Virus record (IMG/VR): IMGVR_UViG_3300007513_000004 | Span: 1-64,000 of that record | Length of the DNA stretch: 64,000 nucleotides | Direction: 5' to 3' (one strand) | In this document: positions 1 to 64,000 of the stretch, piece by piece | How the letters are laid out: every line of letters starts with the position of its first letter | Numbering within the stretch: position 1 is the stretch's first letter | Made by a program: the position numbers and the translations under genes | Notes under the pieces: model-generated | The model's input: the letters and a program-made list of their open reading frames with translations, nothing else | What the model was told of the DNA's origin: nothing | Database searches by the model: none

Positions 1-72
1 CTGACTCTGCAAATACAATCCAGCCGTTACTTGCACGACGGATTATTATATCACCAGACTCAATTGTTGGTT

Positions 73-351
73 TCATTTGATATCCTCGTTAAGTTTAAGT
101 TTCTTAAGGCATAGGTCTAGTGACTCGATCAATACCTTCTCGAACCTTTTGTCGCTCCATCTTTTTAGTCCAAACGATTCCTTAAACCATTCTTTGAACT
201 CGTCTTCGAGTTCGAATACAAGGGTTGCTGTTCCGTCTGGGTTGTCGACTACTTCTGTGATTTCTAGTCTCTGCCAATCTTCCTTTTTAGTCTCGCTCAT
301 TACTTTCGTTTCCTTTTGAATAGCAATACGCCTGTCTTGTGATTTACTCAT
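73..351 (-). CDS. hypothetical protein (start uncertain: 351 or 300)
   Basis: ORF; ATG at 351 overlaps the stop of the upstream gene. Confidence 0.65.
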   Translation of the reverse strand: MSKSQDRRIAIQKETKVMSETKKEDWQRLEITEVVDNPDGTATLVFELEDEFKEWFKESFGLKRWSDKRFEKVLIESLDLCLKKLKLNEDIK

Positions 352-646
352 TTGTGCTCTCAACAAACTCTGTCAAATAATCTCGCAACTCTTTTGCTTG
401 CTCAACTTTCATAACGGTTTCGCCAAACTCTCCGTATCGAGAGCGATAGCCAAAAACATATCGAATACCATACCAGATCCGCTTAAAGATGTTTGGTTCG
501 GTGGATAGATGAGACGAAATGTAGATCTCGCTATCCCAATCATCTTGTGGTTCAAAATGCGTGAGCCTTACTGTGTGGGAGTGATCCGAACACTCGCAAA
601 TAACGTGATGCACATAATGATAAACACCATTTAGTTTAATCTTCAT
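344..646 (-). CDS. hypothetical phage protein
   Basis: ORF with TAATG coupling to upstream gene; CECSDHSH motif. Confidence 0.7.
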   Translation of the reverse strand: MKIKLNGVYHYVHHVICECSDHSHTVRLTHFEPQDDWDSEIYISSHLSTEPNIFKRIWYGIRYVFGYRSRYGEFGETVMKVEQAKELRDYLTEFVESTNE

Positions 647-1236
647 TACTCTTCCCACCTTTTTCTTCTAATCTCATCCCAGTTCTTGTGGCATGTATCG
701 CAAAGAGTTCGAATCCAGCCGCCACTTCTTGCTTCTCCTGACTCTCCACACTCTTCGCAGGTTTTACAGGAGAGTGCTTCGGCCTTGTCTATCAACTCAT
801 AGATCTCATCTGTTCCGATTGTCATGTAAAATCTAAGACTACCAAATTTTTCTTTAACTTGTGCTGCTTTTGGATAGCCTCCTATGTAAGCCTCGCAGAA
901 ACAAGCCCTGTAGCTTCCAGGTGGTTCCTCTTCTGAATATGGATCAACATAAATTGATGAACACTTCCCTGGGCTATTTGTTTTACAGGCATAGTGCCTA
1001 TCTCTATCACATGCACAATTAGAGCAACTTAGGTTTGGATTATCGTCAATAAACTTCTGAATCAAAGGTTCAAGCTTGGATGATAGGTCCCAGATAATGT
1101 CGAACCAACCGTCGCCGGGGAATCCCCAGCACATGAGGGTTTCAGTCTTGTCGCCATATCTATCTCCATAGAGAAGGGGAAATGCTTTAACCAGTTTATT
1201 GTCTAGTTCTTCTTTCATTACTTGCTCCTTATTCAT
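646..1236 (-). CDS. conserved-type phage hypothetical protein with C-terminal Zn-finger
   Basis: GDGWFDII...QVKEKFGSLRFY...CEECG...GGWIRTLCDTC motifs typical of a widespread phage family. Confidence 0.75.
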   Translation of the reverse strand: MNKEQVMKEELDNKLVKAFPLLYGDRYGDKTETLMCWGFPGDGWFDIIWDLSSKLEPLIQKFIDDNPNLSCSNCACDRDRHYACKTNSPGKCSSIYVDPYSEEEPPGSYRACFCEAYIGGYPKAAQVKEKFGSLRFYMTIGTDEIYELIDKAEALSCKTCEECGESGEARSGGWIRTLCDTCHKNWDEIRRKRWEE

Positions 1237-1246
1237 GTTCTAAAAG

Positions 1247-1813
1247 TTATTTTGCTAAATTATTATTTTCAACAACAGCTTTGCAAAATAACTTAACTTC
1301 ATCATCTGAAAAAGAATGTTTGCAATAATTTGCTATAATCGCTATAAACCTTACGTTATCTTTAATATAGCCTTTAGAGCTATCAATCCGATCAAGGGAA
1401 GCGCGGTATATTGAGCTGTTATTCCCAGGCTTAGAAGAATCCTCTGGAAGAGAAATGCTCCAACCAGTAAGCGGGCATATGCCTTGCTGCCTCTTCCATA
1501 TATCTCTTAGAAACTCTAAAGTAAGATCAGTCTCACCTTTATTAACCCTTCTCTTAACGGACCTCATAACATAGCGGAACTGTGAAAACTCATCCTTAAG
1601 CCTTCTTCTTCCCTTAAAGCTTTCGAGTGTTCCGTTCCCAAGATATTTTCCTAAGCTCTTCTTGTTTTTTGTTCCAGCGCACGATAAGGAGCAGTACCAT
1701 AATCTATCGGGATTTTTATTAATCTGTCTTTTATGCTCCTTCAACAGTTTCTCGAAGTTTGCGTCACAAATGCCGCACGTTAACATTATCTTCTTTGCTT
1801 TATTCTTTCTCAC
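1247..1813 (-). CDS. HNH-type (homing-like) endonuclease
   Basis: CPLTG...SLDRIDSSKGYIKDNV...ANYCK motif; N-terminal CxxC/YCSxxC; GGAGG SD before GTG. Confidence 0.8.
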   Translation of the reverse strand: MRKNKAKKIMLTCGICDANFEKLLKEHKRQINKNPDRLWYCSLSCAGTKNKKSLGKYLGNGTLESFKGRRRLKDEFSQFRYVMRSVKRRVNKGETDLTLEFLRDIWKRQQGICPLTGWSISLPEDSSKPGNNSSIYRASLDRIDSSKGYIKDNVRFIAIIANYCKHSFSDDEVKLFCKAVVENNNLAK

Positions 1814-1819
1814 TCTGAA

Positions 1820-1864
1820 CCTCCACTGTCTATTGTGCTAAATTAGTAACAAAAACAGTGGAGG
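1820..1864 (-). promoter_or_regulatory. hairpin sequestering the SD of the HNH gene
   Basis: perfect 10-bp inverted repeat CCTCCACTGT (1820-1829) / ACAGTGGAGG (1855-1864); one arm contains the GGAGG SD. Confidence 0.65.
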
Positions 1865-1877
1865 CGCGGAGAATAGA

Positions 1878-2227
1878 TGGTGGAGGCGGGCGGAATCGAA
1901 CCGCCGTCCAAAGCAACTCATACTTCAAGTCATTCACAAGCTTGTCTAGATTTTATAATCTAGCAAATCCTCCCGCTAAGTTATACCATCATATCCGCAG
2001 GATGATATGAGTCGAGTATTTTTTGTTATCAGTGATACTAGTCCACCTATCTCACGTTGGGTAACAAGGCCCTGAGAAGCCCCGGAACTATGCCGCTAAA
2101 GCGACTGGTTCGTAGTAATAATTGTTATTGGCAATTATAGTTTTTTGCAACAAGTTTTGAGTCATTCGTTACCGTAGACTGCTTGCACTATTCGCACTTA
2201 CTACCCTGTCGATACCATTTCGCCCCC
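1878..2227 (-). ncRNA. ssrA: tmRNA; tag peptide ANNNYYYEPVALAA* (2132-2088)
   Basis: 5' GGGGGCGAAATGGTATCGAC, 3' GGTTCGATTCCGCCCGCCTCCACCA, resume context ATAATT-GCC, tag ending ALAA. Confidence 0.96.
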
Positions 2228-2316
2228 ATATTAAATTTGTTAAAGACCAAGGCAAACTACACCTTATCAGATTATAAACGGTGCTAAAATGATGTTAGAA
2301 ATCTTTTAACACCCTA

Positions 2317-2763
2317 TTAGGCGTGAGATAATTCGTAGATACAATAGTTGTTCTTTCTTTCTTTAACCACAGGGTAATCAAGCGAAACATTCCTCTGATA
2401 ACCCCTGGAGGTTTTGCCCTCTTTCTTTATATCACGCCTAACGGAAAGATAGGCTTTTCCGTTTTTCTTTAAATGTTTTAATATATTTGAGATTAGTTCT
2501 TGCTCATCCTTTTCCTCTACAACATTTAAAACATATGTGCAAAGAATTGTATCATACATATTTCTTTTTAAATCAATTGGATTCCAAAATGGATCATAAG
2601 AATCTATAGACATACTTTTTGATGACAGATACCTTTCGTCTGCACCTTTTCCACATCCATAATCTAAAATCTTTCCATTTATTAAGCCCATCTTCTCCAA
2701 AGATAACAATGGAGAAGATGCACCCTTTCTTGATATAGCCGTGTTATGACTTGCAATGGTCAT
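2317..2763 (-). CDS. class I SAM-dependent methyltransferase
   Basis: ILDYGCGKGAD motif I; YDP; YDTILCTYVLNV. Confidence 0.8.
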   Translation of the reverse strand: MTIASHNTAISRKGASSPLLSLEKMGLINGKILDYGCGKGADERYLSSKSMSIDSYDPFWNPIDLKRNMYDTILCTYVLNVVEEKDEQELISNILKHLKKNGKAYLSVRRDIKKEGKTSRGYQRNVSLDYPVVKERKNNYCIYELSHA

Positions 2764-3104
2764 AGCCTTTCCTTTCTATAAGTCCCTCTGGTAATATGAG
2801 CCTTAATAGCTCGAACCTGTGGAGTCTTTAATCCCAGCTTTTTTGCAATAGCATCTGAATCATCGCCTTCGTCAGTAAGGCGGCTAACATCATTCTTTAA
2901 TTCATCAGTATAAAACATAGGAGTGTAGCTAGTTTTGACGCTTAGCTTTCTTCCCCATTTGGATGTGGCATCCAATTCTGCGCTTCTGGCTTTGGGGTAA
3001 GAGCCCCCTATGTTTTCAACCTCTTGTGTATCCTTACACAGAGAGGCAGACCACAAACCACGTTTGTCCATATAAACATTGATAAACTCCATATTAACCT
3101 CCAT
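2760..3104 (-). CDS. hypothetical protein, possible C-terminal HTH
   Basis: ORF; DAIAKKLGLKTPQVRAI resembles an HTH. Confidence 0.6.
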   Translation of the reverse strand: MEVNMEFINVYMDKRGLWSASLCKDTQEVENIGGSYPKARSAELDATSKWGRKLSVKTSYTPMFYTDELKNDVSRLTDEGDDSDAIAKKLGLKTPQVRAIKAHITRGTYRKERL

Positions 3105-3121
3105 GCAGTTTAAGCTTTTGC

Positions 3122-3460
3122 TTAGTGGTCTAGACCTTCATCAGATGGAAACATATCCATTAGTTGAAGGGGTAGATATTCTTTAGCTTTTCTTCTCTCT
3201 TCGTCCGTTGGCTCAAAGCTTTCGCCTTCACGGGTTAAGTCTTCCAACTCACCAGCCGCTCTTACAAGGGCTTCTTCGGGAGAGAGGTTCTTTTCTGAAA
3301 TTAAATAAGAAATCATTTGACTTAATAAATCAAATTCTAAATCTGATGAACTATTTTTGATTAACAAATCAACTGCTTCATCTAAAATATCAGCTTCTTT
3401 TATAAGCCCTAAATCATCAATATCTTGTGCTATTATTGTTAATTCCTTTGCTATCTGCAT
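3122..3460 (-). CDS. shared-leader family protein
   Basis: N-terminus KELTIIAQDIDDLGLIKEADILDEAV matches the leader consensus. Confidence 0.75.
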   Translation of the reverse strand: MQIAKELTIIAQDIDDLGLIKEADILDEAVDLLIKNSSSDLEFDLLSQMISYLISEKNLSPEEALVRAAGELEDLTREGESFEPTDEERRKAKEYLPLQLMDMFPSDEGLDH

Positions 3461-3472
3461 TGCTGCTCCGGT

Positions 3473-3676
3473 CTAGTCTAATGTTTTAATATTAGCATCT
3501 TCAAGCAGCTGATCTTCTGTGCCTGCTCTTAACCTTAGTTGATCATCTATATTTTTAGAAAATTTTAGTAACTCTTCAGACGAAAAGGTTTCCAAATGTA
3601 AAAACCCTATATCATCTCTCCAAATTAAATATCTATACTTTTTATAGTAGTCATTAGACTTGGGCTTGACTTTCAT
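3473..3676 (-). CDS. hypothetical protein
   Basis: ORF tiling with neighbours. Confidence 0.6.
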   Translation of the reverse strand: MKVKPKSNDYYKKYRYLIWRDDIGFLHLETFSSEELLKFSKNIDDQLRLRAGTEDQLLEDANIKTLD

Positions 3677-3705
3677 ATCTATATAATACCTGAAAAGTAA
3701 TAAAT

Positions 3706-3900
3706 CTATTTGCTATTTTTAATATCACGAAGAGCTATTGCTGTTTCTGCAAAAACCTTTTTAAGCTTTTCTCTATAGCCCTCCTGCACCCATCCGTCAT
3801 TGCGAAAGTTTTTCGCTTCATTCTTCCATTCTTTTATTGAAGAAAGTATAGTTTCTAAATCTGCACGTTTTAAATAATCTTTATGATTCATATCACACAC
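3706..3900 (-). CDS. hypothetical protein
   Basis: ORF overlapping the sigma-factor stop. Confidence 0.6.
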   Translation of the reverse strand: MCDMNHKDYLKRADLETILSSIKEWKNEAKNFRNDGWVQEGYREKLKKVFAETAIALRDIKNSK

Positions 3901-4732
3901 CTCTTATGTCATATTGGCTTGCTAATCTTTTCTTCATTCTATCTAAAGCTTTTATCTCTAACTTTCTAACCCACTCTCTAGATATTTTCATATCTTTAGC
4001 CAAATCTCTTAAGGTCTTTGGACTGTCAGAGAAAAACCTTTCTTGTATGATGATCTTTTCATCTGGAGGTAAAGACTTTATAACTTCACACATTGCATTA
4101 GAAACAAACGTATTCTCATTTGTATTAAAGATATGATCCTCTAACGAATGATCGTCCTCAACAAGATCTACCTTTAGAGTTTCTCCATCATTCTTGACTG
4201 GAGAATCAAGCCTTACATCAAACCCTTTTAGGGTTGTAATCATTTGACTTAAAGAGTCTTTGTTTACCCCGATTATTTTTGCAACTCTGTCTAGCTTTTT
4301 ATCTCCGACCAAACCGAGTTCTTCTGCTTCGTTTATGGCTTTGGATAAGTTAGAGAAGATTGCTCTATCTGCTCTTGTTGTTCCCATTCTAACTACGGAT
4401 CTATAGTCCATTACATATCGTCGCATGTTTGCTTTGATCCACCACATAGCATACGTTAAAAACGTAACATTTTGTGTGGAATCAAACATATCGGCGGCCT
4501 TTAATAAGCCTGCCATTCCCTCCTGTATTAAATCATCATATGATATATAATAATTTTTAGCCTTTATCTTTGACGCCTCTTTAGCTACGGCCTTAATGTT
4601 TGATAAAACTAATTTATCAAGCGCTGTTTTATCGCCAATCTGCTGCCAAGACTTTACAAGCCTTATCTGCTTATCGGACGGTAATACTGGATAGCTTTTT
4701 ACAATATGACTTATTAAATCAAAAGCCTGCAT
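3893..4732 (-). CDS. RNA polymerase sigma70-family factor (RpoH/RpoD-like regions 2-4)
   Basis: DDLIQEGMAGLLKAADMFD, FLTYAMWWIKA (region 2), region 4 HTH TLRDLAKDMKISREWVRKLE; AAGGAG SD before ATG 4732. Confidence 0.92.
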   Translation of the reverse strand: MQAFDLISHIVKSYPVLPSDKQIRLVKSWQQIGDKTALDKLVLSNIKAVAKEASKIKAKNYYISYDDLIQEGMAGLLKAADMFDSTQNVTFLTYAMWWIKANMRRYVMDYRSVVRMGTTRADRAIFSNLSKAINEAEELGLVGDKKLDRVAKIIGVNKDSLSQMITTLKGFDVRLDSPVKNDGETLKVDLVEDDHSLEDHIFNTNENTFVSNAMCEVIKSLPPDEKIIIQERFFSDSPKTLRDLAKDMKISREWVRKLEIKALDRMKKRLASQYDIRGV

Positions 4733-4743
4733 ACACGCTCCTT

Positions 4744-4956
4744 TTACCACTCTTGTTTGTTGTATTTGTTTTTCTCAGATCTATCAAGTCTTCTCTTTCT
4801 GTTTTCAAAAATATTCTCATCATATATGTAGTCCCAACTATCATCATAGTCATCACCAACTTGGGGACTGTCTTGATCAGACTTGTCATCGTCTTTTTCT
4901 GCAACATTATTATTCATTGAATCATCATGATTGGTCAAGCTCTTTTGGCTTTCCAT
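4744..4956 (-). CDS. hypothetical acidic protein
   Basis: ORF tiling. Confidence 0.55.
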   Translation of the reverse strand: MESQKSLTNHDDSMNNNVAEKDDDKSDQDSPQVGDDYDDSWDYIYDENIFENRKRRLDRSEKNKYNKQEW

Positions 4957-4964
4957 AGTCTGTA

Positions 4965-5240
4965 CTATATCCTCTCTCTTGCTAACCTAGATACAGTAAT
5001 GGTAACGGTATTGTCGTCATTAAGTATCTTGGTCATAATTTTAGTTCCATACTTCTTAGTAGAAAACTCTTTAAAATAATTTTTTTTCCAATTATCAATT
5101 TGATAATTATATCCTGTAATACTTGTAACAACTCTGGATGGATCAGATTCAGATCTGTGTTTAGTTCTCTCCGTCCAGTTAACTTTAAATCTATCAATTT
5201 CATACATTTTTGACTCCATCTTAATTAAAAAGAGGGTCAA
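4965..5240 (-). CDS. hypothetical protein
   Basis: ORF tiling; start uncertain. Confidence 0.6.
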   Translation of the reverse strand: MTLFLIKMESKMYEIDRFKVNWTERTKHRSESDPSRVVTSITGYNYQIDNWKKNYFKEFSTKKYGTKIMTKILNDDNTVTITVSRLARERI

Positions 5241-5247
5241 AATATAA

Positions 5248-5460
5248 TCAATATTTAGACCTTCCTCTCTTTCTTTCTGATTTTCTCTGACCCTTTGATG
5301 CTTCTAAAATCTTTGTCCATAAACCATCCCATGTTGTAGATTCTACTGAACCAGAAAAGGTATGGCAAATTGCAACAAAATTATCATCTTTTAAATTTTT
5401 ATAGGATTCCCATTCGAACCCATAGCATTTACGGATAGCTTTGAATTTTAAGTTAGTCAT
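5248..5460 (-). CDS. hypothetical protein
   Basis: ORF tiling. Confidence 0.55.
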   Translation of the reverse strand: MTNLKFKAIRKCYGFEWESYKNLKDDNFVAICHTFSGSVESTTWDGLWTKILEASKGQRKSERKRGRSKY

Positions 5461-5564
5461 ATTTTTAACAACTTGTATATAAGTTTAGTTGCTATACTTC
5501 CATTGTAGAATATAGTCATAAAATTTTGATTGTCAATAGTTTTTTATAATTTCTATTAAATAGA

Positions 5565-5999
5565 TTAAGCTGAAATATTAGTTTTAAACACAGCGTCTAG
5601 CACAGGGTATATGCCACCAAAGTTGACTTTGGGATTAACCTTATGGTGATACATGTGATGCTTTGCCCAATCTGCTTCTGACTCATGGTGCGCCTCCCAA
5701 TGTCTATAAGTATAGACTGGAAAGAATGAACAAAGGCCGACAGCAAAGGGTAGGCTTATCGAGCCTAGAACTATCATAATTCCAGCTATTAAAACCTTTG
5801 ACCAATTTGGAAAAAATAATTTCTCTAAGTCTTCTGGTCTTGCATGATGCATACTGTGAATTTTCTTTATCCTTTTTAATACAGGAAGCTTTCCAAGCTT
5901 TCCATGAAATATAAATCTATGGAAAAAATAGAATAAAAATGCACCAAAACAATGACCAGCAATTAGCAGCGAGAAGATGCCAAGTATGTGAAGAAACAA
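5565..5999 (-). CDS. fatty acid hydroxylase / sterol desaturase superfamily membrane protein
   Basis: His boxes HRFIFHG, HSMHH, HWEAHH, HHMYHH plus NFGG and hydrophobic segments. Confidence 0.85.
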   Translation of the reverse strand: MFLHILGIFSLLIAGHCFGAFLFYFFHRFIFHGKLGKLPVLKRIKKIHSMHHARPEDLEKLFFPNWSKVLIAGIMIVLGSISLPFAVGLCSFFPVYTYRHWEAHHESEADWAKHHMYHHKVNPKVNFGGIYPVLDAVFKTNISA

Positions 6000-6056
6000 G
6001 ATAACCGACCCCTTGTATTTTATATTTTTTAATTACCTGATTATCATTGTTTAATG

Positions 6057-6398
6057 CTATTTCTTTTTAGCTTTTCTTATAATTCGTATGATTTCCCAAT
6101 CAAAAGTAAAACTTTCTGTTTTGCTAAGCTTTTCTTTTCCAGAGTATGGAACACAAGCTTCCTTTAACGCATACAAATCTTTCCTTCGAACAAAGCATCC
6201 TTCAAAGCCTTTTGCTTCTATAATTTCTTTTTTATTATGAGCTGAAAGCGATCCCCACTTTGTTTTGGTATGAATCTTTTTTAAAACTCTTTTTTGAATA
6301 ATTGGTCCTGCAAATGTTTTTACCTCTAAAACATCACCAACATCATATTTAATCGCCTTCTTCCGTCTTTTCGTGGTCTTTTTCGTTGTGGTCTTCAT
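6057..6398 (-). CDS. hypothetical basic protein
   Basis: ORF. Confidence 0.65.
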   Translation of the reverse strand: MKTTTKKTTKRRKKAIKYDVGDVLEVKTFAGPIIQKRVLKKIHTKTKWGSLSAHNKKEIIEAKGFEGCFVRRKDLYALKEACVPYSGKEKLSKTESFTFDWEIIRIIRKAKKK

Positions 6399-6729
6399 TT
6401 TGATAACCTTTTTCTAAGATTCCTTTTGTGATAAGAAAGTCCTTAAGACTTAATAGTACCATTATTTTTTCAGAATTAAGATAAAACCAAGGGTCTTTTA
6501 AGACAACTACCTTTTGCTGTTGATCAAACTTGTTAATGGCTGATACCGAATACTGATGTTTATCTACGCACCACCAACATGGGATTCTGAATGACAACTT
6601 CTTTGGTGTTTCTTTTATAAAGACCCCCAATTCCATACCCCATCCTCTTACAGAGAATATGCAAATGTCTCCTGGAGCTATTTCGTTTCCCAATAAATCA
6701 ATTGGATTATTTCGATTAGAATCATTCAT
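6349..6729 (-). CDS. hypothetical protein
   Basis: ORF; DLLGNEIAPGD motif common in small phage proteins. Confidence 0.65.
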   Translation of the reverse strand: MNDSNRNNPIDLLGNEIAPGDICIFSVRGWGMELGVFIKETPKKLSFRIPCWWCVDKHQYSVSAINKFDQQQKVVVLKDPWFYLNSEKIMVLLSLKDFLITKGILEKGYQNEDHNEKDHEKTEEGD

Positions 6730-6940
6730 CTTCTTCGTTATCGTTAGGGTCCTTGTTTATTTGAAGGCTTAACATTACGGCTGCGTAAGAGAAGAGGGAG
6801 AGAAACATAAGCTCAAAGTCATTAATGATAAATCCAAAAATAAAAATAATTGCATTTACTATTAGCAATGATATTAAAAATACTCTATTTTTGAACAACT
6901 CTGCAAGGTTTTTTAACACAAAGATTTTCCTATCTGCCAA
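6722..6940 (-). CDS. small membrane protein
   Basis: two hydrophobic segments. Confidence 0.65.
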   Translation of the reverse strand: MADRKIFVLKNLAELFKNRVFLISLLIVNAIIFIFGFIINDFELMFLSLFSYAAVMLSLQINKDPNDNEEDE

Positions 6941-6963
6941 AAGGCAAGGACATTTAAAAGACT

Positions 6964-7314
6964 TTAGTCTCCACCATAAATGGTATACAACTCTATTTCA
7001 TCTTCATATGTTTCTATATCTCCACACTCAACAAGGGCTTTGTCTAAAGGCAGGTATTTTTCCCAACGCCATTGACCATCAGAGTCTTGTGAGAAAACCC
7101 CATTGTTGTAGAACCATTCGTTAACTCCTTCTTCGTCAACATCTTTTGCAGCTCTTTGTAACTCTTCCGGACAAAGAAGGTTTGTATGACAATAGGAGGC
7201 AAAGCCTTCTCCGTCTTCTCTGTCATAAACCTCAACTAATTTACACGTTTCTTTTGTGTCATTTGAATCTGTTGAATCAACATGAACTAATATCATTGAA
7301 TATTTCCAGAGCAT
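6964..7314 (-). CDS. hypothetical protein
   Basis: ORF with GGAGG SD. Confidence 0.7.
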   Translation of the reverse strand: MLWKYSMILVHVDSTDSNDTKETCKLVEVYDREDGEGFASYCHTNLLCPEELQRAAKDVDEEGVNEWFYNNGVFSQDSDGQWRWEKYLPLDKALVECGDIETYEDEIELYTIYGGD

Positions 7315-7396
7315 ATTAACCTCCTAAGTATAAAATGTTTGGCTATAAAGTTGTTATTTATAAATAGCAAATACTTTTTGTGCAAACAAAAATATA

Positions 7397-7759
7397 CTAA
7401 AGCAAAAAAGACTCCCATTCTCCATTCCAATTTGTATAATAGACCTTCTTTACGCCATGTTCTCGTAAAAACTTTTGACAAAAGTGGCATGGTTTAGCCA
7501 TAGTGACTTCTCCATCTTTCTTAAATCTAATAACATGAATGGTATCGACAGCGTTTTCTTTACACTTTTTTAATAATGCCATTTCTGCATGAAGATGATA
7601 ACCTATTTGTCCATCTTTATACTTTCGTCTAAAACGTACAGAGCATTCATCAGAGTTGGTTCCATAGATGAACGAACTTCCTTTCTTGGTCCAAGCCGCA
7701 AGATGAAAGGGCTGCTCGTTATTCATCGCTATTTCACGAACAAATGGTGGATAGTACAC
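7397..7759 (-). CDS. Zn-dependent cytidine/dCMP deaminase-fold protein
   Basis: HAE...AKPCHFC motifs. Confidence 0.85.
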   Translation of the reverse strand: MYYPPFVREIAMNNEQPFHLAAWTKKGSSFIYGTNSDECSVRFRRKYKDGQIGYHLHAEMALLKKCKENAVDTIHVIRFKKDGEVTMAKPCHFCQKFLREHGVKKVYYTNWNGEWESFLL

Positions 7760-7798
7760 TTGGCATAAGGCCTCTCCTAATTCATTTGAAAATTATAT

Positions 7799-8062
7799 TT
7801 AACACGGCCAAGTATGATAGATCGTGTAATCTTCTTTTGGAATTACGGCAGAAAATGAAAACAAACTCCATCCGTAACTTCTCCACAGATTAGGACTAGG
7901 CGGGACTATACCTTTCATTTTAATGGTTCGCTTAGAACCAGCTCTATCAAAGGCATTTACCGCATCTTGTCTCTTTTCTGGAAAGCAGCTTTGCTCTGCC
8001 AAAAGGTTGTGCGGAAACTTGCCCGCTCCTGTAACTTCAAAATAATATGTATTACCAGTCAT
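7799..8062 (-). CDS. hypothetical protein (paralogue of 17265-17486)
   Basis: FEVTGAGKFP...LWRSYGW. Confidence 0.7.
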   Translation of the reverse strand: MTGNTYYFEVTGAGKFPHNLLAEQSCFPEKRQDAVNAFDRAGSKRTIKMKGIVPPSPNLWRSYGWSLFSFSAVIPKEDYTIYHTWPC

Positions 8063-8324
8063 ATTCTGGAAACTCCTCATAAATAGGTCCATCGGCATCT
8101 AGCTTTAAATACTTACAATTTAATGATACTGCAAATAAAACAAGAAGCTTAAGTCCTTCGCTATAATTTGAAGAAAAAGCGCTTACCGCTTCTTCGTCCC
8201 CTACGTAAACAATCCATCCACATTCATAATCATTTATTCTCCACGCATCATCTAGTTGCAATAATTCAAGATCATCAAATTCGATGTGAACCGTGGATGC
8301 AACTAGGGTTCTTTCGATCTCCAT
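8052..8324 (-). CDS. hypothetical protein
   Basis: ORF; YLKLDADGP...YDW. Confidence 0.7.
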   Translation of the reverse strand: MEIERTLVASTVHIEFDDLELLQLDDAWRINDYECGWIVYVGDEEAVSAFSSNYSEGLKLLVLFAVSLNCKYLKLDADGPIYEEFPEYDW

Positions 8325-8327
8325 AAC

Positions 8328-8840
8328 TCACCAATCAACAGGATCATTCGCCAAAAATCTATCAATATGAGGCTTTGCCTTTCGTTTTCCTGTTTTATTA
8401 TCAAACTCTTTATTGTAACACTCTATGCACCTGCCGCTATCTACCTTTCTAGCTTTTTGATTACAGACAATACAGGTGAAATAACAATCTTCATCGCTTA
8501 TTACTCCATCAGTTTTTATGTTTGACATTTTAACCTCTAATAAAAATGGCTCTTCTATTTCATGGCCTAATTCGATTAGCTTTATATCGGCAACAAACTT
8601 TGCCTGTTCAAGCGATTCAAAGTTTTTTCCATAGCTTACTTTTGTGCTATACTCAGAATCTTCCAAATAAATCTCATACCCATCATTCGCCTTCTTGTCG
8701 GTGTTTGTAACAATCATTCGTATTGCAGGAAAATTACAAATTGGTATACGAAACTCCCCATCCCTAATTGCGGTTTTGCATCCAAGATCGAACCCAAGTC
8801 GCGAGAATGATGGAGACTCTCGCCAAGCTTTTAGTTTCAT
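8328..8840 (-). CDS. hypothetical protein with C-terminal CxxC pair
   Basis: ORF. Confidence 0.7.
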   Translation of the reverse strand: MKLKAWRESPSFSRLGFDLGCKTAIRDGEFRIPICNFPAIRMIVTNTDKKANDGYEIYLEDSEYSTKVSYGKNFESLEQAKFVADIKLIELGHEIEEPFLLEVKMSNIKTDGVISDEDCYFTCIVCNQKARKVDSGRCIECYNKEFDNKTGKRKAKPHIDRFLANDPVDW

Positions 8841-8841
8841 A

Positions 8842-9027
8842 TTATGGCTCTATAATCGAACTTTCTTCTGCTTCTTCGTCCTCTACAAAACTAATTATTC
8901 CGGCCGCAGCAAGAGCTTCGATAACTTGAGATAGCATCAACTCAAAAAACTCCATTCGTTGCTGCAACTCTCCTACGTCTTGTGCTAATGACTTTAATAC
9001 AATATCTGTATGATTTGGTATCGACAT
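8842..9027 (-). CDS. small coiled-coil hypothetical protein
   Basis: ORF with AGGAG SD. Confidence 0.65.
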   Translation of the reverse strand: MSIPNHTDIVLKSLAQDVGELQQRMEFFELMLSQVIEALAAAGIISFVEDEEAEESSIIEP

Positions 9028-9029
9028 TT

Positions 9030-9500
9030 TTAACTCCTTTGTTTTTCTATAAAAGATTCAATAGAGTCACCCTCTGTAACTCCATCTGGATTAATAATCA
9101 GTACTGGTTTGTCCTGCTTTCTGGCCCGCCTTATCGTAGCCCAAGTGCCAGACCTTACTATCTCTTTTTTCTCCGCTGGTGTTGCTACGATAATATCAAC
9201 ACTATTAACAATTTCTTGATTTCTAGCCAAATAAGATAAAGGCTTTCTAGATTCATCGGCAGAACAAAAGGCTCGTTTTGCCTTCTTCTTGGGAGGATGA
9301 AGAACGGTTTTTACAGGACTGTCAAGATACTTCGCTAGAGCTAAAACAGAATCATGAGCATCTTTGTCGGCACCAACACAATCGCCATGATGAAACTCTG
9401 CAAAGCCAATAGAGTCTAGCTCTATTATAACTGCATCAAATATTAGCTTTTGAGAATCAGTCATTCCTTTTTGCGTTCCAGTGAATCCTACTTTATACAT
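9030..9500 (-). CDS. SLOG superfamily (DprA/Smf/YpsA-like) nucleotide-binding protein
   Basis: VGFTGTQ, HHGDCVGAD, YLARNQEIV, SGTWATIR motifs. Confidence 0.8.
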   Translation of the reverse strand: MYKVGFTGTQKGMTDSQKLIFDAVIIELDSIGFAEFHHGDCVGADKDAHDSVLALAKYLDSPVKTVLHPPKKKAKRAFCSADESRKPLSYLARNQEIVNSVDIIVATPAEKKEIVRSGTWATIRRARKQDKPVLIINPDGVTEGDSIESFIEKQRS

Positions 9501-10110
9501 ACTTTTCACCCAGAAGTTTTCTAAGCTCAACAACGGGAAAGGGGTGGCTATCAACCCGAAGATTAACAGTAGGACATTCTTCTTTCGAATAAATGATTAA
9601 TGCAGCAGACCTAAAGTCTCCACCGCGTTTATCTCCACCGCGTTTATCTCCAGCTTCAAGAGCAAGCATTAACCTTTCCTTTAAAGATAAATCGCCAGTA
9701 CTTTGAAATACATCATACATATCCTTGATTACATCTTCGCTTGTAAGCAGGTTTCCTTGAACAGAAATATTTTTATCATTTATATGTCCAGACCATTCAA
9801 AACAATCTTTGCCAGTCCAAGCACACGAGTTTCCATTGTTATCCACTATGCCAAGCTGTCTCTTGTCTTTGTCTTTATCTTTTTCCAAAACAACCTCTAA
9901 AACCTCTTCGACTCTTTTGCCTTTAGCCAAAAGCTTCAACCCATCAACTCCTAGTCTTTGGTTCAACAATGACTGAACAGAGATTGCTCCCAATTCAGCC
10001 TTTACATAAGGACATAGTGAGCCAACATTGGGTACTGCCGTAGAAACAGCAATGCCCAACTGGCCTGTTTTGTCGCATCTTGCACATATTGAAAAGGTAT
10101 TTAACTCCAT
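9493..10110 (-). CDS. DUF1028-type Ntn-hydrolase-like protein
   Basis: TFSICARCDKTGQLGIAVST...GAISVQS...QGNLL...GGD.RSAAL. Confidence 0.85.
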   Translation of the reverse strand: MELNTFSICARCDKTGQLGIAVSTAVPNVGSLCPYVKAELGAISVQSLLNQRLGVDGLKLLAKGKRVEEVLEVVLEKDKDKDKRQLGIVDNNGNSCAWTGKDCFEWSGHINDKNISVQGNLLTSEDVIKDMYDVFQSTGDLSLKERLMLALEAGDKRGGDKRGGDFRSAALIIYSKEECPTVNLRVDSHPFPVVELRKLLGEKYV

Positions 10111-10121
10111 ATTGATTAAAA

Positions 10122-10322
10122 TTATACTTTACTATCTACATCTTCTTCAATCAATTCAGCAGTCCAACTATCAGTATCGGTACAATCAACAAACTCCATA
10201 GAGTTATCTACCCACCGACCATTGCCACTCGCAGCTTGGTCAATAGCATCTATTTCATCCAGGGCTTCAACCTCTATTTGAATCTGATGAATTTCTAAAA
10301 CATAAACTGTATACTTATTCAT
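10122..10322 (-). CDS. hypothetical protein
   Basis: ORF. Confidence 0.65.
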   Translation of the reverse strand: MNKYTVYVLEIHQIQIEVEALDEIDAIDQAASGNGRWVDNSMEFVDCTDTDSWTAELIEEDVDSKV

Positions 10323-10355
10323 TTTAACCTCACGGAATGAAATCTTTTCATTTAA

Positions 10356-10766
10356 CTATAAAAGAATATTGTCTGTATATGGCCTTAGGGTTTCAATTGC
10401 AATTCCAAACAGCATCCATGCAGGATAATGCTTTAAGCTTATGATGCCTTTCCAGTTATATTTTATATCTGAATAATCCCAAAGCTTTCGTTTTGTTGGA
10501 AGTCCGATAACTAATTCGACAGCCCATACCCAAAGAGGATATGAAATCCACCTTAATAAGCTTCCGCCACTAATTAATGACATTGTGTAAAAAATAAAAT
10601 CCAAACCATATGTCAGTCCAAAGCCATAAATAGGAAGCATCCATATAGATGCCGTGCCCTTTAAAGATAAGTCTCTATCCCCATTTGAAAAAAATACTCT
10701 AAAAGCATTAAATACAATCTCGACAGCTATTCCTATTGTTGCATATAAAAATATGGACGCAATCAT
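10356..10766 (-). CDS. putative ABC-transporter type IV-like membrane protein
   Basis: GIAVEIV...PIYG...ELVIG...WDYS...KGIISL. Confidence 0.75.
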   Translation of the reverse strand: MIASIFLYATIGIAVEIVFNAFRVFFSNGDRDLSLKGTASIWMLPIYGFGLTYGLDFIFYTMSLISGGSLLRWISYPLWVWAVELVIGLPTKRKLWDYSDIKYNWKGIISLKHYPAWMLFGIAIETLRPYTDNILL

Positions 10767-10789
10767 TCTATAATAGACCCCTTTGTATA

Positions 10790-10865
10790 TGGAGCGGGGA
10801 ACGGGAATCGAACCCGCAACATTCAGCTTGGAAGGCTGATACTCTACCTATTGAGTTATCCCCGC
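10790..10865 (-). tRNA. tRNA-Gly(TCC)
   Basis: full cloverleaf, anticodon loop CT-TCC-AA, encoded CCA. Confidence 0.96.
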
Positions 10866-10870
10866 ACAAT

Positions 10871-11101
10871 TTAACATTTTCTAACCGTTAGTGTAACTTT
10901 TCTTGTAGCTTCAATCATATATCCATCGTGTCTATATGAGAACTTATCTGTTTCGTTTGAATAGCTAATTGAGACTTGATTTGGGGTACGATTTGCTTGG
11001 TCTTTTATTAGTGACGTTAAGTCTTCCGTAACCCCAACCTCATGAAGCTCCTGCGAAAAACGCCGCATAAGCTCTTCATATTTTTCTTTACTCATTTCCA
11101 T
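10871..11101 (-). CDS. hypothetical protein
   Basis: ORF coupled to upstream gene. Confidence 0.65.
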   Translation of the reverse strand: MEMSKEKYEELMRRFSQELHEVGVTEDLTSLIKDQANRTPNQVSISYSNETDKFSYRHDGYMIEATRKVTLTVRKC

Positions 11102-11544
11102 TATATACTCTTAAATAGATATTCAAAATTTGCAGTAGTTTCATTTACTTGCAATTCAATTGCATCATTTCGCAGATGAAACTTGCGAGCCATTTCTGTC
11201 AATGGAGATAGGGTGACAACTCTTGAGATATTATTTTTTTCCATCAAAAGTAATGCTTGATTTATAATTTCTCTACCGGCACCCTTCTGATAGCTCCAAA
11301 CCGTATAAGGAACAGCTATGTTTCCATCGACAGAAGTTAGCACCCCCATTGATACAATGTTCTTTGGAACGTCTGTAGTATAGGCTATGCACATAAAGGC
11401 TTTATACTCTCCATCTTCGCCCCTTAATCCAAAGACTTCTCTGCCAGCCTTCGTTCTAAACTCAACATTCAAACCGGGCCTGACCGGGTCTTTGTTAAAC
11501 CAAGCATCAATATTTTCTGTTACATTTTCAAGTGTATAATTCAT
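11101..11544 (-). CDS. hypothetical protein, possible acyltransferase-like fold
   Basis: YTVWSY.KGAGREII...VTLSPLTEMARKFHLRN. Confidence 0.7.
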   Translation of the reverse strand: MNYTLENVTENIDAWFNKDPVRPGLNVEFRTKAGREVFGLRGEDGEYKAFMCIAYTTDVPKNIVSMGVLTSVDGNIAVPYTVWSYQKGAGREIINQALLLMEKNNISRVVTLSPLTEMARKFHLRNDAIELQVNETTANFEYLFKSI

Positions 11545-11795
11545 TTTTGCTTCTTATCGTAACTTTCCTTTGCCTGACCACCCAATGCTCCAATTGAGCC
11601 AAGGAAGTCATGCAACTTTTCATCGCCTGTCTTTGAGCCGGTAAAGTATCCTGGGTTAATGCGAACAACATCAGGTGCGTTTGGCATTTTGCCAGTCTGC
11701 ATATTCCTTTGTATTTCTTCGTCTGTATCACCATAAGGTGACCACCAGCCTCCACCGGGTTGAAGAATCTTTCCATCTGGTCCCATCACACTCAT
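11541..11795 (-). CDS. hypothetical protein
   Basis: ORF with ATGA overlaps. Confidence 0.65.
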   Translation of the reverse strand: MSVMGPDGKILQPGGGWWSPYGDTDEEIQRNMQTGKMPNAPDVVRINPGYFTGSKTGDEKLHDFLGSIGALGGQAKESYDKKQK

Positions 11796-11977
11796 TTCAT
11801 ACCTCGTATTTCTTTAATCTTTCTACAGATTCTGTGATTTAATACTGCAACTTCTTTTGCTTCATAAGAAGGATGATCAATCATTAACCAGCATAGCAGG
11901 TGATTGACTTCCTCTAGAAGCTCTATATCTTTGTTGGTAGACAAACATGGTTTATCTTGTATATTACGGCTTTCCAT
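11792..11977 (-). CDS. hypothetical protein
   Basis: ORF tiling. Confidence 0.55.
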   Translation of the reverse strand: MESRNIQDKPCLSTNKDIELLEEVNHLLCWLMIDHPSYEAKEVAVLNHRICRKIKEIRGMK

Positions 11978-12224
11978 CGAATCTCTCTTCGTCAGAAAAT
12001 AACCATCCCTTTGCTTTGGTATTCTCCATCAATTCATCATATTCATTTTTAGATATACTTCCAACATATACTATGCCAATATATTTATTAGCCGAACCAT
12101 CGAAGCCAACCTCTTCTATCTTTATGTCTTCAACAAGCTTCTTGAAGAAGGTTTCTAAATAAGAAAACTCATGATAGTCATCACAATCAATCCTAATTGG
12201 CAATTCTATTGTATACTTGCTCAT
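11964..12224 (-). CDS. hypothetical protein
   Basis: ORF tiling. Confidence 0.65.
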   Translation of the reverse strand: MSKYTIELPIRIDCDDYHEFSYLETFFKKLVEDIKIEEVGFDGSANKYIGIVYVGSISKNEYDELMENTKAKGWLFSDEERFDGKP

Positions 12225-12605
12225 TTATATTTCTTTCCGGTTCGACTTGAACCTTCTATCATATTGTCTCAGAACGTTTACTAAGCCAAACTTATCATTT
12301 TCAAACACTTTGGTCTTTACTTTGCCTCTTGGTGTATCAATATATTCTCTTATTAGATCAGATATATCTGGAACATCCTCTTCCCATTCGTAAGGATATA
12401 CCTCAAAGTCTCCTGGGTAATCCCAAACAGTCTCTTTGGTTTTGCCCTTACCTATTGTAACCCAATAGCGAGGAATCTGTGGACTAGATGATTGAGACTT
12501 TGGCATCCTATATGCTCTACAATGAATCTGAAAGTTATCGCTTCTATCCATCAGGTTGTAGACAGCTTTCTGTAGTTTGCTCCAACGCTTCACTTTTCCT
12601 TCCAA
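12225..12605 (-). CDS. hypothetical protein (RWSKLQ...QIHC...PRYW...WDYP family)
   Basis: motifs resemble a conserved bacterial hypothetical family. Confidence 0.7.
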   Translation of the reverse strand: MEGKVKRWSKLQKAVYNLMDRSDNFQIHCRAYRMPKSQSSSPQIPRYWVTIGKGKTKETVWDYPGDFEVYPYEWEEDVPDISDLIREYIDTPRGKVKTKVFENDKFGLVNVLRQYDRRFKSNRKEI

Positions 12606-12637
12606 TAAGAATGATTCTTCTGCCTCATTCTGTGACT

Positions 12638-12895
12638 CTATAATTGATCTTTCTTCTGCATGATGTAGTCTGGAGCGTGTTCTAATTCATCTTCAAGCAC
12701 GGTTGCTGTGCAGAAGTTCCATACGGCTTGCAACTCTTGAATGTAGGGCTTTCTGCCCCATGCTTCTTCGTATTCTTTGATAACTTCTTCTATAGCATTG
12801 CCAAGAATATCTGCTGGACCATCACCATTGTATAAGCCTATGTTTCCAAACGGAGATATGCCTCCGTTTTTATCAGTAATTGACCACCATCCCAT
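12638..12895 (-). CDS. hypothetical protein
   Basis: ORF with GGAG SD. Confidence 0.7.
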   Translation of the reverse strand: MGWWSITDKNGGISPFGNIGLYNGDGPADILGNAIEEVIKEYEEAWGRKPYIQELQAVWNFCTATVLEDELEHAPDYIMQKKDQL

Positions 12896-12909
12896 TGTTT
12901 TCTCCCGTT

Positions 12910-13095
12910 CTATTCTCCAGGCATTTCGCCTTTAATGCAACACTCGCCATGAGATCCGTTTGGACATAGGTAAGTCCAAATGTCTAATTTTTTAGACAAG
13001 AAGATTGTTCCCTCTGGAAACGTAGCTCCAAGAATATTTGAGTGCCACTTTTCAGTTAAGCGAACTAGCGTTTTCTTGTTTTTAGTGATTTTCAA
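12910..13095 (-). CDS. hypothetical protein
   Basis: ORF. Confidence 0.55.
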   Translation of the reverse strand: MKITKNKKTLVRLTEKWHSNILGATFPEGTIFLSKKLDIWTYLCPNGSHGECCIKGEMPGE

Positions 13096-13131
13096 TTTAT
13101 TATCCCTCTGCCTCTTCCCTCTCTATTTTAA

Positions 13132-13208
13132 TGGTCGGGGTAGCTGGATTTGAACCAACGACCCTCTGCTCCCAAAGCAGATGCGCTGCCAGACTGCGCT
13201 ATACCCCG
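13132..13208 (-). tRNA. tRNA-Pro(TGG)
   Basis: full cloverleaf, loop TT-TGG-GA, CCA end. Confidence 0.96.
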
Positions 13209-13212
13209 TTAT

Positions 13213-13479
13213 CTAACCACCCTTGCAATACCACCAGCCATTGTTGGTCGAAAAAGAAACAACATCTTCTATCTCATGCTCCTCTGTATGCAGGGTGATT
13301 GTGCTAACAATGTTGTCAATTAAACTTATAGTCTGTTCAGAATTGCCGCCGGACCAAAAATCTGTATCTTCGATGCCACAAGCAAAAGCTTCAAGAATCT
13401 GAACAAGCATTTCTGATTCCTCCCTATCTAAAGATAGTTGTATATCATATAGCTTTTCAATATTACTCATACCGGACAC
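13213..13479 (-). CDS. hypothetical protein
   Basis: ORF. Confidence 0.6.
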   Translation of the reverse strand: MSGMSNIEKLYDIQLSLDREESEMLVQILEAFACGIEDTDFWSGGNSEQTISLIDNIVSTITLHTEEHEIEDVVSFSTNNGWWYCKGG

Positions 13480-13778
13480 TCCATATTGTGATCTAATTCG
13501 TCAAAGAAAAAGCCTTGATCATCAGCGTAACCTGACTCTATCCATTCAGTAGGCTCGCCCGCCTCACTCCAACATGCTTCGTGATAACAGCAGCACCCAT
13601 CATCGAAATTAATCTCGTAACAGCCCACTCTGCCATACCCGTCATAACTTCCGTGAATAGGGTCACGCCCAGGCCTGATAAGAACAACATTGTTCATCCA
13701 CGCATTAACTTCATTGGTGGCATAGTTACTAAGCATCGGGTGTCCACACTCATTACAGTTCCAGCTAAAAAATCCCAT
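13467..13778 (-). CDS. hypothetical Cys-containing phage protein
   Basis: MGFFSWNCNECGH...GSYDGYG. Confidence 0.75.
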   Translation of the reverse strand: MGFFSWNCNECGHPMLSNYATNEVNAWMNNVVLIRPGRDPIHGSYDGYGRVGCYEINFDDGCCCYHEACWSEAGEPTEWIESGYADDQGFFFDELDHNMECPV

Positions 13779-13990
13779 TATTTATCCTTGTCGTCCGAAG
13801 GTTCATCAGCATCTTCATTATAAGACTTTTCTAAATTCTGATTTAACCTTTCTAAGTTTTCATTTAACCTTTTAATTTGACCTAGAACAGCCGGAACTGT
13901 TCCTTCAAAAAATCTTTGACCCATTATTGTCTGAAAGAATTTAGGACCCATCATTTTCCTCCCACGGCTTCTCAAGAAACAGCAGTTCAC
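13778..13990 (-). CDS. hypothetical protein (true start probably about 13954)
   Basis: FFQTIMGQRFFEGTVP...coiled coil. Confidence 0.6.
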   Translation of the reverse strand: MNCCFLRSRGRKMMGPKFFQTIMGQRFFEGTVPAVLGQIKRLNENLERLNQNLEKSYNEDADEPSDDKDK

Positions 13991-14156
13991 AAACCTTTCC
14001 TAAGTGTTCTAGAACAGCGGCCTTTTCACCATCCCAAGCTAAAAGCTCTGGAAATGCAGTAATTGACTCATAAATAGTGTTGACGGAACTCTGGCAATCA
14101 TTCTTTGCCATTCCCCGCCAAACGTAACCCATTTTGTACATGAATTCTTCCATCAT
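13941..14156 (-). CDS. hypothetical protein
   Basis: ORF downstream of a CATC-type promoter (14194-14222). Confidence 0.65.
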   Translation of the reverse strand: MMEEFMYKMGYVWRGMAKNDCQSSVNTIYESITAFPELLAWDGEKAAVLEHLGKVCELLFLEKPWEENDGS

Positions 14157-14217
14157 CTTTTATTTTTTGCGAACAATAAACCTCTTCAACTAATTTATAA
14201 GCGATGCAAAAATTGAA

Positions 14218-14487
14218 TTAAATTTCTGCTCCCTCAACCTCTCTTGGTGCAAAACTAGCCTCTGCAAACCACATATCTGATGGGTTTGATTTGTACTCAA
14301 CTTTGTTGAGTTGGTATCTGGTTGTATCATCACCATTCTTTATGATGATGTAATCATCATCAGAAAGCCCTTTTCCCCAACCTGCAAGGCGTAATGATAG
14401 TCCGTTGTTTTCAACATCAATAACCTGGTAATTGTGTCCCCACTCTCTAACGCTATAATCATGTGTACTCATTCTATCTCCTAACAT
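14218..14487 (-). CDS. hypothetical protein
   Basis: ORF. Confidence 0.7.
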   Translation of the reverse strand: MLGDRMSTHDYSVREWGHNYQVIDVENNGLSLRLAGWGKGLSDDDYIIIKNGDDTTRYQLNKVEYKSNPSDMWFAEASFAPREVEGAEI

Positions 14488-14927
14488 TTAAATGAATCAT
14501 AATCAAAATCGGAATGTCCCATTCCATCGAAGATTCCAGAACAATTTAACAAACTTAAAAGATGACACGCATCCGATGGTTCTTCGCCCCAAGACATACC
14601 TCCGGAAAACATATATAATGTATCTTTTAATGTCAGATATGTTACGTCCCGACGATTGTTCAGAATTTCATCTGCCGCCTCTTTGATGCGCCTTCTAACC
14701 ATAGCTCTTATTTTCATAAGATGTAAATCATCTAGTTTATATAAATCATCTTCTTTTAAATCTATTTCTTCTGCATCACTATCTTCATGAAAAAGTAATT
14801 CATCAGCAATCATATCTAAAATATCATTGTTAATATTTTCAATTCGATATTCAACCAAAGGTTTCGCCCTCCTATAAGACGTAGGACATTCGCAATGATA
14901 AAGCAGCATGTCAGCACCCATAATCAC
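14481..14927 (-). CDS. hypothetical protein
   Basis: ORF; SGGMSWGEEP motif. Confidence 0.7.
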   Translation of the reverse strand: MIMGADMLLYHCECPTSYRRAKPLVEYRIENINNDILDMIADELLFHEDSDAEEIDLKEDDLYKLDDLHLMKIRAMVRRRIKEAADEILNNRRDVTYLTLKDTLYMFSGGMSWGEEPSDACHLLSLLNCSGIFDGMGHSDFDYDSFKC

Positions 14928-15145
14928 TCTCCTATAAGTGAGAGGTCAAAAGGATCAACAAACTTTGCTTCATTTCGGTGGCTCACAGGCATTTGTGTAT
15001 CCAAAATGTCAATGATTTCATGACCTGTGATTTCATCATGTTCAAAAGAATAATCCATATCCATAACAACTTCTTGAATAGAATCTTCTGTTTGACCATT
15101 CTTCAAATAAAGTTTTACACTAACATAAACATATGTATCTTCCAT
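14924..15145 (-). CDS. hypothetical protein
   Basis: ORF with GGAG SD. Confidence 0.7.
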   Translation of the reverse strand: MEDTYVYVSVKLYLKNGQTEDSIQEVVMDMDYSFEHDEITGHEIIDILDTQMPVSHRNEAKFVDPFDLSLIGE

Positions 15146-15327
15146 CTTAATACTCCTTAGACTGCTTGCTTCTTTTCTTCAAGCGGCAAAACTTCTGTAA
15201 TATTCCATTCTGGATGGACTTCGTTAAATATTTCCATTATTCGCTTTGCGGTATAATCAATTGCCTCTATAGTGTGTTCTGTTTCAACATCGTTGTTTAG
15301 AACTTTAATTATCCATTTATTCATACT

Positions 15328-16023
15328 TCACTTAACCCCAAGAGTTTTCTTCTCTTTTTTAGAAAGAGTTTTTAATATGACCCTTTTGTTAGAGGACAAA
15401 AGTTTATCAACCCATTCTGGATTTTTACATACATAAAACGAGTAAGCGGCATCCTCCCACTCTTCCAGAGAGGCTTCAAACCATACTCCATCGGTATCTC
15501 GCCTAACAAGAAAGGTTGAAGAATCCTCGGTTTCAATAAGGTTGGGACTCTTCTCGTCTACCCTCCAAGGGGGGCGCTTATCTTTCGGCTCTCTAAGGGT
15601 TCCTTTTTCATCTACATAAAAGGTCCAGTCGCTCTTGTAAAGAGGAGACAGTCCGCCATAACCTGTGCGGTGTGGCTTTCCATCTTTAAAGACAGGGTTG
15701 CGTTCGACAAAGTCAAATAGATGTTGAAAGATATGGTCCTGCACAATACCTCTGCGGTCCATGTTCTCACATATTTCAGAATAAACCTTGTTCCAAGGAC
15801 GGCCACAATTCTTTTTTAAAAACCTAACAAGTGGCTTGAGATATTCGTTAAATTGCTTTCTTTCGTCCCACCTGCGAGACTTTGGCTTCATAGAAGAATT
15901 GCGAGGAAGGCTGTCATAGTCTCCTTCTCTCGATTTTCTTCTTGCTTCCTTAACCTCTCTATTCTTCATACTAGACCCAACGCGGGGCGTAGTAACAAGA
16001 AGCTTGTCCATATCTTTACGCAT
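15328..16023 (-). CDS. hypothetical protein (MRxDMxK...GRPWNKVYSEIC family)
   Basis: resembles a conserved bacterial hypothetical family. Confidence 0.75.
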   Translation of the reverse strand: MRKDMDKLLVTTPRVGSSMKNREVKEARRKSREGDYDSLPRNSSMKPKSRRWDERKQFNEYLKPLVRFLKKNCGRPWNKVYSEICENMDRRGIVQDHIFQHLFDFVERNPVFKDGKPHRTGYGGLSPLYKSDWTFYVDEKGTLREPKDKRPPWRVDEKSPNLIETEDSSTFLVRRDTDGVWFEASLEEWEDAAYSFYVCKNPEWVDKLLSSNKRVILKTLSKKEKKTLGVK

Positions 16024-16031
16024 TGTAAACC

Positions 16032-16235
16032 TTACTTGTAATAACCAATGCCTTTGAAGTTAAAATTACCTGAGCGCACAGCATTTAACTCTGCCTCTTT
16101 AGCCTCATCATATCGAGGGTGTTCTGTTTCTCTCTCCGAACAGTCTGTGCATATTAATCTTTCATCAAACCAAGACATAGAATACATGCTTGTTTTTACG
16201 CCACAACATTGACAAGAGCCTTTCCATTCAGTCAT
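16032..16235 (-). CDS. small Zn-finger protein
   Basis: CQCCG...ICTDC. Confidence 0.7.
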   Translation of the reverse strand: MTEWKGSCQCCGVKTSMYSMSWFDERLICTDCSERETEHPRYDEAKEAELNAVRSGNFNFKGIGYYK

Positions 16236-16244
16236 TTTATTTCC

Positions 16245-16454
16245 TTAGATTTCCGACTCTTCAAGTTCTGCTTTAAACTCTAATCTCAAACAGCCTTTTG
16301 TCATTTTAATCTTTGGCTTATCGTTATTTAGATAGCAGGCCAAAGAGCATGTTTCCACTGTTGATTTAGATCTAGATAGCCAACAAACTATCGCTTCGGT
16401 TAATTCCTCTTCTGAAAGAAGGATGGTTATAGTATTTTCTTTTATGACTTTCAT
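16245..16454 (-). CDS. hypothetical protein
   Basis: ORF. Confidence 0.6.
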   Translation of the reverse strand: MKVIKENTITILLSEEELTEAIVCWLSRSKSTVETCSLACYLNNDKPKIKMTKGCLRLEFKAELEESEI

Positions 16455-16470
16455 TGTTATATTAAATTTA

Positions 16471-16545
16471 TGGAGCCACCTGTCAGACTTGAACTGACGA
16501 CCTGATGCTTACAAAGCAACTGCTCTACCACTGAGCTAAGGTGGC
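16471..16545 (-). tRNA. tRNA-Thr(TGT)
   Basis: cloverleaf, loop TT-TGT-AA, CCA end. Confidence 0.95.
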
Positions 16546-16547
16546 AG

Positions 16548-16817
16548 CTACATTACAACTTCTTTAAGCCATTCTCTATTCTTATTCTTAAATCTAATAC
16601 TGCCATCTTTTTGCCTAACAGCGTATCCTTTCCAGAAGCAAGCCTTAAGATTTCTCAAGCTCTTTATATCAATCCGAGAAGCCATAAGGTTATTGGAACA
16701 ATGAACCATTGATTCTGCTCCAGATTTAGATGATTCAAGATTCCATTTTATTATGGAACCGCAATCTGGACATTTGTTGTTCCAGCTTTTTGGTTCATCA
16801 TCATAATTGAATGTCAT
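16548..16817 (-). CDS. hypothetical Cys-containing protein
   Basis: ORF; CPDCG. Confidence 0.65.
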   Translation of the reverse strand: MTFNYDDEPKSWNNKCPDCGSIIKWNLESSKSGAESMVHCSNNLMASRIDIKSLRNLKACFWKGYAVRQKDGSIRFKNKNREWLKEVVM

Positions 16818-17174
16818 TTAAAATTGTGCGTCCTGTCTTATCTCATCAAATACTGGCCATGAATGATAAAGATAATCCTCTACCCAGCTTGCAACACGGG
16901 GTTCGTGTCCTCCGATGTGCCACTCTGTAATCTCTTCAACTGGAAGTCCGGTTGTTCCGCAATAATTCTTGCCATTCTTCCAGTTATAAATGGTTGCAAC
17001 GAGCCCCCCTTCAAATTCAATTTGCCACTCTGCATCTGTTTTATAATTATCATACGATCCAGATGGTTCTCCAAGTTTTTCAACGAGAAGATGATAGCTA
17101 ACTGTAATCCCCCTCAAATAGCATGACCCATTAATACTTATATCTTCATCGTTTATGCGAACAATCTTAGGCAA
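16818..17174 (-). CDS. conserved-type phage hypothetical protein
   Basis: KTDAEW...VATIYNWK...EWHIGG. Confidence 0.75.
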   Translation of the reverse strand: MPKIVRINDEDISINGSCYLRGITVSYHLLVEKLGEPSGSYDNYKTDAEWQIEFEGGLVATIYNWKNGKNYCGTTGLPVEEITEWHIGGHEPRVASWVEDYLYHSWPVFDEIRQDAQF

Positions 17175-17264
17175 AACAAGCTCCTATTAAATCTCTAATG
17201 GCCGCTTTAGCCGCCTTCTTTATAATCATTGTATAAATTACAATGATTATTAATATCCAAAAAA

Positions 17265-17486
17265 TCATTTTATTATTTTCCACCCAAATGCTTGCCACAA
17301 TTTTTCATCTGGTTTACAAGCACTTTCTAGAGTTACATATCTTACGTTGCTATAAGCGGTAGGGGTTAATCTTGTTACACTAAACGGAATAGAGCTATAG
17401 TCATTTATAGACAACGGATAACACTTCTGAGTTGTTAACAGCGTTGATGGAAACTCTCCCCTTCCACAAACAACAAACCTATACAT
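17265..17486 (-). CDS. hypothetical protein (paralogue of 7799-8062)
   Basis: FVVCGRGEFP...LWQAFGW. Confidence 0.7.
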   Translation of the reverse strand: MYRFVVCGRGEFPSTLLTTQKCYPLSINDYSSIPFSVTRLTPTAYSNVRYVTLESACKPDEKLWQAFGWKIIK

Positions 17487-17611
17487 GAGCTATAGACGGC
17501 CCACGCATAGGTTGTGTGTTAATATTGATGATGCTTTATTCATGATAATGAACAATTATATATATTCCAATCATTATTACAAATGACCAAATAAAAGCTA
17601 TTAACATTAAA

Positions 17612-17687
17612 TGGCTCCCCGAGCAGGACTTGAACCTACGACAAGGTGGTTAACAGCCACCTGCTCTACCAACTGAGCTATCGGGGA
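17612..17687 (-). tRNA. tRNA-Asn(GTT)
   Basis: cloverleaf, loop CT-GTT-AA, CCA end. Confidence 0.96.
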
Positions 17688-17692
17688 ATATA

Positions 17693-17884
17693 TCAATCAA
17701 AGCGAACCTTTTTAAGTCTTGGGTCGGCCTCTCTGCCGGTTCTATAGGGAGGTCTTTCTTCTCCCAACATATATCCCAACTCTTTTTCAAGACCTGCTGT
17801 TGACTTCCCTTTCTTTTCAAATTTGCGAATCTTGCTACTGATACGCCGAATATGTTGATTTTTTCTTTGCGCTTTACTACCCAT
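17693..17884 (-). CDS. small basic protein (paralogue of 44809-44988)
   Basis: KAQRKNQHIRRISSKIRKFEKKG.STAGLEKELG. Confidence 0.8.
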   Translation of the reverse strand: MGSKAQRKNQHIRRISSKIRKFEKKGKSTAGLEKELGYMLGEERPPYRTGREADPRLKKVRFD

Positions 17885-18018
17885 GATTTTTCCTTATTAA
17901 CTAAATTTAACTGCTGGCACCCGCCCGTCAATTCTTATCCAACCAAAATAACAATTGACAACACCAACTTTCCGCTCCTTCTGTATCAAAATATTGAGCG
18001 ACAACACTTTGAATAAAA

Positions 18019-18096
18019 TGGTAGGGCTACTCGGACTTGAACCGAGAACCTACTGCTTATGAGGCAGTTGCTCTAACCTGATTGAGCTATAGCCCT
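18019..18096 (-). tRNA. tRNA-Met/Ile2(CAT), non-initiator
   Basis: cloverleaf, loop CT-CAT-AA, no GGG/CCC anticodon stem, CCA end. Confidence 0.9.
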
Positions 18097-18127
18097 ATAT
18101 AGTATGTTTTAAACATCATAAATTTTT

Positions 18128-18203
18128 TGGTGAGCCGTATAGGACTCGAACCTATAACCTAAAGATTAAAAGTCTTTTGCTCTGCCTGTTGAGCTAACGG
18201 CCC
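18128..18203 (-). tRNA. tRNA-Lys(TTT)
   Basis: cloverleaf, loop CT-TTT-AA, CCA end. Confidence 0.96.
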
Positions 18204-18241
18204 ATATTGTATACATACCATGCTGATTGACAACCAAATCT

Positions 18242-18463
18242 TTAGACAAATTTAGCTAAGTCAACAAGACTGGATCGCAACAGCGGTACAGCAGATGTTT
18301 CACAAACTACTTGCTCTGGAGGGTTTCCGTGCGTAATAACACAGCCGCCTTCTGCTCCAAAGCTTTCAATCTTGTGAATTCTGTCCACAGCAATAAGCAC
18401 AGTGTCCCGCTCTTTGTTGCCCAACAGTTTAGACCTTGTTTCTACTTTTAAAAATAAACTCAT
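18242..18463 (-). CDS. hypothetical protein
   Basis: ORF downstream of a CATC-type promoter (18500-18528). Confidence 0.7.
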   Translation of the reverse strand: MSLFLKVETRSKLLGNKERDTVLIAVDRIHKIESFGAEGGCVITHGNPPEQVVCETSAVPLLRSSLVDLAKFV

Positions 18464-18620
18464 TCGTTGTTTCCCTCTGGATATATTTCTGCCTATGTAT
18501 TCATAGGCGATGCAAAAATCGAATTTAAAAATTTAGTACCCACAAATTATAAAATTGCTTTGCCGGAAGTTTGGTTATACTAATTTAGTTACAAATATTG
18601 TAAGTTATTTAGGAGGAGTG

Positions 18621-19343
18621 ATGGTTGGTGATTTAATTTCAGTTTTGAACGAGTTAACAGATAGGGGTTTAACCAAAGAATCTGAATATTTATACGGAAT
18701 ATTCGAGAAGATTGCTTATGAATCCGAAGCCAGAGCAGAAGCTCTTTTAAACAGGGCTGATCCAAAAAGAAACCCTGAACCTAATGAGAGAAGCGTGGCA
18801 GCAGATCGCCTTGTAAACCTGCTCAAAAACCCCAATCGACCGGAGTTTGGCTATAAAGAACTTGCCAATTTAATTGCTCGAAGTGGCGTGCAAGACACTT
18901 TTGATTCAGAGGGCTTTCTTGGAGGGTCTCTGACCAATGCAGAAGTAACCGTATTGAGGCAGTTGCTGAGTCACGATGAAGCGCCAAGAGAAAGCGGATT
19001 TCGAAACCCCCGTTGGGAACAGGCTTATCGAGAGCAGCAGAGTGCTGGTCGAGAAGACGACACAAAGAAACCAAGATATGATCAGTATGAGGAAGACAAC
19101 CGGGCTGAAGATGTAGAGTTGATAGAAAGAATCCTAAACGCACTAGAGGGTCGAACAAAGCCTGTAAAAATAAAACGAAGCAGCGGCGTTAGTGAAGCAT
19201 GTGTTCTCACAAGAAATGGTGACTATACAACCTTTATAGTTCCGGTTTCAGATGTTAAATTGGGTCACAAGGTTTTATCAATAGATCATCTAATTGAAGA
19301 TTCGTTTCTATTTTTAAATCAAGATTTGGCCGAAATGTTCTAA
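18621..19343 (+). CDS. shared-leader family protein (divergent leader)
   Basis: AGGAGG SD; MVGDLISVLNELTDRGLTKESEYLYGIFEKIA. Confidence 0.8.
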   Translation: MVGDLISVLNELTDRGLTKESEYLYGIFEKIAYESEARAEALLNRADPKRNPEPNERSVAADRLVNLLKNPNRPEFGYKELANLIARSGVQDTFDSEGFLGGSLTNAEVTVLRQLLSHDEAPRESGFRNPRWEQAYREQQSAGREDDTKKPRYDQYEEDNRAEDVELIERILNALEGRTKPVKIKRSSGVSEACVLTRNGDYTTFIVPVSDVKLGHKVLSIDHLIEDSFLFLNQDLAEMF

Positions 19344-19349
19344 AGTAAA

Positions 19350-19856
19350 ATGGCACAATATAAGGTATTTTTAAATTGGTGGTTAGTATTTGTTTTAATA
19401 ATACTATTGTTTTTCCAAGGAACGCTCTCTGGCCTAACGGAGCAAGTATGGCAAAGTGATTTTACAAAATTAAGTTTTGTAAATTTATTATTACTATTGG
19501 GAACGTCAGTATGGTGCGGTTTTCAATCTTGGAATTTTAGCAGTTTAGTTAGTCAGCAAAGAATCCCAACTACAGCTATAAAAAGAATAGAGCAAAAGGT
19601 AGAAGCCGGATGGTTTGTTAGCGACCTAACTCTAACAATCGGCATGATAGGCACGGTGATAGGCTTTATAGCAATGCTTGGTGGGTTTATAAACTTAGAT
19701 ATAGAAAATATAGAGACAATACAAGACTTGATTACAGAACTAGGGTCTGGAATGTCAACGGCTCTATATACAACGCTAACTGGACTAATAAGCAGTGTAT
19801 TATTAAAAATACAATGTTTTAACCTTAGCTACTCTATAGATAAGTTTACAAAATGA
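19350..19856 (+). CDS. MotA/TolQ/ExbB proton-channel family protein
   Basis: GMIGTVIGFIAML...GMSTALYTTLTGL and additional TM helices. Confidence 0.85.
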   Translation: MAQYKVFLNWWLVFVLIILLFFQGTLSGLTEQVWQSDFTKLSFVNLLLLLGTSVWCGFQSWNFSSLVSQQRIPTTAIKRIEQKVEAGWFVSDLTLTIGMIGTVIGFIAMLGGFINLDIENIETIQDLITELGSGMSTALYTTLTGLISSVLLKIQCFNLSYSIDKFTK

Positions 19857-20443
19857 AAAAAAATTATCATTCAAATTTAGCGTTTTTAGACTTATTATTC
19901 AATACACTTTTGTGCTTTGTTGCTTTGTTTGCTATTGCTTTAATTATAGTAAGTCCAGAGAAAGAAACAAAAAATGTAGAGTCAAAAGCTGAGTTTATTA
20001 TAACTGCCAGTTGGCCGGGAGATATCAATGATGATATAGACTTATATGTTGAAGACCCCGAAGGAAATATAGTATACTTTAAAAAGCAAGAAGCAGGTTT
20101 GATGCATTTAGACAGAGATGACTTAGGCTCTCCCAATGATAGAATGAAAACAAAGGTTGGAATTATAGAGCATGATGACAATAGAGAGATCGTTACAGTA
20201 AGAGGCTATATGCCAGGGGAGTATGTTGTAAATATACATGCTTATACAAAAAGAGAAGATGAAGATGTTCCAGTATTGGTAACTGTTGATAAAATAAATC
20301 CTTTTCGTACAATAGTATCTAAGACTATTGAGTTGAGCAGCCAAGGAGACGAGGTGACGGTGTGTAGATTTATACTAAATTCAAATGGAGAAGTTCTTTC
20401 CACAAATGAATTACCAAAATCCTTTACACATTTCGGATGGTAG
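19853..20443 (+). CDS. ExbD/TolR/MotB-like single-TM partner protein
   Basis: TM with conserved Asp (AFLDLLF), ATGA overlap with the ExbB-like gene. Confidence 0.65.
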   Translation: MKKNYHSNLAFLDLLFNTLLCFVALFAIALIIVSPEKETKNVESKAEFIITASWPGDINDDIDLYVEDPEGNIVYFKKQEAGLMHLDRDDLGSPNDRMKTKVGIIEHDDNREIVTVRGYMPGEYVVNIHAYTKREDEDVPVLVTVDKINPFRTIVSKTIELSSQGDEVTVCRFILNSNGEVLSTNELPKSFTHFGW

Positions 20444-20444
20444 T

Positions 20445-21017
20445 ATGGAAGTCACTCTTATATTCGTAATATTAAGCACCATCTTACTATGGGCGGTTAT
20501 AGGTTCCAAGGGAAATTGGACATTAAAGATGGCCGCAATATTTGTTACTTTAATGTTTTCTTTAAACATTATGAGATCATTAGAGAACCTGTCTGGCTGG
20601 CCCTCCGAAGATGATTTGCCCAATCAGTTTTTGGTTCATTGGGTAATGGTAGAAGAGCCAAGCAAAGAGTTCAAAACAGATGGGGGCATTTACTTATGGG
20701 TGCAGAATTTAGACAATGAAACTTATGAAGTTTTGGAGTTCTTTAAGAACAATGAAGACTTTCAACCCAGGGCTTATAGGCTAGACTACTCCGCTGAGTT
20801 ACACGAAATGGCTTTGAAAATGAGGCTTCGACTGTTAGATGGAAGACCAATACTTGGAATGAATGAAGAAGAGTTTAATGAACTTAACTCTCCAGACCGA
20901 TTGCTTCAATTATTATTAGAGGATAATAAGAAAAAACAAATTGGCTCAATACACAATGATGATTCCGACGACCTATTCTTTTATGAGCTACCACCCTCGG
21001 GCGCTCAACAAAAGTAA
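20445..21017 (+). CDS. membrane protein, third gene of the ExbBD-like cluster
   Basis: two N-terminal TMs; co-oriented and abutting. Confidence 0.7.
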   Translation: MEVTLIFVILSTILLWAVIGSKGNWTLKMAAIFVTLMFSLNIMRSLENLSGWPSEDDLPNQFLVHWVMVEEPSKEFKTDGGIYLWVQNLDNETYEVLEFFKNNEDFQPRAYRLDYSAELHEMALKMRLRLLDGRPILGMNEEEFNELNSPDRLLQLLLEDNKKKQIGSIHNDDSDDLFFYELPPSGAQQK

Positions 21018-21031
21018 GATTAAACAAGTCT

Positions 21032-21547
21032 TTAGTCTATTCGGCGCGATTTATTTTTGAAGTCAAGTATATTGGACTGCATTTCTTCGCATCTTTTTAA
21101 GATGCTATACAGATCGCTTGGCGGCAATTGGCTTCTGTTATACAGCCTTAAGCTTTTCCAGTCTACAATGCTGGATAACCCAAGAGCATAAGCTACCCAT
21201 TCACTGCAATACCATTTGTTTATATGCTTTACTCTGAATGGAAGAATATGAGATAGGGTCATTCCAATCCAATCGTAAGATTGATCACAAGTTAGATCAT
21301 AGAAGTCCTGTATTGCCTCCACCTGTTCTGCCGTCGCTCTTAGGTTGATAAAATCCCACTCGTGAAGAAGTTGATCTTCAAGCATGTTATTTCGCACTCT
21401 AGGGCTATCTGGAGGGTATATGCCCATCCACCCCTTGTTGTCCGGTAGAACCAGCTCTACATGGCTGTATGGGCTTCTAGTCCACAATCTTATAAACCTG
21501 TCTCTCAACCGTCCATGGCCCTTATAAAATGCTATTTTGATATTCAT
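21032..21547 (-). CDS. permuted papain-like (NlpC/P60, YiiX-like) amidase/peptidase
   Basis: SPYSHVEL...YDW...WYCSE (His before Cys). Confidence 0.8.
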   Translation of the reverse strand: MNIKIAFYKGHGRLRDRFIRLWTRSPYSHVELVLPDNKGWMGIYPPDSPRVRNNMLEDQLLHEWDFINLRATAEQVEAIQDFYDLTCDQSYDWIGMTLSHILPFRVKHINKWYCSEWVAYALGLSSIVDWKSLRLYNRSQLPPSDLYSILKRCEEMQSNILDFKNKSRRID

Positions 21548-21587
21548 CTAATATACCTTAGGTAATAATATGTTTATTTGGTTTGGT

Positions 21588-21606
21588 TTGACGCGAAATT
21601 ATTTTT
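21588..21606. repeat. 19-bp direct repeat TTGACGCGAAATTATTTTT, copy 1
   Basis: exact match to 22647-22665. Confidence 0.9.
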
Positions 21607-22627
21607 AAGAAACAGGCCCAGGTGTATCGGGATATATTCCAGAGTCATATATTGTTTTTCTTATTATTTCCATTCTTCTTTCTGCATCAATCTTCTCTCT
21701 TCTTAATTTCAGACCTACATTTTTGACCAGCCTAGATACATCGTGGGTTATCACAGGCTCTTCTCCTTTCGCAAGTTCTGCTAACTCATTCATGCCGCCT
21801 GTCTCTGCTAGGATTAAAGCATACGCAATCAATGGAGGGGGAGTTCCTGTGAGAGCTTGTGTTCTTCCGGCTAATGGCGCTCCTTCCAATGCAGCCTGTA
21901 AAGAATTAACGTCTATTTCATTAAAGTCTGCAAGACCTAATGGCCTCGCTCTGCATTGGCCTCTTCTCTTTATTGCTCCGGTCAACCCTTTGTATAAACA
22001 GTTTCTGTTTTTTCTTATGTATAAATCTATCAATTTTGTTTTTGGTCTTCCTATATTATCGAAATTCCATATTGCCAAAGCCGGTATAGCAAAAGCTGCC
22101 ATTGTTCCAAAGCCCAAGTTGAATATACGCTTCATCACAACGCCTTGTAAATGAGATTCCGGTTGGGAACTTATCCAGTCTTGCCAGCTTGAATATTCGG
22201 GAATATTCATAAACATCGAAAACAATGGAGAAGCGGAAGATATGTTGAGCCTTTGTGCTAATTGTGTGCCCAATTGTTTTCCAGCACCTTGTTCAGCCCT
22301 GTCTCTTGTGTCAAGACTTTCTTCTGCAGAAGTCTTTAAGATAAGTTCGTCTACAATGCCTGCCTCTTTAATTAATCCTCTGCTATCCAATTCGTTAGCA
22401 AGAACGATTAGTTTTTTGACAACAAGATCATCAGATGCAAAAGAGTGAACCCTACGCTCCTCCTTCGCGACCCGCTTCTTTGAGGGCTTCCTTGGTCCGA
22501 ACCATCTAAGTATCTTCTTGGGATTGGTCTTTGATACAAGAGCCCATTCTACACGGTCCTTCTTGCCTTTACCTCGCGTCGTCCTTTTCTTTCTTACAAG
22601 CTTTGATTCTTTTATCATATCATTCAT
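21605..22627 (-). CDS. shared-leader family protein with a basic N-terminal extension
   Basis: internal KKLIVLANELDSRGLIKEAGIVDELILKTSA after about 70 aa. Confidence 0.8.
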   Translation of the reverse strand: MNDMIKESKLVRKKRTTRGKGKKDRVEWALVSKTNPKKILRWFGPRKPSKKRVAKEERRVHSFASDDLVVKKLIVLANELDSRGLIKEAGIVDELILKTSAEESLDTRDRAEQGAGKQLGTQLAQRLNISSASPLFSMFMNIPEYSSWQDWISSQPESHLQGVVMKRIFNLGFGTMAAFAIPALAIWNFDNIGRPKTKLIDLYIRKNRNCLYKGLTGAIKRRGQCRARPLGLADFNEIDVNSLQAALEGAPLAGRTQALTGTPPPLIAYALILAETGGMNELAELAKGEEPVITHDVSRLVKNVGLKLRREKIDAERRMEIIRKTIYDSGIYPDTPGPVS

Positions 22628-22646
22628 GTTAGTTTGTTTAGTTTAG

Positions 22647-22665
22647 TTGACGCGAAATTATTTTT
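22647..22665. repeat. 19-bp direct repeat, copy 2
   Basis: exact match to 21588-21606. Confidence 0.9.
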
Positions 22666-22681
22666 GCAACCTAACGGTTGT

Positions 22682-23458
22682 CTATTGCTTTTCCCAGTTA
22701 ACATCTTTTAATAAAATTCCATCTATCCTAGTGTTGCTAAGTGGTTTGTGCAGCCTGCTCCCTCTATCGTCAATATAGTATGCAGTATTTCCATCCGGCC
22801 TCATATACTTTCTCCAGCCTTTAAATCTATATTCAGTTAGATCGCCAGTCTGTGCTTGGGGAGGACTTTCCTCTACCGGCTTTAAGTCATCAGGTAGTCT
22901 CTGTATGAGGTTATCATAACCTGGCCTTCCCTTTTTTATAGAAACAGTCTTCGTGGCGTTTCCCGCTGAATCAAAGAAGCTTGTATTTATCTTTCCTGAG
23001 GTTATTAAAAACTTTGGGCCACCTTTCTCTGGAGGCACATAAACATACTTATAAGGATCTCCAGCTGTATTTATATAATACTCTTCGCCTAAACCATATC
23101 GTCGCAAAACCTTTGCCGTATAAGAACTTGGGCCTATTGCCGTCTTAATCATTCTATAGTTTCTATCTGCTGCCAACTTTTTCCCAGCCTGGAGTCTATT
23201 CTGCGTTTGGGTAATACACTTGTTGTATTGAGGAGGGCCCTTTGTAAGACCCTTGGCTGCACAATGATCTTCTTCCTTTGTCGTATAGGAGGTTGAACCT
23301 TCGCCAAGGTTTGGACTCATACAGCCGTTTAAATCATTGTTCCAGACCATTGGTGGCTTACAATATGCGCTCTTTATTATTGCATCTAAATAGTCAGCTT
23401 CTTTTGTTAAGCCTTTGCTATCCAGATGTGTTGCCAATTTAATTAATTCATTAATCAT
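22682..23458 (-). CDS. shared-leader family protein
   Basis: MINELIKLATHLDSKGLTKEADYLDAIIKSA. Confidence 0.85.
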   Translation of the reverse strand: MINELIKLATHLDSKGLTKEADYLDAIIKSAYCKPPMVWNNDLNGCMSPNLGEGSTSYTTKEEDHCAAKGLTKGPPQYNKCITQTQNRLQAGKKLAADRNYRMIKTAIGPSSYTAKVLRRYGLGEEYYINTAGDPYKYVYVPPEKGGPKFLITSGKINTSFFDSAGNATKTVSIKKGRPGYDNLIQRLPDDLKPVEESPPQAQTGDLTEYRFKGWRKYMRPDGNTAYYIDDRGSRLHKPLSNTRIDGILLKDVNWEKQ

Positions 23459-23533
23459 TTTATAATCTCCTAAAAATTGCCTTGCCCGTTCGAGAAGCTT
23501 TTGGCTTTAATAATATCATTCTTTAAAAGAATA

Positions 23534-24373
23534 TTAATAGGCAATATACGGGCTGGTTTCAAAGTCTTTTGAGAAGGATGCATCAAGAACAACAAGCTCT
23601 CCATTGGAGTTTGTTCCGAGGTTTCCAACCCCCAAATCTTTTGCGTCTATACCAAGCTTTGCCGAGAGCATAGCCAGCCTTCTAAACATTGGGTCTTTAT
23701 TTGCTGAATCCAATAGCTTGCGAATACTCTTCTCTTCTTCGGCGGGGGAACTGAATGGCACATAGGTTCTTAAAGAATTTATAAAAATAAAATCTTCTTC
23801 CCATTGTTTCTCGGTTTCTTTATACGCCGCCCAATGCAATAGTCTTCCTAGTACACTGGAGATAAAAGAAATATTTTGTTCTTCTATTTCCCTGATTAAC
23901 TCAGGAAAGAATTGTCCCAATTCTTTTTCATCCCTTATAACGGATACCTTATCCATTACAACCCAATCGAATTCGGAAGCTTTCATTGGTCTGTCGGAAC
24001 TTGCCGATCTACGTCCATGATGGTGAACTCTTGGAAACAGACCTCCGAATTCTGCTTGTCTATTGAACTCTGACTCATTCATCATTGATCCTCTAGGTCT
24101 TCTAGCTATCTTGACAACAAACGAATCATCCCCCGTTATTCCGATTGCATATCTGAAAGCTCCTGCTCCTGCCCAATAAAGGTTTTTATATTTCTCATGT
24201 ACCGCACGCTTTGCTTCCATGCCATCCGAATGATATAAATCCGTTGCAAGCTGCGGCAACTCTTGAAGCCAATCCCCATAATAACTGTGGATCATTTCTT
24301 CCAACTCTTCGGCCTCTTCTTCATGCTCCATATCTCTCAGGGCTATTGCCAGCTTATTTAATTTATATCTCAT
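23534..24373 (-). CDS. protein kinase-like (PKL fold) protein with a divergent leader
   Basis: Gly loop GAGAFR, VVK lysine, NESE, catalytic DLGVGN, VVLDA. Confidence 0.75.
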   Translation of the reverse strand: MRYKLNKLAIALRDMEHEEEAEELEEMIHSYYGDWLQELPQLATDLYHSDGMEAKRAVHEKYKNLYWAGAGAFRYAIGITGDDSFVVKIARRPRGSMMNESEFNRQAEFGGLFPRVHHHGRRSASSDRPMKASEFDWVVMDKVSVIRDEKELGQFFPELIREIEEQNISFISSVLGRLLHWAAYKETEKQWEEDFIFINSLRTYVPFSSPAEEEKSIRKLLDSANKDPMFRRLAMLSAKLGIDAKDLGVGNLGTNSNGELVVLDASFSKDFETSPYIAY

Positions 24374-24399
24374 CTCTTTCTTTTAACTTCCGAACTCTA

Positions 24400-25075
24400 T
24401 TCCTATTGTAAACGTCCACCAAACCAAACCCAACCGAAAGCATAAAGCATTATGTCCGCAATCCATACATCCGTATGACACCTCGGCTCCCATGCTTTTG
24501 CAATCATTTATATCTATCCTGCAAAACGGTAACATAACTTCTCTCCTATCTAATCTTTATCTTTTATTAGTATGCGTGTGTGTGCATGCCCTGTGTATAC
24601 TTTGCATGCGTGTGTGCGCACTCTATACAGTGCGTGTGGGCGAAGCTCTTTCCGGGGTGCTCGGGCCCTCTTGATTTAAGCGGCCTGTTTCCTTATACAA
24701 AAGTTGAAAAAAATTACCAGTAGAAAAATTTTGAATCCACGTTTTTTCTTATATGAAAAGGCAAAAAAGGTCTGGAGAGAAAAGGGTCGGTGTAGGCGTT
24801 TTTCGCCGTTTTCACAGAAAACTCAAGAATTTCTACCGGAAATATACCCTTTTTGTTCTCAGAAAAAAAGGTCGTCTGTTTTCACAGAAAAAAGGTTCTT
24901 TGGCCCCCAGAAAAAAGGCATTGATGCTTTTTAAAACAAAAAGTCTTTCTCAGCTGGGGAAAAATAAGTCTTTATATACTATATATAATAAAAAAGGCGA
25001 CCTCCGGTTAAGAAAGCCGCCCAATTTGAAGCTGAGTATAATTATATTATTATATCCAACCCATCCCTATGGTAT
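24400..25075. other. long non-coding boundary region with A-tract repeats and (CA/TG)-rich tract
   Basis: no credible ORF; CAGAAAAAA(A)GG at 24860, 24885, 24908; GTTTTCACAGAAAA at 24808, 24878. Confidence 0.6.
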
Positions 25076-25080
25076 TCGGG

Positions 25081-25521
25081 TTATTCATCTTCTGGAATGT
25101 AATCTAATTCTCCTTCAAACATTTCTTCTTCATCTCTATCTCTCTCATCTCTATCTTCATCCTTAATGAATGTGAAATTCATTTGGTAATTGGAATCATC
25201 CGAGTTATGAAACGGATCATACAAAGAATATTCTATTTTATTATCTGTATACATTGAAGTATCCCATTGACTTTGATACTCGGGTAATCCACCCATGTCT
25301 GTGGGACTTACATTCGCAGTATCAAATGTAAATTCAAATGTATTGTTAGAATCTTCTACAACAAAAGGATGAGTTGGTTCATTGAGACTAAGAAAACTTT
25401 TCACAGTATCAACATCAACATCGAAATAAATTTCTTTATCTGTTAATGCATTATACAAGTTGTATGAATCTTCTTCCATTTTATAAATGTAGAAGTTTAA
25501 TGTTTTATTTGTTCCTGCCAT
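25081..25521 (-). CDS. hypothetical acidic protein
   Basis: ORF with GGAG SD. Confidence 0.7.
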   Translation of the reverse strand: MAGTNKTLNFYIYKMEEDSYNLYNALTDKEIYFDVDVDTVKSFLSLNEPTHPFVVEDSNNTFEFTFDTANVSPTDMGGLPEYQSQWDTSMYTDNKIEYSLYDPFHNSDDSNYQMNFTFIKDEDRDERDRDEEEMFEGELDYIPEDE

Positions 25522-25855
25522 TTTGGTACTCCGATGTTTGTTAAGACTTATCTTTCAAATTGATTTAAAGCTAAATACATTTTACTTAGCCGGGTTGGAA
25601 TAGTCTGGAAATAAAAACTAAAATTATGTCAAGACTATTCTGTTCCAATTATAGATAAAAATAATAATATAAAATCTTGGTTGAATATCAAATTGATAAA
25701 CATTCTATTTGTCTGCCCCACTTATTGTCCGTTACAAACTGAGGACATACCGCTCCACATTGGAATAGTCGGTGCCAAACTTCTGTTAAATAATATCTTA
25801 ACAAATTTTGCTGGGTAGGATGGTAAGATAAACGATGGCCGGTTAGAATAGTATG

Positions 25856-26170
25856 TTAAACTTTTGCCCGAAGGATCGGCTCGTAACTCTCAGTCATGAA
25901 GTCTGCACCAAACATTTTCTCCCAACCTAGGTATCTCGTTTTATCGGAAAAGAAAATATCTAAACTATAATGATATTCATCATTAGTTCTGTCTTCTTTA
26001 ATTATCTTATCAGTATTTAATTCAACTTCCTTCATCCCAAAGTATCTGGCTTCAACGAAATAAACATAGTAATAGTTACCATTGCTCTTTTCAAATAAAG
26101 AAATATGGCCCAGCAAATCGCCTCCGCCTCCTGGAGATAAATTTACCATCGTTCTGTCGATAAGTTTCAT
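25856..26170 (-). CDS. hypothetical protein
   Basis: ORF; stop codon lies within a box (ends RAKV*). Confidence 0.65.
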   Translation of the reverse strand: MKLIDRTMVNLSPGGGGDLLGHISLFEKSNGNYYYVYFVEARYFGMKEVELNTDKIIKEDRTNDEYHYSLDIFFSDKTRYLGWEKMFGADFMTESYEPILRAKV

Positions 26171-26417
26171 AACAGAAGTTATGATATTATTAATAGGATG
26201 TTAAGTTTTTGCCCAGGATATTTCATAGCAGTTAAAGCTGGTCTCGAAATCGAGATCCAAGTTTAATTATCATTAGATGGGCATTTAGCGAGCCTTAAAG
26301 TCGCAGCTCCAGAGCTCATGAAGTTTTAAAGACTATTAGATAAGTATCTAATAAAGATTAAAATAAGGAGGCAGCCTGCCGGCACAACTTTAAGGCTCTA
26401 TACATCTGGATGTATTT

Positions 26418-26446
26418 TTCATTTTTAATTTTGCATCGACTACTTC
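26418..26446 (+). promoter_or_regulatory. CATC-type promoter (paralogue 1)
   Basis: TTCATT-TTTAATTTTGCATCGAC-TACTTC. Confidence 0.75.
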
Positions 26447-26499
26447 ATTTCGTAGGGCACAATGTCCTGCACCAACCAATGAGAAAAGGAAAAGATAAA

Positions 26500-27003
26500 A
26501 TGAGCGACAAGACTGCAATTTTTGAGAATGATAACACTGAGTCTCCTCTCCAGGTGATTCGTCAGACTATGAGCGTTTCGCTGTCCGATGGCGGCGCGGC
26601 CCAGGTTTCTTTTGCCACTAATCGTGGTAAGGGTTCCGGTGCCCAGGTTCTTGCTGTCGATGACTTTGCCGAGGTTGTGAGTACTCTCCAGGGTTACTCT
26701 GATGCTGGTATCGAAGAGCGTGAGGAAGAGCAGCTTTCTCCTGCTGATACGATTCGTCGTACCATCCGTATTGAGGATGGTGTGGTCAGCTTCCGTACCC
26801 GTTCGGGTAAGGGCGCGAAGCCTGCTAAGATTCCTGCGAGTCAGTTCGCGGAAGTCTGCGAGCTTCTGTCTGGTACTCTGTCTGCGGTGGAGGCTGCTGG
26901 TCAGTCTCTTTCTCCGGCTGATGAGACTGCTGATGAAGCAGCCGAAGAGCCTGCTATGGACGGAGACTACTCCGACTATGAGGACATGGGTGACGACGAG
27001 TAA
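26500..27003 (+). CDS. tandem-repeat protein, paralogue 1 of 3
   Basis: two internal repeats (SFATNRGKGSG / SFRTRSGKGAK); AGGA SD. Confidence 0.85.
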   Translation: MSDKTAIFENDNTESPLQVIRQTMSVSLSDGGAAQVSFATNRGKGSGAQVLAVDDFAEVVSTLQGYSDAGIEEREEEQLSPADTIRRTIRIEDGVVSFRTRSGKGAKPAKIPASQFAEVCELLSGTLSAVEAAGQSLSPADETADEAAEEPAMDGDYSDYEDMGDDE

Positions 27004-27024
27004 TTAATACTCTGAAACGAAAAA

Positions 27025-27052
27025 GCCCACCCGGTTTAACTTCCGGGTGGGC
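27025..27052. terminator. intrinsic terminator between convergent genes
   Basis: 10-bp stem GCCCACCCGG/CCGGGTGGGC with an A-tract on the left. Confidence 0.8.
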
Positions 27053-27182
27053 ACTCGTTTAATCTATATGTCAAACTTTTGCACGAGGATATGTTGTGCC
27101 GTCGTCTGCCTTATTCCAATTACCGCCTTCTCTTCTGGCTAATTGTGCTGGAGTTAACCTGTGTTCAGGAATGTCTTTTTCT

Positions 27183-27452
27183 CTATCTGCCCAACTGCGA
27201 GAAGACCCCACCGGTTTGTCCCAATCGAGAAAAAGACATTCCATCACCGATAGGTCCTGGAGCAGTTTCTTCAACCTCGCCCTCAGCCCCTACAAGCCAA
27301 CCAGGACCTTCGGCCCCTTCTACTGGGTTTCCATCAATATCTAATGGAATTCCTCCAGCAAATTTAAAAATTACTTTATCAATAACATCAGCTTCTTTCA
27401 CAAGGCCTCTGCTATCTAGTTCGCTGGCTAATTTAATTAATTCTACAATCAT
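27183..27452 (-). CDS. shared-leader family protein (possibly frame-disrupted)
   Basis: MIVELIKLASELDSRGLVKEADVIDKVIFKFAG. Confidence 0.75.
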   Translation of the reverse strand: MIVELIKLASELDSRGLVKEADVIDKVIFKFAGGIPLDIDGNPVEGAEGPGWLVGAEGEVEETAPGPIGDGMSFSRLGQTGGVFSQLGR

Positions 27453-27571
27453 TATAGTCTCACGATATTAATTAAAATAATTAATAGAACTTTAAAGCTC
27501 TCGATAAAACTCTCTATAGAACAAAATTTCTTTGATTAATCTTTTAAAATTACTGGTAGAAATCTTTTTCA

Positions 27572-27754
27572 TCAATCGACTTCTTTACCAAGAGTTAACT
27601 TAACTAATTGAGCTGCATTTTGCTTCAAAGTTCTAAGACCCTTTCTGGCCCTGGTTCCTGCCGCAGCATTACCAGCAGCATTCTTTGAAACATCAGTTTC
27701 TAAACTTGCAACCAACTCTTTAATCTCTTCCCATTTACTTTCTACTGTAGCCAT
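27572..27754 (-). CDS. histone H1-like (Hc1 family) small basic protein
   Basis: GNAAAGTRARK motif; GGAGG SD. Confidence 0.75.
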   Translation of the reverse strand: MATVESKWEEIKELVASLETDVSKNAAGNAAAGTRARKGLRTLKQNAAQLVKLTLGKEVD

Positions 27755-27806
27755 AACTACCTCCTTTGTTTTTTATTATACTATTTGTCAAACTTTTGCC
27801 CAAGGG

Positions 27807-28241
27807 CTACCTGTGGCCCCAGTAAGATTGCGAAGCCTGATTTGGCTCAATAATCCTTACTGTAGTTTGATCATGCCAACATTGACATTCTTCATCATAC
27901 TCTGGGCCGGAGATTTTCTTAATCAAAATCCCATCATCCCTTACTCCTAAAGAGAAATAGTGAGTGGCATTAAACCCAACCTCAAACCATTCCACGGCAT
28001 CGCCACTGAAAGGATCTTTATAAGAATAAGGCCCTGTGGGATCGGAAGAGCAAGAGATAAGCCACTCCTTAATATTGTCGGGACAAAGATTTAGAGCCGC
28101 CTCGGTAGCCGCCCTTCTTTCTGCCCTATATTCCCGATCTCGCTGCTTTGCTGCAATCTCATCTCTGTCGAAATGCCAATCGGGAATCGATGCGAGATCA
28201 TCAATCATGGTTATCTTCCTGTTCTTCCGTAAAGGTTTCAA
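27807..28241 (-). CDS. hypothetical protein
   Basis: ORF ending immediately before a box; start uncertain. Confidence 0.65.
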   Translation of the reverse strand: MKPLRKNRKITMIDDLASIPDWHFDRDEIAAKQRDREYRAERRAATEAALNLCPDNIKEWLISCSSDPTGPYSYKDPFSGDAVEWFEVGFNATHYFSLGVRDDGILIKKISGPEYDEECQCWHDQTTVRIIEPNQASQSYWGHR

Positions 28242-28464
28242 TATTTTCTACAGTTGTGTAAAAGCCTTCCTCGTCATCAATCTGATAACTCATAGAAACA
28301 GCTTTAGATTGATTATGATATCTAACGGCATAATCAATATGCCCCCACTCTGGGAGGTTGGTTATAAAATTATGACCACTATAAAATCTTTCGCCCCAGG
28401 GGACGCCACCACGTTCAATTACAAACATTATTCCATAACCTCCGCGTCGTAAACTTTGATCCAT
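28201..28464 (-). CDS. hypothetical protein
   Basis: ORF; start uncertain. Confidence 0.55.
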   Translation of the reverse strand: MDQSLRRGGYGIMFVIERGGVPWGERFYSGHNFITNLPEWGHIDYAVRYHNQSKAVSMSYQIDDEEGFYTTVENIETFTEEQEDNHD

Positions 28465-28682
28465 TGTTTTTGCTTTTGCGAAAAAGCAAGCGATTGACGA
28501 GAAATATGATTAATTAATTCTTCCCGCTTTTGTGCCTGCGAGCGTCGGATAGGCTCTTCCATCATTAATTCAAAACGAGCCTTGGCTACGCCATAATCCT
28601 TTCCGCTTGACCACCCCATAATATTTCCTGCCAAGTATGCCAAAATTCCAACACAACTAATGACAATTATTTCTGCAATCAT
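28428..28682 (-). CDS. small membrane-anchored protein
   Basis: N-terminal TM; GGAGG SD. Confidence 0.65.
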   Translation of the reverse strand: MIAEIIVISCVGILAYLAGNIMGWSSGKDYGVAKARFELMMEEPIRRSQAQKREELINHISRQSLAFSQKQKQWIKVYDAEVME

Positions 28683-28855
28683 TATTCGGCCCTCCGATAA
28701 TTATTAAAACAATATCCTGCCAAAACTGTGCATAACAATGCAAAGCCCCAGCTGTGGGCAGTAAACGCTTGCCATGCAAATACAGTATTTAGAATTGCGC
28801 AAAACAAGCTGACTCTTCGAGAACTTAAAAAATCCATAGTATTCTCCTATATGTA

Positions 28856-28932
28856 TGGCACGCCCGATAGGATTCGAACCTATGACCCTCGGCTTAGAAG
28901 GCCGATGCTCTATCCAACTGAGCTACGGGCGC
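28856..28932 (-). tRNA. tRNA-Arg(TCT)
   Basis: cloverleaf, loop CT-TCT-AA, CCA end. Confidence 0.96.
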
Positions 28933-28936
28933 TCAA

Positions 28937-29125
28937 TTAAAATTGATGCTCGCCTTCATCTGAATCAACAATCACTCCGCCGTCTCTTAAGGCGATGATT
29001 AAAGTAAGCATAGTATTTTCAATAAAGGTAAGTCTTTCATCAAACGAAGTAACCTGTTCAACCATTAATCTGCATTGGTTCGTAAGCCTCTGCACTTGCT
29101 CTTCCCATAAATCTCTAGTATCCAT
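28937..29125 (-). CDS. small coiled-coil hypothetical protein
   Basis: ORF. Confidence 0.65.
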   Translation of the reverse strand: MDTRDLWEEQVQRLTNQCRLMVEQVTSFDERLTFIENTMLTLIIALRDGGVIVDSDEGEHQF

Positions 29126-29349
29126 TATTCTGACTCTATATCTTTTGGTGCTGTTAACATTATAACACCTAGAAAGTCTAAAATGTCATCCAGCATGGCT
29201 ATTTTTTCTTTCACGCCTTCTTGGTCGCTAGAAAATTCTAAGTCTCTTATAAAAGATAGCAACGCATTATATTGCGCTTCAACTTCTGCGGAATCTTTGA
29301 AAACCTTAATTTGGCTCTTCAACGACTCTATCGTCAGAACTATCTCCAT
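29125..29349 (-). CDS. hypothetical protein
   Basis: ORF, TAATG coupling. Confidence 0.65.
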   Translation of the reverse strand: MEIVLTIESLKSQIKVFKDSAEVEAQYNALLSFIRDLEFSSDQEGVKEKIAMLDDILDFLGVIMLTAPKDIESE

Positions 29350-29857
29350 TACCCTCTTCTTTTATAATTTTCTGAAGTTGACCCATCAGAGCTTCTCCCC
29401 AAGCATCTTCTGTTTCTTGGGACGCCTGATAGTCTTCACTATAATACTCATCTTCTGTAATATAACCTGCATGACGTATAACTTCTCCATCCGGAGGTGA
29501 TAAATAGGTATCACAATCCATGTGCAAGTGCGCGGTCCAACGGTCCTTGGGCAGCGTCATACTCCCAGAGAGGGGAACCAACTCTCGGCATCCTTCCTCT
29601 TTTACAAAGAAGAATTCATCTTCTTGCAAGCCAACACTATCTGCGCCATGCAAGTCCTTGTGCCAACTCGGCTCATAATAAACCTGATGAATCTTGCCGG
29701 GAAAAGCCGTAGGTCCATCATAAAAATATGATGCAACAGTTGGCATAGCCTCCCACCACTCTTTCAGTTCTTCGGCAGACATTTCGGGAATCCAAACCCA
29801 ATGTCTATATCCGTATTCTTCTTCAAGAAGGACGACAATTTCTTCGGCCAAGCTCAT
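29306..29857 (-). CDS. hypothetical acidic protein
   Basis: ORF with GAGGTG SD. Confidence 0.75.
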   Translation of the reverse strand: MSLAEEIVVLLEEEYGYRHWVWIPEMSAEELKEWWEAMPTVASYFYDGPTAFPGKIHQVYYEPSWHKDLHGADSVGLQEDEFFFVKEEGCRELVPLSGSMTLPKDRWTAHLHMDCDTYLSPPDGEVIRHAGYITEDEYYSEDYQASQETEDAWGEALMGQLQKIIKEEGNGDSSDDRVVEEPN

Positions 29858-29874
29858 TCCACACCTCAGTTTTG

Positions 29875-30078
29875 TTACTTGATAACTGATGATAAAACAG
29901 TATTAATTTTTTCTTGAAGATCATAGTTAAGTTTGATCTCAAGAATATTATTAATTTTCTTGCCTGCCTTTTCCAGCAAGCCCTTGGGTGTCTGCACACC
30001 CGCGCATGTGTTACAAGGGTCAACCTCGCCACATAACTCACAGGCTCCTTGGCCTGGATATACCGTTGTTCTATTCAT
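29875..30078 (-). CDS. small Cys-containing protein
   Basis: CELCG...CNTC; AGGAGG SD. Confidence 0.65.
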   Translation of the reverse strand: MNRTTVYPGQGACELCGEVDPCNTCAGVQTPKGLLEKAGKKINNILEIKLNYDLQEKINTVLSSVIK

Positions 30079-30259
30079 TGTCCTTCCTATTAACTATCAA
30101 TTCTAATGCGTGCGCGCACGGGTTCTCTGTCATCATCCTGCACGGTACTCGTTATCCTTTCCATGCTATTGGCAATAGAAAAGAGGGGAAAACTTAAAGC
30201 CATTACCCCAAGGCAGGCTACTATATAAAAAAGAAACTCCATGTAAAACTCCATAATGT

Positions 30260-31387
30260 TTATTCATAATCCCTGACGGCAATTCCGACAGGGAATCTTG
30301 GACGACCATCGTCCGTTAACTCTTGATACCTGACTGTCAAGTATTTTCCAATATAATCATCTAAATTTTTATAGATTACTGCGCGTTCTTCATGACTTCC
30401 GCGTGGACGCACACTAAACTCAAGTCCATCGGAAGTGGTACAGCGATATACGACAAGACCAGCTTCCCGACCGGAACCGTCCTCTCCACCAATAATCTTA
30501 AACTCATCATCAACAAATCTCTTTACCTTTTGCAAATCATATGAACGATGCTTGTACTTGTACGCACTCGCTTGGTTGCGCACCATCATGCCCTCATAGC
30601 CTTGCTGAACAAACATGCTTTCATACATATCAAACTCTGCTTGGTCAACAACATCATATGTTGATATGATTTTAATATTCTTTCCAATGATGGTCCACCC
30701 CTGACAATAATGTGGAAACATTGTTGAGCCAACTCCTTTTTGCGGCAACCTACACTCAAATGCGAGAGAAGGGTGTGGGGAATCATAGATATGATATTCA
30801 AGCAAATCTGTATCATCCCTCTTCTTCTTGACGGCAGCAATGATTCTTTGGAACGTCCACCCATGCACGTACAACTCTCCATCCGTGCATTGCCCGTTCG
30901 CGAGCATGGCACAAAGCTGTGCATTAATCTTATCGGGGATATCAATAACCTTTCCCTTGCGCGACCACATAGTTACAACACCATCGTCTTTGCGTGCGAG
31001 CATACGCACTCCATCCAGCTTAGGCTGAACAAGACAGGGAAAGTTAATCTTCGCGCTATGCTTGTCATACCTGTGCGCGAGCATAGGTAGGAACAATCCT
31101 TCTGACGTAGTAGGAATCTTATCCTTATCCTCTACATATCCTGAATCCTTTTTACGGCTATGTGCAGATTGAGCTTCAGAACATGCCTGTTCGTAGACAG
31201 AGGTTTCGTTTGCTCTACCGAGATTCTTGCCCTCTCCAACATAGCGTTGGTCAAGTTGTTTCTTGCCGTCCTCATAGCCATGTTCAGTTTCGATGTAACA
31301 GGAGCCGTCACCCATCTTGAGAACCGAGATATTCCACTCTTTAATCTTTCCATTGGTGGACTTTCCATATAGTGTAGGTAGATTCAT
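30260..31387 (-). CDS. ATP-dependent DNA ligase with N-terminal WGR-like domain
   Basis: motif I QPKLDGVR, DGELY, GYEGMMVR, LQKVK, OB-fold YLTVRYQELT..G.PRFPV. Confidence 0.93.
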   Translation of the reverse strand: MNLPTLYGKSTNGKIKEWNISVLKMGDGSCYIETEHGYEDGKKQLDQRYVGEGKNLGRANETSVYEQACSEAQSAHSRKKDSGYVEDKDKIPTTSEGLFLPMLAHRYDKHSAKINFPCLVQPKLDGVRMLARKDDGVVTMWSRKGKVIDIPDKINAQLCAMLANGQCTDGELYVHGWTFQRIIAAVKKKRDDTDLLEYHIYDSPHPSLAFECRLPQKGVGSTMFPHYCQGWTIIGKNIKIISTYDVVDQAEFDMYESMFVQQGYEGMMVRNQASAYKYKHRSYDLQKVKRFVDDEFKIIGGEDGSGREAGLVVYRCTTSDGLEFSVRPRGSHEERAVIYKNLDDYIGKYLTVRYQELTDDGRPRFPVGIAVRDYE

Positions 31388-31396
31388 AATATTTCC

Positions 31397-31687
31397 TTAC
31401 AAGCATCCGTCTTTGCGGGCTGTTTCGTATAGATAGTTTGCCGAGGTTGCAAGAAAATCCTCTTGCTTGTGCCACCTATCTCGTTCTCTTTCCCAAACAG
31501 GTTGGGAAACCTTGCCTTGTTTGTAATCTTGAACAGTCAAGCTAAAATCTTTGCCGGAGACATCTCTGAGATTTTGAACATTCAGAATATCCTCAAGTAC
31601 GGGCGTGCATCTTGCCTCAAACTGTTCTTGAGTTTCCTGACTGGAGCATCCCAAGCAAAGAAATAACAATGGTATATATTTTAACAT
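31397..31687 (-). CDS. putative lipoprotein
   Basis: lipobox-like LCLGC after a hydrophobic signal. Confidence 0.65.
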   Translation of the reverse strand: MLKYIPLLFLCLGCSSQETQEQFEARCTPVLEDILNVQNLRDVSGKDFSLTVQDYKQGKVSQPVWERERDRWHKQEDFLATSANYLYETARKDGCL

Positions 31688-31902
31688 TATGCTTCCGCCA
31701 TGTCTGCAAAGGATAACGCAACTTCGCTCATGTATACGTCCGTACCTTCTTTGGAGATTTGAACAAGAGGCTCTCCATCAACCATCCTGATATCAACAAA
31801 GCCCTTTTTATATAAACTCAATAGAGTTTTATCAAAGGCCACCTCGTCTGATGGGCCACTTTTAATCTTGTTTTCCATATATTCAATAACATCCTTACTC
31901 AT
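31687..31902 (-). CDS. hypothetical protein
   Basis: ORF coupled on both sides. Confidence 0.65.
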   Translation of the reverse strand: MSKDVIEYMENKIKSGPSDEVAFDKTLLSLYKKGFVDIRMVDGEPLVQISKEGTDVYMSEVALSFADMAEA

Positions 31903-32482
31903 CTTCATCCTCCTCATAGTATTCTTCTGTGTTTTCAAAAGTTAGGCAACCCTCTTCCCAAACAGCTTCTCCCCGAAAGCCCATACCCGGTTCATCATAT
32001 TGCAAATGAAAGGCAAGGCTGGGCCAATCTTCTGCCACCTTCTCAAAAAACTCCATAGGCGGCCCCCATGCTGTAGTAAAACTATACTGCAAATCGTTAT
32101 CTTCGGAAACATCTAAAGAACTATCGCAGCCTCCCCATTTACAACCCCAATGTGTTCCTTCCCATTTGTATCCACCATACGGGCGAATCTGACCAACAAG
32201 CTCTCCAAGTTCAACAGCTCTTGTGTCATCATAAGGAAAGCATCTAAAGTCTTCCGGCACAGGGTAAAGAGCGTGAAACGAAAGGTCCACAGTGTCTCCC
32301 GGCTCTGGAGGAGAAGATACCATAGACTGCAACCTAATATCATCATGCAAAGGCCAGCTCTCACCACTATGAGGAGAAAAGCTATTGTACGACTGTGTTG
32401 GTCCCCGCGCTTTTACGCGAAACCTTTTGATATCCTTCTCTGGACCTGTAATATACAATGAGTTCATACACCAATTAGGCAT
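31895..32482 (-). CDS. DUF1281/YubB ferredoxin-like family protein
   Basis: MPNWCMN...WGCKWG...FTTAWGPP...YDEPG. Confidence 0.8.
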   Translation of the reverse strand: MPNWCMNSLYITGPEKDIKRFRVKARGPTQSYNSFSPHSGESWPLHDDIRLQSMVSSPPEPGDTVDLSFHALYPVPEDFRCFPYDDTRAVELGELVGQIRPYGGYKWEGTHWGCKWGGCDSSLDVSEDNDLQYSFTTAWGPPMEFFEKVAEDWPSLAFHLQYDEPGMGFRGEAVWEEGCLTFENTEEYYEEDEDE

Positions 32483-32665
32483 TTTATTCCTCGTCTGTTA
32501 GGTTGTTTCCAATCTCTTTAGCTTTACTTACAGTTGCTTCAATGCCTGCATCCACCGAGGCCTTTACGCTTGCAAGGCTTTTCGGATTATTTGTTGCCCA
32601 ATAAAGCAATCCATATACCCCAATACATACTAATGCGATTCTAAATAATTGTTTCATAAGCTCTC

Positions 32666-33061
32666 CTATTCAAGTTCTTGAAGTTTCTCCTCAAACAATG
32701 CACAGTGGCTATCGCATGGTCCAAGCTGCACACCTTCTTTGCACGCATACGTGGACCCCTCAAGCTCTTCTCCCATGATAAACGCACCATGCTCGCAGTC
32801 CATACAAATTTGTGAAGAAGGCCAAGTATTTATTGTAACAGAATCTCCATCATCCCAAATGTCATCTTGGGCAAAAACATTACAACTTTCGTGCTTATCT
32901 CTCAATTCTTGTATTAGTTCAAGCCTTCTTCTTAGCGCATCGTAATGATTGCTTGTGGGAGCAAGCCCTTCCTCAACATCCTTTAGCAAGGCTGAGACAT
33001 GATGAGACAACATCGTGTATTGCCATTCAAGGTCTAATTTATAAATATCTTTCATTACCAC
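32666..33061 (-). CDS. hypothetical protein
   Basis: ORF. Confidence 0.7.
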   Translation of the reverse strand: MVMKDIYKLDLEWQYTMLSHHVSALLKDVEEGLAPTSNHYDALRRRLELIQELRDKHESCNVFAQDDIWDDGDSVTINTWPSSQICMDCEHGAFIMGEELEGSTYACKEGVQLGPCDSHCALFEEKLQELE

Positions 33062-33303
33062 AACCTACCATTGTTATAATCTGCGCCACAGTCCTTACAG
33101 TAAACATCTTCATAGTTGCCCCCACAATTCTTATGTGGGCAGCAATCTACGTGCATAAGATAAATGCCTCCGCTAACAGCTCTGTCGCGAGTATACTCTT
33201 CTGTCTCAAAGACATTATCAAAACATACGCCGCAAGTGCCGATAGCAGCTTTAGCTTCACTCTTCATTCCACTTTCTCCATGCCTCAAGCTGTGGGTCAT
33301 CAT
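33055..33303 (-). CDS. small Cys-rich protein
   Basis: multiple CxxC; start uncertain. Confidence 0.6.
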   Translation of the reverse strand: MMTHSLRHGESGMKSEAKAAIGTCGVCFDNVFETEEYTRDRAVSGGIYLMHVDCCPHKNCGGNYEDVYCKDCGADYNNGRLW

Positions 33304-33505
33304 CCTCTCCCCAACGCTGATTTAGCCCTTGTTCAAGAAACAAACCTTCTTGGTCCAATGCCCAAGCAATAGCTGCTTCCGAAGTTAGAATGTTACTATC
33401 ATCAAGAAAATCAAGAATATCTTTATCATCCCAACACTCGTCCACAGACGTACACGTACCTCTGCCTACCTTTGGATGACTACGAATTGCGTCTACTCTG
33501 TGCAT
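33257..33505 (-). CDS. hypothetical phage protein
   Basis: VGRGTCTSVDECW motif. Confidence 0.7.
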   Translation of the reverse strand: MHRVDAIRSHPKVGRGTCTSVDECWDDKDILDFLDDSNILTSEAAIAWALDQEGLFLEQGLNQRWGEDDDPQLEAWRKWNEE

Positions 33506-33506
33506 C

Positions 33507-33698
33507 TTATTCTCCCGCCTCTTCACTTGTTGCCAAGTCGTGCCCAATTTTGTGCAAAACTTTTACAATTGTTTCTATGGTTTCTTTATCTTCCAAGTCT
33601 AACCCTGTATACATAGCCTCTGAGTATAGAATATCCCAAACAGCTTTCTCTAAACCTTCAGAAAGGTCCACCTGTTTGCTCAACATTGGTGAGGTCAT
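33507..33698 (-). CDS. hypothetical protein
   Basis: ORF. Confidence 0.6.
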   Translation of the reverse strand: MTSPMLSKQVDLSEGLEKAVWDILYSEAMYTGLDLEDKETIETIVKVLHKIGHDLATSEEAGE

Positions 33699-33702
33699 AA
33701 CT

Positions 33703-33969
33703 CTACCCTTCCTCTTTCCAGCGGTCAGTCTTTGAGAAAATCATTGTTGCTTCTTTCGCATCCTCACGCGCAAGTGCATCCTCTGAACGCTTACTGCCAG
33801 AAAGAGCCTTATCTTTGTGATACATGGTTCTACGAGAAGTGTTTACATCCTTTTGAGAAGCATAACGAAGGCGAGTAATCTCCCCACCATCTGATAGATA
33901 CTGCTCAACCATAGCGTTTAGTTCATCGTTAGAAATTCTTTTTGTATCGTCTGACATTGTATTCTCCAA
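33703..33969 (-). CDS. hypothetical protein
   Basis: ORF; YLSDGGEIT motif. Confidence 0.7.
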   Translation of the reverse strand: MENTMSDDTKRISNDELNAMVEQYLSDGGEITRLRYASQKDVNTSRRTMYHKDKALSGSKRSEDALAREDAKEATMIFSKTDRWKEEG

Positions 33970-33991
33970 TATGTAATGTAAAATGTAATCA

Positions 33992-34015
33992 CCGGGGTTG
34001 AAAGGTCAACCCCGG
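33992..34015. terminator. stem-loop
   Basis: CCGGGGTTGA-AAGG-TCAACCCCGG. Confidence 0.65.
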
Positions 34016-34024
34016 CGAAGATGA

Positions 34025-34285
34025 TTAGAAGATTGAAATGGAAGGTCCGTTGCTTTTCTTTGCAGTCCTAACAGACTTCTTCTTTTCAGGCTTTTCAGTT
34101 ACAAAGTCTGACCTTGAACAGCCTCCTGCAATAGCAGACCTTTGAAGCTCACTCCAGAGAGAGACTGGAGCAACAGTGTTTGCTCCGGGGTAAAGCCCTC
34201 CGTTGCCAGATACTCCAACCCAATAGTTGCCTTTCTTTGTCTTACAGTAACGGTATTTGTTTCCGTCAAAAATAGCCTCAATCAC
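34025..34285 (-). CDS. hypothetical basic protein
   Basis: GGAGG SD before GTG 34285. Confidence 0.65.
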   Translation of the reverse strand: MIEAIFDGNKYRYCKTKKGNYWVGVSGNGGLYPGANTVAPVSLWSELQRSAIAGGCSRSDFVTEKPEKKKSVRTAKKSNGPSISIF

Positions 34286-34342
34286 AATAAACCTCCGGTT
34301 TACCCCACGTTGAATCAAGGGGGTTCACAATGAGGTATTCGA

Positions 34343-34358
34343 TGCAAAAACCGTGCCA
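34343..34358 (-). promoter_or_regulatory. sigma54 (-24/-12) consensus site
   Basis: TGGCAC-GGTTT-TTGCA upstream of 34285. Confidence 0.6.
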
Positions 34359-34412
34359 AATAATATTTGAGGACAGTTTGTGGTATTTGTTAAACTTTTG
34401 CCCGGGGATTAT

Positions 34413-34441
34413 TTGATTTCTGTTTTATCATCGACTACTTT
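34413..34441 (+). promoter_or_regulatory. CATC-type promoter (paralogue 2)
   Basis: TTGATT-TCTGTTTTATCATCGAC-TACTTT. Confidence 0.8.
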
Positions 34442-34529
34442 GTATCACAAGGGGTTGAGCCCTTGACCCGCCATCGGGAAGGTGGAGAGCAGCCTCGCTG
34501 GTGTCGGGGCAAACACAAATGGAGTTGTA

Positions 34530-34934
34530 ATGAACATTTTTGGAAATGACAACGAGAGTCCCGCCGCCATTCTTCGTCAGACGATGAGCGTCAGCCTTAC
34601 TGATGACGGTATTCCGGTGGTTTCTTTCGCCACTAACCGTGGCAAGGGTAGCGGTTCGCAGGTGATTCCGGTTGCCGAGTTTTCCGAGTACGTTTCGACG
34701 TTGGAAGACATTTTGGAGTCCGGTATCCCCGAGGATGCTGATGAGGATTTGTCGGCAGGAGAGATGGTGCGTCGTACCATTCGTCAGGATGACGGTGTTA
34801 TCTCCTTCCGCGTGCGTGGAGGAAAGGGTGCAAAGCCCGCCAAGGTCAGCACTGATAACTTCGCAGAAGTTGTCGAGCTTCTTCGGTCCACGGTCGATGC
34901 GGTTGAAGGAGCCTGTGAGTCGCTGACAAAGTAG
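34530..34934 (+). CDS. tandem-repeat protein, paralogue 2 of 3
   Basis: SFATNRGKGSG / SFRVRGGKGAK; GGAG SD. Confidence 0.85.
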   Translation: MNIFGNDNESPAAILRQTMSVSLTDDGIPVVSFATNRGKGSGSQVIPVAEFSEYVSTLEDILESGIPEDADEDLSAGEMVRRTIRQDDGVISFRVRGGKGAKPAKVSTDNFAEVVELLRSTVDAVEGACESLTK

Positions 34935-35069
34935 CGTACACACGCATGCACAATGTACGCACAATGCGTGCGTGTGCGCGAAGTCCCCTCCGCGCAGGGT
35001 AGCGTCGTTAATAGCGGCGCTACCCACTCTTTTAACCTATATGTCAAACTTTTGCCCAGAGGGCAATGG

Positions 35070-35399
35070 TTAGCCAGTCAAAAGATTGATAAAGATATAA
35101 TAATGAAAGATACTTACGGCGAAATAGGCAACAAGTAAAATTCCAATACCCAATTGAGATAACCTGTTGTAAAGAAATTTATTTAATAAATAAATACTTG
35201 GCAAAGATAAAGTTAACTTTGTTATAACAAAGTTAAGCAATGACTTTTCAATTGGGCCGGACAAAACCGGATTAAGTTCTGGAATGTCATAACATGCAAA
35301 CCACACGATAGTCGCAATTAAATCAAACAACACCAGCATCAAAAGTAATTTGGTATGCCGTTGTTTAAAAAAACTTACATATCGCGCATTAGGTGTCAT
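35070..35399 (-). CDS. DUF5658-like membrane protein
   Basis: FDLIAT...ELNPVL...FVITK with TMs. Confidence 0.7.
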   Translation of the reverse strand: MTPNARYVSFFKQRHTKLLLMLVLFDLIATIVWFACYDIPELNPVLSGPIEKSLLNFVITKLTLSLPSIYLLNKFLYNRLSQLGIGILLVAYFAVSIFHYYIFINLLTG

Positions 35400-36047
35400 A
35401 TCACATTACTACCGTTAACTATCCATTTATTCAAACATGTTCCAAACTTCATAAGCCAAACATGTGCCAGCAAGAATCCATAGTGACGATAAAACGCCAG
35501 AGCCAGCAATAATCAATAATGAGTCCATCAAAACCTCCTTCGTCAAGGGCAGTCGTCGCCCTCTAACCCTATGTAGTCGGTGTAAATTTCTTGACAAAAA
35601 ACTTGTAATTACTTTACAAATTGATTTGTAAAACTTTTGCCCAGAACTGGACATTAAAAATCGAATTCTATTTTATCATCGGCTATTTTAGAGTGAAGGA
35701 AAAACGAAGGCAATGCAAAGAGGCAACCAGAATGGCCGTCACGAATCATATCTGATATCCAATTAGTGTTAGAATAGATATATTCAAAGAGCGGGCTGTC
35801 AAGCGGTTACTTTACCGAAAGCGGCGCTACTGTTTAGTCCTTGAGTACCGGGGAAACTCGGTACTCATTTATCTTTATTGTAAATTTTTTGCCCGAAGGG
35901 AAAACCCCGAAGGCACCTAGTACCTTCGGGGTTGAGTTTAATGCCATTGGCATGACCCGCTCACGGGTGAATTATCGGAATGTTTCTGTTTCCAGCCGCT
36001 TGACCCGTTGCAACGGCGCGGCATCTTGTTTATAGTAACCTCCTCGA

Positions 36048-36680
36048 TTAGTGTTTGTGATAGTCGACGTTTGATACCTTGGGGTTCCAACAAGCCCGGC
36101 ACGATCCGCACTTGCCGTCTTGCTTAAGAGCGGGGCAACCATGGCCCATACCCGCATCAATCGTACTCGTAGGCAGGTCGGTGCGCGGCGGCTTGCCACC
36201 TATCATCGTAGCCGATAGCCGGATGACAAGGTTAACGGGCCATGCTGCTACCCGTGCGAACGCTTCCCGGATCATCTTACCTTCACGAGACGGTGCCCAG
36301 AACTCTGCCCATGGTAGGCGTTCGGCTACCTCTACCCACATCAGAACATGATCGACGCTCTGAAAGTCACCGCTATCATGGATACGGAAGTATGGATCGT
36401 CCGGGTTAGTGTAGTGACCGATTAGCTTAACCATACCATCGGTCCATAGTGGATGGGTCAAAGCCTGATAGCGGCGCTCGTGCCCTAACTTGACGTTCGG
36501 GTACATGTAGTTATTTTTCATGGCGTAGCAGTTGCTACAACTTGATCCCTCTATCCCGGCAAGGATACTGCCCAGGATACAGCGTGTTGCACTTAGTGCG
36601 GTGCTGAACCCTGGCATCTTGCTCGGCTTACCTAATCCGCTACGATGCCCGGTTATCTCTTTCGCTTGTTTTAGATTCAT
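36048..36680 (-). CDS. Gp88-like phage protein (Cys cluster, FRxHDSGD)
   Basis: KPSKMPG...CSNCYA...FRIHDSGD...CGSCRACW. Confidence 0.8.
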   Translation of the reverse strand: MNLKQAKEITGHRSGLGKPSKMPGFSTALSATRCILGSILAGIEGSSCSNCYAMKNNYMYPNVKLGHERRYQALTHPLWTDGMVKLIGHYTNPDDPYFRIHDSGDFQSVDHVLMWVEVAERLPWAEFWAPSREGKMIREAFARVAAWPVNLVIRLSATMIGGKPPRTDLPTSTIDAGMGHGCPALKQDGKCGSCRACWNPKVSNVDYHKH

Positions 36681-36929
36681 TGTGTTCCCTTCAATGATTT
36701 GATTTGGTATTGTCAGTATTACCGCCACGTCATCTACTGTCTACAAGTTTTTCAAAAAAGTTTATAATCCCGCTCGGCGCACCCGTCTGGCCCGGTTTAC
36801 ACCGTCGCCCCGTTGATACCGTAGCGGTACTGAATAATATCGGACCCTGCATATTGGGTGAGCATATAATGAAAGGGGTGAGCATTAGCACGTCTGCCCA
36901 CTTACCTGTGACCACCAAACATATTTATA

Positions 36930-37504
36930 TATGTATGATGTACGCACACGGGTGAGTAACACCCTGCACAGGCTTTCTCCCTGTTCTTGTCCTTTGGAGA
37001 CGCTGAACAGCAAGCAATACTTCTGACCGACATTCTGTGCTCAAGTTGGTAAGCTGTACACTTCCCCCGCTTGTTACACGTTATCATTCAACCTCATGGT
37101 AAGGTATCCTAATAACCCCTTTCGGGACGACAAAATCGTTGCCGACTTTGCCAGAGAGACTTCTGCCTTCAGAAGTTAAGTTCTATCAGATTTCTCCGAT
37201 TTACCATGACTCTTTAGTCAGTGCCCTTATCCCGTTTCCACGATGAACCTACAAGTCCGCAGATACCCTCGGCTGCACTTCCACAGTAGTATGTGGACTC
37301 ATGCCTTAGATTACTGAATGATATTCAAGGCCACTACACCTCTTAACTCATTCCCCCTCACAGCCAAGCGGCAGGTCCATATGAATAGCACCCTTCTTGG
37401 GCGGGGTTCTCTCTATCTCCGAAGAGTGCAGGAGCCGGTAACTCCACCTGCATTTAAAGACCCAAGAACGGGGGTCAGTTTAAGTTTTCAAAGAACTTTC
37501 GCTC
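36930..37504 (-). ncRNA. candidate large structured ncRNA (about 560 nt)
   Basis: own promoter, boxA-like leader, more than 12 hairpins including UUCG and GAAA tetraloops, no credible ORF. Confidence 0.7.
37482..37496 (-). promoter_or_regulatory. boxA-like antitermination element
   Basis: GTTCTTTGAAAACTT just downstream of the predicted TSS. Confidence 0.6.
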
Positions 37505-37510
37505 TGTCAT

Positions 37511-37539
37511 AACATAGTTGATGTTAAAACAGAATCCAA
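37511..37539 (-). promoter_or_regulatory. CATC-type promoter driving the large ncRNA
   Basis: TTGGAT-TCTGTTTTAACATCAAC-TATGTT. Confidence 0.75.
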
Positions 37540-37630
37540 AAATTTTCGGGGAAAAGATTTACATAAATGTAAAAGTTTTGCCCCGATGAGTTTATCATAC
37601 GCGTCTGCGCAGATAAACTCAAAGGGAATT

Positions 37631-37825
37631 TTAGAGGTTTTTCCAACTCCAAGGTTCGCCGTCCAGCTTTCGCTGAAGTCGAATTCTGAAGCCCAAAGCC
37701 TTATGCCCCGTCAACGGAGTCAATAACTCAATGGCATACTTGACCTCGTCCTCGGTTGCTTTTCGCAAAAGAGCATCGCGGGCAAAGCCATAAACGAATT
37801 TCCGGTGTTCTGGATTGTCAGGCAT
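37631..37825 (-). CDS. hypothetical protein
   Basis: ORF with GAGGA SD. Confidence 0.7.
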   Translation of the reverse strand: MPDNPEHRKFVYGFARDALLRKATEDEVKYAIELLTPLTGHKALGFRIRLQRKLDGEPWSWKNL

Positions 37826-37887
37826 GTGTGTGTCCTCAAGTTAGGTGGCGAGGGCAGCGGGCGGAAAGTCCACCCGCCGCCTTTGTC

Positions 37888-38328
37888 TTACTCTTCGTCG
37901 GGAGAGCCGCCAGCAAGCTGACTACCCGCGTTCTCGACAGCATCAAGAGTGCTGCGGAGAAGTCCCACGACCTCTGCAAATTCACCGACTGGCATCTTGG
38001 CTGGCTTGGCACCCTTACCGGAACGAACCCGGAAGGAAATCACACCTTCGTCAGACTTGATAGTTCGGCGCACCGTTTCAGCGGCAGAAAGCAACTCTTG
38101 CTCGGCAGTCTCGGGGATGCCATTATCAACGTAGCTTTCCAATGTTTCAACGTAATCCCGATATTCCTCAACAGGAAGAATCTGGGCACCTGAACCCTTG
38201 CCGCGATTCGTGGCAAAGCTGACGACCGCTTGGCCGTCGTCGTCCAGAGAAACAGCCATTGTCTGACGAATCGTCTGGGCCGGAGACTCATTGTGCTCCG
38301 ATGCAAAAATGTTAGTTTTGTCGCTCAT
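37888..38328 (-). CDS. tandem-repeat protein, paralogue 3 of 3
   Basis: SFATNRGKGSG / SFRVRSGKGAK; two CATC promoters upstream (38385-38413, 38452-38480). Confidence 0.85.
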   Translation of the reverse strand: MSDKTNIFASEHNESPAQTIRQTMAVSLDDDGQAVVSFATNRGKGSGAQILPVEEYRDYVETLESYVDNGIPETAEQELLSAAETVRRTIKSDEGVISFRVRSGKGAKPAKMPVGEFAEVVGLLRSTLDAVENAGSQLAGGSPDEE

Positions 38329-38567
38329 TTATTCTACTCCATGCGGCATTTTTGGTTGATAGCTATATTGCTCGCCGCTACTGCGATATAGCCGATGCTA
38401 AAATGAAAATCGAAAATCTCTATCTCTTTCTCTTTCTTCTCTCTCTGCTACAAAGTAGTTGATGTTAAAATCAAATTGAAAAATTGCCAAATGTCAATCT
38501 TTTGCCCCGTCTGTTTTTGAATTCTGTTTTATCATCAGATACATAGAAACATAAGGAGTAAAGCAAT

Positions 38568-38810
38568 ATGTTCATCACAAAAACTTCAATGATTTCTGGC
38601 AGAACCAATACTCTTTGGGTTGAAGGCTTGACCCAGGATATGCTAAAGGCATGGGAAAACGGAGCCTTGATTCAAGACGCCTTGGCAGGAATTCCGCAGG
38701 AATTGCGAGAATTCGTAATGACTGGTGTCTCCCCTGACGAATGGAATAGAACATTCCCGGAAGAGGAAGAAGAGGAATGGGACGAAGATGATAAGAGCCT
38801 TCAGAACTAG
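38568..38810 (+). CDS. conserved-type phage hypothetical protein
   Basis: LIQDAL...REFVMTGV...EW; promoter 38517-38545; AAGGAG SD. Confidence 0.8.
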   Translation: MFITKTSMISGRTNTLWVEGLTQDMLKAWENGALIQDALAGIPQELREFVMTGVSPDEWNRTFPEEEEEEWDEDDKSLQN

Positions 38811-38919
38811 TAAAAGTTTTGCCCAGTGTAGGTTTGCTTCCTGATAAGAAAATATACCGAGAGGGCTGAAAATTTCAACTTTATTTTAGCATCAAATACA
38901 TTTAGACAGGAGAAAAGAA

Positions 38920-39249
38920 ATGGGACTTGACCAATATGGATTTGCCAGAAAAGGCGAAGAACAACTTGATATCGCCTACTGGAGAAAGCATGCCAACCTC
39001 GAAGGCTGGATGGCACGCCTTTATGTTGAAAGAGGTGGGGTAGAGGAAGAGTTCAACTGTACCGAACTACGACTTTTTGCAGATGACCTTTTAGCGTTGG
39101 AACATCAATATCAAAATCTCACCCTTGCTTCTGGCTTCTTTTGGGGAGTCTCGGAAGAGGAAGACGATGCGACGACCAGAGCATTTATTGAAGATGCTAA
39201 ATCGTTGATGGCCGATGGATACGAAATCATTTACACCTCATGGTGGTAG
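38920..39249 (+). CDS. conserved-type phage hypothetical protein
   Basis: MGLDQY...YWRKHANLEGWM...FNC. Confidence 0.8.
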   Translation: MGLDQYGFARKGEEQLDIAYWRKHANLEGWMARLYVERGGVEEEFNCTELRLFADDLLALEHQYQNLTLASGFFWGVSEEEDDATTRAFIEDAKSLMADGYEIIYTSWW

Positions 39250-39258
39250 GAGAATAAA

Positions 39259-39450
39259 ATGGCAAGAGGAATCAACAGGGGCCATCAACGGCGAAGCGAA
39301 ATTGCAGAACGAGTAAAAGTTCTCGCAGAGGAAAGGGCCACGCGCACACCTGCGCAACAACTGGCCTTGCTGGATAAGCGGTTGGGCAAGGACACAGGCG
39401 CACGCAAGGAGCGTGCCAAGTTGACCGCCGAAATAGAATCTAAAAAGTAA
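39259..39450 (+). CDS. small basic protein
   Basis: TPAQQLALLDKRLG...GARKERAKL. Confidence 0.75.
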   Translation: MARGINRGHQRRSEIAERVKVLAEERATRTPAQQLALLDKRLGKDTGARKERAKLTAEIESKK

Positions 39451-39470
39451 ATCTTTTGCCCGGAGCCAGA

Positions 39471-39686
39471 ATGAACATCGAGATTTGTGTCGTGGACGTA
39501 GACGCGGCTTGTTATAATTCGCAAGCCTTGTGTGCTGCCGAGGCACAATTCCCCGGTGGGGCATGGAAGGCTTTTGGTCACCAAGAGGGTACGCCAGCAG
39601 AAAGCACAATTGTGCGTACGCATAGAATTTCGCTCGCTTATGGTCTGCCGAGCTGGGCCTATTGCTACTGGCGGGAGGTAGTTTAA
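39471..39686 (+). CDS. hypothetical protein
   Basis: ORF between two boxes. Confidence 0.55.
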   Translation: MNIEICVVDVDAACYNSQALCAAEAQFPGGAWKAFGHQEGTPAESTIVRTHRISLAYGLPSWAYCYWREVV

Positions 39687-39845
39687 AATTAAAGTTCAGG
39701 CCCAGGAATAATTTAATTTACTTTATTCAATATGTAAAGTTTTTGCACAAGTGCTTATGAATACATAATAATAATGAATATCATAAATAAAGCAATAGAA
39801 GAAAAAGCACCAGTTGCAATTATTACATTACACCATCTGATGAAT

Positions 39846-40136
39846 CTATGTATACTCATTTTCCTGCATCCTAATTTCAGCCATCGGCAGCCACCCGCTC
39901 CATGATTCTTTTTCACCTGGTCGTCCCCACCGAGATAAAGATACATTCTCTTCAAGCGAACGTACGCGTATCCACTTTGCACCACGAGTACAGAACGATG
40001 GTACGGTAGGCTCCTGCAGGATGATAAATCCCGAGCTCCCGTGCTCATGGATTTTATTCCTTGTACGTTGTGATACCTTCTTCCGATCTTGAATCGGAAA
40101 GATATTTATATGGTCGCCTATTTGAAATTCCATCAA
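39846..40136 (-). CDS. hypothetical protein
   Basis: ORF. Confidence 0.65.
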   Translation of the reverse strand: MMEFQIGDHINIFPIQDRKKVSQRTRNKIHEHGSSGFIILQEPTVPSFCTRGAKWIRVRSLEENVSLSRWGRPGEKESWSGWLPMAEIRMQENEYT

Positions 40137-40196
40137 TCACTCGAATCTGTGCTCATTATATTACCACATTCTGCACATTCGCGTATACAAGTTTCA

Positions 40197-40568
40197 TCAT
40201 GCCGGACCACCTTCCGAGCGTCCCTCGATAGGTTGCCGCTCCATCTGAATATCTCCAGAGCAGAGTCCGATGCAAACCTCCAGCATATTCATCCCGAGAG
40301 ATTCTGTATCAACCGGGATGCCCCAATTGCATTCCCGGTCTGGAATCCTCTCAACGAAGATGCCGCTATACTCAACGTTTCCCAAGATGGTAAATGTCGA
40401 CTCATGGCACTTTGGCACCGTAACGGTAACTCGCTCGCCGGATTCATCTTCCTTATCATAAGTAAGGCCGATTCGGGTCATTTGAAGTCTTGACTTTTTA
40501 AAGCCGAGCCTTTTCATGCGGCCAAAAAACTGTCGCCGTGTCATCGGTTTACCTGGGAGTGTTAGCAT
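40197..40568 (-). CDS. hypothetical protein
   Basis: ORF downstream of promoter 40714-40742. Confidence 0.65.
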   Translation of the reverse strand: MLTLPGKPMTRRQFFGRMKRLGFKKSRLQMTRIGLTYDKEDESGERVTVTVPKCHESTFTILGNVEYSGIFVERIPDRECNWGIPVDTESLGMNMLEVCIGLCSGDIQMERQPIEGRSEGGPA

Positions 40569-40792
40569 TTTTCTTTTCCTTTCGTTCAAATTCACGTTCA
40601 AATTCACGCTTGCGACGTTCTTTGATTTGAGCAAGCAGATGCTCCTGCCTGCTCCGGTCTGGCGCGTATACCACTCTAATTCCCCACATTTCCTGCCTCC
40701 ATGCTTACATATGAATGTAAGTGATGATAAAATGAAAATCAAAAATATATGTCAATTTATTGCCCGGAGGGCGGCTATAAGGAAAGCCAGAT

Positions 40793-41122
40793 TCATCGCC
40801 TAATCCTTTTTCGATGTTGAAGCCAAGAAATTCCTTCTTCATCGCAAATATACCTATATGTAGTCTTGGTATAAACCTGTCCAACCTTTATCTTTCCATC
40901 AACATGGTTGCGCCTGCAAGTATGTGTTGATGAGCAAACGAATCGTACCCAGTTGCCATCTTCCCATTCATATCCAGATTCTTGAAGCCAAGGCCTGCTG
41001 GACTCCGCAATAGCACCTTCGTCACAATCACACCCGCCCTCGCTCATGTGATACCGAGTACCACAATAACCACAGTTGGTATAATAGCATCCCCAATCGT
41101 CTGGCACATTATCATAAGACAT
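40793..41122 (-). CDS. Cys-rich hypothetical protein
   Basis: ORF with GGAG SD. Confidence 0.7.
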   Translation of the reverse strand: MSYDNVPDDWGCYYTNCGYCGTRYHMSEGGCDCDEGAIAESSRPWLQESGYEWEDGNWVRFVCSSTHTCRRNHVDGKIKVGQVYTKTTYRYICDEEGISWLQHRKRIRR

Positions 41123-41132
41123 CTTTACTCTC

Positions 41133-41708
41133 CTAAAACTTTGAAGGGAACATATTGATAGAGGCCTGCTTTCTCGTATCCACGAACACAACGCGACTCC
41201 TGCATCCTCGACAGATATGGCCATTGGGCCTCTTTGGCATACGAACCTTCCAGCCCTCGGCGGCACAACCAGTGCAAGTCCACTTGACTTTCTTTTCCTG
41301 CTTCCGACGCAGACCTTCCGTATTGTAGTTATGACAACGATGGTTCTTATACTCTCCGGTGATGTTAGTCATCATCTGCTGGAAACGTCGGGTATGACCC
41401 TTTTCGTTATACTTGTGAACCAAGAAGGCATGAACCATTTCGTGAATCAGAGTTCTCTCAATCTTAGCAAGGTCATAGCCCTCATTTCGAAACAACTTAT
41501 CGGACAGGTCAATCTTGGTAGGCTCAAGATTTTGGCCTCTCGCATAACGGTTGGCAAAAGTTTCGACAAGCCCGCTTCGCTTGTAACGGCAGTAGCCTGC
41601 CGTAGTGGTCATACGGTTATTCCATACGACCGGGATATCGGGAATCTCGCTATTGAAATGCTCATCATTCAATCGGATAAACATTGCTCTGATGTTGGGT
41701 CTGGTCAT
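41133..41708 (-). CDS. SprT-like Zn metalloprotease with C-terminal Zn ribbon
   Basis: WNNRMTTTAG...LIHEMVH...GH...F; CTGC...CRGC; promoter 41727-41755. Confidence 0.88.
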   Translation of the reverse strand: MTRPNIRAMFIRLNDEHFNSEIPDIPVVWNNRMTTTAGYCRYKRSGLVETFANRYARGQNLEPTKIDLSDKLFRNEGYDLAKIERTLIHEMVHAFLVHKYNEKGHTRRFQQMMTNITGEYKNHRCHNYNTEGLRRKQEKKVKWTCTGCAAEGWKVRMPKRPNGHICRGCRSRVVFVDTRKQASINMFPSKF

Positions 41709-41795
41709 GGTTTTCTCCCTTGTTACAAAGTAACTGATGGAAAAATGAAAATGAAAAAAGGCGCAAAACTTTTGCCCAACAATTTAAAAGCAAGC

Positions 41796-41829
41796 TGGCA
41801 TAGTTCTTGCTAATGCAAGAATCGTGCCA
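41796..41829. promoter_or_regulatory. head-to-head pair of sigma54 consensus sites
   Basis: TGGCAT-AGTTC-TTGCT (+) and TGGCAC-GATTC-TTGCA (-). Confidence 0.7.
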
Positions 41830-42032
41830 ATTAAATATGTTAAAGTTTTGCCCGGCAAAGTGTAGGGGCAGGCCCTACACCCAACCCCCTTACTCTTCCC
41901 TGCTACCTTTAGGATGGCACCAGGGTCGAACCACTAATGGTAGTTGCCAAATCTACACGGGGCCTCCCCGAGGCTGGAACTGAACCAGCTTCACCATTAG
42001 CGCACTTCTCGGGCCGACCGGCAGCCCTTGTC

Positions 42033-42428
42033 TTATTCTTCGGAAGAAGACTCTTCCATGGCCTTCCACATCTTAGCTTGCAGTCGTTTTGAGTTTGGAA
42101 ACCGCATTGCCTCAAGTTGTGCTAACTCCAGCTTTACCTCTGGAGTCGCATCGACCTCGCCATCAAAAATGGCGAGATGCAGGTCGGCAGCTTCTTTGCT
42201 CATCGGACTATGCTCTTGAGCTTTGCCATTGATATACATGATTGGAGCTTCACCTTGAAACATCTCAAGAAAGCCAACAAGCTGTCTCCTATGTGCTGCC
42301 TTCTTTTCTTCAGGCGACATAGCTTCATATTCCGCATCCCGCCTGTGCTGCTCAGCAGTCTTCGCCACAGGCTCTGTTCCTTTCCAGTCTTTCTTTTTAC
42401 TCACACACTCTCCTTTGTTGTTGTGCAA
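42033..42428 (-). CDS. hypothetical protein (true start probably GTG about 42403)
   Basis: AAGGAG SD inside the annotated ORF. Confidence 0.7.
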   Translation of the reverse strand: MHNNKGECVSKKKDWKGTEPVAKTAEQHRRDAEYEAMSPEEKKAAHRRQLVGFLEMFQGEAPIMYINGKAQEHSPMSKEAADLHLAIFDGEVDATPEVKLELAQLEAMRFPNSKRLQAKMWKAMEESSSEE

Positions 42429-42665
42429 AAGTTTTTCATATTGTGATTAGGGTTGATGACTCTTCTTATAGAAGAATGAAACAGTGCGGCTTGCCCACGT
42501 CCTTTGCCATCTTTGGGTTCGAATCCCTTTGCTTGCGCGCAAGCAGGAAGAGCCCCTAGCTCCTCCCTTTGTATGAAAAAGTCGGCAGAGTATTGTCCCC
42601 CCGCTCTGCCAGCGGTCGATACGTCGATCTATACAAATGTAGTTGATGATAAAATGAAAATGAAA

Positions 42666-43001
42666 TTAGATAGACAATTCCATCCAAGCATATTCGTGTT
42701 CATCCGCTTCCAAGATACACATGTCTTCCTCGTCGTCAACAAGATTATCAGAAAGACGAGGATATGCGTAAATAATAGGATTAGGAGGTGAGGTTGGATC
42801 TCCAAGACGACGAGTAACAGAAAGACCCGCCACAAAAGTACCAACGGTAGATGCTGCCATATAATGAAAATCACGAAGATCGACAGGACCATCGGCCTCC
42901 ATAAGAGCCAAAATATCTGCTAAAGCGACTTGAACGCTATTAGCTGCACGAGATGCTTCCTCGGTCCAAGCATCCTCTCCTTCAAATAGACGACGAGCCA
43001 T
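42666..43001 (-). CDS. hypothetical protein
   Basis: ORF. Confidence 0.65.
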   Translation of the reverse strand: MARRLFEGEDAWTEEASRAANSVQVALADILALMEADGPVDLRDFHYMAASTVGTFVAGLSVTRRLGDPTSPPNPIIYAYPRLSDNLVDDEEDMCILEADEHEYAWMELSI

Positions 43002-43341
43002 TTTCTTCTTCCTCTTCTTCCTCATCCGCCCAAACGAATGGATTGGTTGTGTCAAGTTCGCTGTTTGCAACGAACGCTATAAATTCCGCTACTTGGTCTG
43101 GGGTTAGCCAGCCCTTAACTTGGTCGCCACCACAGTTGTGCCATTCTCCATCACTGTTCCATGCAGCAACCTCAACGCTCTTTGCTCCCCAATCATCGAC
43201 TCCCATCGGTGCATCAAAAGGCGCATTGCGTCCGCGCTCATCCGTGGGCTCGCAATAGTTGCTCGGCCCCCACTGAACGGAAACGGTATTCCCATTCGCA
43301 AAAGAAATCTGAAAGCCTTTGTTGCCCATTGCTCTAAACAT
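42982..43341 (-). CDS. conserved-type phage hypothetical protein
   Basis: GFQISFANGNTVSVQWG..NYC; promoter 43362-43390. Confidence 0.75.
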   Translation of the reverse strand: MFRAMGNKGFQISFANGNTVSVQWGPSNYCEPTDERGRNAPFDAPMGVDDWGAKSVEVAAWNSDGEWHNCGGDQVKGWLTPDQVAEFIAFVANSELDTTNPFVWADEEEEEEENGSSSI

Positions 43342-43646
43342 TTGTTGTCTCCCTATGTGACAATGTAACTGATGATAAAACAGAAATGAAATAATACCGT
43401 GCAAAAACTTAACATGTGTGTGCAAATCTTTTGCACGGTGGTGCAGCCTAACCCACCCTTTAGGCTGCACCGATTTTCTGCAGGGGGTAGGCCCCGTCAC
43501 ACATTACGCGCAGTTAAGATAATGCCAACCGAAGAAGACCAAGGCAGTCCAGGCTGCAACATCAATAGCTACCACAATCGGAAGCAGGGTCAAACGATGA
43601 GCTAAAACCCATTCAATAGCAGTAGTGCGCCACATAGTTTCCTCCA

Positions 43647-43967
43647 TTATCGGGGCCGACAAGGCCCCTGAGTGGTTCCGGCAGGTCGCGGAGACTTCTT
43701 CCAAAGTCGAAGCTCTGCCTGTTCCGGGGGCGGTGCAATCTCAAAGCCGGAAACGTGAAGCGCAAGGCCCACATGCTTTGAGGTTGTCTGGCTATAATAC
43801 TCGCCACCGCCTCGCGTGTAGTTGAAGACTCGACCAGATTGGCGGTCGCCAATCACAAGGTCATAGGACAAGAGATGCGAACCATCCGTAGTAAGCGACC
43901 CTCGACCATTCGAAGCCTTACTACCAGCAGCCCACGCTCTCACAACTTGTTCATTCGTCATTTTCAA
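43647..43967 (-). CDS. conserved-type phage hypothetical protein
   Basis: LLSY...YYSQTTSKHV; GGAGG SD; promoter 43989-44017. Confidence 0.75.
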   Translation of the reverse strand: MKMTNEQVVRAWAAGSKASNGRGSLTTDGSHLLSYDLVIGDRQSGRVFNYTRGGGEYYSQTTSKHVGLALHVSGFEIAPPPEQAELRLWKKSPRPAGTTQGPCRPR

Positions 43968-44188
43968 AACCCTCCAGGTTAGTACTCCTATGTAGCTGAT
44001 GATAAAACAGAGTTGAGATTTTTATGCAAATCTTTTGCCCAGGGCTAATTTGGTTTCTGTTTTATCATCAGCTACATAAAGACATAAGGAAAGGAACACT
44101 GTTCGCGCTGCCTCCCCATAGGGAATAAGGTGGCCGTCTGGAATCGAAAGATTAGGTTCCCAACCTTTTGACTCACAAAGGAGATTCA

Positions 44189-44446
44189 ATGTTCATCAGC
44201 GCAGAAAAGATTATTGAGCTAATTCAGGCCGCCAACGATTGTGTAGAGAGGTTGCCGGAAGCTGAACAGTGGATTCATGTTAGTGATATTGCCGCTACCC
44301 TTCAGAAGCTGATTGATGATGAAGAGGCAAGGTTGGAAACTTTGGCCGACCAATGGCACGGCGAGGAGTGGGTGGAAATCGACCTTGGGCGGGAACCAAC
44401 TGAAAAAGAGCTTGAAGTAGACTTTAACTGGCCTCATGGAGTATAA
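44189..44446 (+). CDS. hypothetical acidic protein
   Basis: AAGGAG SD; promoter 44050-44078. Confidence 0.75.
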   Translation: MFISAEKIIELIQAANDCVERLPEAEQWIHVSDIAATLQKLIDDEEARLETLADQWHGEEWVEIDLGREPTEKELEVDFNWPHGV

Positions 44447-44454
44447 GACTTTTT

Positions 44455-44530
44455 GGGTCCATAGCTCAACAGGCAGAGCGCCGGACTTTTAATCCGTAGG
44501 TTCAGGGTTCGAGTCCCTGTGGACTCACCA
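44455..44530 (+). tRNA. tRNA-Lys(TTT), second copy
   Basis: cloverleaf, loop CT-TTT-AA, CCA end. Confidence 0.95.
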
Positions 44531-44544
44531 TTTATCAAACTTTT

Positions 44545-44629
44545 GCCCGAGTGGTGGAATCGGTATACACAGCAGACTTAAAATCTGCCGCCTTTGGGCT
44601 TGCCGGTTCGAGTCCGGCCTCGGGTACCA
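44545..44629 (+). tRNA. tRNA-Leu(TAA)
   Basis: class II cloverleaf, loop CT-TAA-AA, CCA end. Confidence 0.95.
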
Positions 44630-44670
44630 AATAAATCAAATCCATTTTAACATCAATTACATTGAGTCAT

Positions 44671-44778
44671 GGGAGGGGAGAAGTAGAACGGCAAGGCCTC
44701 CAGGCGATGAGCCAACCGCTAAATGCGGCATACGGCGTCCGCCCTAAACCAATTGCTGCGCTATTGCTTCCCCCTCCC
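44671..44778 (+). ncRNA. candidate 108-nt structured small RNA
   Basis: own promoter 44635-44663; 15-bp terminal stem with one bulge; U-tract follows. Confidence 0.7.
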
Positions 44779-44808
44779 TTTTTCTTTCACCAACCAGGAA
44801 TAAATCAA

Positions 44809-44988
44809 ATGGGAAATAAAGCACAACGACAGAACCAGCACGTTCGTCGCATCAACAGCAAAATCCGCAAGTTCGAAAAGCGGGGCTGGTCTACGGCGGG
44901 GCTGGAAAAGGAGCTTGGCTTTATGCTGGGCGAGGACCGCCCTTCCTTCAAAACTGGGCGAGATGCTCGCCCAGCAGACAAGGAATAA
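44809..44988 (+). CDS. small basic protein (paralogue of 17693-17884)
   Basis: KAQRQNQHVRRINSKIRKFEKRG.STAGLEKELG. Confidence 0.8.
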   Translation: MGNKAQRQNQHVRRINSKIRKFEKRGWSTAGLEKELGFMLGEDRPSFKTGRDARPADKE

Positions 44989-44993
44989 AACAA

Positions 44994-45010
44994 CCGGGGC
45001 TTTGCCCCGG
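44994..45010 (+). terminator. intrinsic terminator
   Basis: CCGGGGC-TTT-GCCCCGG followed by a T-rich tail. Confidence 0.7.
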
Positions 45011-45049
45011 GCCTTTCTTTATCTTAAATGTCAAACTTTTGCCCGAGGG

Positions 45050-45343
45050 CTACCGAGGGAGTACCCATATATCATCGGATGAAGGATCTCCATATTGTGT
45101 ACACACGCACTTGGATCGAGTAACAGACTCCATCCTTGTTCCAAGATCATCGCACGATTGTTTACATTGAGTTATCGTAGCTTCCTTCAAATTGCAATTT
45201 GACATAAGCATCCCAGCGGTGACCGTGAGGCAAATATAGAATACAGATTTGCTGATTGCTCCAGTTACGGAGATTATCAACTGTCTGTCCGTGTCTGCAT
45301 GCTTATCCATTCCTTCCTTCCTTATACTCTCCATGAAACCCAC
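45050..45343 (-). CDS. membrane-anchored Cys-containing protein
   Basis: TM plus three-Cys ectodomain; stop abuts a box. Confidence 0.65.
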   Translation of the reverse strand: MGFMESIRKEGMDKHADTDRQLIISVTGAISKSVFYICLTVTAGMLMSNCNLKEATITQCKQSCDDLGTRMESVTRSKCVCTQYGDPSSDDIWVLPR

Positions 45344-45992
45344 AACAGTGAAAGTTTATTCCTTTAATCTGCCAATCCTGCAAAACATGATGGTGACCAA
45401 AATACCAATCCACAGGCGCATGGTCACAATAGTCCATGACATTCTGGAGATTTTTGGGGGTGGGATTGGTGTTTCGGTTGAGTCTGTCAATCTCCACACA
45501 AATTGGCGCATCATGGGTTACCACAATTTCTGGCTTCGCCATTTCCATTGACTCGAAGAATGTGTTGAATTCTGCGGCGGAGGGACTTTCCTCGGCCCAC
45601 CAAGAAACTCCTTCGACTCGATGTGCCCGGTCTGTCGATTCGGCACCTCCGAAGAAAATATGCGACTTTCCATCGAGGTCGATAGCCGAACCACGGATGA
45701 CATAAAAGCAGCCTGGCGCCAACTCCACGGTTTTGTCGGAATCTTGGGCCGCCTGCAATTCAAGCCATTTAGTCCAATTTTCATGATTTCCACCGCAGGT
45801 ATACCACGCCGGGCCGGCTCGGCCTTGCCTCTCCCTCTTTGCAAAATACTTTGCGATTGGGCAATTGCTGGCCCAAAGAGCCCCAAAGTCTCCGACTTGA
45901 ACCACAATATCAACACCTGCTGCAATAGCAGCCCGGTCAATTGCAGCAACGTCATCAACCCTGCCATGAATATCGCCAACGTAAAAAATCAC
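45303..45992 (-). CDS. calcineurin-like metallophosphoesterase
   Basis: GDIHG, GDFG, GNHE, THDAP, GHHH; promoter 46008-46036. Confidence 0.9.
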   Translation of the reverse strand: MIFYVGDIHGRVDDVAAIDRAAIAAGVDIVVQVGDFGALWASNCPIAKYFAKRERQGRAGPAWYTCGGNHENWTKWLELQAAQDSDKTVELAPGCFYVIRGSAIDLDGKSHIFFGGAESTDRAHRVEGVSWWAEESPSAAEFNTFFESMEMAKPEIVVTHDAPICVEIDRLNRNTNPTPKNLQNVMDYCDHAPVDWYFGHHHVLQDWQIKGINFHCCGFHGEYKEGRNG

Positions 45993-46101
45993 TCTGCCTC
46001 CTGTTATATGGTAACCGATGGATAAATAGAAATCAAAAAGAAATGTAAAAGTTTTGCCCGGGCTTATTTCAAATCTGTTTGAGCATCGGTTACTTTACGA
46101 T

Positions 46102-46395
46102 ATGGAAAAGAACATTCAGACTTTGGTGGAGTTGTGGCGGGATGCCGAGGCCAGGAAGTTGGAGGCCGACCGTAACGAGTTTGGTGCCAAGATGGAGGTT
46201 CGACGGGCTTTGTCCAAGTCTCTTGGAAGCTACACTGAACCGGGAACCAGTGGCGTTGGAATCTGCGCTGCGGCCATCGATATTGGTCATTGGGCCTGTG
46301 AAACGAGCCCTGTCGCGGTCTGCGTCTATGATGATTGGTCCGACCCGATTCATGACAACTGCCTTTACTGCAACAACCCAGAGGAACGAAAATGA
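46102..46395 (+). CDS. hypothetical protein with C-terminal Cys/His motif (probably leaderless mRNA)
   Basis: promoter 46068-46096, ATG 5 nt after the -10; C..SP..VCVYD..DP.HD.CL.C..PEERK. Confidence 0.7.
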   Translation: MEKNIQTLVELWRDAEARKLEADRNEFGAKMEVRRALSKSLGSYTEPGTSGVGICAAAIDIGHWACETSPVAVCVYDDWSDPIHDNCLYCNNPEERK

Positions 46396-46679
46396 CTTGG
46401 AAAGCCTTTCTTAAATCAAAACTGCGCGAGCGGTCCATCAGTAATCAGACAGTATATATTTCTGTCTTTGTAGCATTCTTCGCCGGGTGGGTCGTGGGAT
46501 AGGCATTTTAATGCCAATAATAAAAACTAAATTATTTACGTCCCCGCCAGCCAATCGTGGGACTGCTCCTTCCAAATTACGAACGCGAATTATAAAATCC
46601 TTTAGCGCAAACCGCCGGGCAAAAAGTTGACATTTATAATAAAAAGAGGCTGCCGAGGCAGCCTCGATATTTAGGCAAT

Positions 46680-47129
46680 TTAGCAACCGTATCGGCGCTC
46701 CATCGCAACCTCCGCTTCGTATTCGGCCTCCCACCGTGCTCGTTCTTCCAAGTCCTGTAGAACCTTCCGATTATTATCGGAGAGCCTATCCTCGTCAACG
46801 ACTGGCGAAACTCGCTTGCCGCCACATTCGTAGCAGGTCACGTCATAGCTTCCAGAAAAATAGTCCCGCTCGAAATCCGGGTCATCATAGAAGTCATCGG
46901 AGGTCAATCCGTTGCAATCGATGGAAGGATTGACGTGGGAGCCTCGACCGGAGCAGGTGGCGCACACCTCAAACTTTACGGGCAGCAGCTCAAAGAATTC
47001 CTCGCCATCCTCATCCTCAATGGCGACTTGAACCATCATCTGGCTCTCGTCAAAGGAATTATACCAAGTGCCACGGCGGGCCGCTCGGGTGCGGGGGTCG
47101 TTGTAATAGTTGTAATCATCGATGGACAT
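46680..47129 (-). CDS. phage protein with DnaJ-like CxxCxGxG motifs
   Basis: CATCSGRG, CYECGG; promoter 47152-47180. Confidence 0.8.
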   Translation of the reverse strand: MSIDDYNYYNDPRTRAARRGTWYNSFDESQMMVQVAIEDEDGEEFFELLPVKFEVCATCSGRGSHVNPSIDCNGLTSDDFYDDPDFERDYFSGSYDVTCYECGGKRVSPVVDEDRLSDNNRKVLQDLEERARWEAEYEAEVAMERRYGC

Positions 47130-47222
47130 TAGACACTCCTCTGTGTATGGATGAGTAAACGATGGAAAAACAAAGTTGAAATAAGCATGTGCAAATCTTT
47201 TGCCCAGAGTAATATTTATCTT

Positions 47223-47363
47223 ATGAAGTGGTTAGATGACATAAAACAGAAACTATGGTGGAGAGGAATTACTGGCAAGGATCTTGCAGTACTTACGCTC
47301 ATGCCCGTATCTTTCGTAGCAATTATATTGTTTTTAATTTGGGGGCTGGCGCAAGGTATGTAA
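47223..47363 (+). CDS. small membrane protein
   Basis: TM ORF between two boxes. Confidence 0.5.
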   Translation: MKWLDDIKQKLWWRGITGKDLAVLTLMPVSFVAIILFLIWGLAQGM

Positions 47364-47378
47364 ATATTTTGCCCGGCG

Positions 47379-47582
47379 TTATAATAAATAAACAAGGCTG
47401 GCGACTAAAACAACACCAGCAGAGAATATTGCCATTGGAACATAGGCTCCAGCGGTGAACGAAAGTGTTGCGCCCGCAGCAGATATCATAAAGGCAAAGT
47501 ACATAACTATAGCTATCAACTCCCCAATATGTTCTGGAACGCCCATTGCCCAGCTTCTATATTTTGCAATTAAGTTATTCAT
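47379..47582 (-). CDS. small two-TM membrane protein
   Basis: hydrophobic ORF between boxes. Confidence 0.65.
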   Translation of the reverse strand: MNNLIAKYRSWAMGVPEHIGELIAIVMYFAFMISAAGATLSFTAGAYVPMAIFSAGVVLVASLVYLL

Positions 47583-47641
47583 TTAACGATGATACTCCGG
47601 GCAAAAAATTGACACAAAGGTTGAACCAAAAGGCTCTCAGT

Positions 47642-47857
47642 CTAAAAGTCATCCCGAGAAACCTTCTTGCGGCAAGCCTTCTTGCTCTGCTCCTTACGAG
47701 CATCACCGTGAGAGCCGGAACCGTTCCGAAGAATCAGTCCAAGCATATCAAGGTTGCGAGTCTTACGTCGCTTACCCTCTCCGCGCATGGTGGCGCGAAG
47801 TTCCCGCTCCTCACGGCGGGCATTACGCTTGCGGTTCTTTCGTGCTGTCTTGGCCAT
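47642..47857 (-). CDS. small Arg/Lys-rich protein
   Basis: GGAGG SD; promoter 47877-47905. Confidence 0.75.
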   Translation of the reverse strand: MAKTARKNRKRNARREERELRATMRGEGKRRKTRNLDMLGLILRNGSGSHGDARKEQSKKACRKKVSRDDF

Positions 47858-47933
47858 GATAGCCTCCTTCTGTCTCTATGTAACCGATGGAGAAATAGAA
47901 ATCAAAAATGTGTTGTAAAACTTTTGCCCAGGC

Positions 47934-48368
47934 TCACCGTCTAATTTTTACATTAGGTATGTCAGCAATCCGGTCAGCCAGTAAATCTCGACCATCAGGA
48001 CAAGAGCGATTCAACATAGTCAGTATAGACTGAATCTCAACCCAAAGCTGTTCTGGGAGCACAAGACAGGAGTATCCAAGATAAACCTTGACCCAATCCT
48101 CTCCCAAGCTACGAAAGGCGCAATCGGATGCAGCGTAAAGATGCTCCGGCTTTACCGAGAAGATTGCGCCCTTTACTGTAAATTCGATGGGTTCCGTATC
48201 AGTAAAGGCAAAGCCACCAGGGTCGAGGTGGGCAACATCAATAGCGGTTTTTTCCTCTGGAGTAACACTATATCGTTCAGCTATGTCATCCTCACACACG
48301 CTCGTACCAACGAGTGAAATGTGCAAACGAATTTTGGAATCTGCGGGGTAACGGATTGACTCAAGCAT
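47934..48368 (-). CDS. hypothetical protein
   Basis: GGAGG SD; promoter 48384-48412. Confidence 0.75.
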   Translation of the reverse strand: MLESIRYPADSKIRLHISLVGTSVCEDDIAERYSVTPEEKTAIDVAHLDPGGFAFTDTEPIEFTVKGAIFSVKPEHLYAASDCAFRSLGEDWVKVYLGYSCLVLPEQLWVEIQSILTMLNRSCPDGRDLLADRIADIPNVKIRR

Positions 48369-48515
48369 ACTTCCTCCTGTGTGTATGTATGTGATGATAA
48401 AATAATACTGGAAAAGTCTGGGGAAAAGATTGACATACGTGTGAATGTTTTGCCCAAATGGGAGTGGGCCCGGTGGAATTACCCCAATTCCACCGGGCGG
48501 CGTGTGCCCATCACC

Positions 48516-48986
48516 TCACACGCCCTCTCGCTCCCAAGGGGGACGCGGGTTACCATTTCTCCAATCATGCTCCCAACGCTCACGCATGTTAGAGATACCC
48601 GTAGCATCAACCCCGTGCTGATTGCGAGTTGCCAACTCCTCATCTGTGCAGCCTCCATCATAAAGAGAGACTACCGAAACCTCGTATCCATGTTCCTCTG
48701 CCATACGCAAGTACGGCTCCATTTCCCATCGCTGGGTAAAAGTATTGTGAACCACCACGGTCGCTGCCAGTCGATTCCTCATGGAATTTTCGGCCTGCTC
48801 CTGACACCAAAAGTGTGCAGCGGGCAGCTTTCGAGGGTTAAAATTGTAAATTCCATCCTCATCAAGAAAGAAATCATCAGCGGCAAAGAAGCACTTGCCA
48901 AGCGGTGCGCCTACGTTCAGTAGCATCCGACCAAGCCTTGTCTTTCCTGAACCGGAAATTCCGCGAACCAAAATAAGTCTATACAT
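48516..48986 (-). CDS. P-loop kinase/NTPase (AAA_33, N4BP2-like)
   Basis: LVRGISGSGKT, AADDFF, AHFWCQ, VVHNTFT..WE..PY. Confidence 0.88.
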   Translation of the reverse strand: MYRLILVRGISGSGKTRLGRMLLNVGAPLGKCFFAADDFFLDEDGIYNFNPRKLPAAHFWCQEQAENSMRNRLAATVVVHNTFTQRWEMEPYLRMAEEHGYEVSVVSLYDGGCTDEELATRNQHGVDATGISNMRERWEHDWRNGNPRPPWEREGV

Positions 48987-49067
48987 GCGTGTCCTCGTTG
49001 GGCAAAAAATTGTCATACTTCTCCCTTGGAGGCCCCCGGCACAATGCCGGGGAACCTCGGGAGGCGG

Positions 49068-49511
49068 CTACTTCTTGACGGCTGCTCCATCAAACTTGAC
49101 GTAGCCTTTGGTAGCAATCCGGGGAAGGTTATCGACAATCTCCGAATCAAACATATCGAGCATCGTCCGATACTTGACCTGCTCATCGGCGGTCAACGAG
49201 CTAACCCGCTTCTCCATCGCAGCTTTGGTCAGACCGGAAAGCCGATTCCAAAGTTCGATAATGTGGTCCGGCGCATACTCTCGCGTGCATCCAAGCTCTT
49301 GAAGGAGCATACAGATAGTCGGAACCGACCGTGCGCGGTTTGTGCCTGCGCGTGTACTGGATGGTCCTCGGGAGAGGACACCTTCCACCTCGGCGGTGAA
49401 CTTGACATGCACATCCGACTCGGGTACAAGCACGGATTCGTCGTTGCAGGATTGAAGGTTGATAACTTTGGCGAGGGCCAACTGTTCGATGGGCGAAAGG
49501 GTCTGGGACAT
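49068..49511 (-). CDS. hypothetical protein
   Basis: AGGAG SD; promoter 49559-49587. Confidence 0.75.
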   Translation of the reverse strand: MSQTLSPIEQLALAKVINLQSCNDESVLVPESDVHVKFTAEVEGVLSRGPSSTRAGTNRARSVPTICMLLQELGCTREYAPDHIIELWNRLSGLTKAAMEKRVSSLTADEQVKYRTMLDMFDSEIVDNLPRIATKGYVKFDGAAVKK

Positions 49512-49640
49512 TGATTGTCTCTCCTAAAGAGGGTGGGTTTGTCTCCCTCTTACATCATAATGTAGCCGATGATAAAACAGAATCGAAAAATGAAATGTTA
49601 AAGTTTTGCCCAGCGGTCTGCAATAATCATGCCAAAAAGT

Positions 49641-49674
49641 TGGCACAGTTCTTGCATTAGCAAGAAGCATGCCA
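49641..49674. promoter_or_regulatory. head-to-head pair of sigma54 consensus sites
   Basis: TGGCAC-AGTTC-TTGCA (+), TGGCAT-GCTTC-TTGCT (-). Confidence 0.7.
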
Positions 49675-49752
49675 GTTAATTAAGTTAAAGTTTTGCCCGA
49701 TTAAATAAATAATTAACTTAATCTGGGCAAAAAGTTGACATTTAAAACAAAT

Positions 49753-50021
49753 AAAAAGAAGGGGGGCAAAGGCCCCTCTGGGTAGCGCGGCTTGTGTGCA
49801 AAACAGCAGCAGGGGAGCTTGCTCTTTGAGAGGTGTGTGGTTCGCGACCCGAACAAATCTCGTGACATCCCTTGGCTTTTCAGTTTGCCTTGCCTTCCCA
49901 GAGGGGCATAGCTGCTCATTACTTTACCGGGGGTCTATCCTGTACCCCGAACAGTTACACGGTATGAGTCAACCGTGCGGTGTATAACTAGTATTCCACC
50001 GTTTCTGAATCTCTCTCCTTG
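49753..50021 (-). ncRNA. candidate 270-nt structured RNA
   Basis: promoter 50028-50056, multiple stems, terminal hairpin plus U-tract, no credible ORF. Confidence 0.55.
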
Positions 50022-50093
50022 TGTTCTAAAGTAATTGATGCAAAAATCGAAATGAAAAACATATTTGCAAAGTTTTTGCCCATACGTAAGGCT

Positions 50094-50127
50094 TGGCACA
50101 CTTTTTGCTAATGCAAGAAACATGCCA
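50094..50127. promoter_or_regulatory. head-to-head pair of sigma54 consensus sites
   Basis: TGGCAC-ACTTT-TTGCT (+), TGGCAT-GTTTC-TTGCA (-). Confidence 0.7.
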
Positions 50128-50181
50128 ACAAACATGTCAATGTTTTGCCCTTGGGCAAAAGTTTGACACAAAGCATAAAAG

Positions 50182-50205
50182 AAGGCCGGGCATATGCCCG
50201 GCCTT
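50182..50205 (-). terminator. intrinsic terminator of ardC
   Basis: AAGGCCGGGC stem followed by CTTTT on the minus strand. Confidence 0.75.
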
Positions 50206-50234
50206 GCGTATGGCCCCACTCGGGGCGTCTGGCC

Positions 50235-51176
50235 CTACTTGCGCTGGCCCTCCCCCTTGTCGATGAGGTAGCGCATGACCTTGCCCGCTTCATTCGCGGC
50301 CCGCTGAATCACGGTAGGGTCATCCTTGAGAGCCTTCCGCCAGTTGGCAAGGTAGGCCACATGGTTGTCCATCAAACCCTCTCGCTTGACTCCCAGATAG
50401 GCGCATGTGAACGCCGCGCCAATCTCGGCAACCAACTCCTCGTAAGCATACGCCTCCGAGCCGAAGCCCGTGAACTTGACGATGCCATCCCGGTTGAGTC
50501 GGTCCTTTGCACCTGACCAGTGGGCGTGCTCATGGATGGTAGTGGCCCAAAAATCAGCAACAGTGGTGAAGGCTCCGGCCTCGGGCACCATGATGTAGTC
50601 CTCGCGAGGGGAGTAGAAAGCACGCCCGCCGCCCGTGCGGAAATCCGCGTCGATACCTTTGACAAGTGCAGCCGCCGCCTCATGGCCCACCTTTGGGTCA
50701 ACCTCTGAAATCTCGGCAGACGGTAGGGGGTTCGTCGTTTGCTGGTTGTTGAAAGTGTACGAGCTTCCAAATCCGATGAACTTTGTGGACCCCTTGACCA
50801 AGAGACTCGCGCCACAGGGCTTGCACTTTTTTGCAAATCCACATGGGCGGCCACAACTGTTGCAGGCCAGCTTCGGGAAGAAAATAGGAGTCCCCTTCTC
50901 GCCTTTGCGCACGTAGTTGCCGCTCTTTTGCCACTGGCCAAACCCGGCCCAACGGTTGTCACCAAACTGAACCCCGGCCATCATCAGCATAAAGCCATTG
51001 AAGTTTCCGCCGTAGGCGCGGCCCGTCAGGATGTTGATTGGCATCCCACCAGCAAGGGACCTATCCCACGGCATAATCCAAGGGGTGCCGTCCTCGGGCG
51101 GGTTGTCGAGGGCTTCGATAATCTGCGCGGCTATACGCTCGCACGTCTCTTGAATCTTGTCGTTGGGCTTGCTCAT
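50235..51176 (-). CDS. ardC: ArdC-family antirestriction / ssDNA-binding protein with an inserted Zn-ribbon
   Basis: WIMPW, N..TGR.Y.G.N, VRKGEKG, RAFYSP..D.I, HEHAHW, YAYEELVAEIGAAF; promoter 51225-51253. Confidence 0.9.
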   Translation of the reverse strand: MSKPNDKIQETCERIAAQIIEALDNPPEDGTPWIMPWDRSLAGGMPINILTGRAYGGNFNGFMLMMAGVQFGDNRWAGFGQWQKSGNYVRKGEKGTPIFFPKLACNSCGRPCGFAKKCKPCGASLLVKGSTKFIGFGSSYTFNNQQTTNPLPSAEISEVDPKVGHEAAAALVKGIDADFRTGGGRAFYSPREDYIMVPEAGAFTTVADFWATTIHEHAHWSGAKDRLNRDGIVKFTGFGSEAYAYEELVAEIGAAFTCAYLGVKREGLMDNHVAYLANWRKALKDDPTVIQRAANEAGKVMRYLIDKGEGQRK

Positions 51177-51432
51177 GGTGGTCCTCCGGGGACTAAAGCG
51201 GGTATTGACGGGGGCTTACATACATGAGTAACCGATGCTCAAATAGAAATGAAAAAACCAATTGCCAATCTTTTGCCCAGACAGGTGTGCTTCTTTATGC
51301 AAAAACCATGCCAACCCAATTGACAAAGTTTTGCCCAGACTCAGACGCATTTCCTTGCAAGAACCATGCCAATGTGTATGAAAATGTTTTGCCCAAATGT
51401 AAAAACATATTTTACAAAACCTCGACAGAGGT

Positions 51433-51466
51433 TGGCATGGTTCTTGCTAATGCAAGAACTGTGCCA
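51433..51466. promoter_or_regulatory. head-to-head pair of sigma54 consensus sites
   Basis: TGGCAT-GGTTC-TTGCT (+), TGGCAC-AGTTC-TTGCA (-). Confidence 0.7.
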
Positions 51467-51567
51467 TATGTTATGCAAATGTTTTGCCCAATGCTTTGGG
51501 CAAAAAAATGACATGTGTACGAAAATACACACGTCTTTACATTTTCTTTACATCGGACAAAAGAAAA

Positions 51568-51595
51568 CCCCTCACCGCCTTTCGGCGGTGAGGGG
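51568..51595 (-). terminator. intrinsic terminator
   Basis: 12-bp stem CCCCTCACCGCC-GAAA-GGCGGTGAGGGG plus TTTTCTTTT. Confidence 0.88.
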
Positions 51596-51623
51596 GTAGG
51601 AGGTTAGCCCCGCCCCGGCCCTA

Positions 51624-52322
51624 CTATGCGTAGGGGATGGGGAGGGGGGAGGAGGCGTCAAACTCGACCCAATCGGCGTCCAGCCACATGTCGGCGGGGA
51701 CGTGCCGCCACTCGATGCGAACTCGGCGGTAGCGGCCAGCGTAGGCACCGGAGCCGAAGGGACGGAGCCAGCACACGGGCTTGCCTTTCGGGGTGGTCAG
51801 GTCCTGACCCTCGGCCCAGACCTTGCTGGCATCGGCGCGGCGCATCATCAGCACCCCGTCAATCTCGGTCAGGAGGCAGACGTAAACCGGGACACCAGCA
51901 TCGACGGCGGCAAGGAAGGCGGCCAGCGGGGTTCCGGCCTTGGCACAGTCGGCCTCAGCATCCCAGACGCCGCTGGTCAGGTCGCGATTCCCGTAGGGGT
52001 CGCCGGTGCTTCCCTTGAAGTTGACCGGGACCATTTCGACAATCGCCGGGTAGGGGTGGCCCGCGAGCGACGGGTGAACCACGGGCCACACGTCATCAAA
52101 GAGGCCCAGACCCCGGCCACGCTGCAAGGGGCGGCCCAATCGGTCCAGGTCGCCATTCTGCGCGACACCATCCCGGCACGGAGGGACCGCGACACCAGCC
52201 GCTTCCATCCAATATGCGACGTGCTTGTACCCGTCGCCCACTCCGGCACCCATTCCGCCCGCTTCCGCGAGGCGGCAGCCGCCCTCAATCTCAAGTCCGT
52301 TTCTGTCGTTCTTCTTAGTCAT
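51624..52322 (-). CDS. hypothetical protein, very GC-rich
   Basis: GGAGG SD; promoter 52339-52367; terminator downstream. Confidence 0.8.
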   Translation of the reverse strand: MTKKNDRNGLEIEGGCRLAEAGGMGAGVGDGYKHVAYWMEAAGVAVPPCRDGVAQNGDLDRLGRPLQRGRGLGLFDDVWPVVHPSLAGHPYPAIVEMVPVNFKGSTGDPYGNRDLTSGVWDAEADCAKAGTPLAAFLAAVDAGVPVYVCLLTEIDGVLMMRRADASKVWAEGQDLTTPKGKPVCWLRPFGSGAYAGRYRRVRIEWRHVPADMWLDADWVEFDASSPLPIPYA

Positions 52323-52395
52323 AGTGACCTCCTACACATAGGTAAGTGATGCTCAAACAGAAATGAAAAACTATTGCCCAAACAAAACGAAAGGT

Positions 52396-52430
52396 TGGCA
52401 CGCGTCTTGCTATATGCACAAAGCATGCCA
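52396..52430. promoter_or_regulatory. head-to-head pair of sigma54-like sites (one mismatch)
   Basis: TGGCAC-GCGTC-TTGCT (+), TGGCAT-GCTTT-GTGCA (-). Confidence 0.6.
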
Positions 52431-52708
52431 ACTTATATGCTTATATATTTTTGACATTTGCCAGCGCATGTTGGCACGGCGCGTGCCACCGCCTACGACG
52501 CATTTCCTGCTCAGGGTATATTTTATTTTGTTTTCTATACCCTATAAAAGAAAAAACCAGCGGTTTGCTGGTTCTTGTATAAGGACTATATAAGGTAGAT
52601 TATATAGTTTATGTTCTTAGGGGATTATTTAAATTACTTATAGGGTTATTGTTATTGGGAACTTACTGTTCTCTCATACTCTAATCAAAAACAATCCGCT
52701 TTTTATTA

Positions 52709-53189
52709 TTATATAATTTGCTTATTATAAAAGAAGTTATAACCAAAGCTTAAAGCCTCTTGTATTTCCCTGCCACCCAAAACATTAGAAATTGCATTGC
52801 CTTTTTTATCATTATATTTCCATCCAGCTTGTGATTCTCTTGTCCAATCATTAATGGCCTGCCAAACAGGCTGTACAGGACTCGCTTTAGCTGCAAGTAA
52901 AGCTTTAGCCTGCTCTTCTGAGGTTGGCTTCAAAGTTATCTTGAAAAGTCCTGGTCGAACTCTTTCCATTGTAACAGGAATATCCAGTTTTGCTCCAGCA
53001 AGAATTTCTTTAAGCTTTGCAACAACTCTGGTGGGTCCTTCGCGCTGCTCACGACGTTGCATACGCTTTTCGGCTTTTGGAGACCTGTCTCTGTTGAGCC
53101 TTCTTAACCACGGCATCCAAATAATCAGCTTCTTTGTGAAGGCCTTTCTTATCCAAATGTGTTGCTAGTTTTATTAATTCGTTAATCAT
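52709..53189 (-). pseudogene. frameshifted shared-leader gene
   Basis: leader ORF from ATG 53189 stops at TGA 53051-53049 (46 aa); body continues in the +1 frame to 52709. Confidence 0.7.
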
Positions 53190-53478
53190 CTTTCTTTTTC
53201 CTTGTCGATTTTGCTATGGCCTTATCATCGCATGGTATACAGAGGTTTCCCGTTGGCGTACTTTCGTGTTCCGTTTTGCATCCGCATGTGGGACAATCGC
53301 GATAATGATATCCTTCATCCATGCCTCCGCGATCATCGTCATACCAGGGATCTCGATATCTTCTTCCCCAGATATCTCTTGGGAGAGCTTTCTTTATAAC
53401 TGCATCAATATAATCAGCTTCTTTGTGAAAACCTTTATTATCTAAATGTGTTGCTAGCTTTATTAATTCGTTAATCAT
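53182..53478 (-). CDS. shared-leader protein with Zn-finger cargo
   Basis: MINELIKLATHLDNKGFHKEADYIDAVIKKA...CPTCG...CIPC. Confidence 0.85.
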   Translation of the reverse strand: MINELIKLATHLDNKGFHKEADYIDAVIKKALPRDIWGRRYRDPWYDDDRGGMDEGYHYRDCPTCGCKTEHESTPTGNLCIPCDDKAIAKSTRKKKDD

Positions 53479-53780
53479 TTTATAATCTCCGTGTAATCCG
53501 GTATCGTGTCTTGACCTATTAAGTTTTCCCCTCTCCAAATAATACCAAGCTCTGCCTGCTTTTCTTTAAGATTCTTTCCCGTATCATTTGGCACAAAGGC
53601 TTGCGGTGTTCGACCATATTGAAATGTTCCAACAACAACTGTATTCCATACATTTTTAATACGCACATTTTTAATGGGTGCTTCCGCATTCTTTTTAATC
53701 ACAGCATCAATATAATTAGCTTCTTTGTGAAGGCCCTTCTTATCCAAGTGTGTTGCCAGTTTTATTAATTCATTTATCAT
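53475..53780 (-). CDS. shared-leader protein
   Basis: MINELIKLATHLDKKGLHKEANYIDAVIKKNA. Confidence 0.85.
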   Translation of the reverse strand: MINELIKLATHLDKKGLHKEANYIDAVIKKNAEAPIKNVRIKNVWNTVVVGTFQYGRTPQAFVPNDTGKNLKEKQAELGIIWRGENLIGQDTIPDYTEIIK

Positions 53781-53792
53781 TATTCTCTTCCC

Positions 53793-54959
53793 TTATTGGG
53801 CGCTTGCCCAAAACATATCGCCCTCATACTCTTTCAAGGCTTCGCCCAAATCTTCATCCTCATCGGTCCTTGCGGCTATTGCCTCCTCCATACTTGAGTA
53901 TTGAGGCTCTTGAGGTCTTCCGGTTCCGAAAAGTTCGTTAACATCTTGAGTAGAAATCGGAGAAGGTTGACCCATAGGAACTGCAGAAGGAACCGGAGGC
54001 GGAGGCGGAGCATCTTGGACCATTGCTGCCAAACTTGGAATCTCATCCCACTTCTTCCAGCCAGGCCAGCCTGTTGTCCAGACTAAATGCCTGGCATTAA
54101 TATCTTCTGAAACCTTAGCCGCTATTTCCTCTACGGATAATTTGGCCTGACCGCTTGGGCCATGATAATGCATTGTGGCTGTCTCCGGAATAGGCGGAGG
54201 GGCTGCTCCTTCTGGGGCGGCTCCCTCTGGGGCTGCAACCGCAGCTGCACCTCCGGCGGCCATCACGGCTGCAACAGCATCTTTTTCTGACATTTCTTTT
54301 TCCGCCATAAGCTGAGAAGCCCTTACGGCCTGCTCTTCGGTTAAGCTCTCTCTCTCCATTAAATCTTTAATTTTTTCTGCTGCTTTGTATTGTTCTTCGA
54401 AAATATCAACTAGGACATTCCAAGCATCAACCCATCCATTTTCATTGTCCAGACCGGTCAACATTCTGGTCGCCGCATTGGCTCCCCAGTAATCATAGAT
54501 GTTATCTTGAAAATATTTTTCATCTATTTTAATATTTTCAAAATCTCCTTTCATCATCTTTTTCATTCTTACATCAAAGATTTCTCGAACAAAGGTTCCG
54601 CCTCTCGCCTTCCCGGCCGGAAAAGAACCAGGGCCGTCTATAAGGTCAGCCTGAGTCAAAGTTGTTCTGAAAGATTCCCAAAGATCTCCGGCAGGGGTGG
54701 CCGTTAGGTCTGTTACTCCCATTGTCTCAAAAACAGACATAGCATCTTCGCTTGCTTTGCTGACGCCAACAGCGGCAGTGGTTCCTGCTACGGCTGCGAT
54801 GATAGCTGCCGTCAGGTATGACACTCCAAAAATGGTTGCAGTTATCGGTTCTGCCATTTTTATCAATGCATCTATCTCATCAGATTCTTTCATCAATCTT
54901 CTTGAATCTAATTCGTTTGCAATTTTAACAAGCTGTTCCAAGGAAGCATTGTTTAACAT
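53793..54959 (-). CDS. shared-leader protein with hydrophobic segment and GYF_2 (DUF4339)-like domain
   Basis: EQLVKIANELDSRRLMKESDEIDALIKMA; YHGPSGQAKLSVEEI...LVWTTGWPGWKKWDEIPSL between Pro-rich linkers. Confidence 0.8.
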   Translation of the reverse strand: MLNNASLEQLVKIANELDSRRLMKESDEIDALIKMAEPITATIFGVSYLTAAIIAAVAGTTAAVGVSKASEDAMSVFETMGVTDLTATPAGDLWESFRTTLTQADLIDGPGSFPAGKARGGTFVREIFDVRMKKMMKGDFENIKIDEKYFQDNIYDYWGANAATRMLTGLDNENGWVDAWNVLVDIFEEQYKAAEKIKDLMERESLTEEQAVRASQLMAEKEMSEKDAVAAVMAAGGAAAVAAPEGAAPEGAAPPPIPETATMHYHGPSGQAKLSVEEIAAKVSEDINARHLVWTTGWPGWKKWDEIPSLAAMVQDAPPPPPVPSAVPMGQPSPISTQDVNELFGTGRPQEPQYSSMEEAIAARTDEDEDLGEALKEYEGDMFWASAQ

Positions 54960-55026
54960 GACCTTTGTCTCCTAGTTGTTAACTCAAATATTACCATGTC
55001 CATTTGACTTTACCTTCACCTTTAAT

Positions 55027-55074
55027 CCACTTTATTACCACTTCAACCCACTTTGCTCCACTATTTACCACCAC
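55027..55074 (-). promoter_or_regulatory. five AGTGG/GGTGG direct repeats at 10-11 bp period (MraZ-box-like)
   Basis: CCAC[T/C] on + at 55027, 55038, 55048, 55058, 55068. Confidence 0.7.
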
Positions 55075-55279
55075 ATAGAAATTATGGGCGAGTTTATCTT
55101 TGATAATCAAAGGCAAATAGATGTATAAAGAGGGTCTGTTCTCTGAAATTCCATTTTTATATAAAAAGATGTGTAATAAAAACCAATGATTTTCAATAAA
55201 AAATTAGTGATGAAAAAAGATGCTTATTGAAACGAATAAGAGATTTTTAAAAAACATATAATTTATATAGTGAAACGAA

Positions 55280-55474
55280 TCAATCAAAGCATCCTATTTC
55301 ATCTGCCCTAATTAGTAATTTCATATGCTGATTTGTGGTCAAACCTTTCTTTCCCAGAGAAATATTTTCATAGCTTTGCTCTATCCTTGGAAGAAGTATT
55401 TTGCATTCCGGTTCGCGGGGCGGTTCACAATAACTAATCATTACAAAAAAGAATATAGATAATTTAAAATTCAT
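55280..55474 (-). CDS. small exported/lipoprotein-like protein
   Basis: hydrophobic N-terminus followed by Cys. Confidence 0.55.
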   Translation of the reverse strand: MNFKLSIFFFVMISYCEPPREPECKILLPRIEQSYENISLGKKGLTTNQHMKLLIRADEIGCFD

Positions 55475-55480
55475 TTAAGA

Positions 55481-55948
55481 TTAAACATCTTCGGGGTTTA
55501 TAAGGCTCCATATATCCTGCCATCTTGCGCTGGGCTTTTGATGATCAGGAGGAACAACATCGTAAACCTTTCGGCCTTCCTCTATTTCTTCCATCTGTTC
55601 TGGACTAACCTTTACCACGGATGCTTCGCCAGAATATGTTTCCTCATCATCTAAAACGACTATATGAAAGTTCATATCTCCAGGCGGCTCTTTGTCTAAC
55701 TCGTCTATAGCCTTTTGTATTTCTGGCCAATTTTCTGCAAGATAACTTCTGTATTCCTCTGGAGTTCTACGCCTTTCTGATCGATCTTTCTTCTTTTCTC
55801 TATATTCATCAAGGTCAACTAATTCGCCAAAGCCTTCTGGACTATCCAGTTCTGTCGAAAGCTTTACAAGGGAATCCAAAAGATCCGCTTCTTTCAGAAG
55901 ACCTCTGCTGTCCAGTTCGTTTGCTATTTTAATTAATTCCTTTAACAC
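55481..55948 (-). CDS. shared-leader protein
   Basis: MLKELIKIANELDSRGLLKEADLLDSLVKLS. Confidence 0.85.
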   Translation of the reverse strand: MLKELIKIANELDSRGLLKEADLLDSLVKLSTELDSPEGFGELVDLDEYREKKKDRSERRRTPEEYRSYLAENWPEIQKAIDELDKEPPGDMNFHIVVLDDEETYSGEASVVKVSPEQMEEIEEGRKVYDVVPPDHQKPSARWQDIWSLINPEDV

Positions 55949-56217
55949 TTTAGGCCACTATTTCCTTCCAGCCTTTCTATGATAATTAAGCATCCAAGAT
56001 TGTACCAATCCTTAAAATAATAATAGAAGCCATGCTCCTTTAGGATGCCAAAAACAAGATCTTTCATGCCAGCACTGTTGCCTGTAATAATCTGAATGGG
56101 GAAGTTTTCCAATAAAACAAAATTAGTTACAGCAGTCTCCGCTTGATCATAGTCCATCCCATGTAAATCAAGGGTTTTTATACTATCTTTTCTTTTTTTT
56201 AGTCTTTTTTTTCGCAT
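55942..56217 (-). CDS. Smr-domain protein
   Basis: TLDLHG...IITG.S..MK. Confidence 0.8.
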   Translation of the reverse strand: MRKKRLKKRKDSIKTLDLHGMDYDQAETAVTNFVLLENFPIQIITGNSAGMKDLVFGILKEHGFYYYFKDWYNLGCLIIIERLEGNSGLKC

Positions 56218-56310
56218 ATTCTTCTAACCTTACACAGTTTGATGTTATATTAATATTTTCAAAAACTTACAAGATGGTCATGAAGACTGTCGATACAAAG
56301 GAGCCGTAAT

Positions 56311-56721
56311 ATGTTAGAATTATTACAAAACTTACTAAATCTTGCCGTAGAACTAGGTATGTCTCTATGGGGCTTGTTGATGTTACTTCTTAGCTTTTCA
56401 GCGGAAACACTTCACTTGTTGCATACAGAGATGCCTCGCCTTGAAGGCTTGCTAGCAGGAGTTTTGCTAGCATGGTTGATGGCAAGGCGAAACAAACACC
56501 CACTGCTTCGCGCTTTAAGCGCACCGCTCAAGCTTGTCTTGGACATACTTGACTTAGTGTGGGACCAATGTGTTGAAGTTCTTCAGGATGTATTGGGAAC
56601 AGCAAAGAATTGGGTAAAAGGATCTTTAGGATGGGTTCGCAATAAGGTTGTGGGATTATACAACTGGAATATGAATCTATTAAAAGGACTTCTGTCCAAG
56701 CTTAAGAGAAAGTCAGAATAA
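56311..56721 (+). CDS. membrane protein of unknown function
   Basis: GGAG SD; hydrophobic and amphipathic helices; terminator downstream. Confidence 0.75.
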   Translation: MLELLQNLLNLAVELGMSLWGLLMLLLSFSAETLHLLHTEMPRLEGLLAGVLLAWLMARRNKHPLLRALSAPLKLVLDILDLVWDQCVEVLQDVLGTAKNWVKGSLGWVRNKVVGLYNWNMNLLKGLLSKLKRKSE

Positions 56722-56751
56722 CGATAATAATCATTGTTATTTTGATACTTT

Positions 56752-56777
56752 AAAAGCAAGGCTTCGGCCTTGCTTTT
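56752..56777. terminator. bidirectional intrinsic terminator
   Basis: AAAAGCAAGGC-TTCG-GCCTTGCTTTT. Confidence 0.9.
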
Positions 56778-57182
56778 TTAGTCTTTACTATATTGAGACC
56801 ATATTTCCAATATCTTTATTAAAGATTCCGGCGTTGGTATAAATTGTAACTCTCGAAGCTTTGTAGGATGAACCCATTGATAGTCATCACTCTCCCAGTC
56901 TATCTTGACTTCTCCTTCCCAGTCAAATGATGTAAAGAAATGAATTTCTTTGTCTTCATCTTTAATTATTGTATCTAAATACATTAAAGTTAAAGGGTTT
57001 ACCTTCAGGGATGTTTCTTCAAAGGTTTCTCGAACAGCACATTCTTTAGCCGTCTCTCCCTCATCTGCGCCACCGCCAGGAAAGCACCAGTAGCCCACAA
57101 AGGTCTCCACTGCGGGACTTCTCTTGACAATGAGAATCTCCTCTTTTTCGTTGAAAACAATTATGACACCAGCATAAAGCAT
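56778..57182 (-). CDS. NUDIX hydrolase
   Basis: Nudix box GGGADEGETAKECAVRETFEET. Confidence 0.9.
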   Translation of the reverse strand: MLYAGVIIVFNEKEEILIVKRSPAVETFVGYWCFPGGGADEGETAKECAVRETFEETSLKVNPLTLMYLDTIIKDEDKEIHFFTSFDWEGEVKIDWESDDYQWVHPTKLRELQFIPTPESLIKILEIWSQYSKD

Positions 57183-57213
57183 TTTGATATTCCATTTTAT
57201 ATTATACTATTAA

Positions 57214-57546
57214 TTAGTTTAAAGTTTCTTTAGAATTTGAATGAAAAGATCCCCAGATATTATTTAGCACATCAAGATCTGGAAGCGATTCTCTCCACGC
57301 GTAAAGCTCTTCAATTGCAACTATTGCATTGCGTAGATCTCGTATAATATAAACCAATTCAATCTCAAGACCCCTGAGCCTCTCTTCGGTGCTTGTCAGG
57401 CGAGCTTGCGACTCTTCATCAAGAGGACAGGGCTGTACATCAACGGCTTTATCCCAAAGCTGTTTTAGTCGCTGATAATTACCTTTTGCAGCAATTTTTT
57501 TCACCTGAATCTCCTGCCAATTACATTTACAGTAATAAGAGTTCAA
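57214..57546 (-). CDS. hypothetical coiled-coil protein
   Basis: ORF. Confidence 0.6.
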   Translation of the reverse strand: MNSYYCKCNWQEIQVKKIAAKGNYQRLKQLWDKAVDVQPCPLDEESQARLTSTEERLRGLEIELVYIIRDLRNAIVAIEELYAWRESLPDLDVLNNIWGSFHSNSKETLN

Positions 57547-57669
57547 ATTTGTGTTAAACTATTTTAAGTAGTTAAAATTGCATTATTTATAGGTTTTTCA
57601 ACCATTTTATGATATTATTTACCATCTTTTTCTTTTTTTCTTCCCGCCCCGGGAAGACTCTTGGTCCGC

Positions 57670-57897
57670 TCACGTATCGACCAAATCATGGGTTTCATTT
57701 TCCTGCTCTGTATCTTCAAGCATTTCAGACAGATTTTTAAAATAATATAGCTCATCACCAAGGCTTTGCTCGCAATCTGATTCATCTCTTTCAAGACTAT
57801 GAGATATCTTTTTAATTATAACATCCAAATAATCAGCCTCGACCTGCAAGCCGTTGCTGTCTAAGAAGTCTGCAAGTTTAATTAGTTCACTTATCAT
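57670..57897 (-). CDS. shared-leader protein (short)
   Basis: MISELIKLADFLDSNGLQVEADYLDVIIKKIS. Confidence 0.8.
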   Translation of the reverse strand: MISELIKLADFLDSNGLQVEADYLDVIIKKISHSLERDESDCEQSLGDELYYFKNLSEMLEDTEQENETHDLVDT

Positions 57898-57899
57898 CT

Positions 57900-58934
57900 T
57901 TAGCCTACCAATGTACCTTCTTCTGAAATATTAGTCGATTGCTTGGACTTATCCACAATTGCGGCTTCTTCTTCGTTTAGATTATAATTAGTCATATGAA
58001 TGAGCCTGTCTGGATCAAGCTTAAACGAAGAAGAAGAATCTTCATGCTCTTCAAACAGCGTTGCAATCTCCTCAGTGGTTAGAGGTCGGTTCTCCCTATC
58101 TCCCAAAGCCTCATTTAAAGTACTTAATTCATCTGGCGCTTTAAGCTCTGAGTTGGGTGTCGATAAGAACTCCTTCCCAGCAGAGGTAACTCCCAATACG
58201 GTGATATGCCAATGAGGCCCTGCCTTAGCCCTTTCTTCCTCGGACAGCTCCATTCTCCTTTCGTCAATTGGATCTAATCTGACCAAATTATTCTTTATAA
58301 TATATTGTAGCATTCTAGATATTTCTTCATCACTATTGCTTACAATGCCATAGTCTATAGCTTCCCCATCCTGATGAGAAGATATACCGCCTGCATCTTC
58401 TATTATCTTTGCAGAAATCTCCATCCCCTCTGGTTTGATAGCATAGCGATGCTCCGGAGGTTGCGCATATTCTTCCCATACAGAAATCAAGTCTTGTGCG
58501 ATAGATCCAGCACTAGCATGACAGCTTGCACAGTTGGAGTAAAGATTTGCTATATATTTGCTTCCTGTATTTTCAGTTCCCAAAAGACCATTCGCAACAC
58601 CGTCTGGTCCTCCATTCTTTTTCCACAGCCCAAGCATGGCCTGGACCTGTCTAAGGGGAGGTCTTAACCCACTTGTTACTATAGGTTCTGAAAATCCCAA
58701 CAACTCTGATAGCTTATCCATTATTAGCGCGAAACCTTGGGCTTCCTGAGTGACATTCAAATCAGAACCACTAAAGGAAACCTCTGTATCTTCCCAGTTG
58801 CCAGAGTAAGCTCCGGCTGCTGGTAGACTCATTTTTTCAGAATATTTTTTAATTATTTCATCTAAACAATTAGCTTCGATAATCAAATTTTTATTATCTA
58901 AAAAATCAGCCAACTTTATCAGCCTGCTTAACAT
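57900..58934 (-). CDS. shared-leader protein with peptidase M15/LAS-type domain
   Basis: MLSRLIKLADFLDNK...; TSGLRP, SSHQDGEAID, PHWH. Confidence 0.8.
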   Translation of the reverse strand: MLSRLIKLADFLDNKNLIIEANCLDEIIKKYSEKMSLPAAGAYSGNWEDTEVSFSGSDLNVTQEAQGFALIMDKLSELLGFSEPIVTSGLRPPLRQVQAMLGLWKKNGGPDGVANGLLGTENTGSKYIANLYSNCASCHASAGSIAQDLISVWEEYAQPPEHRYAIKPEGMEISAKIIEDAGGISSHQDGEAIDYGIVSNSDEEISRMLQYIIKNNLVRLDPIDERRMELSEEERAKAGPHWHITVLGVTSAGKEFLSTPNSELKAPDELSTLNEALGDRENRPLTTEEIATLFEEHEDSSSSFKLDPDRLIHMTNYNLNEEEAAIVDKSKQSTNISEEGTLVG

Positions 58935-59539
58935 TAGCTCTCCAAGAGATCCCCTAAGTCAACAGTCTGGTGTGTTGATCGCTCTCTCTTTGACCCACCT
59001 ATTGTTCTCTCAAGCTCTTTTATCGTCGCCCCAGTTTGCGCCATGGCCTCTCGGGCTCTAGCCTCAGCCTCTTGTTGCTTGAGGTCTCCTTGTGCCTTAT
59101 AGGGGTCAAGGTCATCATATTCTGCTTCTTTTTCTGCACCTGCATCAGGAGGAGAGCCTTTCTCCAACACTAGTTCTTTTTTTCCAGAGAAGAAATCTAA
59201 AACAGCTTTGACCGTCGCCGTATGTTCATCGGCACTTAACATGTCCGTTAGTTCGTCAATGTCCGTTTCTGCGTCTTGGCCAAATACGGGAGTTCCGCCG
59301 ACAATCCATCCCGCCACTTTTCGAGCATCGGCCATCTTTGCGTTCTCTCGGGCATAGAAGTTATGCATTTCTTCGCCAGCCTCTGCTCCGGGAGCTTCCA
59401 AAGACTTAGCGTGTTCTTCATGCTCCATCCCCTCGTCTCTTCCCGCTGTCTTTCCCAATAATGAATCAAGATAGTCAGCTTCTTTTCTCAAGCCTTTCTT
59501 GTCCAATTCATTTGCTAGTTTTATAAGTTGTTTAATCAT
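58934..59539 (-). CDS. shared-leader protein
   Basis: MIKQLIKLANELDKKGLRKEADYLDSLLGKTA. Confidence 0.85.
   Translation of the reverse strand: MIKQLIKLANELDKKGLRKEADYLDSLLGKTAGRDEGMEHEEHAKSLEAPGAEAGEEMHNFYARENAKMADARKVAGWIVGGTPVFGQDAETDIDELTDMLSADEHTATVKAVLDFFSGKKELVLEKGSPPDAGAEKEAEYDDLDPYKAQGDLKQQEAEARAREAMAQTGATIKELERTIGGSKRERSTHQTVDLGDLLES
59442..59529. repeat. 88-bp near-identical leader DNA, copy 1
   Basis: one mismatch versus 60364-60451. Confidence 0.9.
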
Positions 59540-59548
59540 TAGTTCACC

Positions 59549-59884
59549 TTATCTATATTTAATAATCTTAAGATTTGAGTAATCACCGCCCCCGCGAGCT
59601 GTGGTGTCGGTGCCAATAAGATTCTTTGGACCTTCAAAATTTTCATAGCTTCCATCAGACGAAGTAAACTTGTAATTGGGAGGCTTTGCATAAGGAGTTG
59701 ACATCAAAGTGCCAATCCTCTTTGCTTTTGGACACGGATCCTCTCCTGGGCATTGATCACTTGTGGTAATATCATCAACCAATGTCCTAGCCGTTTTCTT
59801 AATCACAGCATCAATATAATTGGCCTCTCTATGAAGCCCCTTCCTATCCAAATGTGTTGCTAGCTTTATTAATTCGTTAATCAT
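59549..59884 (-). CDS. shared-leader protein
   Basis: MINELIKLATHLDRKGLHREANYIDAVIKKTA. Confidence 0.85.
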   Translation of the reverse strand: MINELIKLATHLDRKGLHREANYIDAVIKKTARTLVDDITTSDQCPGEDPCPKAKRIGTLMSTPYAKPPNYKFTSSDGSYENFEGPKNLIGTDTTARGGGDYSNLKIIKYR

Positions 59885-60461
59885 TCTGCTCAGGCCCCCA
59901 GTTTGGATCAGTCCACGATGGATGACCAGTCTCTTCCTTGGGCCACACCTTTGCCTTAACTCCAGAAACTGACACAATTAGACCTTCCTGGGAGGCAAAA
60001 TAAGGCAGTCCATCGAGCCACCGACCGTCCGCTCCTCTGTATTTCTTAGATGATTTTCCGACAATCCTATCCCACATTGGGTCAGACCATGGTTTGGAAT
60101 TTCCTTGTGTATCTGTAAACATTATTGTTGACTCCAAAGGCGATGCTCTTCCCTTATATTTTACATCATACAAAGCTTGCGGAAGCTCTACTTTTATTTT
60201 GTCCTCATCTACCCCAAAGTGTGCTGCGCCCAATGGCCGAGCGTTTTTGAAAACGGAGCCAAAAACATTAAAGATAGACATGGGAGAATCAAGTTTGGCA
60301 TTCCCCAGGTCCACAACCTTTGGGTTTGGATGCTTTTTTTCTACGGGGAAGCTCACCCTGGCCCCCGCTGTCTTTCTCAATAATGAATCAAGATAGTCAG
60401 CTTCTTTTCTCAAGCCTTTCTTGTCCAATTCATTTGCTAGTTTTATAAGTTCATTAAGCAT
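59877..60461 (-). CDS. shared-leader protein
   Basis: MLNELIKLANELDKKGLRKEADYLDSLLRKTA. Confidence 0.85.
   Translation of the reverse strand: MLNELIKLANELDKKGLRKEADYLDSLLRKTAGARVSFPVEKKHPNPKVVDLGNAKLDSPMSIFNVFGSVFKNARPLGAAHFGVDEDKIKVELPQALYDVKYKGRASPLESTIMFTDTQGNSKPWSDPMWDRIVGKSSKKYRGADGRWLDGLPYFASQEGLIVSVSGVKAKVWPKEETGHPSWTDPNWGPEQND
60364..60451. repeat. 88-bp near-identical leader DNA, copy 2
   Basis: one mismatch versus 59442-59529. Confidence 0.9.
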
Positions 60462-60924
60462 TTGCGACCCCTCCTGCCGAGTCAGTGTTTGCTGCGGCCA
60501 ATAATCCGAAGCTGGTTCTAAGATTTGCAATAAATGGCTCAACCTCTGCACCGCCATGAAGCCTCCCGGCATCAGACAGCCAATACCCTATGTCATCATC
60601 TGTCAGCGGTGGATTATAATCATCTTTTGCGCTATTAAAAGCAGCTTTTGTTTCTTGAAGAGTAATTAAGGATGCTCCCAAGTCTTTTTCTTTGTAAGAT
60701 ATGTTTCCACCTGCACCCTCAGGTACAATATGGCCTTTTATTATATTCCTTTTAAGCTTAGGAATAACATTTTCACCAACGAAATATTCTATTAATTCAA
60801 GAAAACTCTGTTGCTCATCTGACATGCCGGCGTGCTTTTTAAGCATGTCATCCAAATAATCAGCCTCTTTGCACAAGCCTCTGCTATCCAAAAAGTCCGC
60901 CAATTTTATAAGTTCATTAATCAT
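60454..60924 (-). CDS. shared-leader protein
   Basis: MINELIKLADFLDSRGLCKEADYLDDMLKKHA. Confidence 0.85.
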   Translation of the reverse strand: MINELIKLADFLDSRGLCKEADYLDDMLKKHAGMSDEQQSFLELIEYFVGENVIPKLKRNIIKGHIVPEGAGGNISYKEKDLGASLITLQETKAAFNSAKDDYNPPLTDDDIGYWLSDAGRLHGGAEVEPFIANLRTSFGLLAAANTDSAGGVANA

Positions 60925-60954
60925 TTGATTCTCTATAATAATCCCACTTTGTTT

Positions 60955-61743
60955 TTAAAAATTAGTAGGTATCTCTTCTTCCGGTTCTTCCGCTTCTTCT
61001 TCGGCGCTTGAAGCTCCCTGATTTGGAAGAATCACGGCCCACACAGGACTCTCCGTGCCGCCCCATTGAGACGACTTGGGCACCTCCTGCCCCTCTATGG
61101 TCATACCACCGGGAAAGGCCGAAGCAAGAGCATATAGATCGCCATCATCGCGCACATCCGCAAGACGCTCTTCGACCAAAGCTTTCGTTGCTTCATCAGC
61201 ATACTTGGGGTCATAGTTAGGAACAATTACCGTTGTCTCATCCGTTGAAAAATCTTCAATACTTGCCGACGTTGCAACCTTGGCCACGGGAATGTCCACC
61301 CAATCACCCGCCTCTTGGCTAAACTCTCGCTTATGAGGAGGGCCATCTTGCCTTTCGGCATCGGGCAACTCCATAGCATGTTCATAAGGTTTAACAAGCT
61401 CGTATCCGCCTCCTGGAAACTTTGCGGAATAAAATGGACTGCCGCCAGATTTTAAATCAGCCGTGGACAAGAAATCAAGAATTTGTTGAGGACTTATGTT
61501 TCCGGAGAAGATAGATCCAATGCCAAGCTCTTGGTGCGTTCCGATATGATCAAGAACTTCTTTTCCAACCAATACAACCTTGCCATCGGTTCGATTTACA
61601 AGCGTCACATCTCCAACCTTTTCAAAGGTTGAGTCTCCCATTTCTTCGGCAAACTTTAAGATCACAGCATCCAATCTGTCCGCGAGCTTTAGATGCCCTT
61701 TCTCATCCAGAGTATTTGCAACTTTTATTAATTTATTAAGCAT
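60955..61743 (-). CDS. shared-leader protein
   Basis: MLNKLIKVANTLDEKGHLKLADRLDAVILKFA; AGGAG SD. Confidence 0.85.
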   Translation of the reverse strand: MLNKLIKVANTLDEKGHLKLADRLDAVILKFAEEMGDSTFEKVGDVTLVNRTDGKVVLVGKEVLDHIGTHQELGIGSIFSGNISPQQILDFLSTADLKSGGSPFYSAKFPGGGYELVKPYEHAMELPDAERQDGPPHKREFSQEAGDWVDIPVAKVATSASIEDFSTDETTVIVPNYDPKYADEATKALVEERLADVRDDGDLYALASAFPGGMTIEGQEVPKSSQWGGTESPVWAVILPNQGASSAEEEAEEPEEEIPTNF

Positions 61744-61761
61744 TTATTTTCTCCTTGATTA

Positions 61762-63999
61762 TTATAATTGTTTTGATTCTAAAGCAAACTTTCGAAGCTC
61801 CAGCCATCTCGAAAAGTCCGAAGCAATATTTTCGTCCAAGCCCGCCTCTTCTTCGTCCTCTTCATCTTCTTGTTCCAAACCCAGCGGTTCGACAGGCTCA
61901 TGCTCAAACCCTTCAGGCTCAAGGCTCTTAAGGTCGGGCACGGCCTCTTGCGGCTCCTCGGCAGCCGGAGGCGCTTCTTTTATAAAGATATCAAACCTTT
62001 CCATCCGTCGAACCTGATCACATTCGCCAGAATAAAGCCTTTCCAAATCCTCTTCATCCAATAAGAAATTAAAAAACGGAATACTTTTTACTTCTTTTAA
62101 ATATTCTTCTTTATTATTTTTTGAAATTCTATTTAATTCATTTCTTTTGCCTTCATAAAATTTTAACACTTTATTCATCACAATCTTAACGCCATTAATT
62201 GATCTGTTCCATACCTTTTGCTTTTCTCCCTTTTTTACATAAGAGCTTACATGCTGGGGATCTTCTTCGGCAATATCCATTCTTCTCCATCCATAAAATT
62301 TTGACATAAGCATACTTGTTTCTGTTTCAGAATACAAAAGCAAAGCATTTCCAAGCTTGGAGTTTACACTTAACATAAGCTTGAAAAAGTTAAAAGCAAA
62401 ATCTTCCACGCCTCTTTCTGTATCAAAGATATCCGAATTTCTTTTGTGAAGAGAACGCAAATAAAGATTGCCATCGGAACATAGTCCGTAAATATTATTC
62501 TTGGAAAAAATCTCTTTCATCTTATCCAACTTCAGTTTGGCTCTTTCTTCGGAAGATGCAGACACTCTTTCATTATACGGTCGAGACTCATCCAAAAGCT
62601 TAATGGCCTCGACTCGATCTCTTTCCAGCTGCTCAATTTCCGACGCTCCATCGGTTACGATGGCCTCTATGGTATGCGCGCAAGGCTCTCCCATAATGGG
62701 GGTCTCATGAGTTATCGGCTTTTTAATTATCCTATTGGACTTTAATACAACACTTCTTATGTATTTTCTTACATCGCCAATTGTTCGAAAGTATGTTTTT
62801 TTGGCATATGTGCGAACCATTGGGTCGGTTATAAGGCTTGTGCTATGCTCTGGGTTTGCCGCTCTTCCAAACCTTGTATCTTTACCGATATCTAATTTAG
62901 CAGCCTTACCATAATATCCTTGAAGCTTATGCCTTGTGAGCCATTTTTCGCCCATCTCCATCTCCAGGGCTTGTCCAGATACATTATGACTTGGCTGATT
63001 GGCATACATGTCTTCTTCGCTCATTCCTTTTCGGTATTGCTCACGAGCCCATGTATACTTCTCTCTATACTGCTCTTGCTCCCATTCGTTTCTTTTTTTT
63101 CTATATTCACAAGGCAAAAAGTTGGTGGCATTTTGTTTAAATGCAGGTATTGCAGCATAGCTGAGTGCTTCTAAGTCTTTTTGAACATCTTCCGAAAATC
63201 CATTTAATAGAATAATTTTTGTTAACTCTTGAACAAGAGGGCTGCGCACATGGTTCCATTGCCTTCCCGGCTTGCCCTGCACGTCCCACAGAGTCTTTAT
63301 TGATAATTCTTTATTGATAATTTTATAAACAAACTCTTCTAAAGACTCCTCTTCTATGTTGTCAACATATTTGTCGTTGATTCTTCTGATTACAGACATA
63401 AAATTCTCTTGCCTTCTCGCTCCGCTATCAGACCTTCTTTTGACTCTTCCGACCAAGTTTCCTCTGATCTTTCTTCGCAAGTATGAATCTTCTTCTGGTT
63501 CTAAATTCTCTGTATCAAAAGAGGTTAGGCCTGCGGCCACATCCTTCATTTCATCATCATATTCGCTTGCCAATGCTCTTTCTATATTTTCAGGATGGTT
63601 GCTGCCTGCTTGAGCACCGGGCCATTTTATCGGAATCCAAGGAGCTTGCTCCAAAGAGCACTGGCCACCGGATACGCCTCTGACAAATCTTGTTCCGACC
63701 AGATTATAAAGCATTATCGTTAGGTCTTGTTCTCTTTCGATTCTCAAGTTCCTTCTTACTCTGCCATCCTCTTTGTCCCAAGGTGGCGTATCTGGACTTC
63801 TGAGGTTTAGGTTTTCTAAATAAAAAATCTCTATAGGCCTATGAGCCCTCGTCCAAATGGCCCCACAGGATGTTGCGGAAATATCAAAGCCATCTTCGGC
63901 AGAATCGATATCTTCAATTATGTTTCTAAAAAGCTTTATCTCTCGCGCAACCACAGATCTCATTTCATTATAATCACGAGGACTTAACTTCTTTCTCAT
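61762..63999 (-). CDS. large hypothetical protein (may extend beyond the window edge)
   Basis: 745-aa ORF, acidic C-terminus, no recognised domain. Confidence 0.8.
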   Translation of the reverse strand: MRKKLSPRDYNEMRSVVAREIKLFRNIIEDIDSAEDGFDISATSCGAIWTRAHRPIEIFYLENLNLRSPDTPPWDKEDGRVRRNLRIEREQDLTIMLYNLVGTRFVRGVSGGQCSLEQAPWIPIKWPGAQAGSNHPENIERALASEYDDEMKDVAAGLTSFDTENLEPEEDSYLRRKIRGNLVGRVKRRSDSGARRQENFMSVIRRINDKYVDNIEEESLEEFVYKIINKELSIKTLWDVQGKPGRQWNHVRSPLVQELTKIILLNGFSEDVQKDLEALSYAAIPAFKQNATNFLPCEYRKKRNEWEQEQYREKYTWAREQYRKGMSEEDMYANQPSHNVSGQALEMEMGEKWLTRHKLQGYYGKAAKLDIGKDTRFGRAANPEHSTSLITDPMVRTYAKKTYFRTIGDVRKYIRSVVLKSNRIIKKPITHETPIMGEPCAHTIEAIVTDGASEIEQLERDRVEAIKLLDESRPYNERVSASSEERAKLKLDKMKEIFSKNNIYGLCSDGNLYLRSLHKRNSDIFDTERGVEDFAFNFFKLMLSVNSKLGNALLLYSETETSMLMSKFYGWRRMDIAEEDPQHVSSYVKKGEKQKVWNRSINGVKIVMNKVLKFYEGKRNELNRISKNNKEEYLKEVKSIPFFNFLLDEEDLERLYSGECDQVRRMERFDIFIKEAPPAAEEPQEAVPDLKSLEPEGFEHEPVEPLGLEQEDEEDEEEAGLDENIASDFSRWLELRKFALESKQL

Positions 64000-64000
64000 C

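Follow-up and report, generated by a model that had tools for sequence, protein, structure and literature searches.

The sequence analyzed here (the window) is a 64,000-nucleotide stretch, positions 1 to 64,000, of IMGVR_UViG_3300007513_000004, a 223-kb uncultivated viral contig from a marine jumbo phage. The window carries a tmRNA gene (1878-2227), nine dispersed tRNA genes, and mostly small ORFs. A sigma-70-family protein, an ATP-dependent DNA ligase and an ArdC-like protein are among the few recognizable products, and most of the large ORFs have no Pfam or PHROG match. Between a 64-aa ORF that ends at 37631 and a GP88-like gene that starts at 36686 (36048-36686) there are about 950 nt without a credible ORF. 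We found that this interval contains, on the minus strand (36869-37505), a gene for a highly structured non-coding RNA of roughly 640 nt. The original prediction placed a large ornate non-coding RNA at 36930-37504, possibly extending to about 36760, and proposed that it was either a divergent member of the ROOL or GOLLD classes or a new class. Our results support the RNA and favor a new class. They do not support a divergent member.

The region is non-coding. All six frames of 36691-37640 contain 10-22 stop codons, and the longest ORF in the RNA region is 64 aa. Eight ORF pieces searched separately gave no Pfam family at curated level. Across 96 homologues, the longest ORFs differed in strand and position, and only 19 reached 100 aa. 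The minus strand of 36930-37504 folded better than expected by chance. Its minimum free energy was -194.3 kcal/mol (z = -3.28 against dinucleotide shuffles), and none of 100 shuffles was as good. The plus strand gave z = -0.94.

We found a copy of a recurring motif just upstream of the RNA. The interval originally predicted to be a promoter (37511-37539) contains an exact match to TTTTANCATCNNYTAT at 37514-37529 on the minus strand (TTTTAACATCAACTAT), about 18 nt upstream of the first conserved base of the RNA. This motif occurs 38 times in the window at up to 2 mismatches, compared with 7.35 +/- 2.4 in shuffled sequence, and the sites cluster at 29.8-52.4 kb, in the small-ORF region. The four exact CATCRRYTAT sites share further upstream similarity (GATTCT..TTTTA.CATC...TAT), and two of them (29882 and 38388) have an ORF start codon or predicted ORF start downstream. 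A copy with one mismatch precedes the tmRNA gene. We take the motif to be the phage's own promoter class, so that the RNA has a dedicated promoter.

To determine whether the RNA is conserved, we searched for homologues. A related 128-kb contig carries a copy that is about 75% identical, downstream of the same 146-aa gene, with obvious compensatory changes. A search with a 21-nt conserved core found nine viral stretches. In all, pattern scans found homologues in 22 viral contigs and over 120 marine metagenome contigs. A profile search of these loci gave 148 hits, of which 121 were full-length, always one per locus. After removal of duplicates and of sequences more than 95% identical, 79 sequences remained. 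They are 626-690 nt long (median 664 nt) and 55-95% identical. The window copy (628 nt) is among the more divergent. Its nearest relative, from the locus we call L126, is 89% identical.

The alignment also defined the limits of the RNA. The family profile (nhmmer) aligned to a single copy in the window at 37515-36852 (E 1e-160). Conserved RNA sequence starts at GUUCUUUGAAA (37496-37486) and ends with a hairpin plus U-rich tail at 36903-36869. The conserved part is therefore 628 nt (37496-36869). The 5' end near 37505 is inferred from the position of the promoter motif. The 3' limit is about 60 nt beyond the predicted 36930. The proposed extension to about 36760 is not conserved in homologues, and that spacer carries a promoter-like site for the GP88-like gene (36743-36715).

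Covariation among the homologues is overwhelming. RNAalifold on only seven sequences gave 157 pairs, of which 75 had compensatory double changes. Scoring every column pair in the 79 sequences, we found 23 antiparallel helices of at least 4 bp with at least 3 covarying pairs. A parallel-register control, which keeps composition and phylogeny, gave none. Three-base-pair "helices" with two covarying pairs were judged unreliable, because the control gave 31 against 51. For the 5'-central domain (37406-37235), RNAalifold predicted 47 pairs, 41 of them compensatory. In our structure of this domain, which includes two non-nested helices, 96.9% of 4,503 cells form standard pairs, compared with 42-49% when partners are slid by 1-3 columns. 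Fifty of 57 pairs change on both sides, compared with 16-21 in the slid controls. The covariation score is 0.577 against about 0.12, and none of 500 shuffles reached the observed values. For the 3' domain (37019-36869; 47 sequences) the corresponding values are 98.6% against 39-47%, 23 of 39 pairs against 4-14, and 0.456 against 0.04-0.09.

The RNA has about 30 helices, described here from the 5' end with all positions on the minus strand. The first conserved element, GUUCUUUGAAA (37496-37486; family consensus G-N-UCUUU-N-A-N-A), is nearly invariant in the 79 sequences. Mutual information found no pairing partner for it; pairing with AGAAC or AAGAAC is possible, but those bases are invariant. 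In several homologues this motif lies 6-10 nt after the CCA end of a tRNA gene. Two hairpins follow (37476-37427), GACCC/GGGUC (37476-37459) and UGCAGG/CCUGCA (37452-37427), the second with 6 of 6 pairs covarying and 97% canonical pairs. A small hairpin, CUC-UUCG-GAG (37426-37417), has 3 of 3 pairs covarying and is longer and GAAA-capped in most homologues. A junction domain (37406-37354) then contains CCCC/GGGG (37406-03 / 37357-54), CCAAG/CUUGG (37400-396 / 37368-64) and a hairpin at 37388-37377, the loop of which, UUCAUA (37385-80), forms a pseudoknot with UGUGAG (37362-57). This pseudoknot is 98.7% paired, with 4 of 5 pairs changed on both sides.

The next two elements are joined through their loops. 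A GAAUGA/UCAUUC helix (37353-37316) encloses the hairpin GAGGU/GCCUU, and a three-tier stem (37311-37265; helices 9-11 of the domain structure) ends in the hairpin UCCACA/UGUGGA (37297-37280). Helix 11 is 99.6% paired, with 6 of 6 pairs changed on both sides. The loops GUAGUG (37337-32) of the first and UACUAC (37291-86) of the second form a 6-bp kissing helix that is 96.8% paired, with 5 of 6 pairs changed on both sides. The most conserved element (37263-37237) is the hairpin UCUGCGG/UCGUGGA (helix 12, 99.8% paired), which carries the 13-nt loop ACUUGUAGGUUCA. Loop bases UAGGUUC (37251-45) pair with GAACUUA (37183-77), forming a pseudoknot of 7 bp that is 100% canonical with 4 covarying pairs. 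Downstream of a variable-length insertion, CAUGGUA (37208-02) pairs long-range with the loop UACCAUG (37101-095), and the hairpin AUCG-GAGAAAUC-UGAU follows at 37200-185. These have 7 bp with 3 covarying pairs and 4 bp with 4 covarying pairs, respectively.

The central domain (37176-37019) is closed by the long-range helix ACUUCUG/CAGAAGU (37176-70 / 37025-19) plus AGGCA/UGUC. It contains the invariant strand AGAAGUCUCUCUG (37164-52), the hairpin UGGCAA/UUGUCG (37153-28), the invariant GUCCC-GAAA-GGGGU (37128-15), the hairpin GUUAUUA/UGAUAAC (37116-080) and a hairpin with the invariant loop GUACA (37059-55). Covariation here is 4 of 7, 3 of 5, 4 of 6 and 6 of 7 pairs. The following segment (37015-36981) has GCU/AGC (37015-13 / 37004-02), CUGUUC/GAACAG (37010-05 / 36986-81) and the inner stem CGUCU/GGACA. 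In the inner stem 4 of 4 pairs change on both sides. CUGUUC/GAACAG barely varies: 3 of 6 pairs are invariant and only one pair changes on both sides, in a single sequence. The segment at 36972-36905 is closed by CCUGUGC/UCACAGG, with the hairpin GGGU/ACCC (36964-50) and CAUC/GGUG. In the window copy and in L126, the two small hairpins that other members carry here are replaced by AU-rich sequence. Finally, the 3' terminal hairpin GUGGGC/GCUCAC (36901-36879) is followed by a U-rich tail ending at 36869, and most homologues have a long U run after the hairpin. Its loop ACGUGC (36893-88) forms a pseudoknot with GUGCGU (36947-42). Helix 6 of the 3' domain is 98.2% paired, and three pairs change on both sides in 17-23 of 47 sequences with no mismatch at those pairs. 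The terminal hairpin is therefore part of the fold as well as a likely terminator. In all, five non-nested contacts are supported by covariation: three loop-to-strand pseudoknots, the loop-loop kissing helix and the strand-to-loop helix.

Of the eight helices in the original prediction, four were supported: CTC/GAG, TCCACA/TGTGGA (6 of 6 pairs covary), ATCGGA/TCTGAT and GGGTG/CACCC. Two, CCC-GAAA-GGG and CTGTTC/GAACAG, were invariant or barely varied and so were not informative. Two had been assigned the wrong partner. In place of TTCTTGGG/CCCAAGAA, CCAAG (37396-37400) pairs with CUUGG (37364-37368), with 5 of 5 pairs covarying. In place of the local hairpin ACTTCTG-AAGG-CAGAAGT, ACUUCUG (37170-37176) pairs long-range with CAGAAGU (37019-37025). 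The local hairpin and the helix UUCUUGGG/CCCAAGAA were both rejected in favor of these covarying alternatives.

The RNA does not match a catalogued family. No Rfam 15 family (copy of September 2026), including GOLLD, ROOL, OLE, HEARO, raiA, group I and II introns, RNase P and tmRNA, matched the RNA at the gathering score in a scan of the whole window, or at E<=10 in 36300-38000. In 15 homologous loci scanned at E<=10 the only consistent hits were flanking tRNAs, and ten long loci scanned at the gathering score added only tRNAs. The RNA, a consensus-like member and a 14-kb flank (blastn and megablast), and the largest ORF (tblastn), had no match among 50,697 phage records. We found no description of this family in six full-text searches of the literature, although our search did not extend to the 2023 catalogue of over ten thousand viral structured-RNA candidates and a fragmentary earlier listing cannot be excluded.

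The family is often found near tRNA genes. In 19 of 57 loci with at least 1 kb on both sides, a tRNA gene lies within 1 kb, and 77 of 82 such tRNAs are on the same strand. In one locus (L132), the RNA is wedged between tRNA-Met and tRNA-Leu with gaps of 0-3 nt. Eight of ten long loci contain tRNAs. However, two thirds of loci have no tRNA gene within 1 kb, and in the window the nearest tRNA genes are 7-8 kb away. Clustering of 1,952 neighboring ORFs found no constant protein partner. Frequent but inconstant neighbors are a 67-aa acidic protein (34 loci), an FKBP-type isomerase (32), the 146-aa family that is present twice in the window (20) and a CspA-like cold-shock protein (13).

We compared the family with three known large RNAs. 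Like this family, ROOL (RF03087) is encoded by phages and prophages, often near tRNA islands. It is of similar size (ROOL env-120 is 659 nt), has many helices with multiple pseudoknots and a covarying kissing loop, has a poorly conserved internal linker, and has no associated protein gene (PMC12286853). ROOL comes from rumen and Lactobacillales phages, whereas this family is from marine large-genome phages. GOLLD (RF01998) is phage-encoded, often next to tRNA genes, with an ornate, pseudoknotted fold and unknown function. GOLLD env-38 came from a marine metagenome, downstream of tRNA-Met (PMC12286853), and several members of this family also follow tRNA-Met. This family is shorter than GOLLD (626-690 nt against more than 800) and is conserved along its whole length, whereas GOLLD has a conserved 3' half and a variable 5' half. 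OLE RNA (RF01071) is also a non-coding RNA of about 600 nt with an elaborate conserved structure, but it is chromosomal in extremophilic Firmicutes, is linked to oap protein genes and forms a membrane-associated RNP dimer. We found no such gene linkage here. The published GOLLD env-38, ROOL env-120 and OLE sequences (PMC12286853) contain none of four invariant motifs of this family (GUCCCGAAAGGGG, CUCUCUG, AAGAACAGGGAG and GUGUACAGC), a comparison of exact motifs only.

Based on these results we conclude that the locus is a structured RNA gene of an uncatalogued family (probability about 0.95). The gene is free-standing and the RNA is under strong purifying selection in many marine phages. The family is absent from Rfam 15 and is carried once per contig by uncultivated marine large-genome phages. 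We read it as a new class of large ornate phage RNA. Its function is inferred only. Our tentative interpretation (probability about 0.4) is that it acts in trans in the manner of GOLLD and ROOL, which form RNA-only cages (PMC12286853), as an architectural RNA particle made alongside the phage's tRNAs and tmRNA during take-over of host translation. It would fold without a dedicated phage protein and probably associates with further copies of itself or with a host translation component. In ROOL, a conserved kissing loop first read from covariation as a tertiary contact proved to be intermolecular, and a self-complementary sequence also bridges chains (PMC12286853). Candidates for the same roles here are the 6-bp kissing helix, the invariant palindromic UGUACA around the GUACA loop, and the invariant GAAA tetraloop, and the variable-length insertion site resembles the ROOL linker. 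However, all of the supported pseudoknots can be drawn within one molecule, so nothing requires multimers, and a 4-6-nt palindrome is weak evidence for dimerization. No expression, stability or oligomerization data exist for the RNA. In addition, the functions of GOLLD and ROOL are themselves unknown, so the analogy transfers a structural behavior and not a biological role.

Our results might also indicate that the RNA is the scaffold or decoy of a ribonucleoprotein, although we consider this less likely. It could bind and sequester a host protein, such as a ribosomal protein, an RNase or a tRNA-targeting defence nuclease, or recruit a non-adjacent phage protein, without self-assembly. Long invariant single-stranded stretches (GNUCUUU at the 5' end, AGAAGUCUCUCUG, AAGAACAGGGAGAAA and GAUAGAGAAAAC) have no covarying partner, as expected for recognition sites. 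Genes for RNA-chaperone-type CspA and FKBP-type isomerase are frequent neighbors, and OLE RNA, a precedent, works with proteins and may sequester bS21 (PMC12286853). However, no neighboring gene family occurs in more than 34 of about 139 loci, its position varies between loci, and the commonest neighbor, the 67-aa acidic protein, is an unlikely RNA binder.

It is also conceivable, but unlikely, that the RNA is a new large ribozyme that might, for example, process or repair RNAs of the phage's tRNA/tmRNA transcripts, or cleave or ligate itself out of tRNA-containing precursors. The size, the number of pseudoknots and the invariant core (ACUUGUAGNUUCAUCG, GUCCCGAAAGGGG) are typical of catalytic RNAs, and several copies are packed between tRNA genes with gaps of 0-10 nt, so the ends must be made by processing. 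However, there was no match to RNase P, group I or II introns or any Rfam ribozyme even at E<=10, and host RNase P, RNase Z and RNase E could make the ends. GOLLD, ROOL and OLE were also suspected ribozymes, and none of the papers consulted reports a catalytic activity for them.

A cis-acting leader of the GP88-like gene, such as a giant riboswitch or 5' UTR, is very unlikely. The RNA lies on the same strand, 180 nt upstream of that gene. However, thirteen loci with GP88 homologues lack the RNA, its neighbors differ from locus to locus, it ends in a terminator-like hairpin with a U run in most members, and a separate promoter-like site precedes the GP88 gene. A decayed protein gene or the RNA of a mobile element (a group I/II intron, a retron RNA or a transposon guide RNA) might be suggested by an intergenic block that is unusually long for a dense phage genome and by the inverted paralogous genes flanking the wider region (34482-34934 and 37888-38328), but is contradicted by the lack of any conserved ORF, by substitutions that are compensatory for helices and do not follow a codon pattern, by the absence of a match to an intron, retron or guide-RNA family, by the lack of a reverse transcriptase, transposase or endonuclease consistently nearby, and by intact flanking ORFs around an RNA with its own promoter and end.

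Large RNAs with this density of conserved tertiary structure are rare. The few known ones are ribosomal RNAs, RNase P, self-splicing introns, or unexplained RNAs such as OLE, GOLLD and ROOL. It is not excluded, though doubtful at present, that this family is a third class of giant phage RNA, structurally unrelated to GOLLD and ROOL and common in marine metagenome contigs, that builds an RNA-only higher-order assembly or carries a new catalytic activity, with a role in the translation take-over program (tRNAs and tmRNA) of uncultivated marine jumbo phages. With a deep and diverse alignment and five non-nested contacts already mapped, the RNA would be an excellent target for structural work and ribozyme screening. 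An independent third class in the same genomic niche would show that the niche, phage tRNA-rich regions, selects for such RNAs, and it could give a comparative handle on what they do. The family also marks a lineage of marine large-genome phages that has almost no annotated genes.

We found that a 16-nt motif, TTTTANCATCNNYTAY, recurs 38 times in the window (clustered at 29.8-52.4 kb; e.g., at 29882-29897, 35671-35686, 38388-38403 and 43992-44007), compared to 7.4 expected. The exact copies examined lie in intergenic sequence, and two of them have an ORF start codon or predicted ORF start downstream. The motif is probably a phage-specific promoter class. A sigma-70-family protein is encoded at 3893-4750 (minus strand). 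The phage also encodes a tmRNA (1878-2227, minus strand; 117 bits) with the tag peptide ANNNYYYEPVALAA, and a copy of the recurring promoter motif with one mismatch lies at 2274-2289. In addition, there are nine tRNA genes (Gly, Pro, Thr, Asn, Met, Lys x2, Arg, Leu; 10790-28932, minus strand, and 44455-44629, plus strand). These are mostly dispersed singly between small ORFs and are not in one array.

An inverted pair of paralogous genes of unknown function (150 and 146 aa; 34482-34934, plus strand, and 37888-38328, minus strand) brackets the RNA, the GP88-like gene and a gene for a DUF5658 membrane protein. Both paralogues also occur in the related contig (loci L016 and L017). Elsewhere in the window, we found genes for a protein with an ArdC N-terminal domain plus a zincin metallopeptidase domain, which is a possible anti-restriction factor (50235-51176, minus strand), and for an ATP-dependent DNA ligase (30260-31387, minus strand).

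Two contigs binned as bacterial MAGs carry the RNA: PBIO01000025.1 (Halobacteriovorax sp.) and NHDW01000006.1 (Methylococcaceae TMED69). The first has the same length and score as the IMG/VR viral contig 2788500220_000014. Based on this, they are probably phage DNA mis-binned into MAGs.

Most members of the RNA family carry two small hairpins (ACCC-GAAA-GGGG and CAGGCU-CAAA-AGGCUUG) at the position corresponding to 36916-36936 (minus strand) of the window. In contrast, the window copy and its closest relative, L126, have replaced these hairpins with AU-rich sequence, indicating that this sub-domain is dispensable. We also found a GC-richer subgroup (54-59% GC; homologous loci L028, L033, L046, L048, L092, L140 and L146) with an extra hairpin of about 35 nt inserted after the 5' motif. 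The junction sequence of this subgroup is GAUAGCCAGAAC, where the majority has GAUAGAGAAAAC. This suggests that there are at least two subtypes.

What the first reader, a model, noticed from the sequence alone, without database searches (positions are those of the whole stretch)
44635..44790. 108-nt small RNA with its own promoter, long terminal stem and U-tail
Seen: -10 TACATT (44658-63) puts the TSS at about 44669-71, where GGGAGGGGAGAAGTAG begins. It pairs with 44764-44778 (15 bp, one bulged A), then CGGCAA/TTGCTG, inner hairpins GGC-GATGA-GCC and CCGC-TAAAT-GCGG, then TTTTTCTTT. Inference: rod-plus-multiloop layout recalls Y-RNA, SRP or 6S-like decoys, but I see none of their signature motifs, so it may be new.
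Basis: partly seen in the sequence, partly recalled or inferred. Interest (0 to 1): 0.7.

Follow-up and report, generated by a model that had tools for sequence, protein, structure and literature searches.

The report
New small RNA gene in marine phage
A roughly 110-base non-coding RNA gene sits next to two tRNA genes in an uncultured marine giant phage; it has its own promoter and terminator, is conserved as strictly as the tRNAs, matches no known RNA family, and its function is unknown.

Summary

**Structure.** Bases 44671-44778 (+) fold into a rod. It is closed by a 13-15 bp G-rich/C-rich helix and followed by a U-tract. The fold energy is -50 kcal/mol (z about -3.5 to -3.9).

**Homologues.**
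- Thirteen marine metagenome contigs carry the element.
- They give six distinct sequences in three lineages.
- The RNA is 92-97% identical between lineages. Neighbouring protein genes are 57-77% identical and the tRNAs 89-94%.
- Two base pairs of the closing helix changed on both sides and stayed paired.
- A 1-nt indel and frame disagreements rule out coding.

**Promoter.** The upstream 30 nt, with the -10 TACATT at 44658-63, belong to a promoter-like family. The family is repeated about 25 times in a GC-rich mosaic island at about 25-53 kb. The other copies sit just before Shine-Dalgarno and ATG. This places the start at about 44670/71.

**Stand-alone unit.** In one lineage the RNA is followed only by long U-runs and no ORF, so it can stand alone. 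In the window, a leaky terminator probably also feeds a conserved 59-aa ORF.

**What is missing.**
- No Rfam family matches, including Y RNA, SRP, 6S and T4 rnaC/rnaD.
- The phage encodes no Ro or RtcB.
- No RNA-seq data hold the element, so transcription and function remain inferred.

The parts
44635..44663 (+). Promoter-like sequence of the RNA. It has a -35-like ATCAAA (44635-40), a conserved 17-nt spacer TCCATTTTAACATCAAT (44641-57) and a -10 TACATT (44658-63). The predicted start is about 44670/71.
   Evidence: The pattern TCNNTTTNNNCATCRRTTAC matches here with 0 mismatches. The window has 36 hits against 8.1 expected. Aligned copies share the consensus tTTTcAtT-TCTgTTTTAtCATCrryTAC-aTt and sit 10-25 nt before SD+ATG. 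Twenty of 24 strict hits lie in 25-55 kb. The sequence is conserved upstream of the RNA in all three lineages; TACATT becomes TATTAT in the L063 type.
44671..44778 (+). Body of the small RNA, 108 nt.
   Evidence: Fold -50 kcal/mol, z -3.5 to -3.9. It is 92-97% identical between lineages while flanking genes are 57-77% identical. There is no Rfam match.
44671..44686 (+). 5' strand of the closing helix. It is purine-rich and Shine-Dalgarno-like (GGGAGGGGAG), and no start codon follows it.
   Evidence: It pairs with 44764-44778. Two pairs changed on both sides and stayed paired: G-C to A-U and A-U to G-C.
44697..44702 (+). Invariant C-rich internal loop CCUCCA. It is predicted to be unpaired and resembles an anti-Shine-Dalgarno sequence.
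   Evidence: Unpaired probability is about 0.9 or higher. It is invariant in all six distinct sequences.
44716..44728 (+). Apical hairpin CCGC-UAAAU-GCGG.
   Evidence: The stem is invariant. The loop varies in sequence and length: UAAAU, UAAUA, UAAAUA, UUAAUA.
44744..44754 (+). Variable linker, the only interior stretch that differs between lineages.
   Evidence: Alignments A2 and A3.
44764..44778 (+). 3' strand of the closing helix (pyrimidine-rich).
44779..44787 (+). U-tract (TTTTTCTTT). Together with the closing helix it forms an intrinsic-terminator-like 3' end.
   Evidence: The tract is weaker in the lineages where the ORF follows (L044, L045, L049). It is much longer in the L063 type, where no ORF follows.
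44809..44988 (+). Conserved 59-aa basic ORF (SD AGGA at 44796-99). It has no promoter of its own, so it probably depends on read-through of the RNA terminator.
   Evidence: A family of 45 proteins at 57-98% identity, with no Pfam or PDB relative. Only about 30 nt separate it from the RNA.
44994..45010 (.). Bidirectional terminator hairpin that closes the + strand unit.
44455..44629 (+). tRNA-Lys(UUU) at 44455-44530 and tRNA-Leu(UAA) at 44545-44629, immediately upstream.
44535..44551 (+). A copy of the island's second repeated motif (TCAAACTTTTGCCCGAG). Its last 7 nt are the first 7 nt of tRNA-Leu.
   Evidence: In L045 and L049 the same motif sits directly before the RNA promoter and tRNA-Leu is absent.
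44056..44078 (+). The next upstream + strand promoter-family copy. It probably drives the 92-aa ORF (44168-44446) and the two tRNAs. No terminator lies between it and the RNA.

Best explanation
**Claim.** This is an independent small non-coding RNA gene, one cassette in a GC-rich, mosaic accessory region of an uncultured marine giant phage.

**How it is made (inferred).**
1. RNA polymerase starts at about 44670/71 from a promoter of the island's own repeated type.
2. The purine-rich first 16 nt pair with the pyrimidine-rich last 15 nt. This closes a 108-nt rod.
3. The closing helix plus the following U-tract acts as the RNA's intrinsic terminator and gives a product of about 110-117 nt.
4. In the lineages that carry the 59-aa ORF, the U-tract is weaker. 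Some transcripts probably read through and serve as its mRNA.

**What it does (inferred).** The functional part is the invariant interior: the internal loops CCUCCA, AUGA/GUC and AA/CAUAC. Nearly every interior base is fixed, not just a short seed. I therefore think it most likely works in trans as a structured RNA recognised by a protein, as a scaffold or decoy (about 0.35). A less likely mode is pairing through the exposed CCUCCA loop with G-rich ribosome-binding sites (about 0.2).

**Shown:** the structure, conservation, non-coding nature, promoter-family membership and existence as a unit without an ORF.

**Inferred:** transcription, the exact ends, leaky termination and the molecular partner.
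For: - **Fold.** z is -3.5 to -3.9.
- **Homologues.** Thirteen contigs, six distinct sequences, three lineages.
- **Conservation.** The RNA is 92-97% identical between lineages. The leader is 66-85%, the adjacent ORF 77%, the upstream gene 57% and the tRNAs 89-94%.
- **Covariation.** Two compensatory pairs lie in the closing helix, and 96% of cells are paired against 43-65% when partners are slid.
- **Variation pattern.** Differences are confined to a hairpin loop and one linker.
- **Not coding.** There is a 1-nt loop indel. The in-frame extension into the ORF exists only in the window type, is out of frame in L045, and stops after 13 codons in L063.
- **Promoter.** It is a 0-mismatch member of a family with 36 hits against 8.1 expected. 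Other copies lie 10-25 nt before SD+ATG, and the family is concentrated in 25-55 kb.
- **Stand-alone unit.** In L063, L065, L066 and L074 the RNA is followed by long U-runs and the next cassette. No ORF follows, and no copy of the small ORF lies within 5-12 kb.
- **Independent of tRNA-Leu.** tRNA-Leu is absent upstream in L045, L049, L063 and L066.
- **Novel.** No Rfam family matches at E <= 10.
Against: - No transcript evidence exists. No RNA run holds the sequence, and the runs that do behave like low-depth DNA metagenomes.
- Only six distinct sequences are available and the interior is invariant. The inner structure has no covariation support and is not thermodynamically unusual on its own.
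- The reverse strand folds as well.
- An 80-nt 'loop' is atypical for an intrinsic terminator, and the simple terminator scan did not call it.
- The -35-like hexamer is weak (3 of 6), and the sigma-70 scan did not call the promoter.
- No partner protein is identified. The phage has no Ro or RtcB, and the RNA-protein complex job was not folded.
Confidence: 0.6

Rival explanations
1. It is a cis-acting 5' leader or attenuator of the 59-aa ORF. The helix plus U-tract sets how much transcription reaches the ORF, possibly under feedback by the basic protein.
For: - In two of three lineages the ORF follows within about 30 nt and has no promoter of its own.
- U-tracts are weaker where the ORF follows.
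- The phage's native paralogue of the ORF (17693-17884, - strand) is also preceded by a conserved structured spacer.
Against: - In L063, L065, L066 and L074 the RNA is kept at 96-97% identity with no ORF behind it and strong U-runs.
- A 13-15 bp G-C helix should form regardless of any ligand.
- The native spacer shows no similarity to this RNA.
Confidence: 0.15
2. It is a base-pairing regulatory sRNA. The exposed invariant C-rich loop CCUCCA pairs with G-rich Shine-Dalgarno regions of phage or host mRNAs and blocks translation.
For: - The loop is invariant and predicted unpaired.
- mRNAs from the same promoter family carry GGAG/GGAGG ribosome-binding sites.
- A terminator hairpin plus U-tail is the usual 3' end of such sRNAs (general knowledge).
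Against: - Conservation covers almost all 108 nt, not just a seed.
- Six nucleotides give no target specificity.
- The genome-wide duplex scan was uninformative.
- The host is unknown.
Confidence: 0.15
3. It is only an elaborate terminator or processing spacer at the end of the tRNA operon, with no function of its own.
For: - It lies directly after tRNA-Leu with no terminator in between.
- The stability comes mainly from the closing helix.
Against: - The interior loops are invariant while the flanks diverge.
- It has its own promoter-family copy.
- It occurs after a protein gene without any tRNA in L063 and L066.
Confidence: 0.07
4. It is a DNA-level element, such as a recombination site or cruciform, or a miniature inverted-repeat element, rather than an RNA.
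For: - It has terminal inverted repeats of 13-15 bp.
- Both strands fold equally well.
- It lies in a mosaic region with frequent cassette shuffling.
Against: - It is single-copy in the 223-kb record, and 11 related phage records have none.
- The promoter and U-tract are on one strand only and always in the same orientation.
- No target-site duplication is visible.
Confidence: 0.03

Closest known systems
Phage T4 rnaC and rnaD (species 1 and 2 small stable RNAs)
   Same: They are small RNAs of 119-139 nt encoded directly after phage tRNA genes. Their function is still unknown although Northern blots confirm expression (PMC9697503).
   Different: The covariance model of the candidate scores nothing above noise on the T4 locus. 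T4 rnaC carries a tRNA-like T-arm and rnaD is weakly structured. From general knowledge, the T4 RNAs are cut out of the tRNA precursor. This RNA has its own promoter-like sequence and a terminator-like end.
Y RNA / bacterial YrlA (Ro60-Rsr partners)
   Same: Both have a rod closed by pairing of the 5' and 3' ends, conserved internal loops and a 3' U-tail. Some phages encode them.
   Different: No Rfam Y-RNA or YrlA match appears at E <= 10. There is no tRNA-like domain. Neither the G000 nor the G001 record encodes a TROVE or RtcB protein.
4.5S/SRP RNA and 6S RNA
   Same: Both are roughly 110-180-nt extended hairpins that work by binding a protein (Ffh, RNA polymerase).
   Different: No Rfam match. 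The SRP domain IV motif and the large 6S central bubble are absent from the fold.
PeSL cassettes of T4-like phages (composite promoter/terminator motifs that shuffle genes in hyperplastic regions)
   Same: The RNA is one cassette among many. The cassettes are bounded by repeated promoter-like and terminator sequences in a mosaic region whose order differs between related contigs (PMC4122927).
   Different: The motifs here have different sequences. The phage is not shown to be T4-like. A second, strand-biased motif (AAACTTTTGCCC) has no described counterpart that I know of.
C-rich-loop sRNAs of Gram-positive bacteria (RsaE/RNAIII type)
   Same: They carry an exposed C-rich motif able to pair with Shine-Dalgarno sequences, plus a terminator hairpin (general knowledge).
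   Different: No homology. Here the C-rich motif lies in an internal loop of a long rod, and the whole molecule is conserved.

Membership tests
Any Rfam 15 family (includes Y RNA/YrlA, SRP, 6S, tmRNA, tRNA, riboswitches, ribozymes, phage pRNA) | A covariance-model score at or near the family's gathering threshold | tested here: not met
   The whole window at gathering threshold gives only tRNAs and tmRNA. For 44400-45100 at E <= 10, the only overlap with the element is a minus-strand mir-7578 hit at 14 bits against a threshold of 60.
tRNA / tRNA-like | A cloverleaf or T-arm detectable by ARAGORN or the Rfam tRNA model | tested here: not met
   call only tRNA-Lys and tRNA-Leu. There is no T-loop motif in 44671-44778.
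T4 rnaC/rnaD | Sequence and structure homology to the T4 RNAs | tested here: not met
   Model R1 with filters off on the T4 tRNA locus gives a best score of 10 bits, and nothing lies on rnaC or rnaD.
T4 rnaC/rnaD | A small RNA gene immediately downstream of phage tRNA genes | tested here: met
Y RNA / Ro RNP | A Ro60/Rsr (TROVE) partner encoded nearby or in the genome | tested here: not met
   PF05731 and PF01139 are absent from G000 and G001, and the controls were positive. The host genome is unknown.
Independent sRNA gene (promoter plus intrinsic terminator) | A promoter at the proper distance from the 5' end | tested here: met
   The -10 TACATT lies 7 nt before the first G. The sequence is a 0-mismatch member of a repeated promoter-like family found before protein genes. 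Promoter activity itself was not tested.
Independent sRNA gene (promoter plus intrinsic terminator) | A G+C-rich helix followed by a U-tract | tested here: met
   The feature is atypical because the helix encloses about 80 nt, and the simple scan did not call it.
Independent sRNA gene (promoter plus intrinsic terminator) | A discrete transcript | not testable with these tools
   No RNA run holds the sequence.
Structured functional RNA | Compensatory base changes | tested here: inconclusive
   Two pairs in the closing helix are compensatory. The other 31 pairs never vary or only lose pairing. Only six sequences are available.
Protein-coding sequence | A reading frame kept between lineages | tested here: not met
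   There is a 1-nt indel in the loop. The frame is out of register in L045, and a stop follows after 13 codons in L063.
Riboswitch / attenuator | Always followed by a regulated gene, with mutually exclusive helices | tested here: not met
   Four contigs have no downstream ORF. A transient GGAGG-CCUCC pairing is weak at -7.6 kcal/mol.

The most novel reading that the evidence does not exclude
The RNA is a phage counter-defence or host-takeover decoy. In this reading it is a tRNA-grade-conserved structured RNA, carried with extra copies of tRNA-Lys(UUU) and tRNA-Leu(UAA) in a shuffling accessory cassette. It would sequester a host RNA-binding enzyme, for example an anticodon nuclease, another tRNA-targeting toxin or an RNA-processing factor. 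It might act together with the small basic protein encoded behind it.
Probability: 0.1. Interest if true: 0.8.

Novelty: new member of a known kind. Interest (0 to 1): 0.45.

Why it matters
Small RNAs of virulent phages are few, and their roles are mostly unknown. T4 rnaC and rnaD are still unexplained after 50 years (PMC9697503), and a survey of phiKZ found almost none (PMC8244752).

This one is a clean candidate for three reasons.
- It has defined signals.
- It is under tRNA-level purifying selection in several lineages of uncultured marine giant phages.
- It lies in a cassette region that also carries duplicate tRNAs.

It gives a concrete, synthesisable 108-nt molecule for structure probing and partner pull-downs. 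The promoter family found alongside it provides a transcription map for an otherwise unannotatable accessory region.

Tried and rejected
- **Rfam.** Searched at gathering threshold and at E <= 10. Nothing matched.
- **BLAST against GenBank phages.** Only the tRNAs match.
- **Relatives through flanking proteins in IMG/VR.** The 92-aa ORF gave none. One scan was wasted on a wrong frame. The metallophosphatase gave two loci without the RNA.
- **Sixteen related giant-phage records found through a PrkA-like kinase.** BLAST and model R1 found no copy. The region after tRNA-Leu in relatives holds ordinary ORFs.
- **Exact-pattern scans.**
  - Viral contigs gave one chance hit.
  - Genome contigs gave one chance hit in a Rhodococcus coding region.
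  - Metagenome contigs gave 28 hits, of which 9 are true homologues. The rest are high-GC coding sequences.
- **Sequencing runs.** No RNA support. Contigs laid from four runs are low-depth and DNA-like.
- **Specific hypotheses rejected.**
  - Hammerhead, K-turn, 5S-like, group II domain V and retron/DGR ideas, considered by eye. All lack motifs or partners, and Rfam agrees.
  - Homology to the native spacer RNA.
  - Homology to T4 rnaC/rnaD.
  - A peptide-coding reading.
  - A mobile inverted-repeat element, because the sequence is single-copy.
- **The small ORF.** No Pfam, PDB or Atlas relative. A resemblance to ribosomal protein S21 or Sra recalled from memory was not borne out.
- **RNA-protein complex prediction.** The tool did not fold it, so there is no evidence either way.
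- **Genome-wide duplex scan for targets.** Uninformative.
- **One script with typed sequences.** It returned nothing and was redone from files.

Full report
**1. Where the window comes from**

The window is the first 64 kb of a 223-kb IMG/VR virus record estimated to be 67% complete. It is a giant tailed phage.
- It encodes a tail sheath, an endolysin, ribonucleotide reductase, a helicase, a CCA-adding enzyme and a PrkA-like kinase.
- It carries a tmRNA and nine tRNA genes, all inside the window.
- The runs that hold the sequence are marine or seawater metagenomes.

**2. The observation**

- The -10 TACATT lies at 44658-63.
- A purine-rich start GGGAGGGGAGAAGTAG begins at 44671.
- Its pyrimidine-rich partner lies at 44764-78.
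- CGGCAA pairs with TTGCTG.
- The hairpin CCGC-TAAAT-GCGG lies at 44716-28.
- TTTTTCTTT lies at 44779-87.

The 108-122-nt stretch folds to -50 kcal/mol, with z = -3.9 or -3.5 and 0-1 of 200 shuffles as good. The fold survives when the tRNA and the ORF are included.

Three caveats apply.
- Without the closing helix the interior is not unusually stable.
- The reverse complement folds as well.

**3. Homologues**

GenBank phages share only the tRNAs. Sixteen related giant-phage records, four of them near-complete, have no copy by BLAST or by covariance model. Downstream of their tRNA-Leu genes lie ordinary ORFs.

The breakthrough came from the 59-aa ORF that follows the element (44809-44988). It has 45 relatives in marine metagenomes. 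Contigs encoding the closest ones carry the RNA. A 19-mer scan of JGI metagenomes added nine more true copies among 28 hits.

In total there are 13 contigs, six distinct sequences and three lineages:
- the window type (L044, L057, L062, L068, L069, L070);
- L045 and L049;
- L063, L065, L066 and L074.

**4. Conservation and what it says**

Identity between lineages:

| Region | Identity between lineages |
|---|---|
| RNA | 92-97% |
| Neighbouring tRNAs | 89-94% |
| 40-nt leader | 66-85% |
| 59-aa ORF | 77% |
| Upstream protein gene | 57% |

- Differences fall in the apical loop, which varies in sequence and length, and in one linker (44744-54). Two further differences lie in closing-helix pairs that changed on both sides and stayed paired: G-C to A-U and A-U to G-C.
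- In the proposed register 96% of cells pair. When partners are slid, 43-65% pair.
- The other helices never vary, so they are neither supported nor contradicted.
- The element is not coding. The loop has a 1-nt indel.
  - Gene callers used the ATG at 44707 to make 92-93-aa products.
  - That ATG is in frame with the ORF only in the window type.
  - It is out of frame in L045.
  - It runs into a stop after 13 codons in L063.

**5. Promoter**

Reading the flanks of other intergenic regions showed that the 30 nt before the RNA are not unique.
- The pattern TCNNTTTNNNCATCRRTTAC occurs 36 times in the window against 8.1 expected. The RNA copy has no mismatch.
- Twenty-seven aligned copies share tTTTcAtT, then TCTgTTTTAtCATCrry, then TAC-aTt. 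They are mostly followed within 10-25 nt by a Shine-Dalgarno sequence and a start codon, on whichever strand the gene lies.
- Twenty of 24 strict hits in the 223-kb record lie between 25 and 55 kb. This is also the stretch with raised G+C, 0.43-0.53 against about 0.37.
- By analogy with those copies, transcription of the RNA should begin about 7 nt after TACATT, at the first G of the closing helix.
- The promoter-like sequence is kept in all three lineages. TACATT is replaced by TATTAT in the L063 type.
- Promoter activity is inferred. The simple sigma-70 scan did not call it, because the -35-like hexamer is weak.

**6. A unit of its own**

- In L063 and L066 the RNA follows a protein gene.
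- In L045 and L049 it follows tRNA-Lys, with tRNA-Leu missing.
- In the window type, L065 and L074 it follows tRNA-Leu.
- In the L063 type it is followed by three long U-runs and then the next cassette. No ORF follows, and no copy of the small ORF lies within 5-12 kb.
- Where the ORF does follow, the U-tract is shorter or interrupted and the ORF has no promoter copy of its own.

The simplest reading is an RNA gene whose terminator is leaky where it also has to feed the ORF. A pure leader, a pure tRNA-operon terminator and a DNA-level repeat each fail on at least one of these points (see rivals).

**7. The region is a mosaic of cassettes**

- Contigs related to the island align to the window in shuffled order, at 70-97% identity.
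- A second motif, AAACTTTTGCCC, often preceded by TGTC and followed by a short GCCC..GGGC hairpin, occurs 26 times in 25-53 kb. Nearly all copies are on the + strand, just upstream of the -35 side of promoters that point either way.
- This resembles the promoter/terminator cassettes (PeSLs) described for hyperplastic regions of T4-like phages (PMC4122927).

**8. What it is not**

- No Rfam family matches at E <= 10.
- It is not a tRNA or a tRNA-like structure.
- It shows no similarity to T4 rnaC or rnaD, which occupy the analogous place after tRNA-Arg.
- The two records that together cover most of this phage encode no Ro or RtcB.
- No copy turned up in 185,579 prokaryote genomes by a 23-base gapped pattern, apart from one chance hit.

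**9. Function**

Nothing here shows function.

The pattern of constraint is nearly every interior base fixed, in loops as well as stems, at the level of the tRNAs. That is what one sees in RNAs read by proteins or folded into a defined three-dimensional shape. It is not what one sees in antisense regulators, which conserve a short seed. I therefore favour a protein-recognised structured RNA.

One possible partner is the basic 59-aa protein that follows it in two lineages.

The exposed invariant CCUCCA loop is complementary to the GGAGG-type ribosome-binding sites used in this region. It offers a second, testable mode of action.

The RNA's own 5' end is Shine-Dalgarno-like, sits at the position where sister cassettes have their ribosome-binding sites, and has no start codon behind it. 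This hints that the gene arose from an mRNA leader.

**10. Verdict**

This is a real, conserved, previously undescribed small RNA gene family of narrow distribution. It has a well-supported gene structure and an unknown role. Expression data are the missing piece.

Noticed in passing
window 17612-18203 (- strand): A second, AT-rich 'native' copy of the module. Its order is tRNA-Lys(UUU) 18128-18203, tRNA-Met 18019-18096, a roughly 130-nt spacer 17885-18018, a 63-aa paralogue (76% identical) of the small ORF at 17693-17884, and tRNA-Asn 17612-17687. The same order recurs in L046, L050, L052-L056. The spacer holds a conserved element: AGGAGNGG, an outer helix that covaries (GGCGAA/UUCGCC, GAUGAA/UUCAUC, GUUGGUG/UGCCRRC), a variable hairpin and an invariant GGGYGGGU. 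It has no Rfam match and no similarity to the candidate RNA.
   Followed up: partly
window about 25000-55000, both strands (for example 43365-43384 -, 44056-44075 +, 46011-46030 -, 46074-46093 +): A promoter-like family with a conserved spacer, consensus tTTTcAtT-TCTgTTTTAtCATCrryTAC-aTt. It has about 25 copies, almost all within the GC-rich island, and most lie 10-25 nt before SD+ATG. Several form divergent pairs. The strongly conserved spacer suggests recognition by something other than plain host sigma-70.
   Followed up: partly
window 25856-52379, for example 27071-27087, 45031-45047, 47916-47932: The motif (TG)TCAAACTTTTGCCC, often followed by NN-GGGC. It occurs 26 times in 25-53 kb and nearly always on the + strand, whatever the direction of the neighbouring genes. 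It sits a few bases upstream of the -35 side of the promoter-like sequences. The strand bias is unexplained.
   Followed up: partly
window 44535-44551: One copy of that motif ends in GCCCGAG, which is also the first 7 nt of tRNA-Leu(UAA). In L045 and L049 the motif remains and the tRNA is gone. This suggests the tRNA was gained or lost by recombination at the motif.
   Followed up: partly
window about 28000-52000: An island of raised G+C (0.43-0.53 against about 0.37 in the rest of the 223-kb record), full of small ORFs on both strands. Related metagenome contigs carry the same cassettes in different orders.
   Followed up: partly
window 44455-44530 and 18128-18203; L037 (G001:209945-210010): Duplicate tRNAs. 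There are two tRNA-Lys(UUU) genes in the window, about 79% identical. A second tRNA-Leu(UAA) lies in the record whose kinase gene is identical to this phage's and which appears to continue the genome. The island copies may be recent acquisitions.
   Followed up: no
window 44809-44988 and 45 relatives (alignment A4): A family of small basic proteins of 58-64 aa with an invariant core (GxKxQRxNQ..KI..GLEKEL..G..R..G). In the contigs examined it is embedded in phage tRNA clusters. It has no Pfam, PDB or Atlas relative. Gene callers sometimes extend it into the RNA, giving 92-93 aa.
   Followed up: partly
window 1878-2227 (- strand): A phage-encoded tmRNA (117 bits) with the tag peptide ANNNYYYEPVALAA.
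   Followed up: no
G000:110494-112848 and 133545-135464 (outside the window): A 784-aa protein with an N-terminal tRNA nucleotidyltransferase (CCA-adding) domain, and a 639-aa PrkA/YeaG-like serine kinase. The kinase is shared with Thermus phages and several 0.6-Mb uncultured phages.
   Followed up: no
window 45303-45992 (- strand): A calcineurin-like metallophosphoesterase gene. Relatives at 53% identity lie in two other viral contigs, one of them from the same metagenome as the related record G001.
   Followed up: no

Follow-up and report, generated by a model that had tools for sequence, protein, structure and literature searches.

The window analysed here comprises the first 64 kb (64,000 nucleotides) of the IMG/VR virus record IMGVR_UViG_3300007513_000004, a linear record of 223,402 bp rated as 67% complete, which therefore belongs to a jumbo phage. 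A tmRNA (tag ANNNYYYEPVALAA) and nine scattered tRNA genes are carried within it. The G+C content rises from 0.35–0.40 on the left of the window to 0.50–0.55 around 48–52 kb. In this latter region the genes lie on the minus strand and encode an ArdC-type anti-restriction protein (Pfam ArdcN), an unknown protein of 147 amino acids and an AAA_33/polynucleotide kinase-like protein. Between ardC and the 147-aa gene, a promoter-like motif is followed by about 270 nt without a credible ORF and by an intrinsic terminator-like hairpin and T-run (Table 1). The original prediction described this as a promoter-to-terminator unit without a gene, with two hairpins, an 11-bp long-range stem whose 3′ arm overlaps the terminator and sigma-54 pairs and boxes on both sides, and read it as an early non-coding RNA or a switch. 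The observation was confirmed, with each of these features being found at the position given for it. The interpretation was partly supported, strongly as regards a non-coding RNA and only in part as regards a switch, while the early timing remains an inference.

Table 1. Positions of the features discussed, in window coordinates
Feature	Position	Strand	Description
tmRNA gene	1878–2227		
tRNA genes (nine)	10790–44629		Two on the plus strand, at 44455–44629
Shorter paralogue unit	35670–35867	+	Promoter motif 35670–35686; RNA core 35706–35830; terminator 35842–35867 plus T-run; no ORF
GGGCAAAA box with hairpin	45029–45044	−	Followed within about 20 nt by a strong hairpin and T-run
AAA_33/polynucleotide kinase-like gene	48516–49016	−	
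147-aa gene	49068–49511	−	
Leader hairpin of the 147-aa gene	49525–49556	−	AAGAGGG...CCCTCTT, just before the Shine-Dalgarno sequence
68-aa ATG ORF	49713–49919	−	Runs through the terminator
Terminator-like hairpin	49753–49776	−	GGGGC-CTTT-GCCCC and T-run; listed by the terminator scan; tail copies the 5′ arm of P4
P4, 3′ arm	49772–49782	−	Last 5–8 nt are also the 5′ half of the terminator hairpin
Junction core	49783–49896	−	P4 extension GGC/GCT, P5 hairpin, long P6 arm, small P7 hairpin; P6 has an invariant internal loop (CAC opposite AAAGA) and apical palindrome TCGCGA (49847–49842)
P4, 5′ arm	49897–49907	−	11 pairs, 97% paired
P3 hairpin	49930–49948	−	GGGGT/ACCCC (49948–49944/49934–49930), loop ACAGGATAG
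P2 hairpin	49958–49977	−	CACGGT/ACCGTG (49977–49972/49963–49958), invariant UGACU in the loop, 100% of cells paired
P1 hairpin	49978–50001	−	CGGTG/CACCG, loop palindrome ACTAGT (49992–49987)
Shine-Dalgarno remnant	50011–50020	−	AAGGAGAGAG, no start codon; AAGGAG at 50020–50015
Promoter-like motif	50028–50056	−	Core 50031–50047; can be read as −35 TTCATT, 17-nt conserved spacer, −10 TACTTT; inferred start near 50021
GGGCAAAA box	50066–50081	−	Recurrent phage regulatory motif
Sigma-54-type pair	50094–50109 and 50112–50127	+ and −	Minus-strand copy (TGGCAT-N5-TTGCA) points towards the unit; paired face to face
Inverted GGGCAAAA pair	50135–50168		Near-perfect, just after a terminator
ardC	50235–51176	−	

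The promoter-like motif is not a canonical sigma-70 site, with none being predicted at this position. It is one of 23 copies in the window of the motif RTTTNNNCATCNNYTAY, where 0.12 were expected, and is preceded by about 15 nt by one of 29 copies of a GGGCAAAA box, where 0.03 were expected. In the copies examined these motifs lie at a fixed distance upstream of a Shine-Dalgarno sequence and a start codon, which follow about 20–30 nt later. Reading them as a promoter is therefore a reasonable inference, as are the −35/−10 assignment and the start site. The box, in the form GGGCAAAA-NN-TT-NN-CA, is concentrated at 25.8–52 kb (25854–51489), mostly on the minus strand ahead of genes, and also occurs as near-perfect inverted pairs just after terminators. 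It may be a site for a phage regulator. At one copy (45029–45044) there is no room for a gene before the next hairpin, making it either a very short unit or a regulatory site. Thirteen exact sigma-54-type consensus sites (TGGCAY-N5-TTGCW) were found between 34343 and 52411 against 0.29 expected, with none elsewhere in the 223 kb. Several form overlapping face-to-face pairs that together make a 34-bp inverted repeat (41796–41829, 49641–49674, 50094–50127 and 51433–51466), and the pairs are conserved in relatives, including the one at 50094–50127 upstream of the unit. No gene for sigma-54 or for an enhancer-binding protein was detected in the record, and these sites are regarded as putative.

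No frame of the unit holds a credible ORF (no alternative genetic code was used), and no Pfam or PHROG hit was obtained. The only long frame, of 68 aa, has no Shine-Dalgarno sequence, crosses the terminator and is broken by indels in relatives. The fold energy of the single sequence was no better than that of shuffled sequences (z of −1.15 and −1.38), and on this sequence alone the stems could be due to chance.

To further investigate the unit, relatives were sought through the neighbouring 147-aa protein, for which about 50 homologs at 46–89% identity were found in marine metagenomes. Their contigs (designated L010, L012 and so on) showed a conserved order of ardC, a regulatory cassette, usually an ORF of 53–91 aa, a block of about 245 nt, another cassette, the 147-aa gene and the kinase-like gene, with the 245-nt block corresponding to the unit. 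A scan of JGI metagenome contigs with two invariant stretches of the block, independent of any gene, found 11 more loci, all with the same synteny. This gave 14 copies, 13 of them distinct. The block is absent from the lineages of L020–22, L032, L045 and L051. Scans of viral contigs seeded with the 147-aa protein and with ArdC, and three DNA pattern scans of the same contigs, returned nothing, as did blastn of the region against GenBank phages. A large structural protein found only a second contig of the same phage, which stops short of the unit. This contig of 67.7 kb from another sample (L008, IMGVR_UViG_3300007512_002757) matches the phage where checked, with a 1,450-aa protein at 100% identity and the same start of the ORF at 51624–52322, and ends inside that ORF at the edge of the G+C-rich region. 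A degenerate core pattern searched in 185,579 species genomes gave 17 hits, all attributable to chance, with none matching the covariance model (R1) built for the RNA. It should also be noted that L016 (NZAS01000011.1, GCA_002686195.1), a 69-kb contig carrying the ardC–RNA–147-aa block, is deposited in a genome bin labelled Phycisphaerae, which may reflect a phage contig binned with the bacterium or be a hint to the host.

Comparison of the copies indicated why no gene is present here. In L010, L012, L016, L023, L025 and L047, the same promoter motif and Shine-Dalgarno sequence are followed by the small ORF of 53–91 aa, with the RNA block beginning a few bases after its stop codon. The N-terminal 40 residues of its product are conserved, and the long form ends in a SAP/Rho_N-like helix-extended-helix domain scoring just under the Pfam thresholds. 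In the window and its 97%-identical relatives L038–L041, the ORF has been deleted and the Shine-Dalgarno remnant is joined directly to the RNA leader. The joint lies between two short GGAG-type repeats seen in L010, from which deletion by microhomology is inferred. No copy of the small ORF exists anywhere in the 223 kb. The ORF is also deleted in the L028 group, which has the RNA directly behind the promoter motif, and in L049 the RNA, with its own promoter motif, lies ahead of the small gene. The RNA is therefore the constant element and the ORF is optional. In L049 (1453–1640) and L051 (350–530), a second, unrelated conserved non-coding block follows the small ORF, including a T-arm-like GGTTCGATTCC or GAGTTCGAGTCTC and a terminator but giving no Rfam or ARAGORN call. 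The slot behind the small ORF seems to host different RNA modules.

The region also appears to be mosaic, as seen on comparing 48000–52400 of the window with L012, L016, L023, L025 and L028. The ardC of the window is 85–88% identical in nucleotides to that of L016 and L028 but 63–64% to that of L012, L023 and L025, while the RNA and the 147-aa gene show the opposite ranking. The repeated cassettes may be recombination points, and this G+C-rich stretch (genes at 0.50–0.67) differs from the rest of the phage (0.35–0.40).

RNAalifold analysis of MAFFT alignments recovered the predicted hairpins and long stem. On the structure-naive MAFFT alignment, 97.0% of cells were standard pairs against 39–52% when the partners were slid by 1–3 columns, and 14 pairs changed on both sides against 0–2 when slid. 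None of 500 column shuffles reached the observed values on four of the five measures; however, as the 13 sequences are related, the shuffle test overstates significance and the slid controls, which are equally clear, are the fairer comparison. After realignment to model R1, which fixes the register of P1, 96.4% of cells were paired, with 19 compensatory pairs against 1–4 in the slid controls. Compensatory changes were found in P1 (5 of 6 pairs, for example CGACAAC/GTTGTCG in L016), P2 (2 pairs), P3 (GGGGT/ACCCC becoming AGAGGT/ACCTCT in L012), P4 (3 pairs) and the P6 arm (6 pairs). In P4 these are a C-G to U-A change in L010, a U-A to C-G change in L023 and the innermost pair, which alternates between G-C and A-U in five copies each. 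The P4 extension, P5 and P7 are invariant or ambiguous and are not regarded as settled. G·U cells outnumber A·C cells by 47 to 9, and antisense model scores (12–24 bits) are ten-fold lower than those of the sense strand (214–292 bits), which places the structural selection on the minus strand. Indels in the block are not multiples of three. In all eight pairs compared, the RNA was more conserved in nucleotides than the 147-aa gene, for example 87% against 75% for L025.

A shorter paralogue was detected on the plus strand of the window, where model R1 scored 21.2 bits (E of 4e-7 over that stretch and 1e-4 over 260 kb). This stretch has its own copy of the promoter motif and an 11-bp terminator with a T-run. 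It shares the invariant strings of the core and the internal loop of CAC opposite AAAGA, with the helices on either side of the loop being compensated (UGU/GCA becoming CGU/GCG and GAGA/UCUC becoming GAAU/AUUC). It lacks P1–P3 and the long P4, its terminator does not overlap its closing stem and no plus-strand gene follows it. No other copy was found in the rest of the record.

At the 3′ end, the last 5–8 nt of the 3′ arm of P4 can instead pair with a tail that repeats the start of the 5′ arm. This alternative hairpin of 7–8 bp is present in 12 of 13 copies. In L023 a change in the 3′ arm is matched in both the 5′ arm and the tail, whereas in L010 it is matched in the 5′ arm only. The hairpin is followed directly by a U-run in the window, L038, L039 and L012 only, by a separate strong terminator in L010, L023, L025 and L044, and by the next GGGCAAAA box with no U-run or terminator in L016, L036, L028, L047 and L049. 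Forced-conformer folding favoured P4 by 6–10 kcal/mol in the window and by 0 to 13 kcal/mol across the copies, being about 0 in L025 and about 3 in L012 and L047. The equilibrium probability of the terminator hairpin in the window copy is about 1e-4, so efficient termination here is uncertain. The mutual exclusion is real and looks selected, but its coupling to termination is lineage-specific. It is read as a device for forming the RNA's own 3′ end, or for setting its conformation, and not as a conserved genetic switch on the next gene.

Every copy was also found to carry a palindromic hexamer in the P1 loop (ACUAGU or ACCGGU) and another in the P6 apex (UCGCGA or CCAUGG), with three of the four combinations occurring. 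The P6 apex is an 8-nt loop in which purines flank the palindrome, and these are the only two palindromic hexamers in the 244-nt window copy. As the central two bases of such a palindrome cannot pair within one hairpin, keeping the symmetry through a change points to pairing between molecules or to a dimeric binder. With only two variants of each loop, this is a lead and not a result.

The RNA matched no family of Rfam 15. The gathering-threshold scan of the whole window found only the tmRNA and tRNAs, nothing lay on the minus strand over 49761–50004 at E up to 10, and the divergent copies of L028, L047 and L049 also gave nothing. ARAGORN found no cloverleaf or T-arm at the element in the window or in relatives. 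The 147-aa neighbor offered no functional hint, having no Pfam or PHROG family and an AlphaFold model (pLDDT 79.5) without a PDB fold match. A number of structural readings were rejected. A pseudoknot between AGCAGC, 5′ of P4, and GCUGCU is broken in L047 and L049 without compensation, a kink-turn at the CAC/AAAGA loop is excluded by the covarying register of the GAGA/UCUC helix, and a CsrA-sponge role for the P3 loop is contradicted by its GGA becoming GGG in L016 and L028. The extra helix GGUAAAG/CUUUGCC of the minimum-energy fold is not kept even in 97%-identical relatives. The hairpin in the leader of the 147-aa gene keeps its pairing with different sequences in L010, L012 and L016, and pairing of the 5′ arm of the RNA with it was rejected as the leader varies while the arm does not.

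The result suggests that the unit is a gene for a structured non-coding RNA of about 250–270 nt, of a family absent from Rfam and found only in a clade of marine jumbo phages, always between ardC and the 147-aa gene. That this is a real structured RNA is held with high confidence. The analysis itself establishes that the sequence and helices are conserved with compensatory changes, that the minus strand is the one under structural selection, that the upstream small ORF is dispensable and that a second, shorter copy of the junction core exists in the same phage. The fold consists of three 5′ hairpins followed by a multi-helix junction closed by P4. The absence of an ORF, the conservation and the motifs on either side agree with a stand-alone small RNA gene, although the promoter and terminator are inferred from sequence alone. 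What is inferred is that the RNA is expressed, from the recurrent phage motif and possibly also from the sigma-54-type site upstream, that it ends at the terminator-like hairpin, and that it acts in trans as a folded particle, binding a protein or associating with itself, rather than regulating the next gene in cis. This fuller statement is considered more likely than not, with the role in trans being argued from context. In this view the tail hairpin most likely serves formation of the RNA's own 3′ end, forming locally during transcription and triggering termination, after which the released RNA would settle into the more stable P4 fold.

A cis-acting termination/antitermination switch, riboswitch-like or factor-dependent, is possible but unlikely. 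In this reading, folding of the junction, perhaps helped by a ligand or protein, would let P4 sequester the 5′ half of the terminator and allow read-through into the 147-aa gene, while otherwise the tail hairpin would form and transcription would stop. The architecture is that of an ON switch, the conserved alternative hairpin would fit it, the covariation in L023 extends to the tail, the hairpin is a perfect 8-bp stem followed by a U-run in L038, L039 and L012, and the two states are near-isoenergetic in some copies. However, the U-run is not conserved with the junction domain, the downstream gene has its own box, sigma-54-type sites and promoter motif in every lineage, and in most lineages the RNA lies 3′ of an ORF and not in a 5′ leader. 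The L010 compensation, the terminator of the paralogue and the stability of P4 in the window copy also count against this reading.

The remaining alternatives are considered very unlikely. The block could be a 3′ UTR or functionless remnant of the small ORF's transcription unit, given its usual position directly behind that ORF and the deletion scar, but it shows compensatory changes, exceeds the neighboring 147-aa gene in conservation, is kept in three lineages lacking the upstream ORF and has a paralogue of its core. A DNA-level element, such as a replication or recombination site or single-strand hairpins, might be suggested by palindromes resembling binding sites for dimeric proteins, by the many repeated boxes and by ArdC, which binds single-stranded DNA in other systems. 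Against this, G·U wobble is tolerated on the minus strand only, making a duplex-DNA site unlikely, the orientation relative to the promoter motif and terminator is fixed in every copy, and long-range, irregular helices with an invariant asymmetric internal loop are typical of RNA. A small protein from an unusual start codon is the least likely. A Shine-Dalgarno-like AAGGAG and the 68-aa ATG ORF are present, but no start codon lies within reach of the former (the nearest options giving a 13-codon ATT frame or a 3-codon GTG frame), and the latter is frame-shifted in L010 and L012.

Among characterized systems, the ROOL and GOLLD RNAs of phages and prophages are likewise phage-encoded, often lie in regions with tRNA genes, have elaborate covariation-supported folds without a known function and assemble into RNA-only multimers through kissing loops and A-minor contacts (bioRxiv 10.1101/2024.12.08.627333). 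The RNA described here is much smaller, at about 245 nt against hundreds (many GOLLD members exceed 800 nt), and matches neither family in Rfam. Stable RNAs C and D (species 1 and 2) of phage T4 are small RNAs encoded beside the phage tRNA genes that are not known to have an assigned function; their size and host group differ. The loop palindromes follow the design of a kissing-loop dimerization site, as in the HIV-1 dimerisation initiation site and the loop-loop contacts of phi29 pRNA, without homology to either. ON-type riboswitches with an intrinsic terminator, for example the pbuE adenine riboswitch, share a junction domain closed by a helix whose 3′ strand is part of a terminator hairpin, but here the closing helix is long and more stable than the terminator, the U-run is not conserved, the element is not in the leader of the next gene, and there is no known ligand and no Rfam match.

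A more speculative possibility, considered unlikely but compatible with the structured RNA and with a role in trans, is that the RNA is a compact self-associating particle. The two palindromic loops would make symmetric kissing contacts between copies, giving dimers or larger RNA-only assemblies, and the competing P4 and tail hairpins might gate the assembly-competent fold. It would then be a small relative in kind of the ROOL/GOLLD nanocages, made by a jumbo phage during infection.

Few phage RNAs with elaborate conserved folds are known, and none of the larger ones is known to have an assigned function. This one is short enough for routine probing, mutagenesis and structural work, and comes with natural variants with and without the upstream ORF, with three kinds of 3′ end and with swapped loop palindromes, in addition to an internal paralogue. 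As it sits in a region that also holds an anti-restriction gene, a polynucleotide kinase-like gene, tRNAs and a tmRNA, working out what it binds could reveal a new way in which large marine phages handle host RNA or defence systems, and would also test whether RNA-only assemblies exist at this small size.

What the first reader, a model, noticed from the sequence alone, without database searches (positions are those of the whole stretch)
55027..55074. Helically phased GTGG pentamer array resembling an MraZ operator
Seen: minus strand GGTGG-TAAAT-AGTGG-AGCAA-AGTGG-GTTGA-AGTGG-TAATAA-AGTGG upstream of 54959. Known: MraZ binds GTGG-type direct repeats at 10-bp period in the dcw promoter. Inference: the phage either puts this operon under host MraZ (coupling to cell-division state), titrates MraZ, or encodes its own AbrB/MraZ-like regulator elsewhere.
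Basis: partly seen in the sequence, partly recalled or inferred. Interest (0 to 1): 0.6.

Follow-up and report, generated by a model that had tools for sequence, protein, structure and literature searches.

The report
MraZ-type operator in a jumbo phage
An uncultured marine jumbo phage carries, just after a host-type promoter, five evenly spaced GTGG boxes that look like the site where the bacterial cell-division regulator MraZ binds, so one phage operon may be tied to that host regulator.

Summary
On the minus strand, GGTGG-N5-AGTGG-N5-AGTGG-N5-AGTGG-N6-AGTGG lies at 55072..55027. It is the only chain of three or more phased GTGG in the 223-kb phage record. No chain of five appeared in 300 composition-preserving shuffles.

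The array is non-coding, has no Rfam match, and folds worse than shuffled sequence. It starts 8 nt after a sigma-70-like promoter (TTGATT-18-CATAAT) and ends 67 nt before the start of a 388-aa membrane protein gene.

In a scan of bacterial species genomes, 86 of 121 matches to 3xAGTGG at 10-bp spacing sat directly upstream of mraZ, across many phyla, with the -10 box 7-8 nt before box 1. That is the layout seen here. Published work defines MraZ boxes as GTG(G/T) with six spacer bases, usually three boxes.

The resemblance is therefore strongly supported, and I think host MraZ most likely binds here. Binding is untested and the host is unknown. No MraZ or AbrB gene was found in the two thirds of the phage genome that is held. 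Conservation says little, because the relatives are nearly identical across the whole block. I found no report of an MraZ operator in a phage.

The parts
55105..55110 (-). Predicted -35 hexamer, TTGATT
   Evidence: Consensus scan. It is the only sigma-70-like match in the 320-nt intergenic region and is unchanged in all relatives.
55098..55112 (.). Perfect 15-bp palindrome CTTTGATTATCAAAG overlapping the -35 hexamer. It may be a second operator.
   Evidence: Read from the sequence. The pattern TTTGAT-N-ATCAAA occurs once in 223 kb. It is invariant in the relatives.
55081..55086 (-). Predicted -10 hexamer, CATAAT, with an 18-nt spacer to the -35 hexamer
   Evidence: It ends 8 nt before the in-phase box 1. 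In bacterial Pmra promoters the modal gap is 7-8 nt. The substitutions in relatives fall in the spacer (TCGCC to TTACC), not in either hexamer.
55068..55072 (-). Box 1, GGTGG, with an overlapping GTGG at 55074-55071. The predicted transcription start falls at or inside this box.
   Evidence: Identical in all relatives. In M. genitalium the transcription start lies inside box 1 (PMC12957436).
55058..55062 (-). Box 2, AGTGG
   Evidence: Identical in all relatives.
55048..55052 (-). Box 3, AGTGG
   Evidence: Identical in all relatives.
55038..55042 (-). Box 4, AGTGG
   Evidence: It reads AATGG in every relative other than the identical copies of this phage.
55027..55031 (-). Box 5, AGTGG, 11 bp after box 4
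   Evidence: It reads GGTGG in the relatives, so GTGG is kept.
55017..55021 (-). Degenerate in-phase sixth unit, AGGTG
   Evidence: It reads AGATG in the relatives.
54960..55026 (-). Remainder of the predicted leader. It is poor in C and unstructured, has a Shine-Dalgarno sequence AGGAG at 54973-54969, and includes a substitution hot spot at about 55020-54990.
   Evidence: The fold of 55078..54945 gives -10.3 kcal/mol against -16.8 for shuffles, z = +2.29. Alignment. An insertion and a deletion at 55007-55009 appear in other metagenomes.
53793..54959 (-). Downstream gene of 388 aa. It has an N-terminal KIANELD motif, one predicted membrane segment and a weak GYF_2 domain near the C-terminus. 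Function unknown. It is the first gene of a run of small minus-strand genes.
55280..55474 (-). Upstream 64-aa ORF with a signal-peptide or lipoprotein-like N-terminus (MNFKLSIFFFVMISYC...). It bounds the intergenic region and is not a plausible DNA binder.
   Evidence: Most substitutions against the relatives are synonymous.
54900..55653 (-). Mosaic block that is 88-99% identical among related marine phage contigs, while the flanks are 50-75% identical. It contains the promoter, the array and the leader.
   Evidence: Parts of the block are held by runs from 14 studies.

Best explanation
The array is an MraZ-type operator, that is, a set of MraZ-binding repeats, placed directly after the -10 element of a host-type sigma-70 promoter. 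That promoter drives the 388-aa membrane protein gene and the small genes behind it.

Proposed mechanism: host RNA polymerase starts at or inside box 1. Host MraZ puts one subunit into the major groove at each GTGG box, all on one face of the helix, and binds cooperatively along five boxes. It would then block or reduce transcription, as it does at the bacterial mra promoter. Expression of this phage operon would depend on how much free MraZ the infected cell holds.

Shown here: the array, its statistical significance, its non-coding and unstructured nature, its layout, and how specific this motif is to mraZ promoters in bacteria. Inferred: promoter activity, the transcription start, MraZ binding, and the direction of the effect.
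For: 1. [quoted passage not shown] In B. subtilis there are three GTGG[A/T]G repeats, the only triple repeat in the genome, and they are required for repression.
2. In GTDB species genomes, 86 of 121 matches to AGTGG-N5-AGTGG-N5-AGTGG lie just upstream of, and on the same strand as, an mraZ-like ORF, across many phyla. Pfam confirmed MraZ in all five genomes checked.
3. The layout is the same. In the bacterial operators the -10 box ends 7-8 nt before box 1, seen in 15 of 40 against 3 of 40 at a control offset. In the phage CATAAT ends 8 nt before box 1. A match at that offset by chance is about 0.006, from 37 matches in 2 x 19.9 kb.
4. Boxes 2-4 with their spacers match a real mraZ operator (L233) at 24 of 26 positions.
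5. The phage has five boxes. Among 86 bacterial arrays, 64 have three, 21 have four and one has six.
6. The array is unique in the phage record and absent from shuffles.
7. It is not coding, not a known RNA and less structured than shuffled sequence.
8. Weak host hints point to a Shine-Dalgarno-using, proteobacterium-like host, a group that has MraZ.
Against: No binding or expression data exist. The host is unknown, and some bacteria lack MraZ: it was found in 7 of 14 control genomes and not in Synechococcus.

The promoter match is only 9 of 12 positions, and such matches are not enriched in this region (37 found against 31.5 expected).

The defining genomic context is missing, since the array is not upstream of mraZ or the dcw cluster.

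Conservation is uninformative because the whole block differs by only 1-4% among relatives. Boxes 4-6 are the most variable part of the block.

Viral contigs with 3xAGTGG arrays in general do not show the Pmra layout (3 of 33 against 4 of 33). One large viral family puts such arrays next to DnaA boxes, so in phages the motif is not always an MraZ operator.
Confidence: 0.5

Rival explanations
1. The array binds a different protein, either phage-encoded or another host factor that recognises phased direct repeats. Candidates are iterons of a replication origin or a partition site, or the operator of a phage regulator. On this view the likeness to MraZ boxes is convergent.
For: An AT-rich stretch lies just upstream, as at origins. 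A family of at least 36 distinct viral contigs carries 3xAGTGG arrays right after perfect DnaA boxes, so such arrays occur in origin-like settings in phages. None of 117 viral arrays is next to mraZ. A third of this phage genome is unsearched and could encode the binder.
Against: There are no DnaA boxes near the array, and their count in the window is at chance level. No initiator, ParB or regulator gene is adjacent. Only 5 bp per unit is conserved, whereas iterons are typically 17-22 bp (my own knowledge). The array is not repeated anywhere else in the genome. GC skew does not turn here. The -10-to-box layout fits a promoter operator.
Confidence: 0.2
2. The element acts as RNA. The transcribed leader carries five AGUGG repeats and is kept unstructured and poor in C. 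It would serve as a landing pad for the ribosome or for an RNA-binding protein that tunes translation of the 388-aa gene.
For: If transcription starts near 55074, the whole array is in the 5' UTR. The leader folds significantly worse than shuffles, z = +2.29, with 199 of 200 shuffles folding at least as well. That suggests selection against structure. A Shine-Dalgarno sequence, AGGAG, follows.
Against: A strict 10-bp period is a property of the DNA helix and has no obvious meaning for single-stranded RNA. No Rfam family matches. Bacterial mraZ leaders contain the same boxes simply because the operator lies downstream of the transcription start. The part next to the ribosome site is the least conserved.
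Confidence: 0.1
3. The array is an inert hitch-hiker. The phage lineage picked up a host mra promoter as a ready-made strong promoter, the boxes came along, and they are now decaying and no longer matter.
For: The block is a mosaic module exchanged among related phages. Boxes 4-6 differ between lineages, and in the relatives box 4 is broken (AATGG).
Against: No sampled bacterial operator is homologous beyond the boxes; the best identity is 52% over 100 nt. The window lineage has more canonical boxes (five) than 85 of the 86 bacterial operators surveyed, which does not look like decay. Even a hitch-hiking operator would still be bound in a host that has MraZ.
Confidence: 0.12

Closest known systems
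MraZ-binding repeats (MraZ boxes) of the bacterial mra/dcw promoter Pmra
   Same: GTGG core. Six spacer bases, giving a 10-bp period. Direct repeats on the coding strand. Starts 7-8 nt after the -10 hexamer, so the transcription start falls in box 1. A-rich bases precede each box. A leader of a few tens of nt separates the array from the first gene.
   Different: The element sits in a phage, not upstream of mraZ or rsmH. It has five boxes instead of the usual three, and the last spacing is 11 bp. A 15-bp palindrome overlaps the -35 hexamer. No cognate mraZ is in the same record. Binding is untested.
AbrB/SpoVT-type operators (same DNA-binding fold as MraZ)
   Same: These are targets of swapped-hairpin, 'cradle' DNA binders that read the major groove on one helix face (PMC12957436).
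   Different: AbrB sites have no sharp consensus or strict repeat (my own knowledge). No PF04014 gene was found in the phage record.
Phased direct-repeat promoter sites of other regulators (lambda CII TTGC-N6-TTGC; OmpR/PhoB-family boxes; ParR-parC iterons)
   Same: Short direct repeats at 10-11 bp spacing at or next to a promoter, read by cooperative binding on one face of the helix (my own knowledge).
   Different: The core sequences differ. Those sites flank or precede the -35 hexamer rather than follow the -10. None has a GTGG core.

Membership tests
MraZ operator (MraZ-binding repeats) | Box core GTG(G/T) | tested here: met
   Five GTGG boxes. Definition from PMC12957436 and bioRxiv 10.1101/2022.02.09.479790.
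MraZ operator (MraZ-binding repeats) | Six spacer bases between cores, a 10-bp period, in direct orientation | tested here: met
   Spacings are 10, 10, 10 and 11 bp, all on the same strand. MraZ is reported to tolerate altered spacing at high concentration.
MraZ operator (MraZ-binding repeats) | At least three consecutive boxes | tested here: met
   Five boxes here. Of 86 bacterial arrays, 64 have three, 21 have four and one has six.
MraZ operator (MraZ-binding repeats) | Array starts just after the -10 hexamer, so the transcription start is in or near box 1, and it points toward the regulated gene | tested here: inconclusive
   The predicted CATAAT ends 8 nt before box 1, which matches the bacterial mode of 7-8 nt. 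The promoter is only a 9-of-12 consensus match, and no transcription-start data exist. The one RNA run found did not cover the array.
MraZ operator (MraZ-binding repeats) | Located upstream of mraZ at the head of the dcw cluster | tested here: not met
   The downstream gene is a phage membrane protein with no MraZ motif. No PF02381 match anywhere in the record.
MraZ operator (MraZ-binding repeats) | A cognate MraZ protein is present in the same cell | not testable with these tools
   The host is unknown. The phage record, 223 kb of about 330 kb, has no MraZ or AbrB-family gene. The longer 277,573-nt contig could not be searched. There are weak hints of a proteobacterial host, and the marine proteobacterial genomes checked all have MraZ.
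MraZ operator (MraZ-binding repeats) | Specific, cooperative binding by MraZ and MraZ-dependent repression | not testable with these tools
   This needs a gel-shift or reporter assay.
Iteron-type replication origin | Repeats next to an AT-rich unwinding region, with DnaA boxes or an adjacent initiator gene | tested here: not met
   An AT-rich stretch is present. No DnaA box lies within 2.8 kb, and the count in the window is at chance. The neighbouring genes have no replication domains.
Structured cis-regulatory RNA (riboswitch or leader) | Stable or conserved secondary structure, or a match to a known family | tested here: not met
   No Rfam match with an E-value below 0.5. The leader folds worse than shuffles, z = +2.29. 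The 346-nt region gives z = -0.08.

The most novel reading that the evidence does not exclude
A jumbo phage has wired part of its programme to the host's cell-division regulator. The five-box array would make this operon respond to free MraZ. Once the phage genome has replicated to many copies, the arrays would also soak up the scarce MraZ pool and so change expression of the host dcw cluster (ftsL, ftsZ, wall synthesis) during infection. That would be the first MraZ operator known outside the mra promoter with a defined biological role, and the first in a virus.
Probability: 0.15. Interest if true: 0.8.

Novelty: new variant of a known kind. Interest (0 to 1): 0.55.

Why it matters
MraZ is one of the most widely conserved bacterial regulators, yet almost its only accepted direct target is its own promoter. 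In B. subtilis the triple repeat occurs nowhere else in the genome.

A complete operator of above-average length inside a phage would be a natural second target. It would show that phages can listen to, or interfere with, the host's cell-division control.

It is also easy to test, because published gel-shift and GFP reporter assays for MraZ boxes already work across species in E. coli. Two literature searches pairing MraZ with bacteriophage or promoter terms found no report of such a site in a phage.

Tried and rejected
- Coding repeat: rejected. The 41-aa TTG frame across the array has no ATG or ribosome site, changes mostly non-synonymously and is truncated differently in the relatives. The antisense frames are closed.
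- Known RNA family: none found.
- RNA structure: none; the leader is less stable than shuffles.
- Repeated promoter module within the phage: the 800-nt block is unique in 223 kb.
- Phage-encoded MraZ, AbrB or MazE-fold protein: not found in the record.
- The neighbouring 64-aa ORF as the binder: rejected, because it looks like a secreted or lipoprotein peptide.
- Direct capture from a sampled host promoter: no bacterial operator is alike beyond the boxes.
- Conservation test with distant relatives: failed for lack of material. Searches with the 388-aa protein and its alignment returned only contigs that share the near-identical block. A 30-mer from a diverged copy seen in a hydrothermal-vent run found nothing in the viral contigs.
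- The idea that phages in general carry Pmra-like arrays: not supported. Viral 3xAGTGG hits lack the -10 layout. The four-box pattern gave 97 viral hits, within about three-fold of a rough chance estimate that rests on an assumed size for the viral collection, and many of them tandem repeats.
- Expression data: the only RNA run listed matched 36 nt elsewhere in the block and is not evidence of transcription.
- Host assignment: relatives cannot be drawn for a virus record. A tmRNA comparison gave only a weak lean toward Gammaproteobacteria.
- Function of the 388-aa protein: nothing beyond a weak GYF_2 domain.
- Eraso et al. 2014 on E. coli MraZ could not be read. Statements about E. coli boxes rest on my own knowledge and on secondary citation.

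Full report
**1. What is there**

The window is the first 64 kb of a 223,402-bp linear virus record. CheckV rates it 67% complete. A longer contig shows the genome is about 330 kb.

On the minus strand the sequence reads CATAAT-TTCTATGT-GGTGG-TAAAT-AGTGG-AGCAA-AGTGG-GTTGA-AGTGG-TAATAA-AGTGG-ATTAA-AGGTG. The boxes start at 55072, 55062, 55052, 55042 and 55031.

This is the only chain of three or more GTGG at 9-11 bp spacing on either strand of the whole record. In 300 shuffles that keep local composition there were 17 chains of three, one of four and none of five.

**2. Context**

The array lies in a 320-nt AT-rich intergenic region. Upstream is a 64-aa ORF (55280-55474) and downstream a 388-aa ORF (53793-54959), both on the minus strand.
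- The 64-aa ORF is real, since its substitutions against the relatives are mostly synonymous. It starts with a signal-peptide or lipoprotein-like sequence, so it is not a DNA binder.
- The 388-aa protein has an N-terminal KIANELD motif, a membrane segment and a weak GYF_2 domain. Nothing else is recognisable.
- The only sigma-70-like match in the intergenic region is TTGATT-18-CATAAT at 55110-55081. Its -10 hexamer ends 8 nt before box 1.
- A perfect 15-bp palindrome overlaps the -35 hexamer and is unique in the genome.

**3. What it is not**

- It is not coding. The frames across the array lack a start codon and ribosome site, change non-synonymously and end at different places in the relatives.
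- It is not a known RNA.
- It is not structured. The 134-nt leader folds at -10.3 kcal/mol against -16.8 for shuffles, z = +2.29.
- It is not part of a repeated module.
- It is not flanked by DnaA boxes.

**4. Test of the MraZ resemblance**

I scanned one genome per bacterial and archaeal species for AGTGG-N5-AGTGG-N5-AGTGG.
- 86 matches (71%) lie directly upstream of, and on the same strand as, a 110-180-aa ORF with DxKGR in its first 40 residues, which is mraZ. They come from Pseudomonadota, Bacillota, Bacteroidota, Actinomycetota, Acidobacteriota, Chloroflexota, Verrucomicrobiota and others.
- Several of the remaining matches sit at contig ends and look the same.
- Pfam confirmed MraZ in all five genomes I checked.
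- In the bacterial operators the -10 hexamer ends 7-8 nt before the first box: 15 of 40 non-redundant cases, against 3 of 40 at a control offset. The phage gap is 8 nt.
- The bases before each box are A-rich in both sets.
- Phage boxes 2-4 with their spacers match one real operator at 24 of 26 positions.
- Box counts in bacteria are three (64 cases), four (21) and six (1). The phage has five.

Published work agrees.
[quoted passage not shown] The transcription start is inside box 1. One subunit binds per box in the major groove, and binding and repression fall stepwise as boxes are mutated (PMC12957436).
- In B. subtilis the triple repeat occurs only at Pmra and is needed for repression (bioRxiv 10.1101/2022.02.09.479790).
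- In Mollicutes the site is a series of AAAGTG[T/G] repeats (PMC8475190).

**5. Limits**

*Conservation.* Homologues of the 388-aa protein share 45-50% amino-acid identity and occur on marine metagenome contigs. All of them carry the array, with boxes 1-3 identical, box 4 as AATGG and box 5 as GGTGG. However, they share a 750-nt mosaic block (55653 to about 54900) that is 96-99% identical, including its coding parts, while the flanks are 50-75% identical. Identity of the boxes therefore says little. The stretch 55041-54990 is a local hot spot of change. Runs from 14 studies hold parts of the block. Laying four of those runs on the window added the same variants. It also showed one diverged copy in a different context in a hydrothermal-vent sample, which I could not retrieve.

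*Promoter.* The match is 9 of 12 positions, and such matches are not enriched in this region. Its weight comes from its position relative to the array.

*Regulator.* No MraZ or AbrB-family gene is in the record, but a third of the genome is unseen.

*Host.* It is unknown.
- Shine-Dalgarno usage argues against Bacteroidota: 48% of ORF starts have an SD-like core, against 15% at random positions.
- The 3' end of the phage tmRNA matches 228 of 401 sampled Gammaproteobacteria but only 4 of 301 Bacteroidota. This is a weak hint.
- The Gammaproteobacteria tally includes one unpublished genome, G044, and no claim depends on it.
- MraZ was missing from 7 of 14 control genomes.

*Other phages.* Viral contigs with 3xAGTGG arrays are never next to mraZ (0 of 117). 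As a group they lack the -10 layout. One large family places the array after DnaA boxes. In phages the motif is therefore not automatically an MraZ site. This case stands out by its five boxes and its Pmra-like layout.

**6. Verdict**

The array meets every sequence-level criterion of an MraZ operator except its genomic address.

The most likely mechanism is cooperative binding of host MraZ over the transcription start of a host-type promoter, repressing a phage operon of unknown function (confidence about 0.5). The rivals are:
- another repeat-binding protein or an origin or partition site (0.2);
- a leader acting as RNA (0.1);
- an inert captured promoter (0.12).

I found no report of an MraZ operator in a phage. 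I rate it a new variant of a known kind, of moderate interest, and directly testable with existing assays.

Noticed in passing
window 54900-55653: A mosaic block of about 750 nt is 96-99% identical among related marine phage contigs whose flanking genes are only 50-75% identical. It spans the end of a 155-aa gene, a 64-aa ORF, the promoter, array and leader, and the first codons of the 388-aa gene. Inside it, 55041-54990 is a hot spot with about 27% differences.
   Followed up: partly
window 55280-55474 (-): A 64-aa ORF with a signal-peptide or lipoprotein-like N-terminus and three cysteines. It was not called as a gene on the relatives' contigs, yet its substitutions are mostly synonymous. 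It is probably a real small secreted or membrane peptide.
   Followed up: partly
window 27431, 54923, 55927, 59518, 60440 (all minus strand): Five proteins start with the same roughly 30-residue motif, (L/I)xELIK(I/L)A(N/S)ELD(S/K)(R/K)GLxKEADxxDxL. Both genes flanking the array have it. It may be a shared N-terminal targeting or interaction module.
   Followed up: partly
window 55098-55112: A perfect 15-bp palindrome, CTTTGATTATCAAAG, overlaps the predicted -35 hexamer. It is unique in the 223-kb record and invariant in the relatives. It may be a site for a dimeric regulator.
   Followed up: partly
window 55065-55076 (-): A conserved mini-ORF, ATG TGG TGG TAA (Met-Trp-Trp-stop), sits at the predicted transcription start and overlaps box 1.
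   Followed up: no
window 1878-2227 (-) and 10790-44629: A phage-encoded tmRNA with tag peptide ANNNYYYEPVALAA, and nine tRNA genes.
   Followed up: partly
G000:C1:141964-144438 (-), 133545-135464 (-), 127809-129671 (-), outside the window: The phage encodes an 824-aa fusion of a glycosyltransferase with a tubulin/FtsZ-family GTPase domain (weak PhuZ match), a full-length PrkA serine kinase, and a class II ribonucleotide reductase.
   Followed up: no
L009, L011, L099, L112 and about 36 other distinct viral contigs: A large family of viral contigs carries AGTGGAG-type triple repeats at 10-bp spacing directly after two or three perfect DnaA boxes (TTATCCACA), followed by a conserved ..TCGTAAT.. 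stretch, in long ORF-poor regions. It looks like a phage replication origin. No Rfam match was found.
   Followed up: partly
L325:30-100: An unrelated marine viral contig has GATATAAT followed 8 nt later by TGTGG-N5-AGTGG-N5-GGTGG-N6-AGTGG-N5-AGGTGG. This is the same -10-plus-five-box layout and the same 10, 10, 11 spacing as the window. It lies in a long non-coding early-type region with strong sigma-70 promoters.
   Followed up: partly
run X6, record 12 (1365-nt contig), matching window 55021-55062: A hydrothermal-vent metagenome holds a diverged copy of boxes 2-5 (5 mismatches in 42 nt). Its flanks differ, and it has an extra AAAGTGGG box upstream. This would be the informative distant relative, but it could not be fetched.
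   Followed up: partly
L015, L017, L038, L054, L055: Five viral contigs share a conserved 3xAGTGG element. In L015, the only one where it was measured, it lies about 137 nt upstream of a 677-aa ORF whose N-terminus resembles class II ribonucleotide reductase. L015 gave no Rfam match at the gathering threshold.
   Followed up: no
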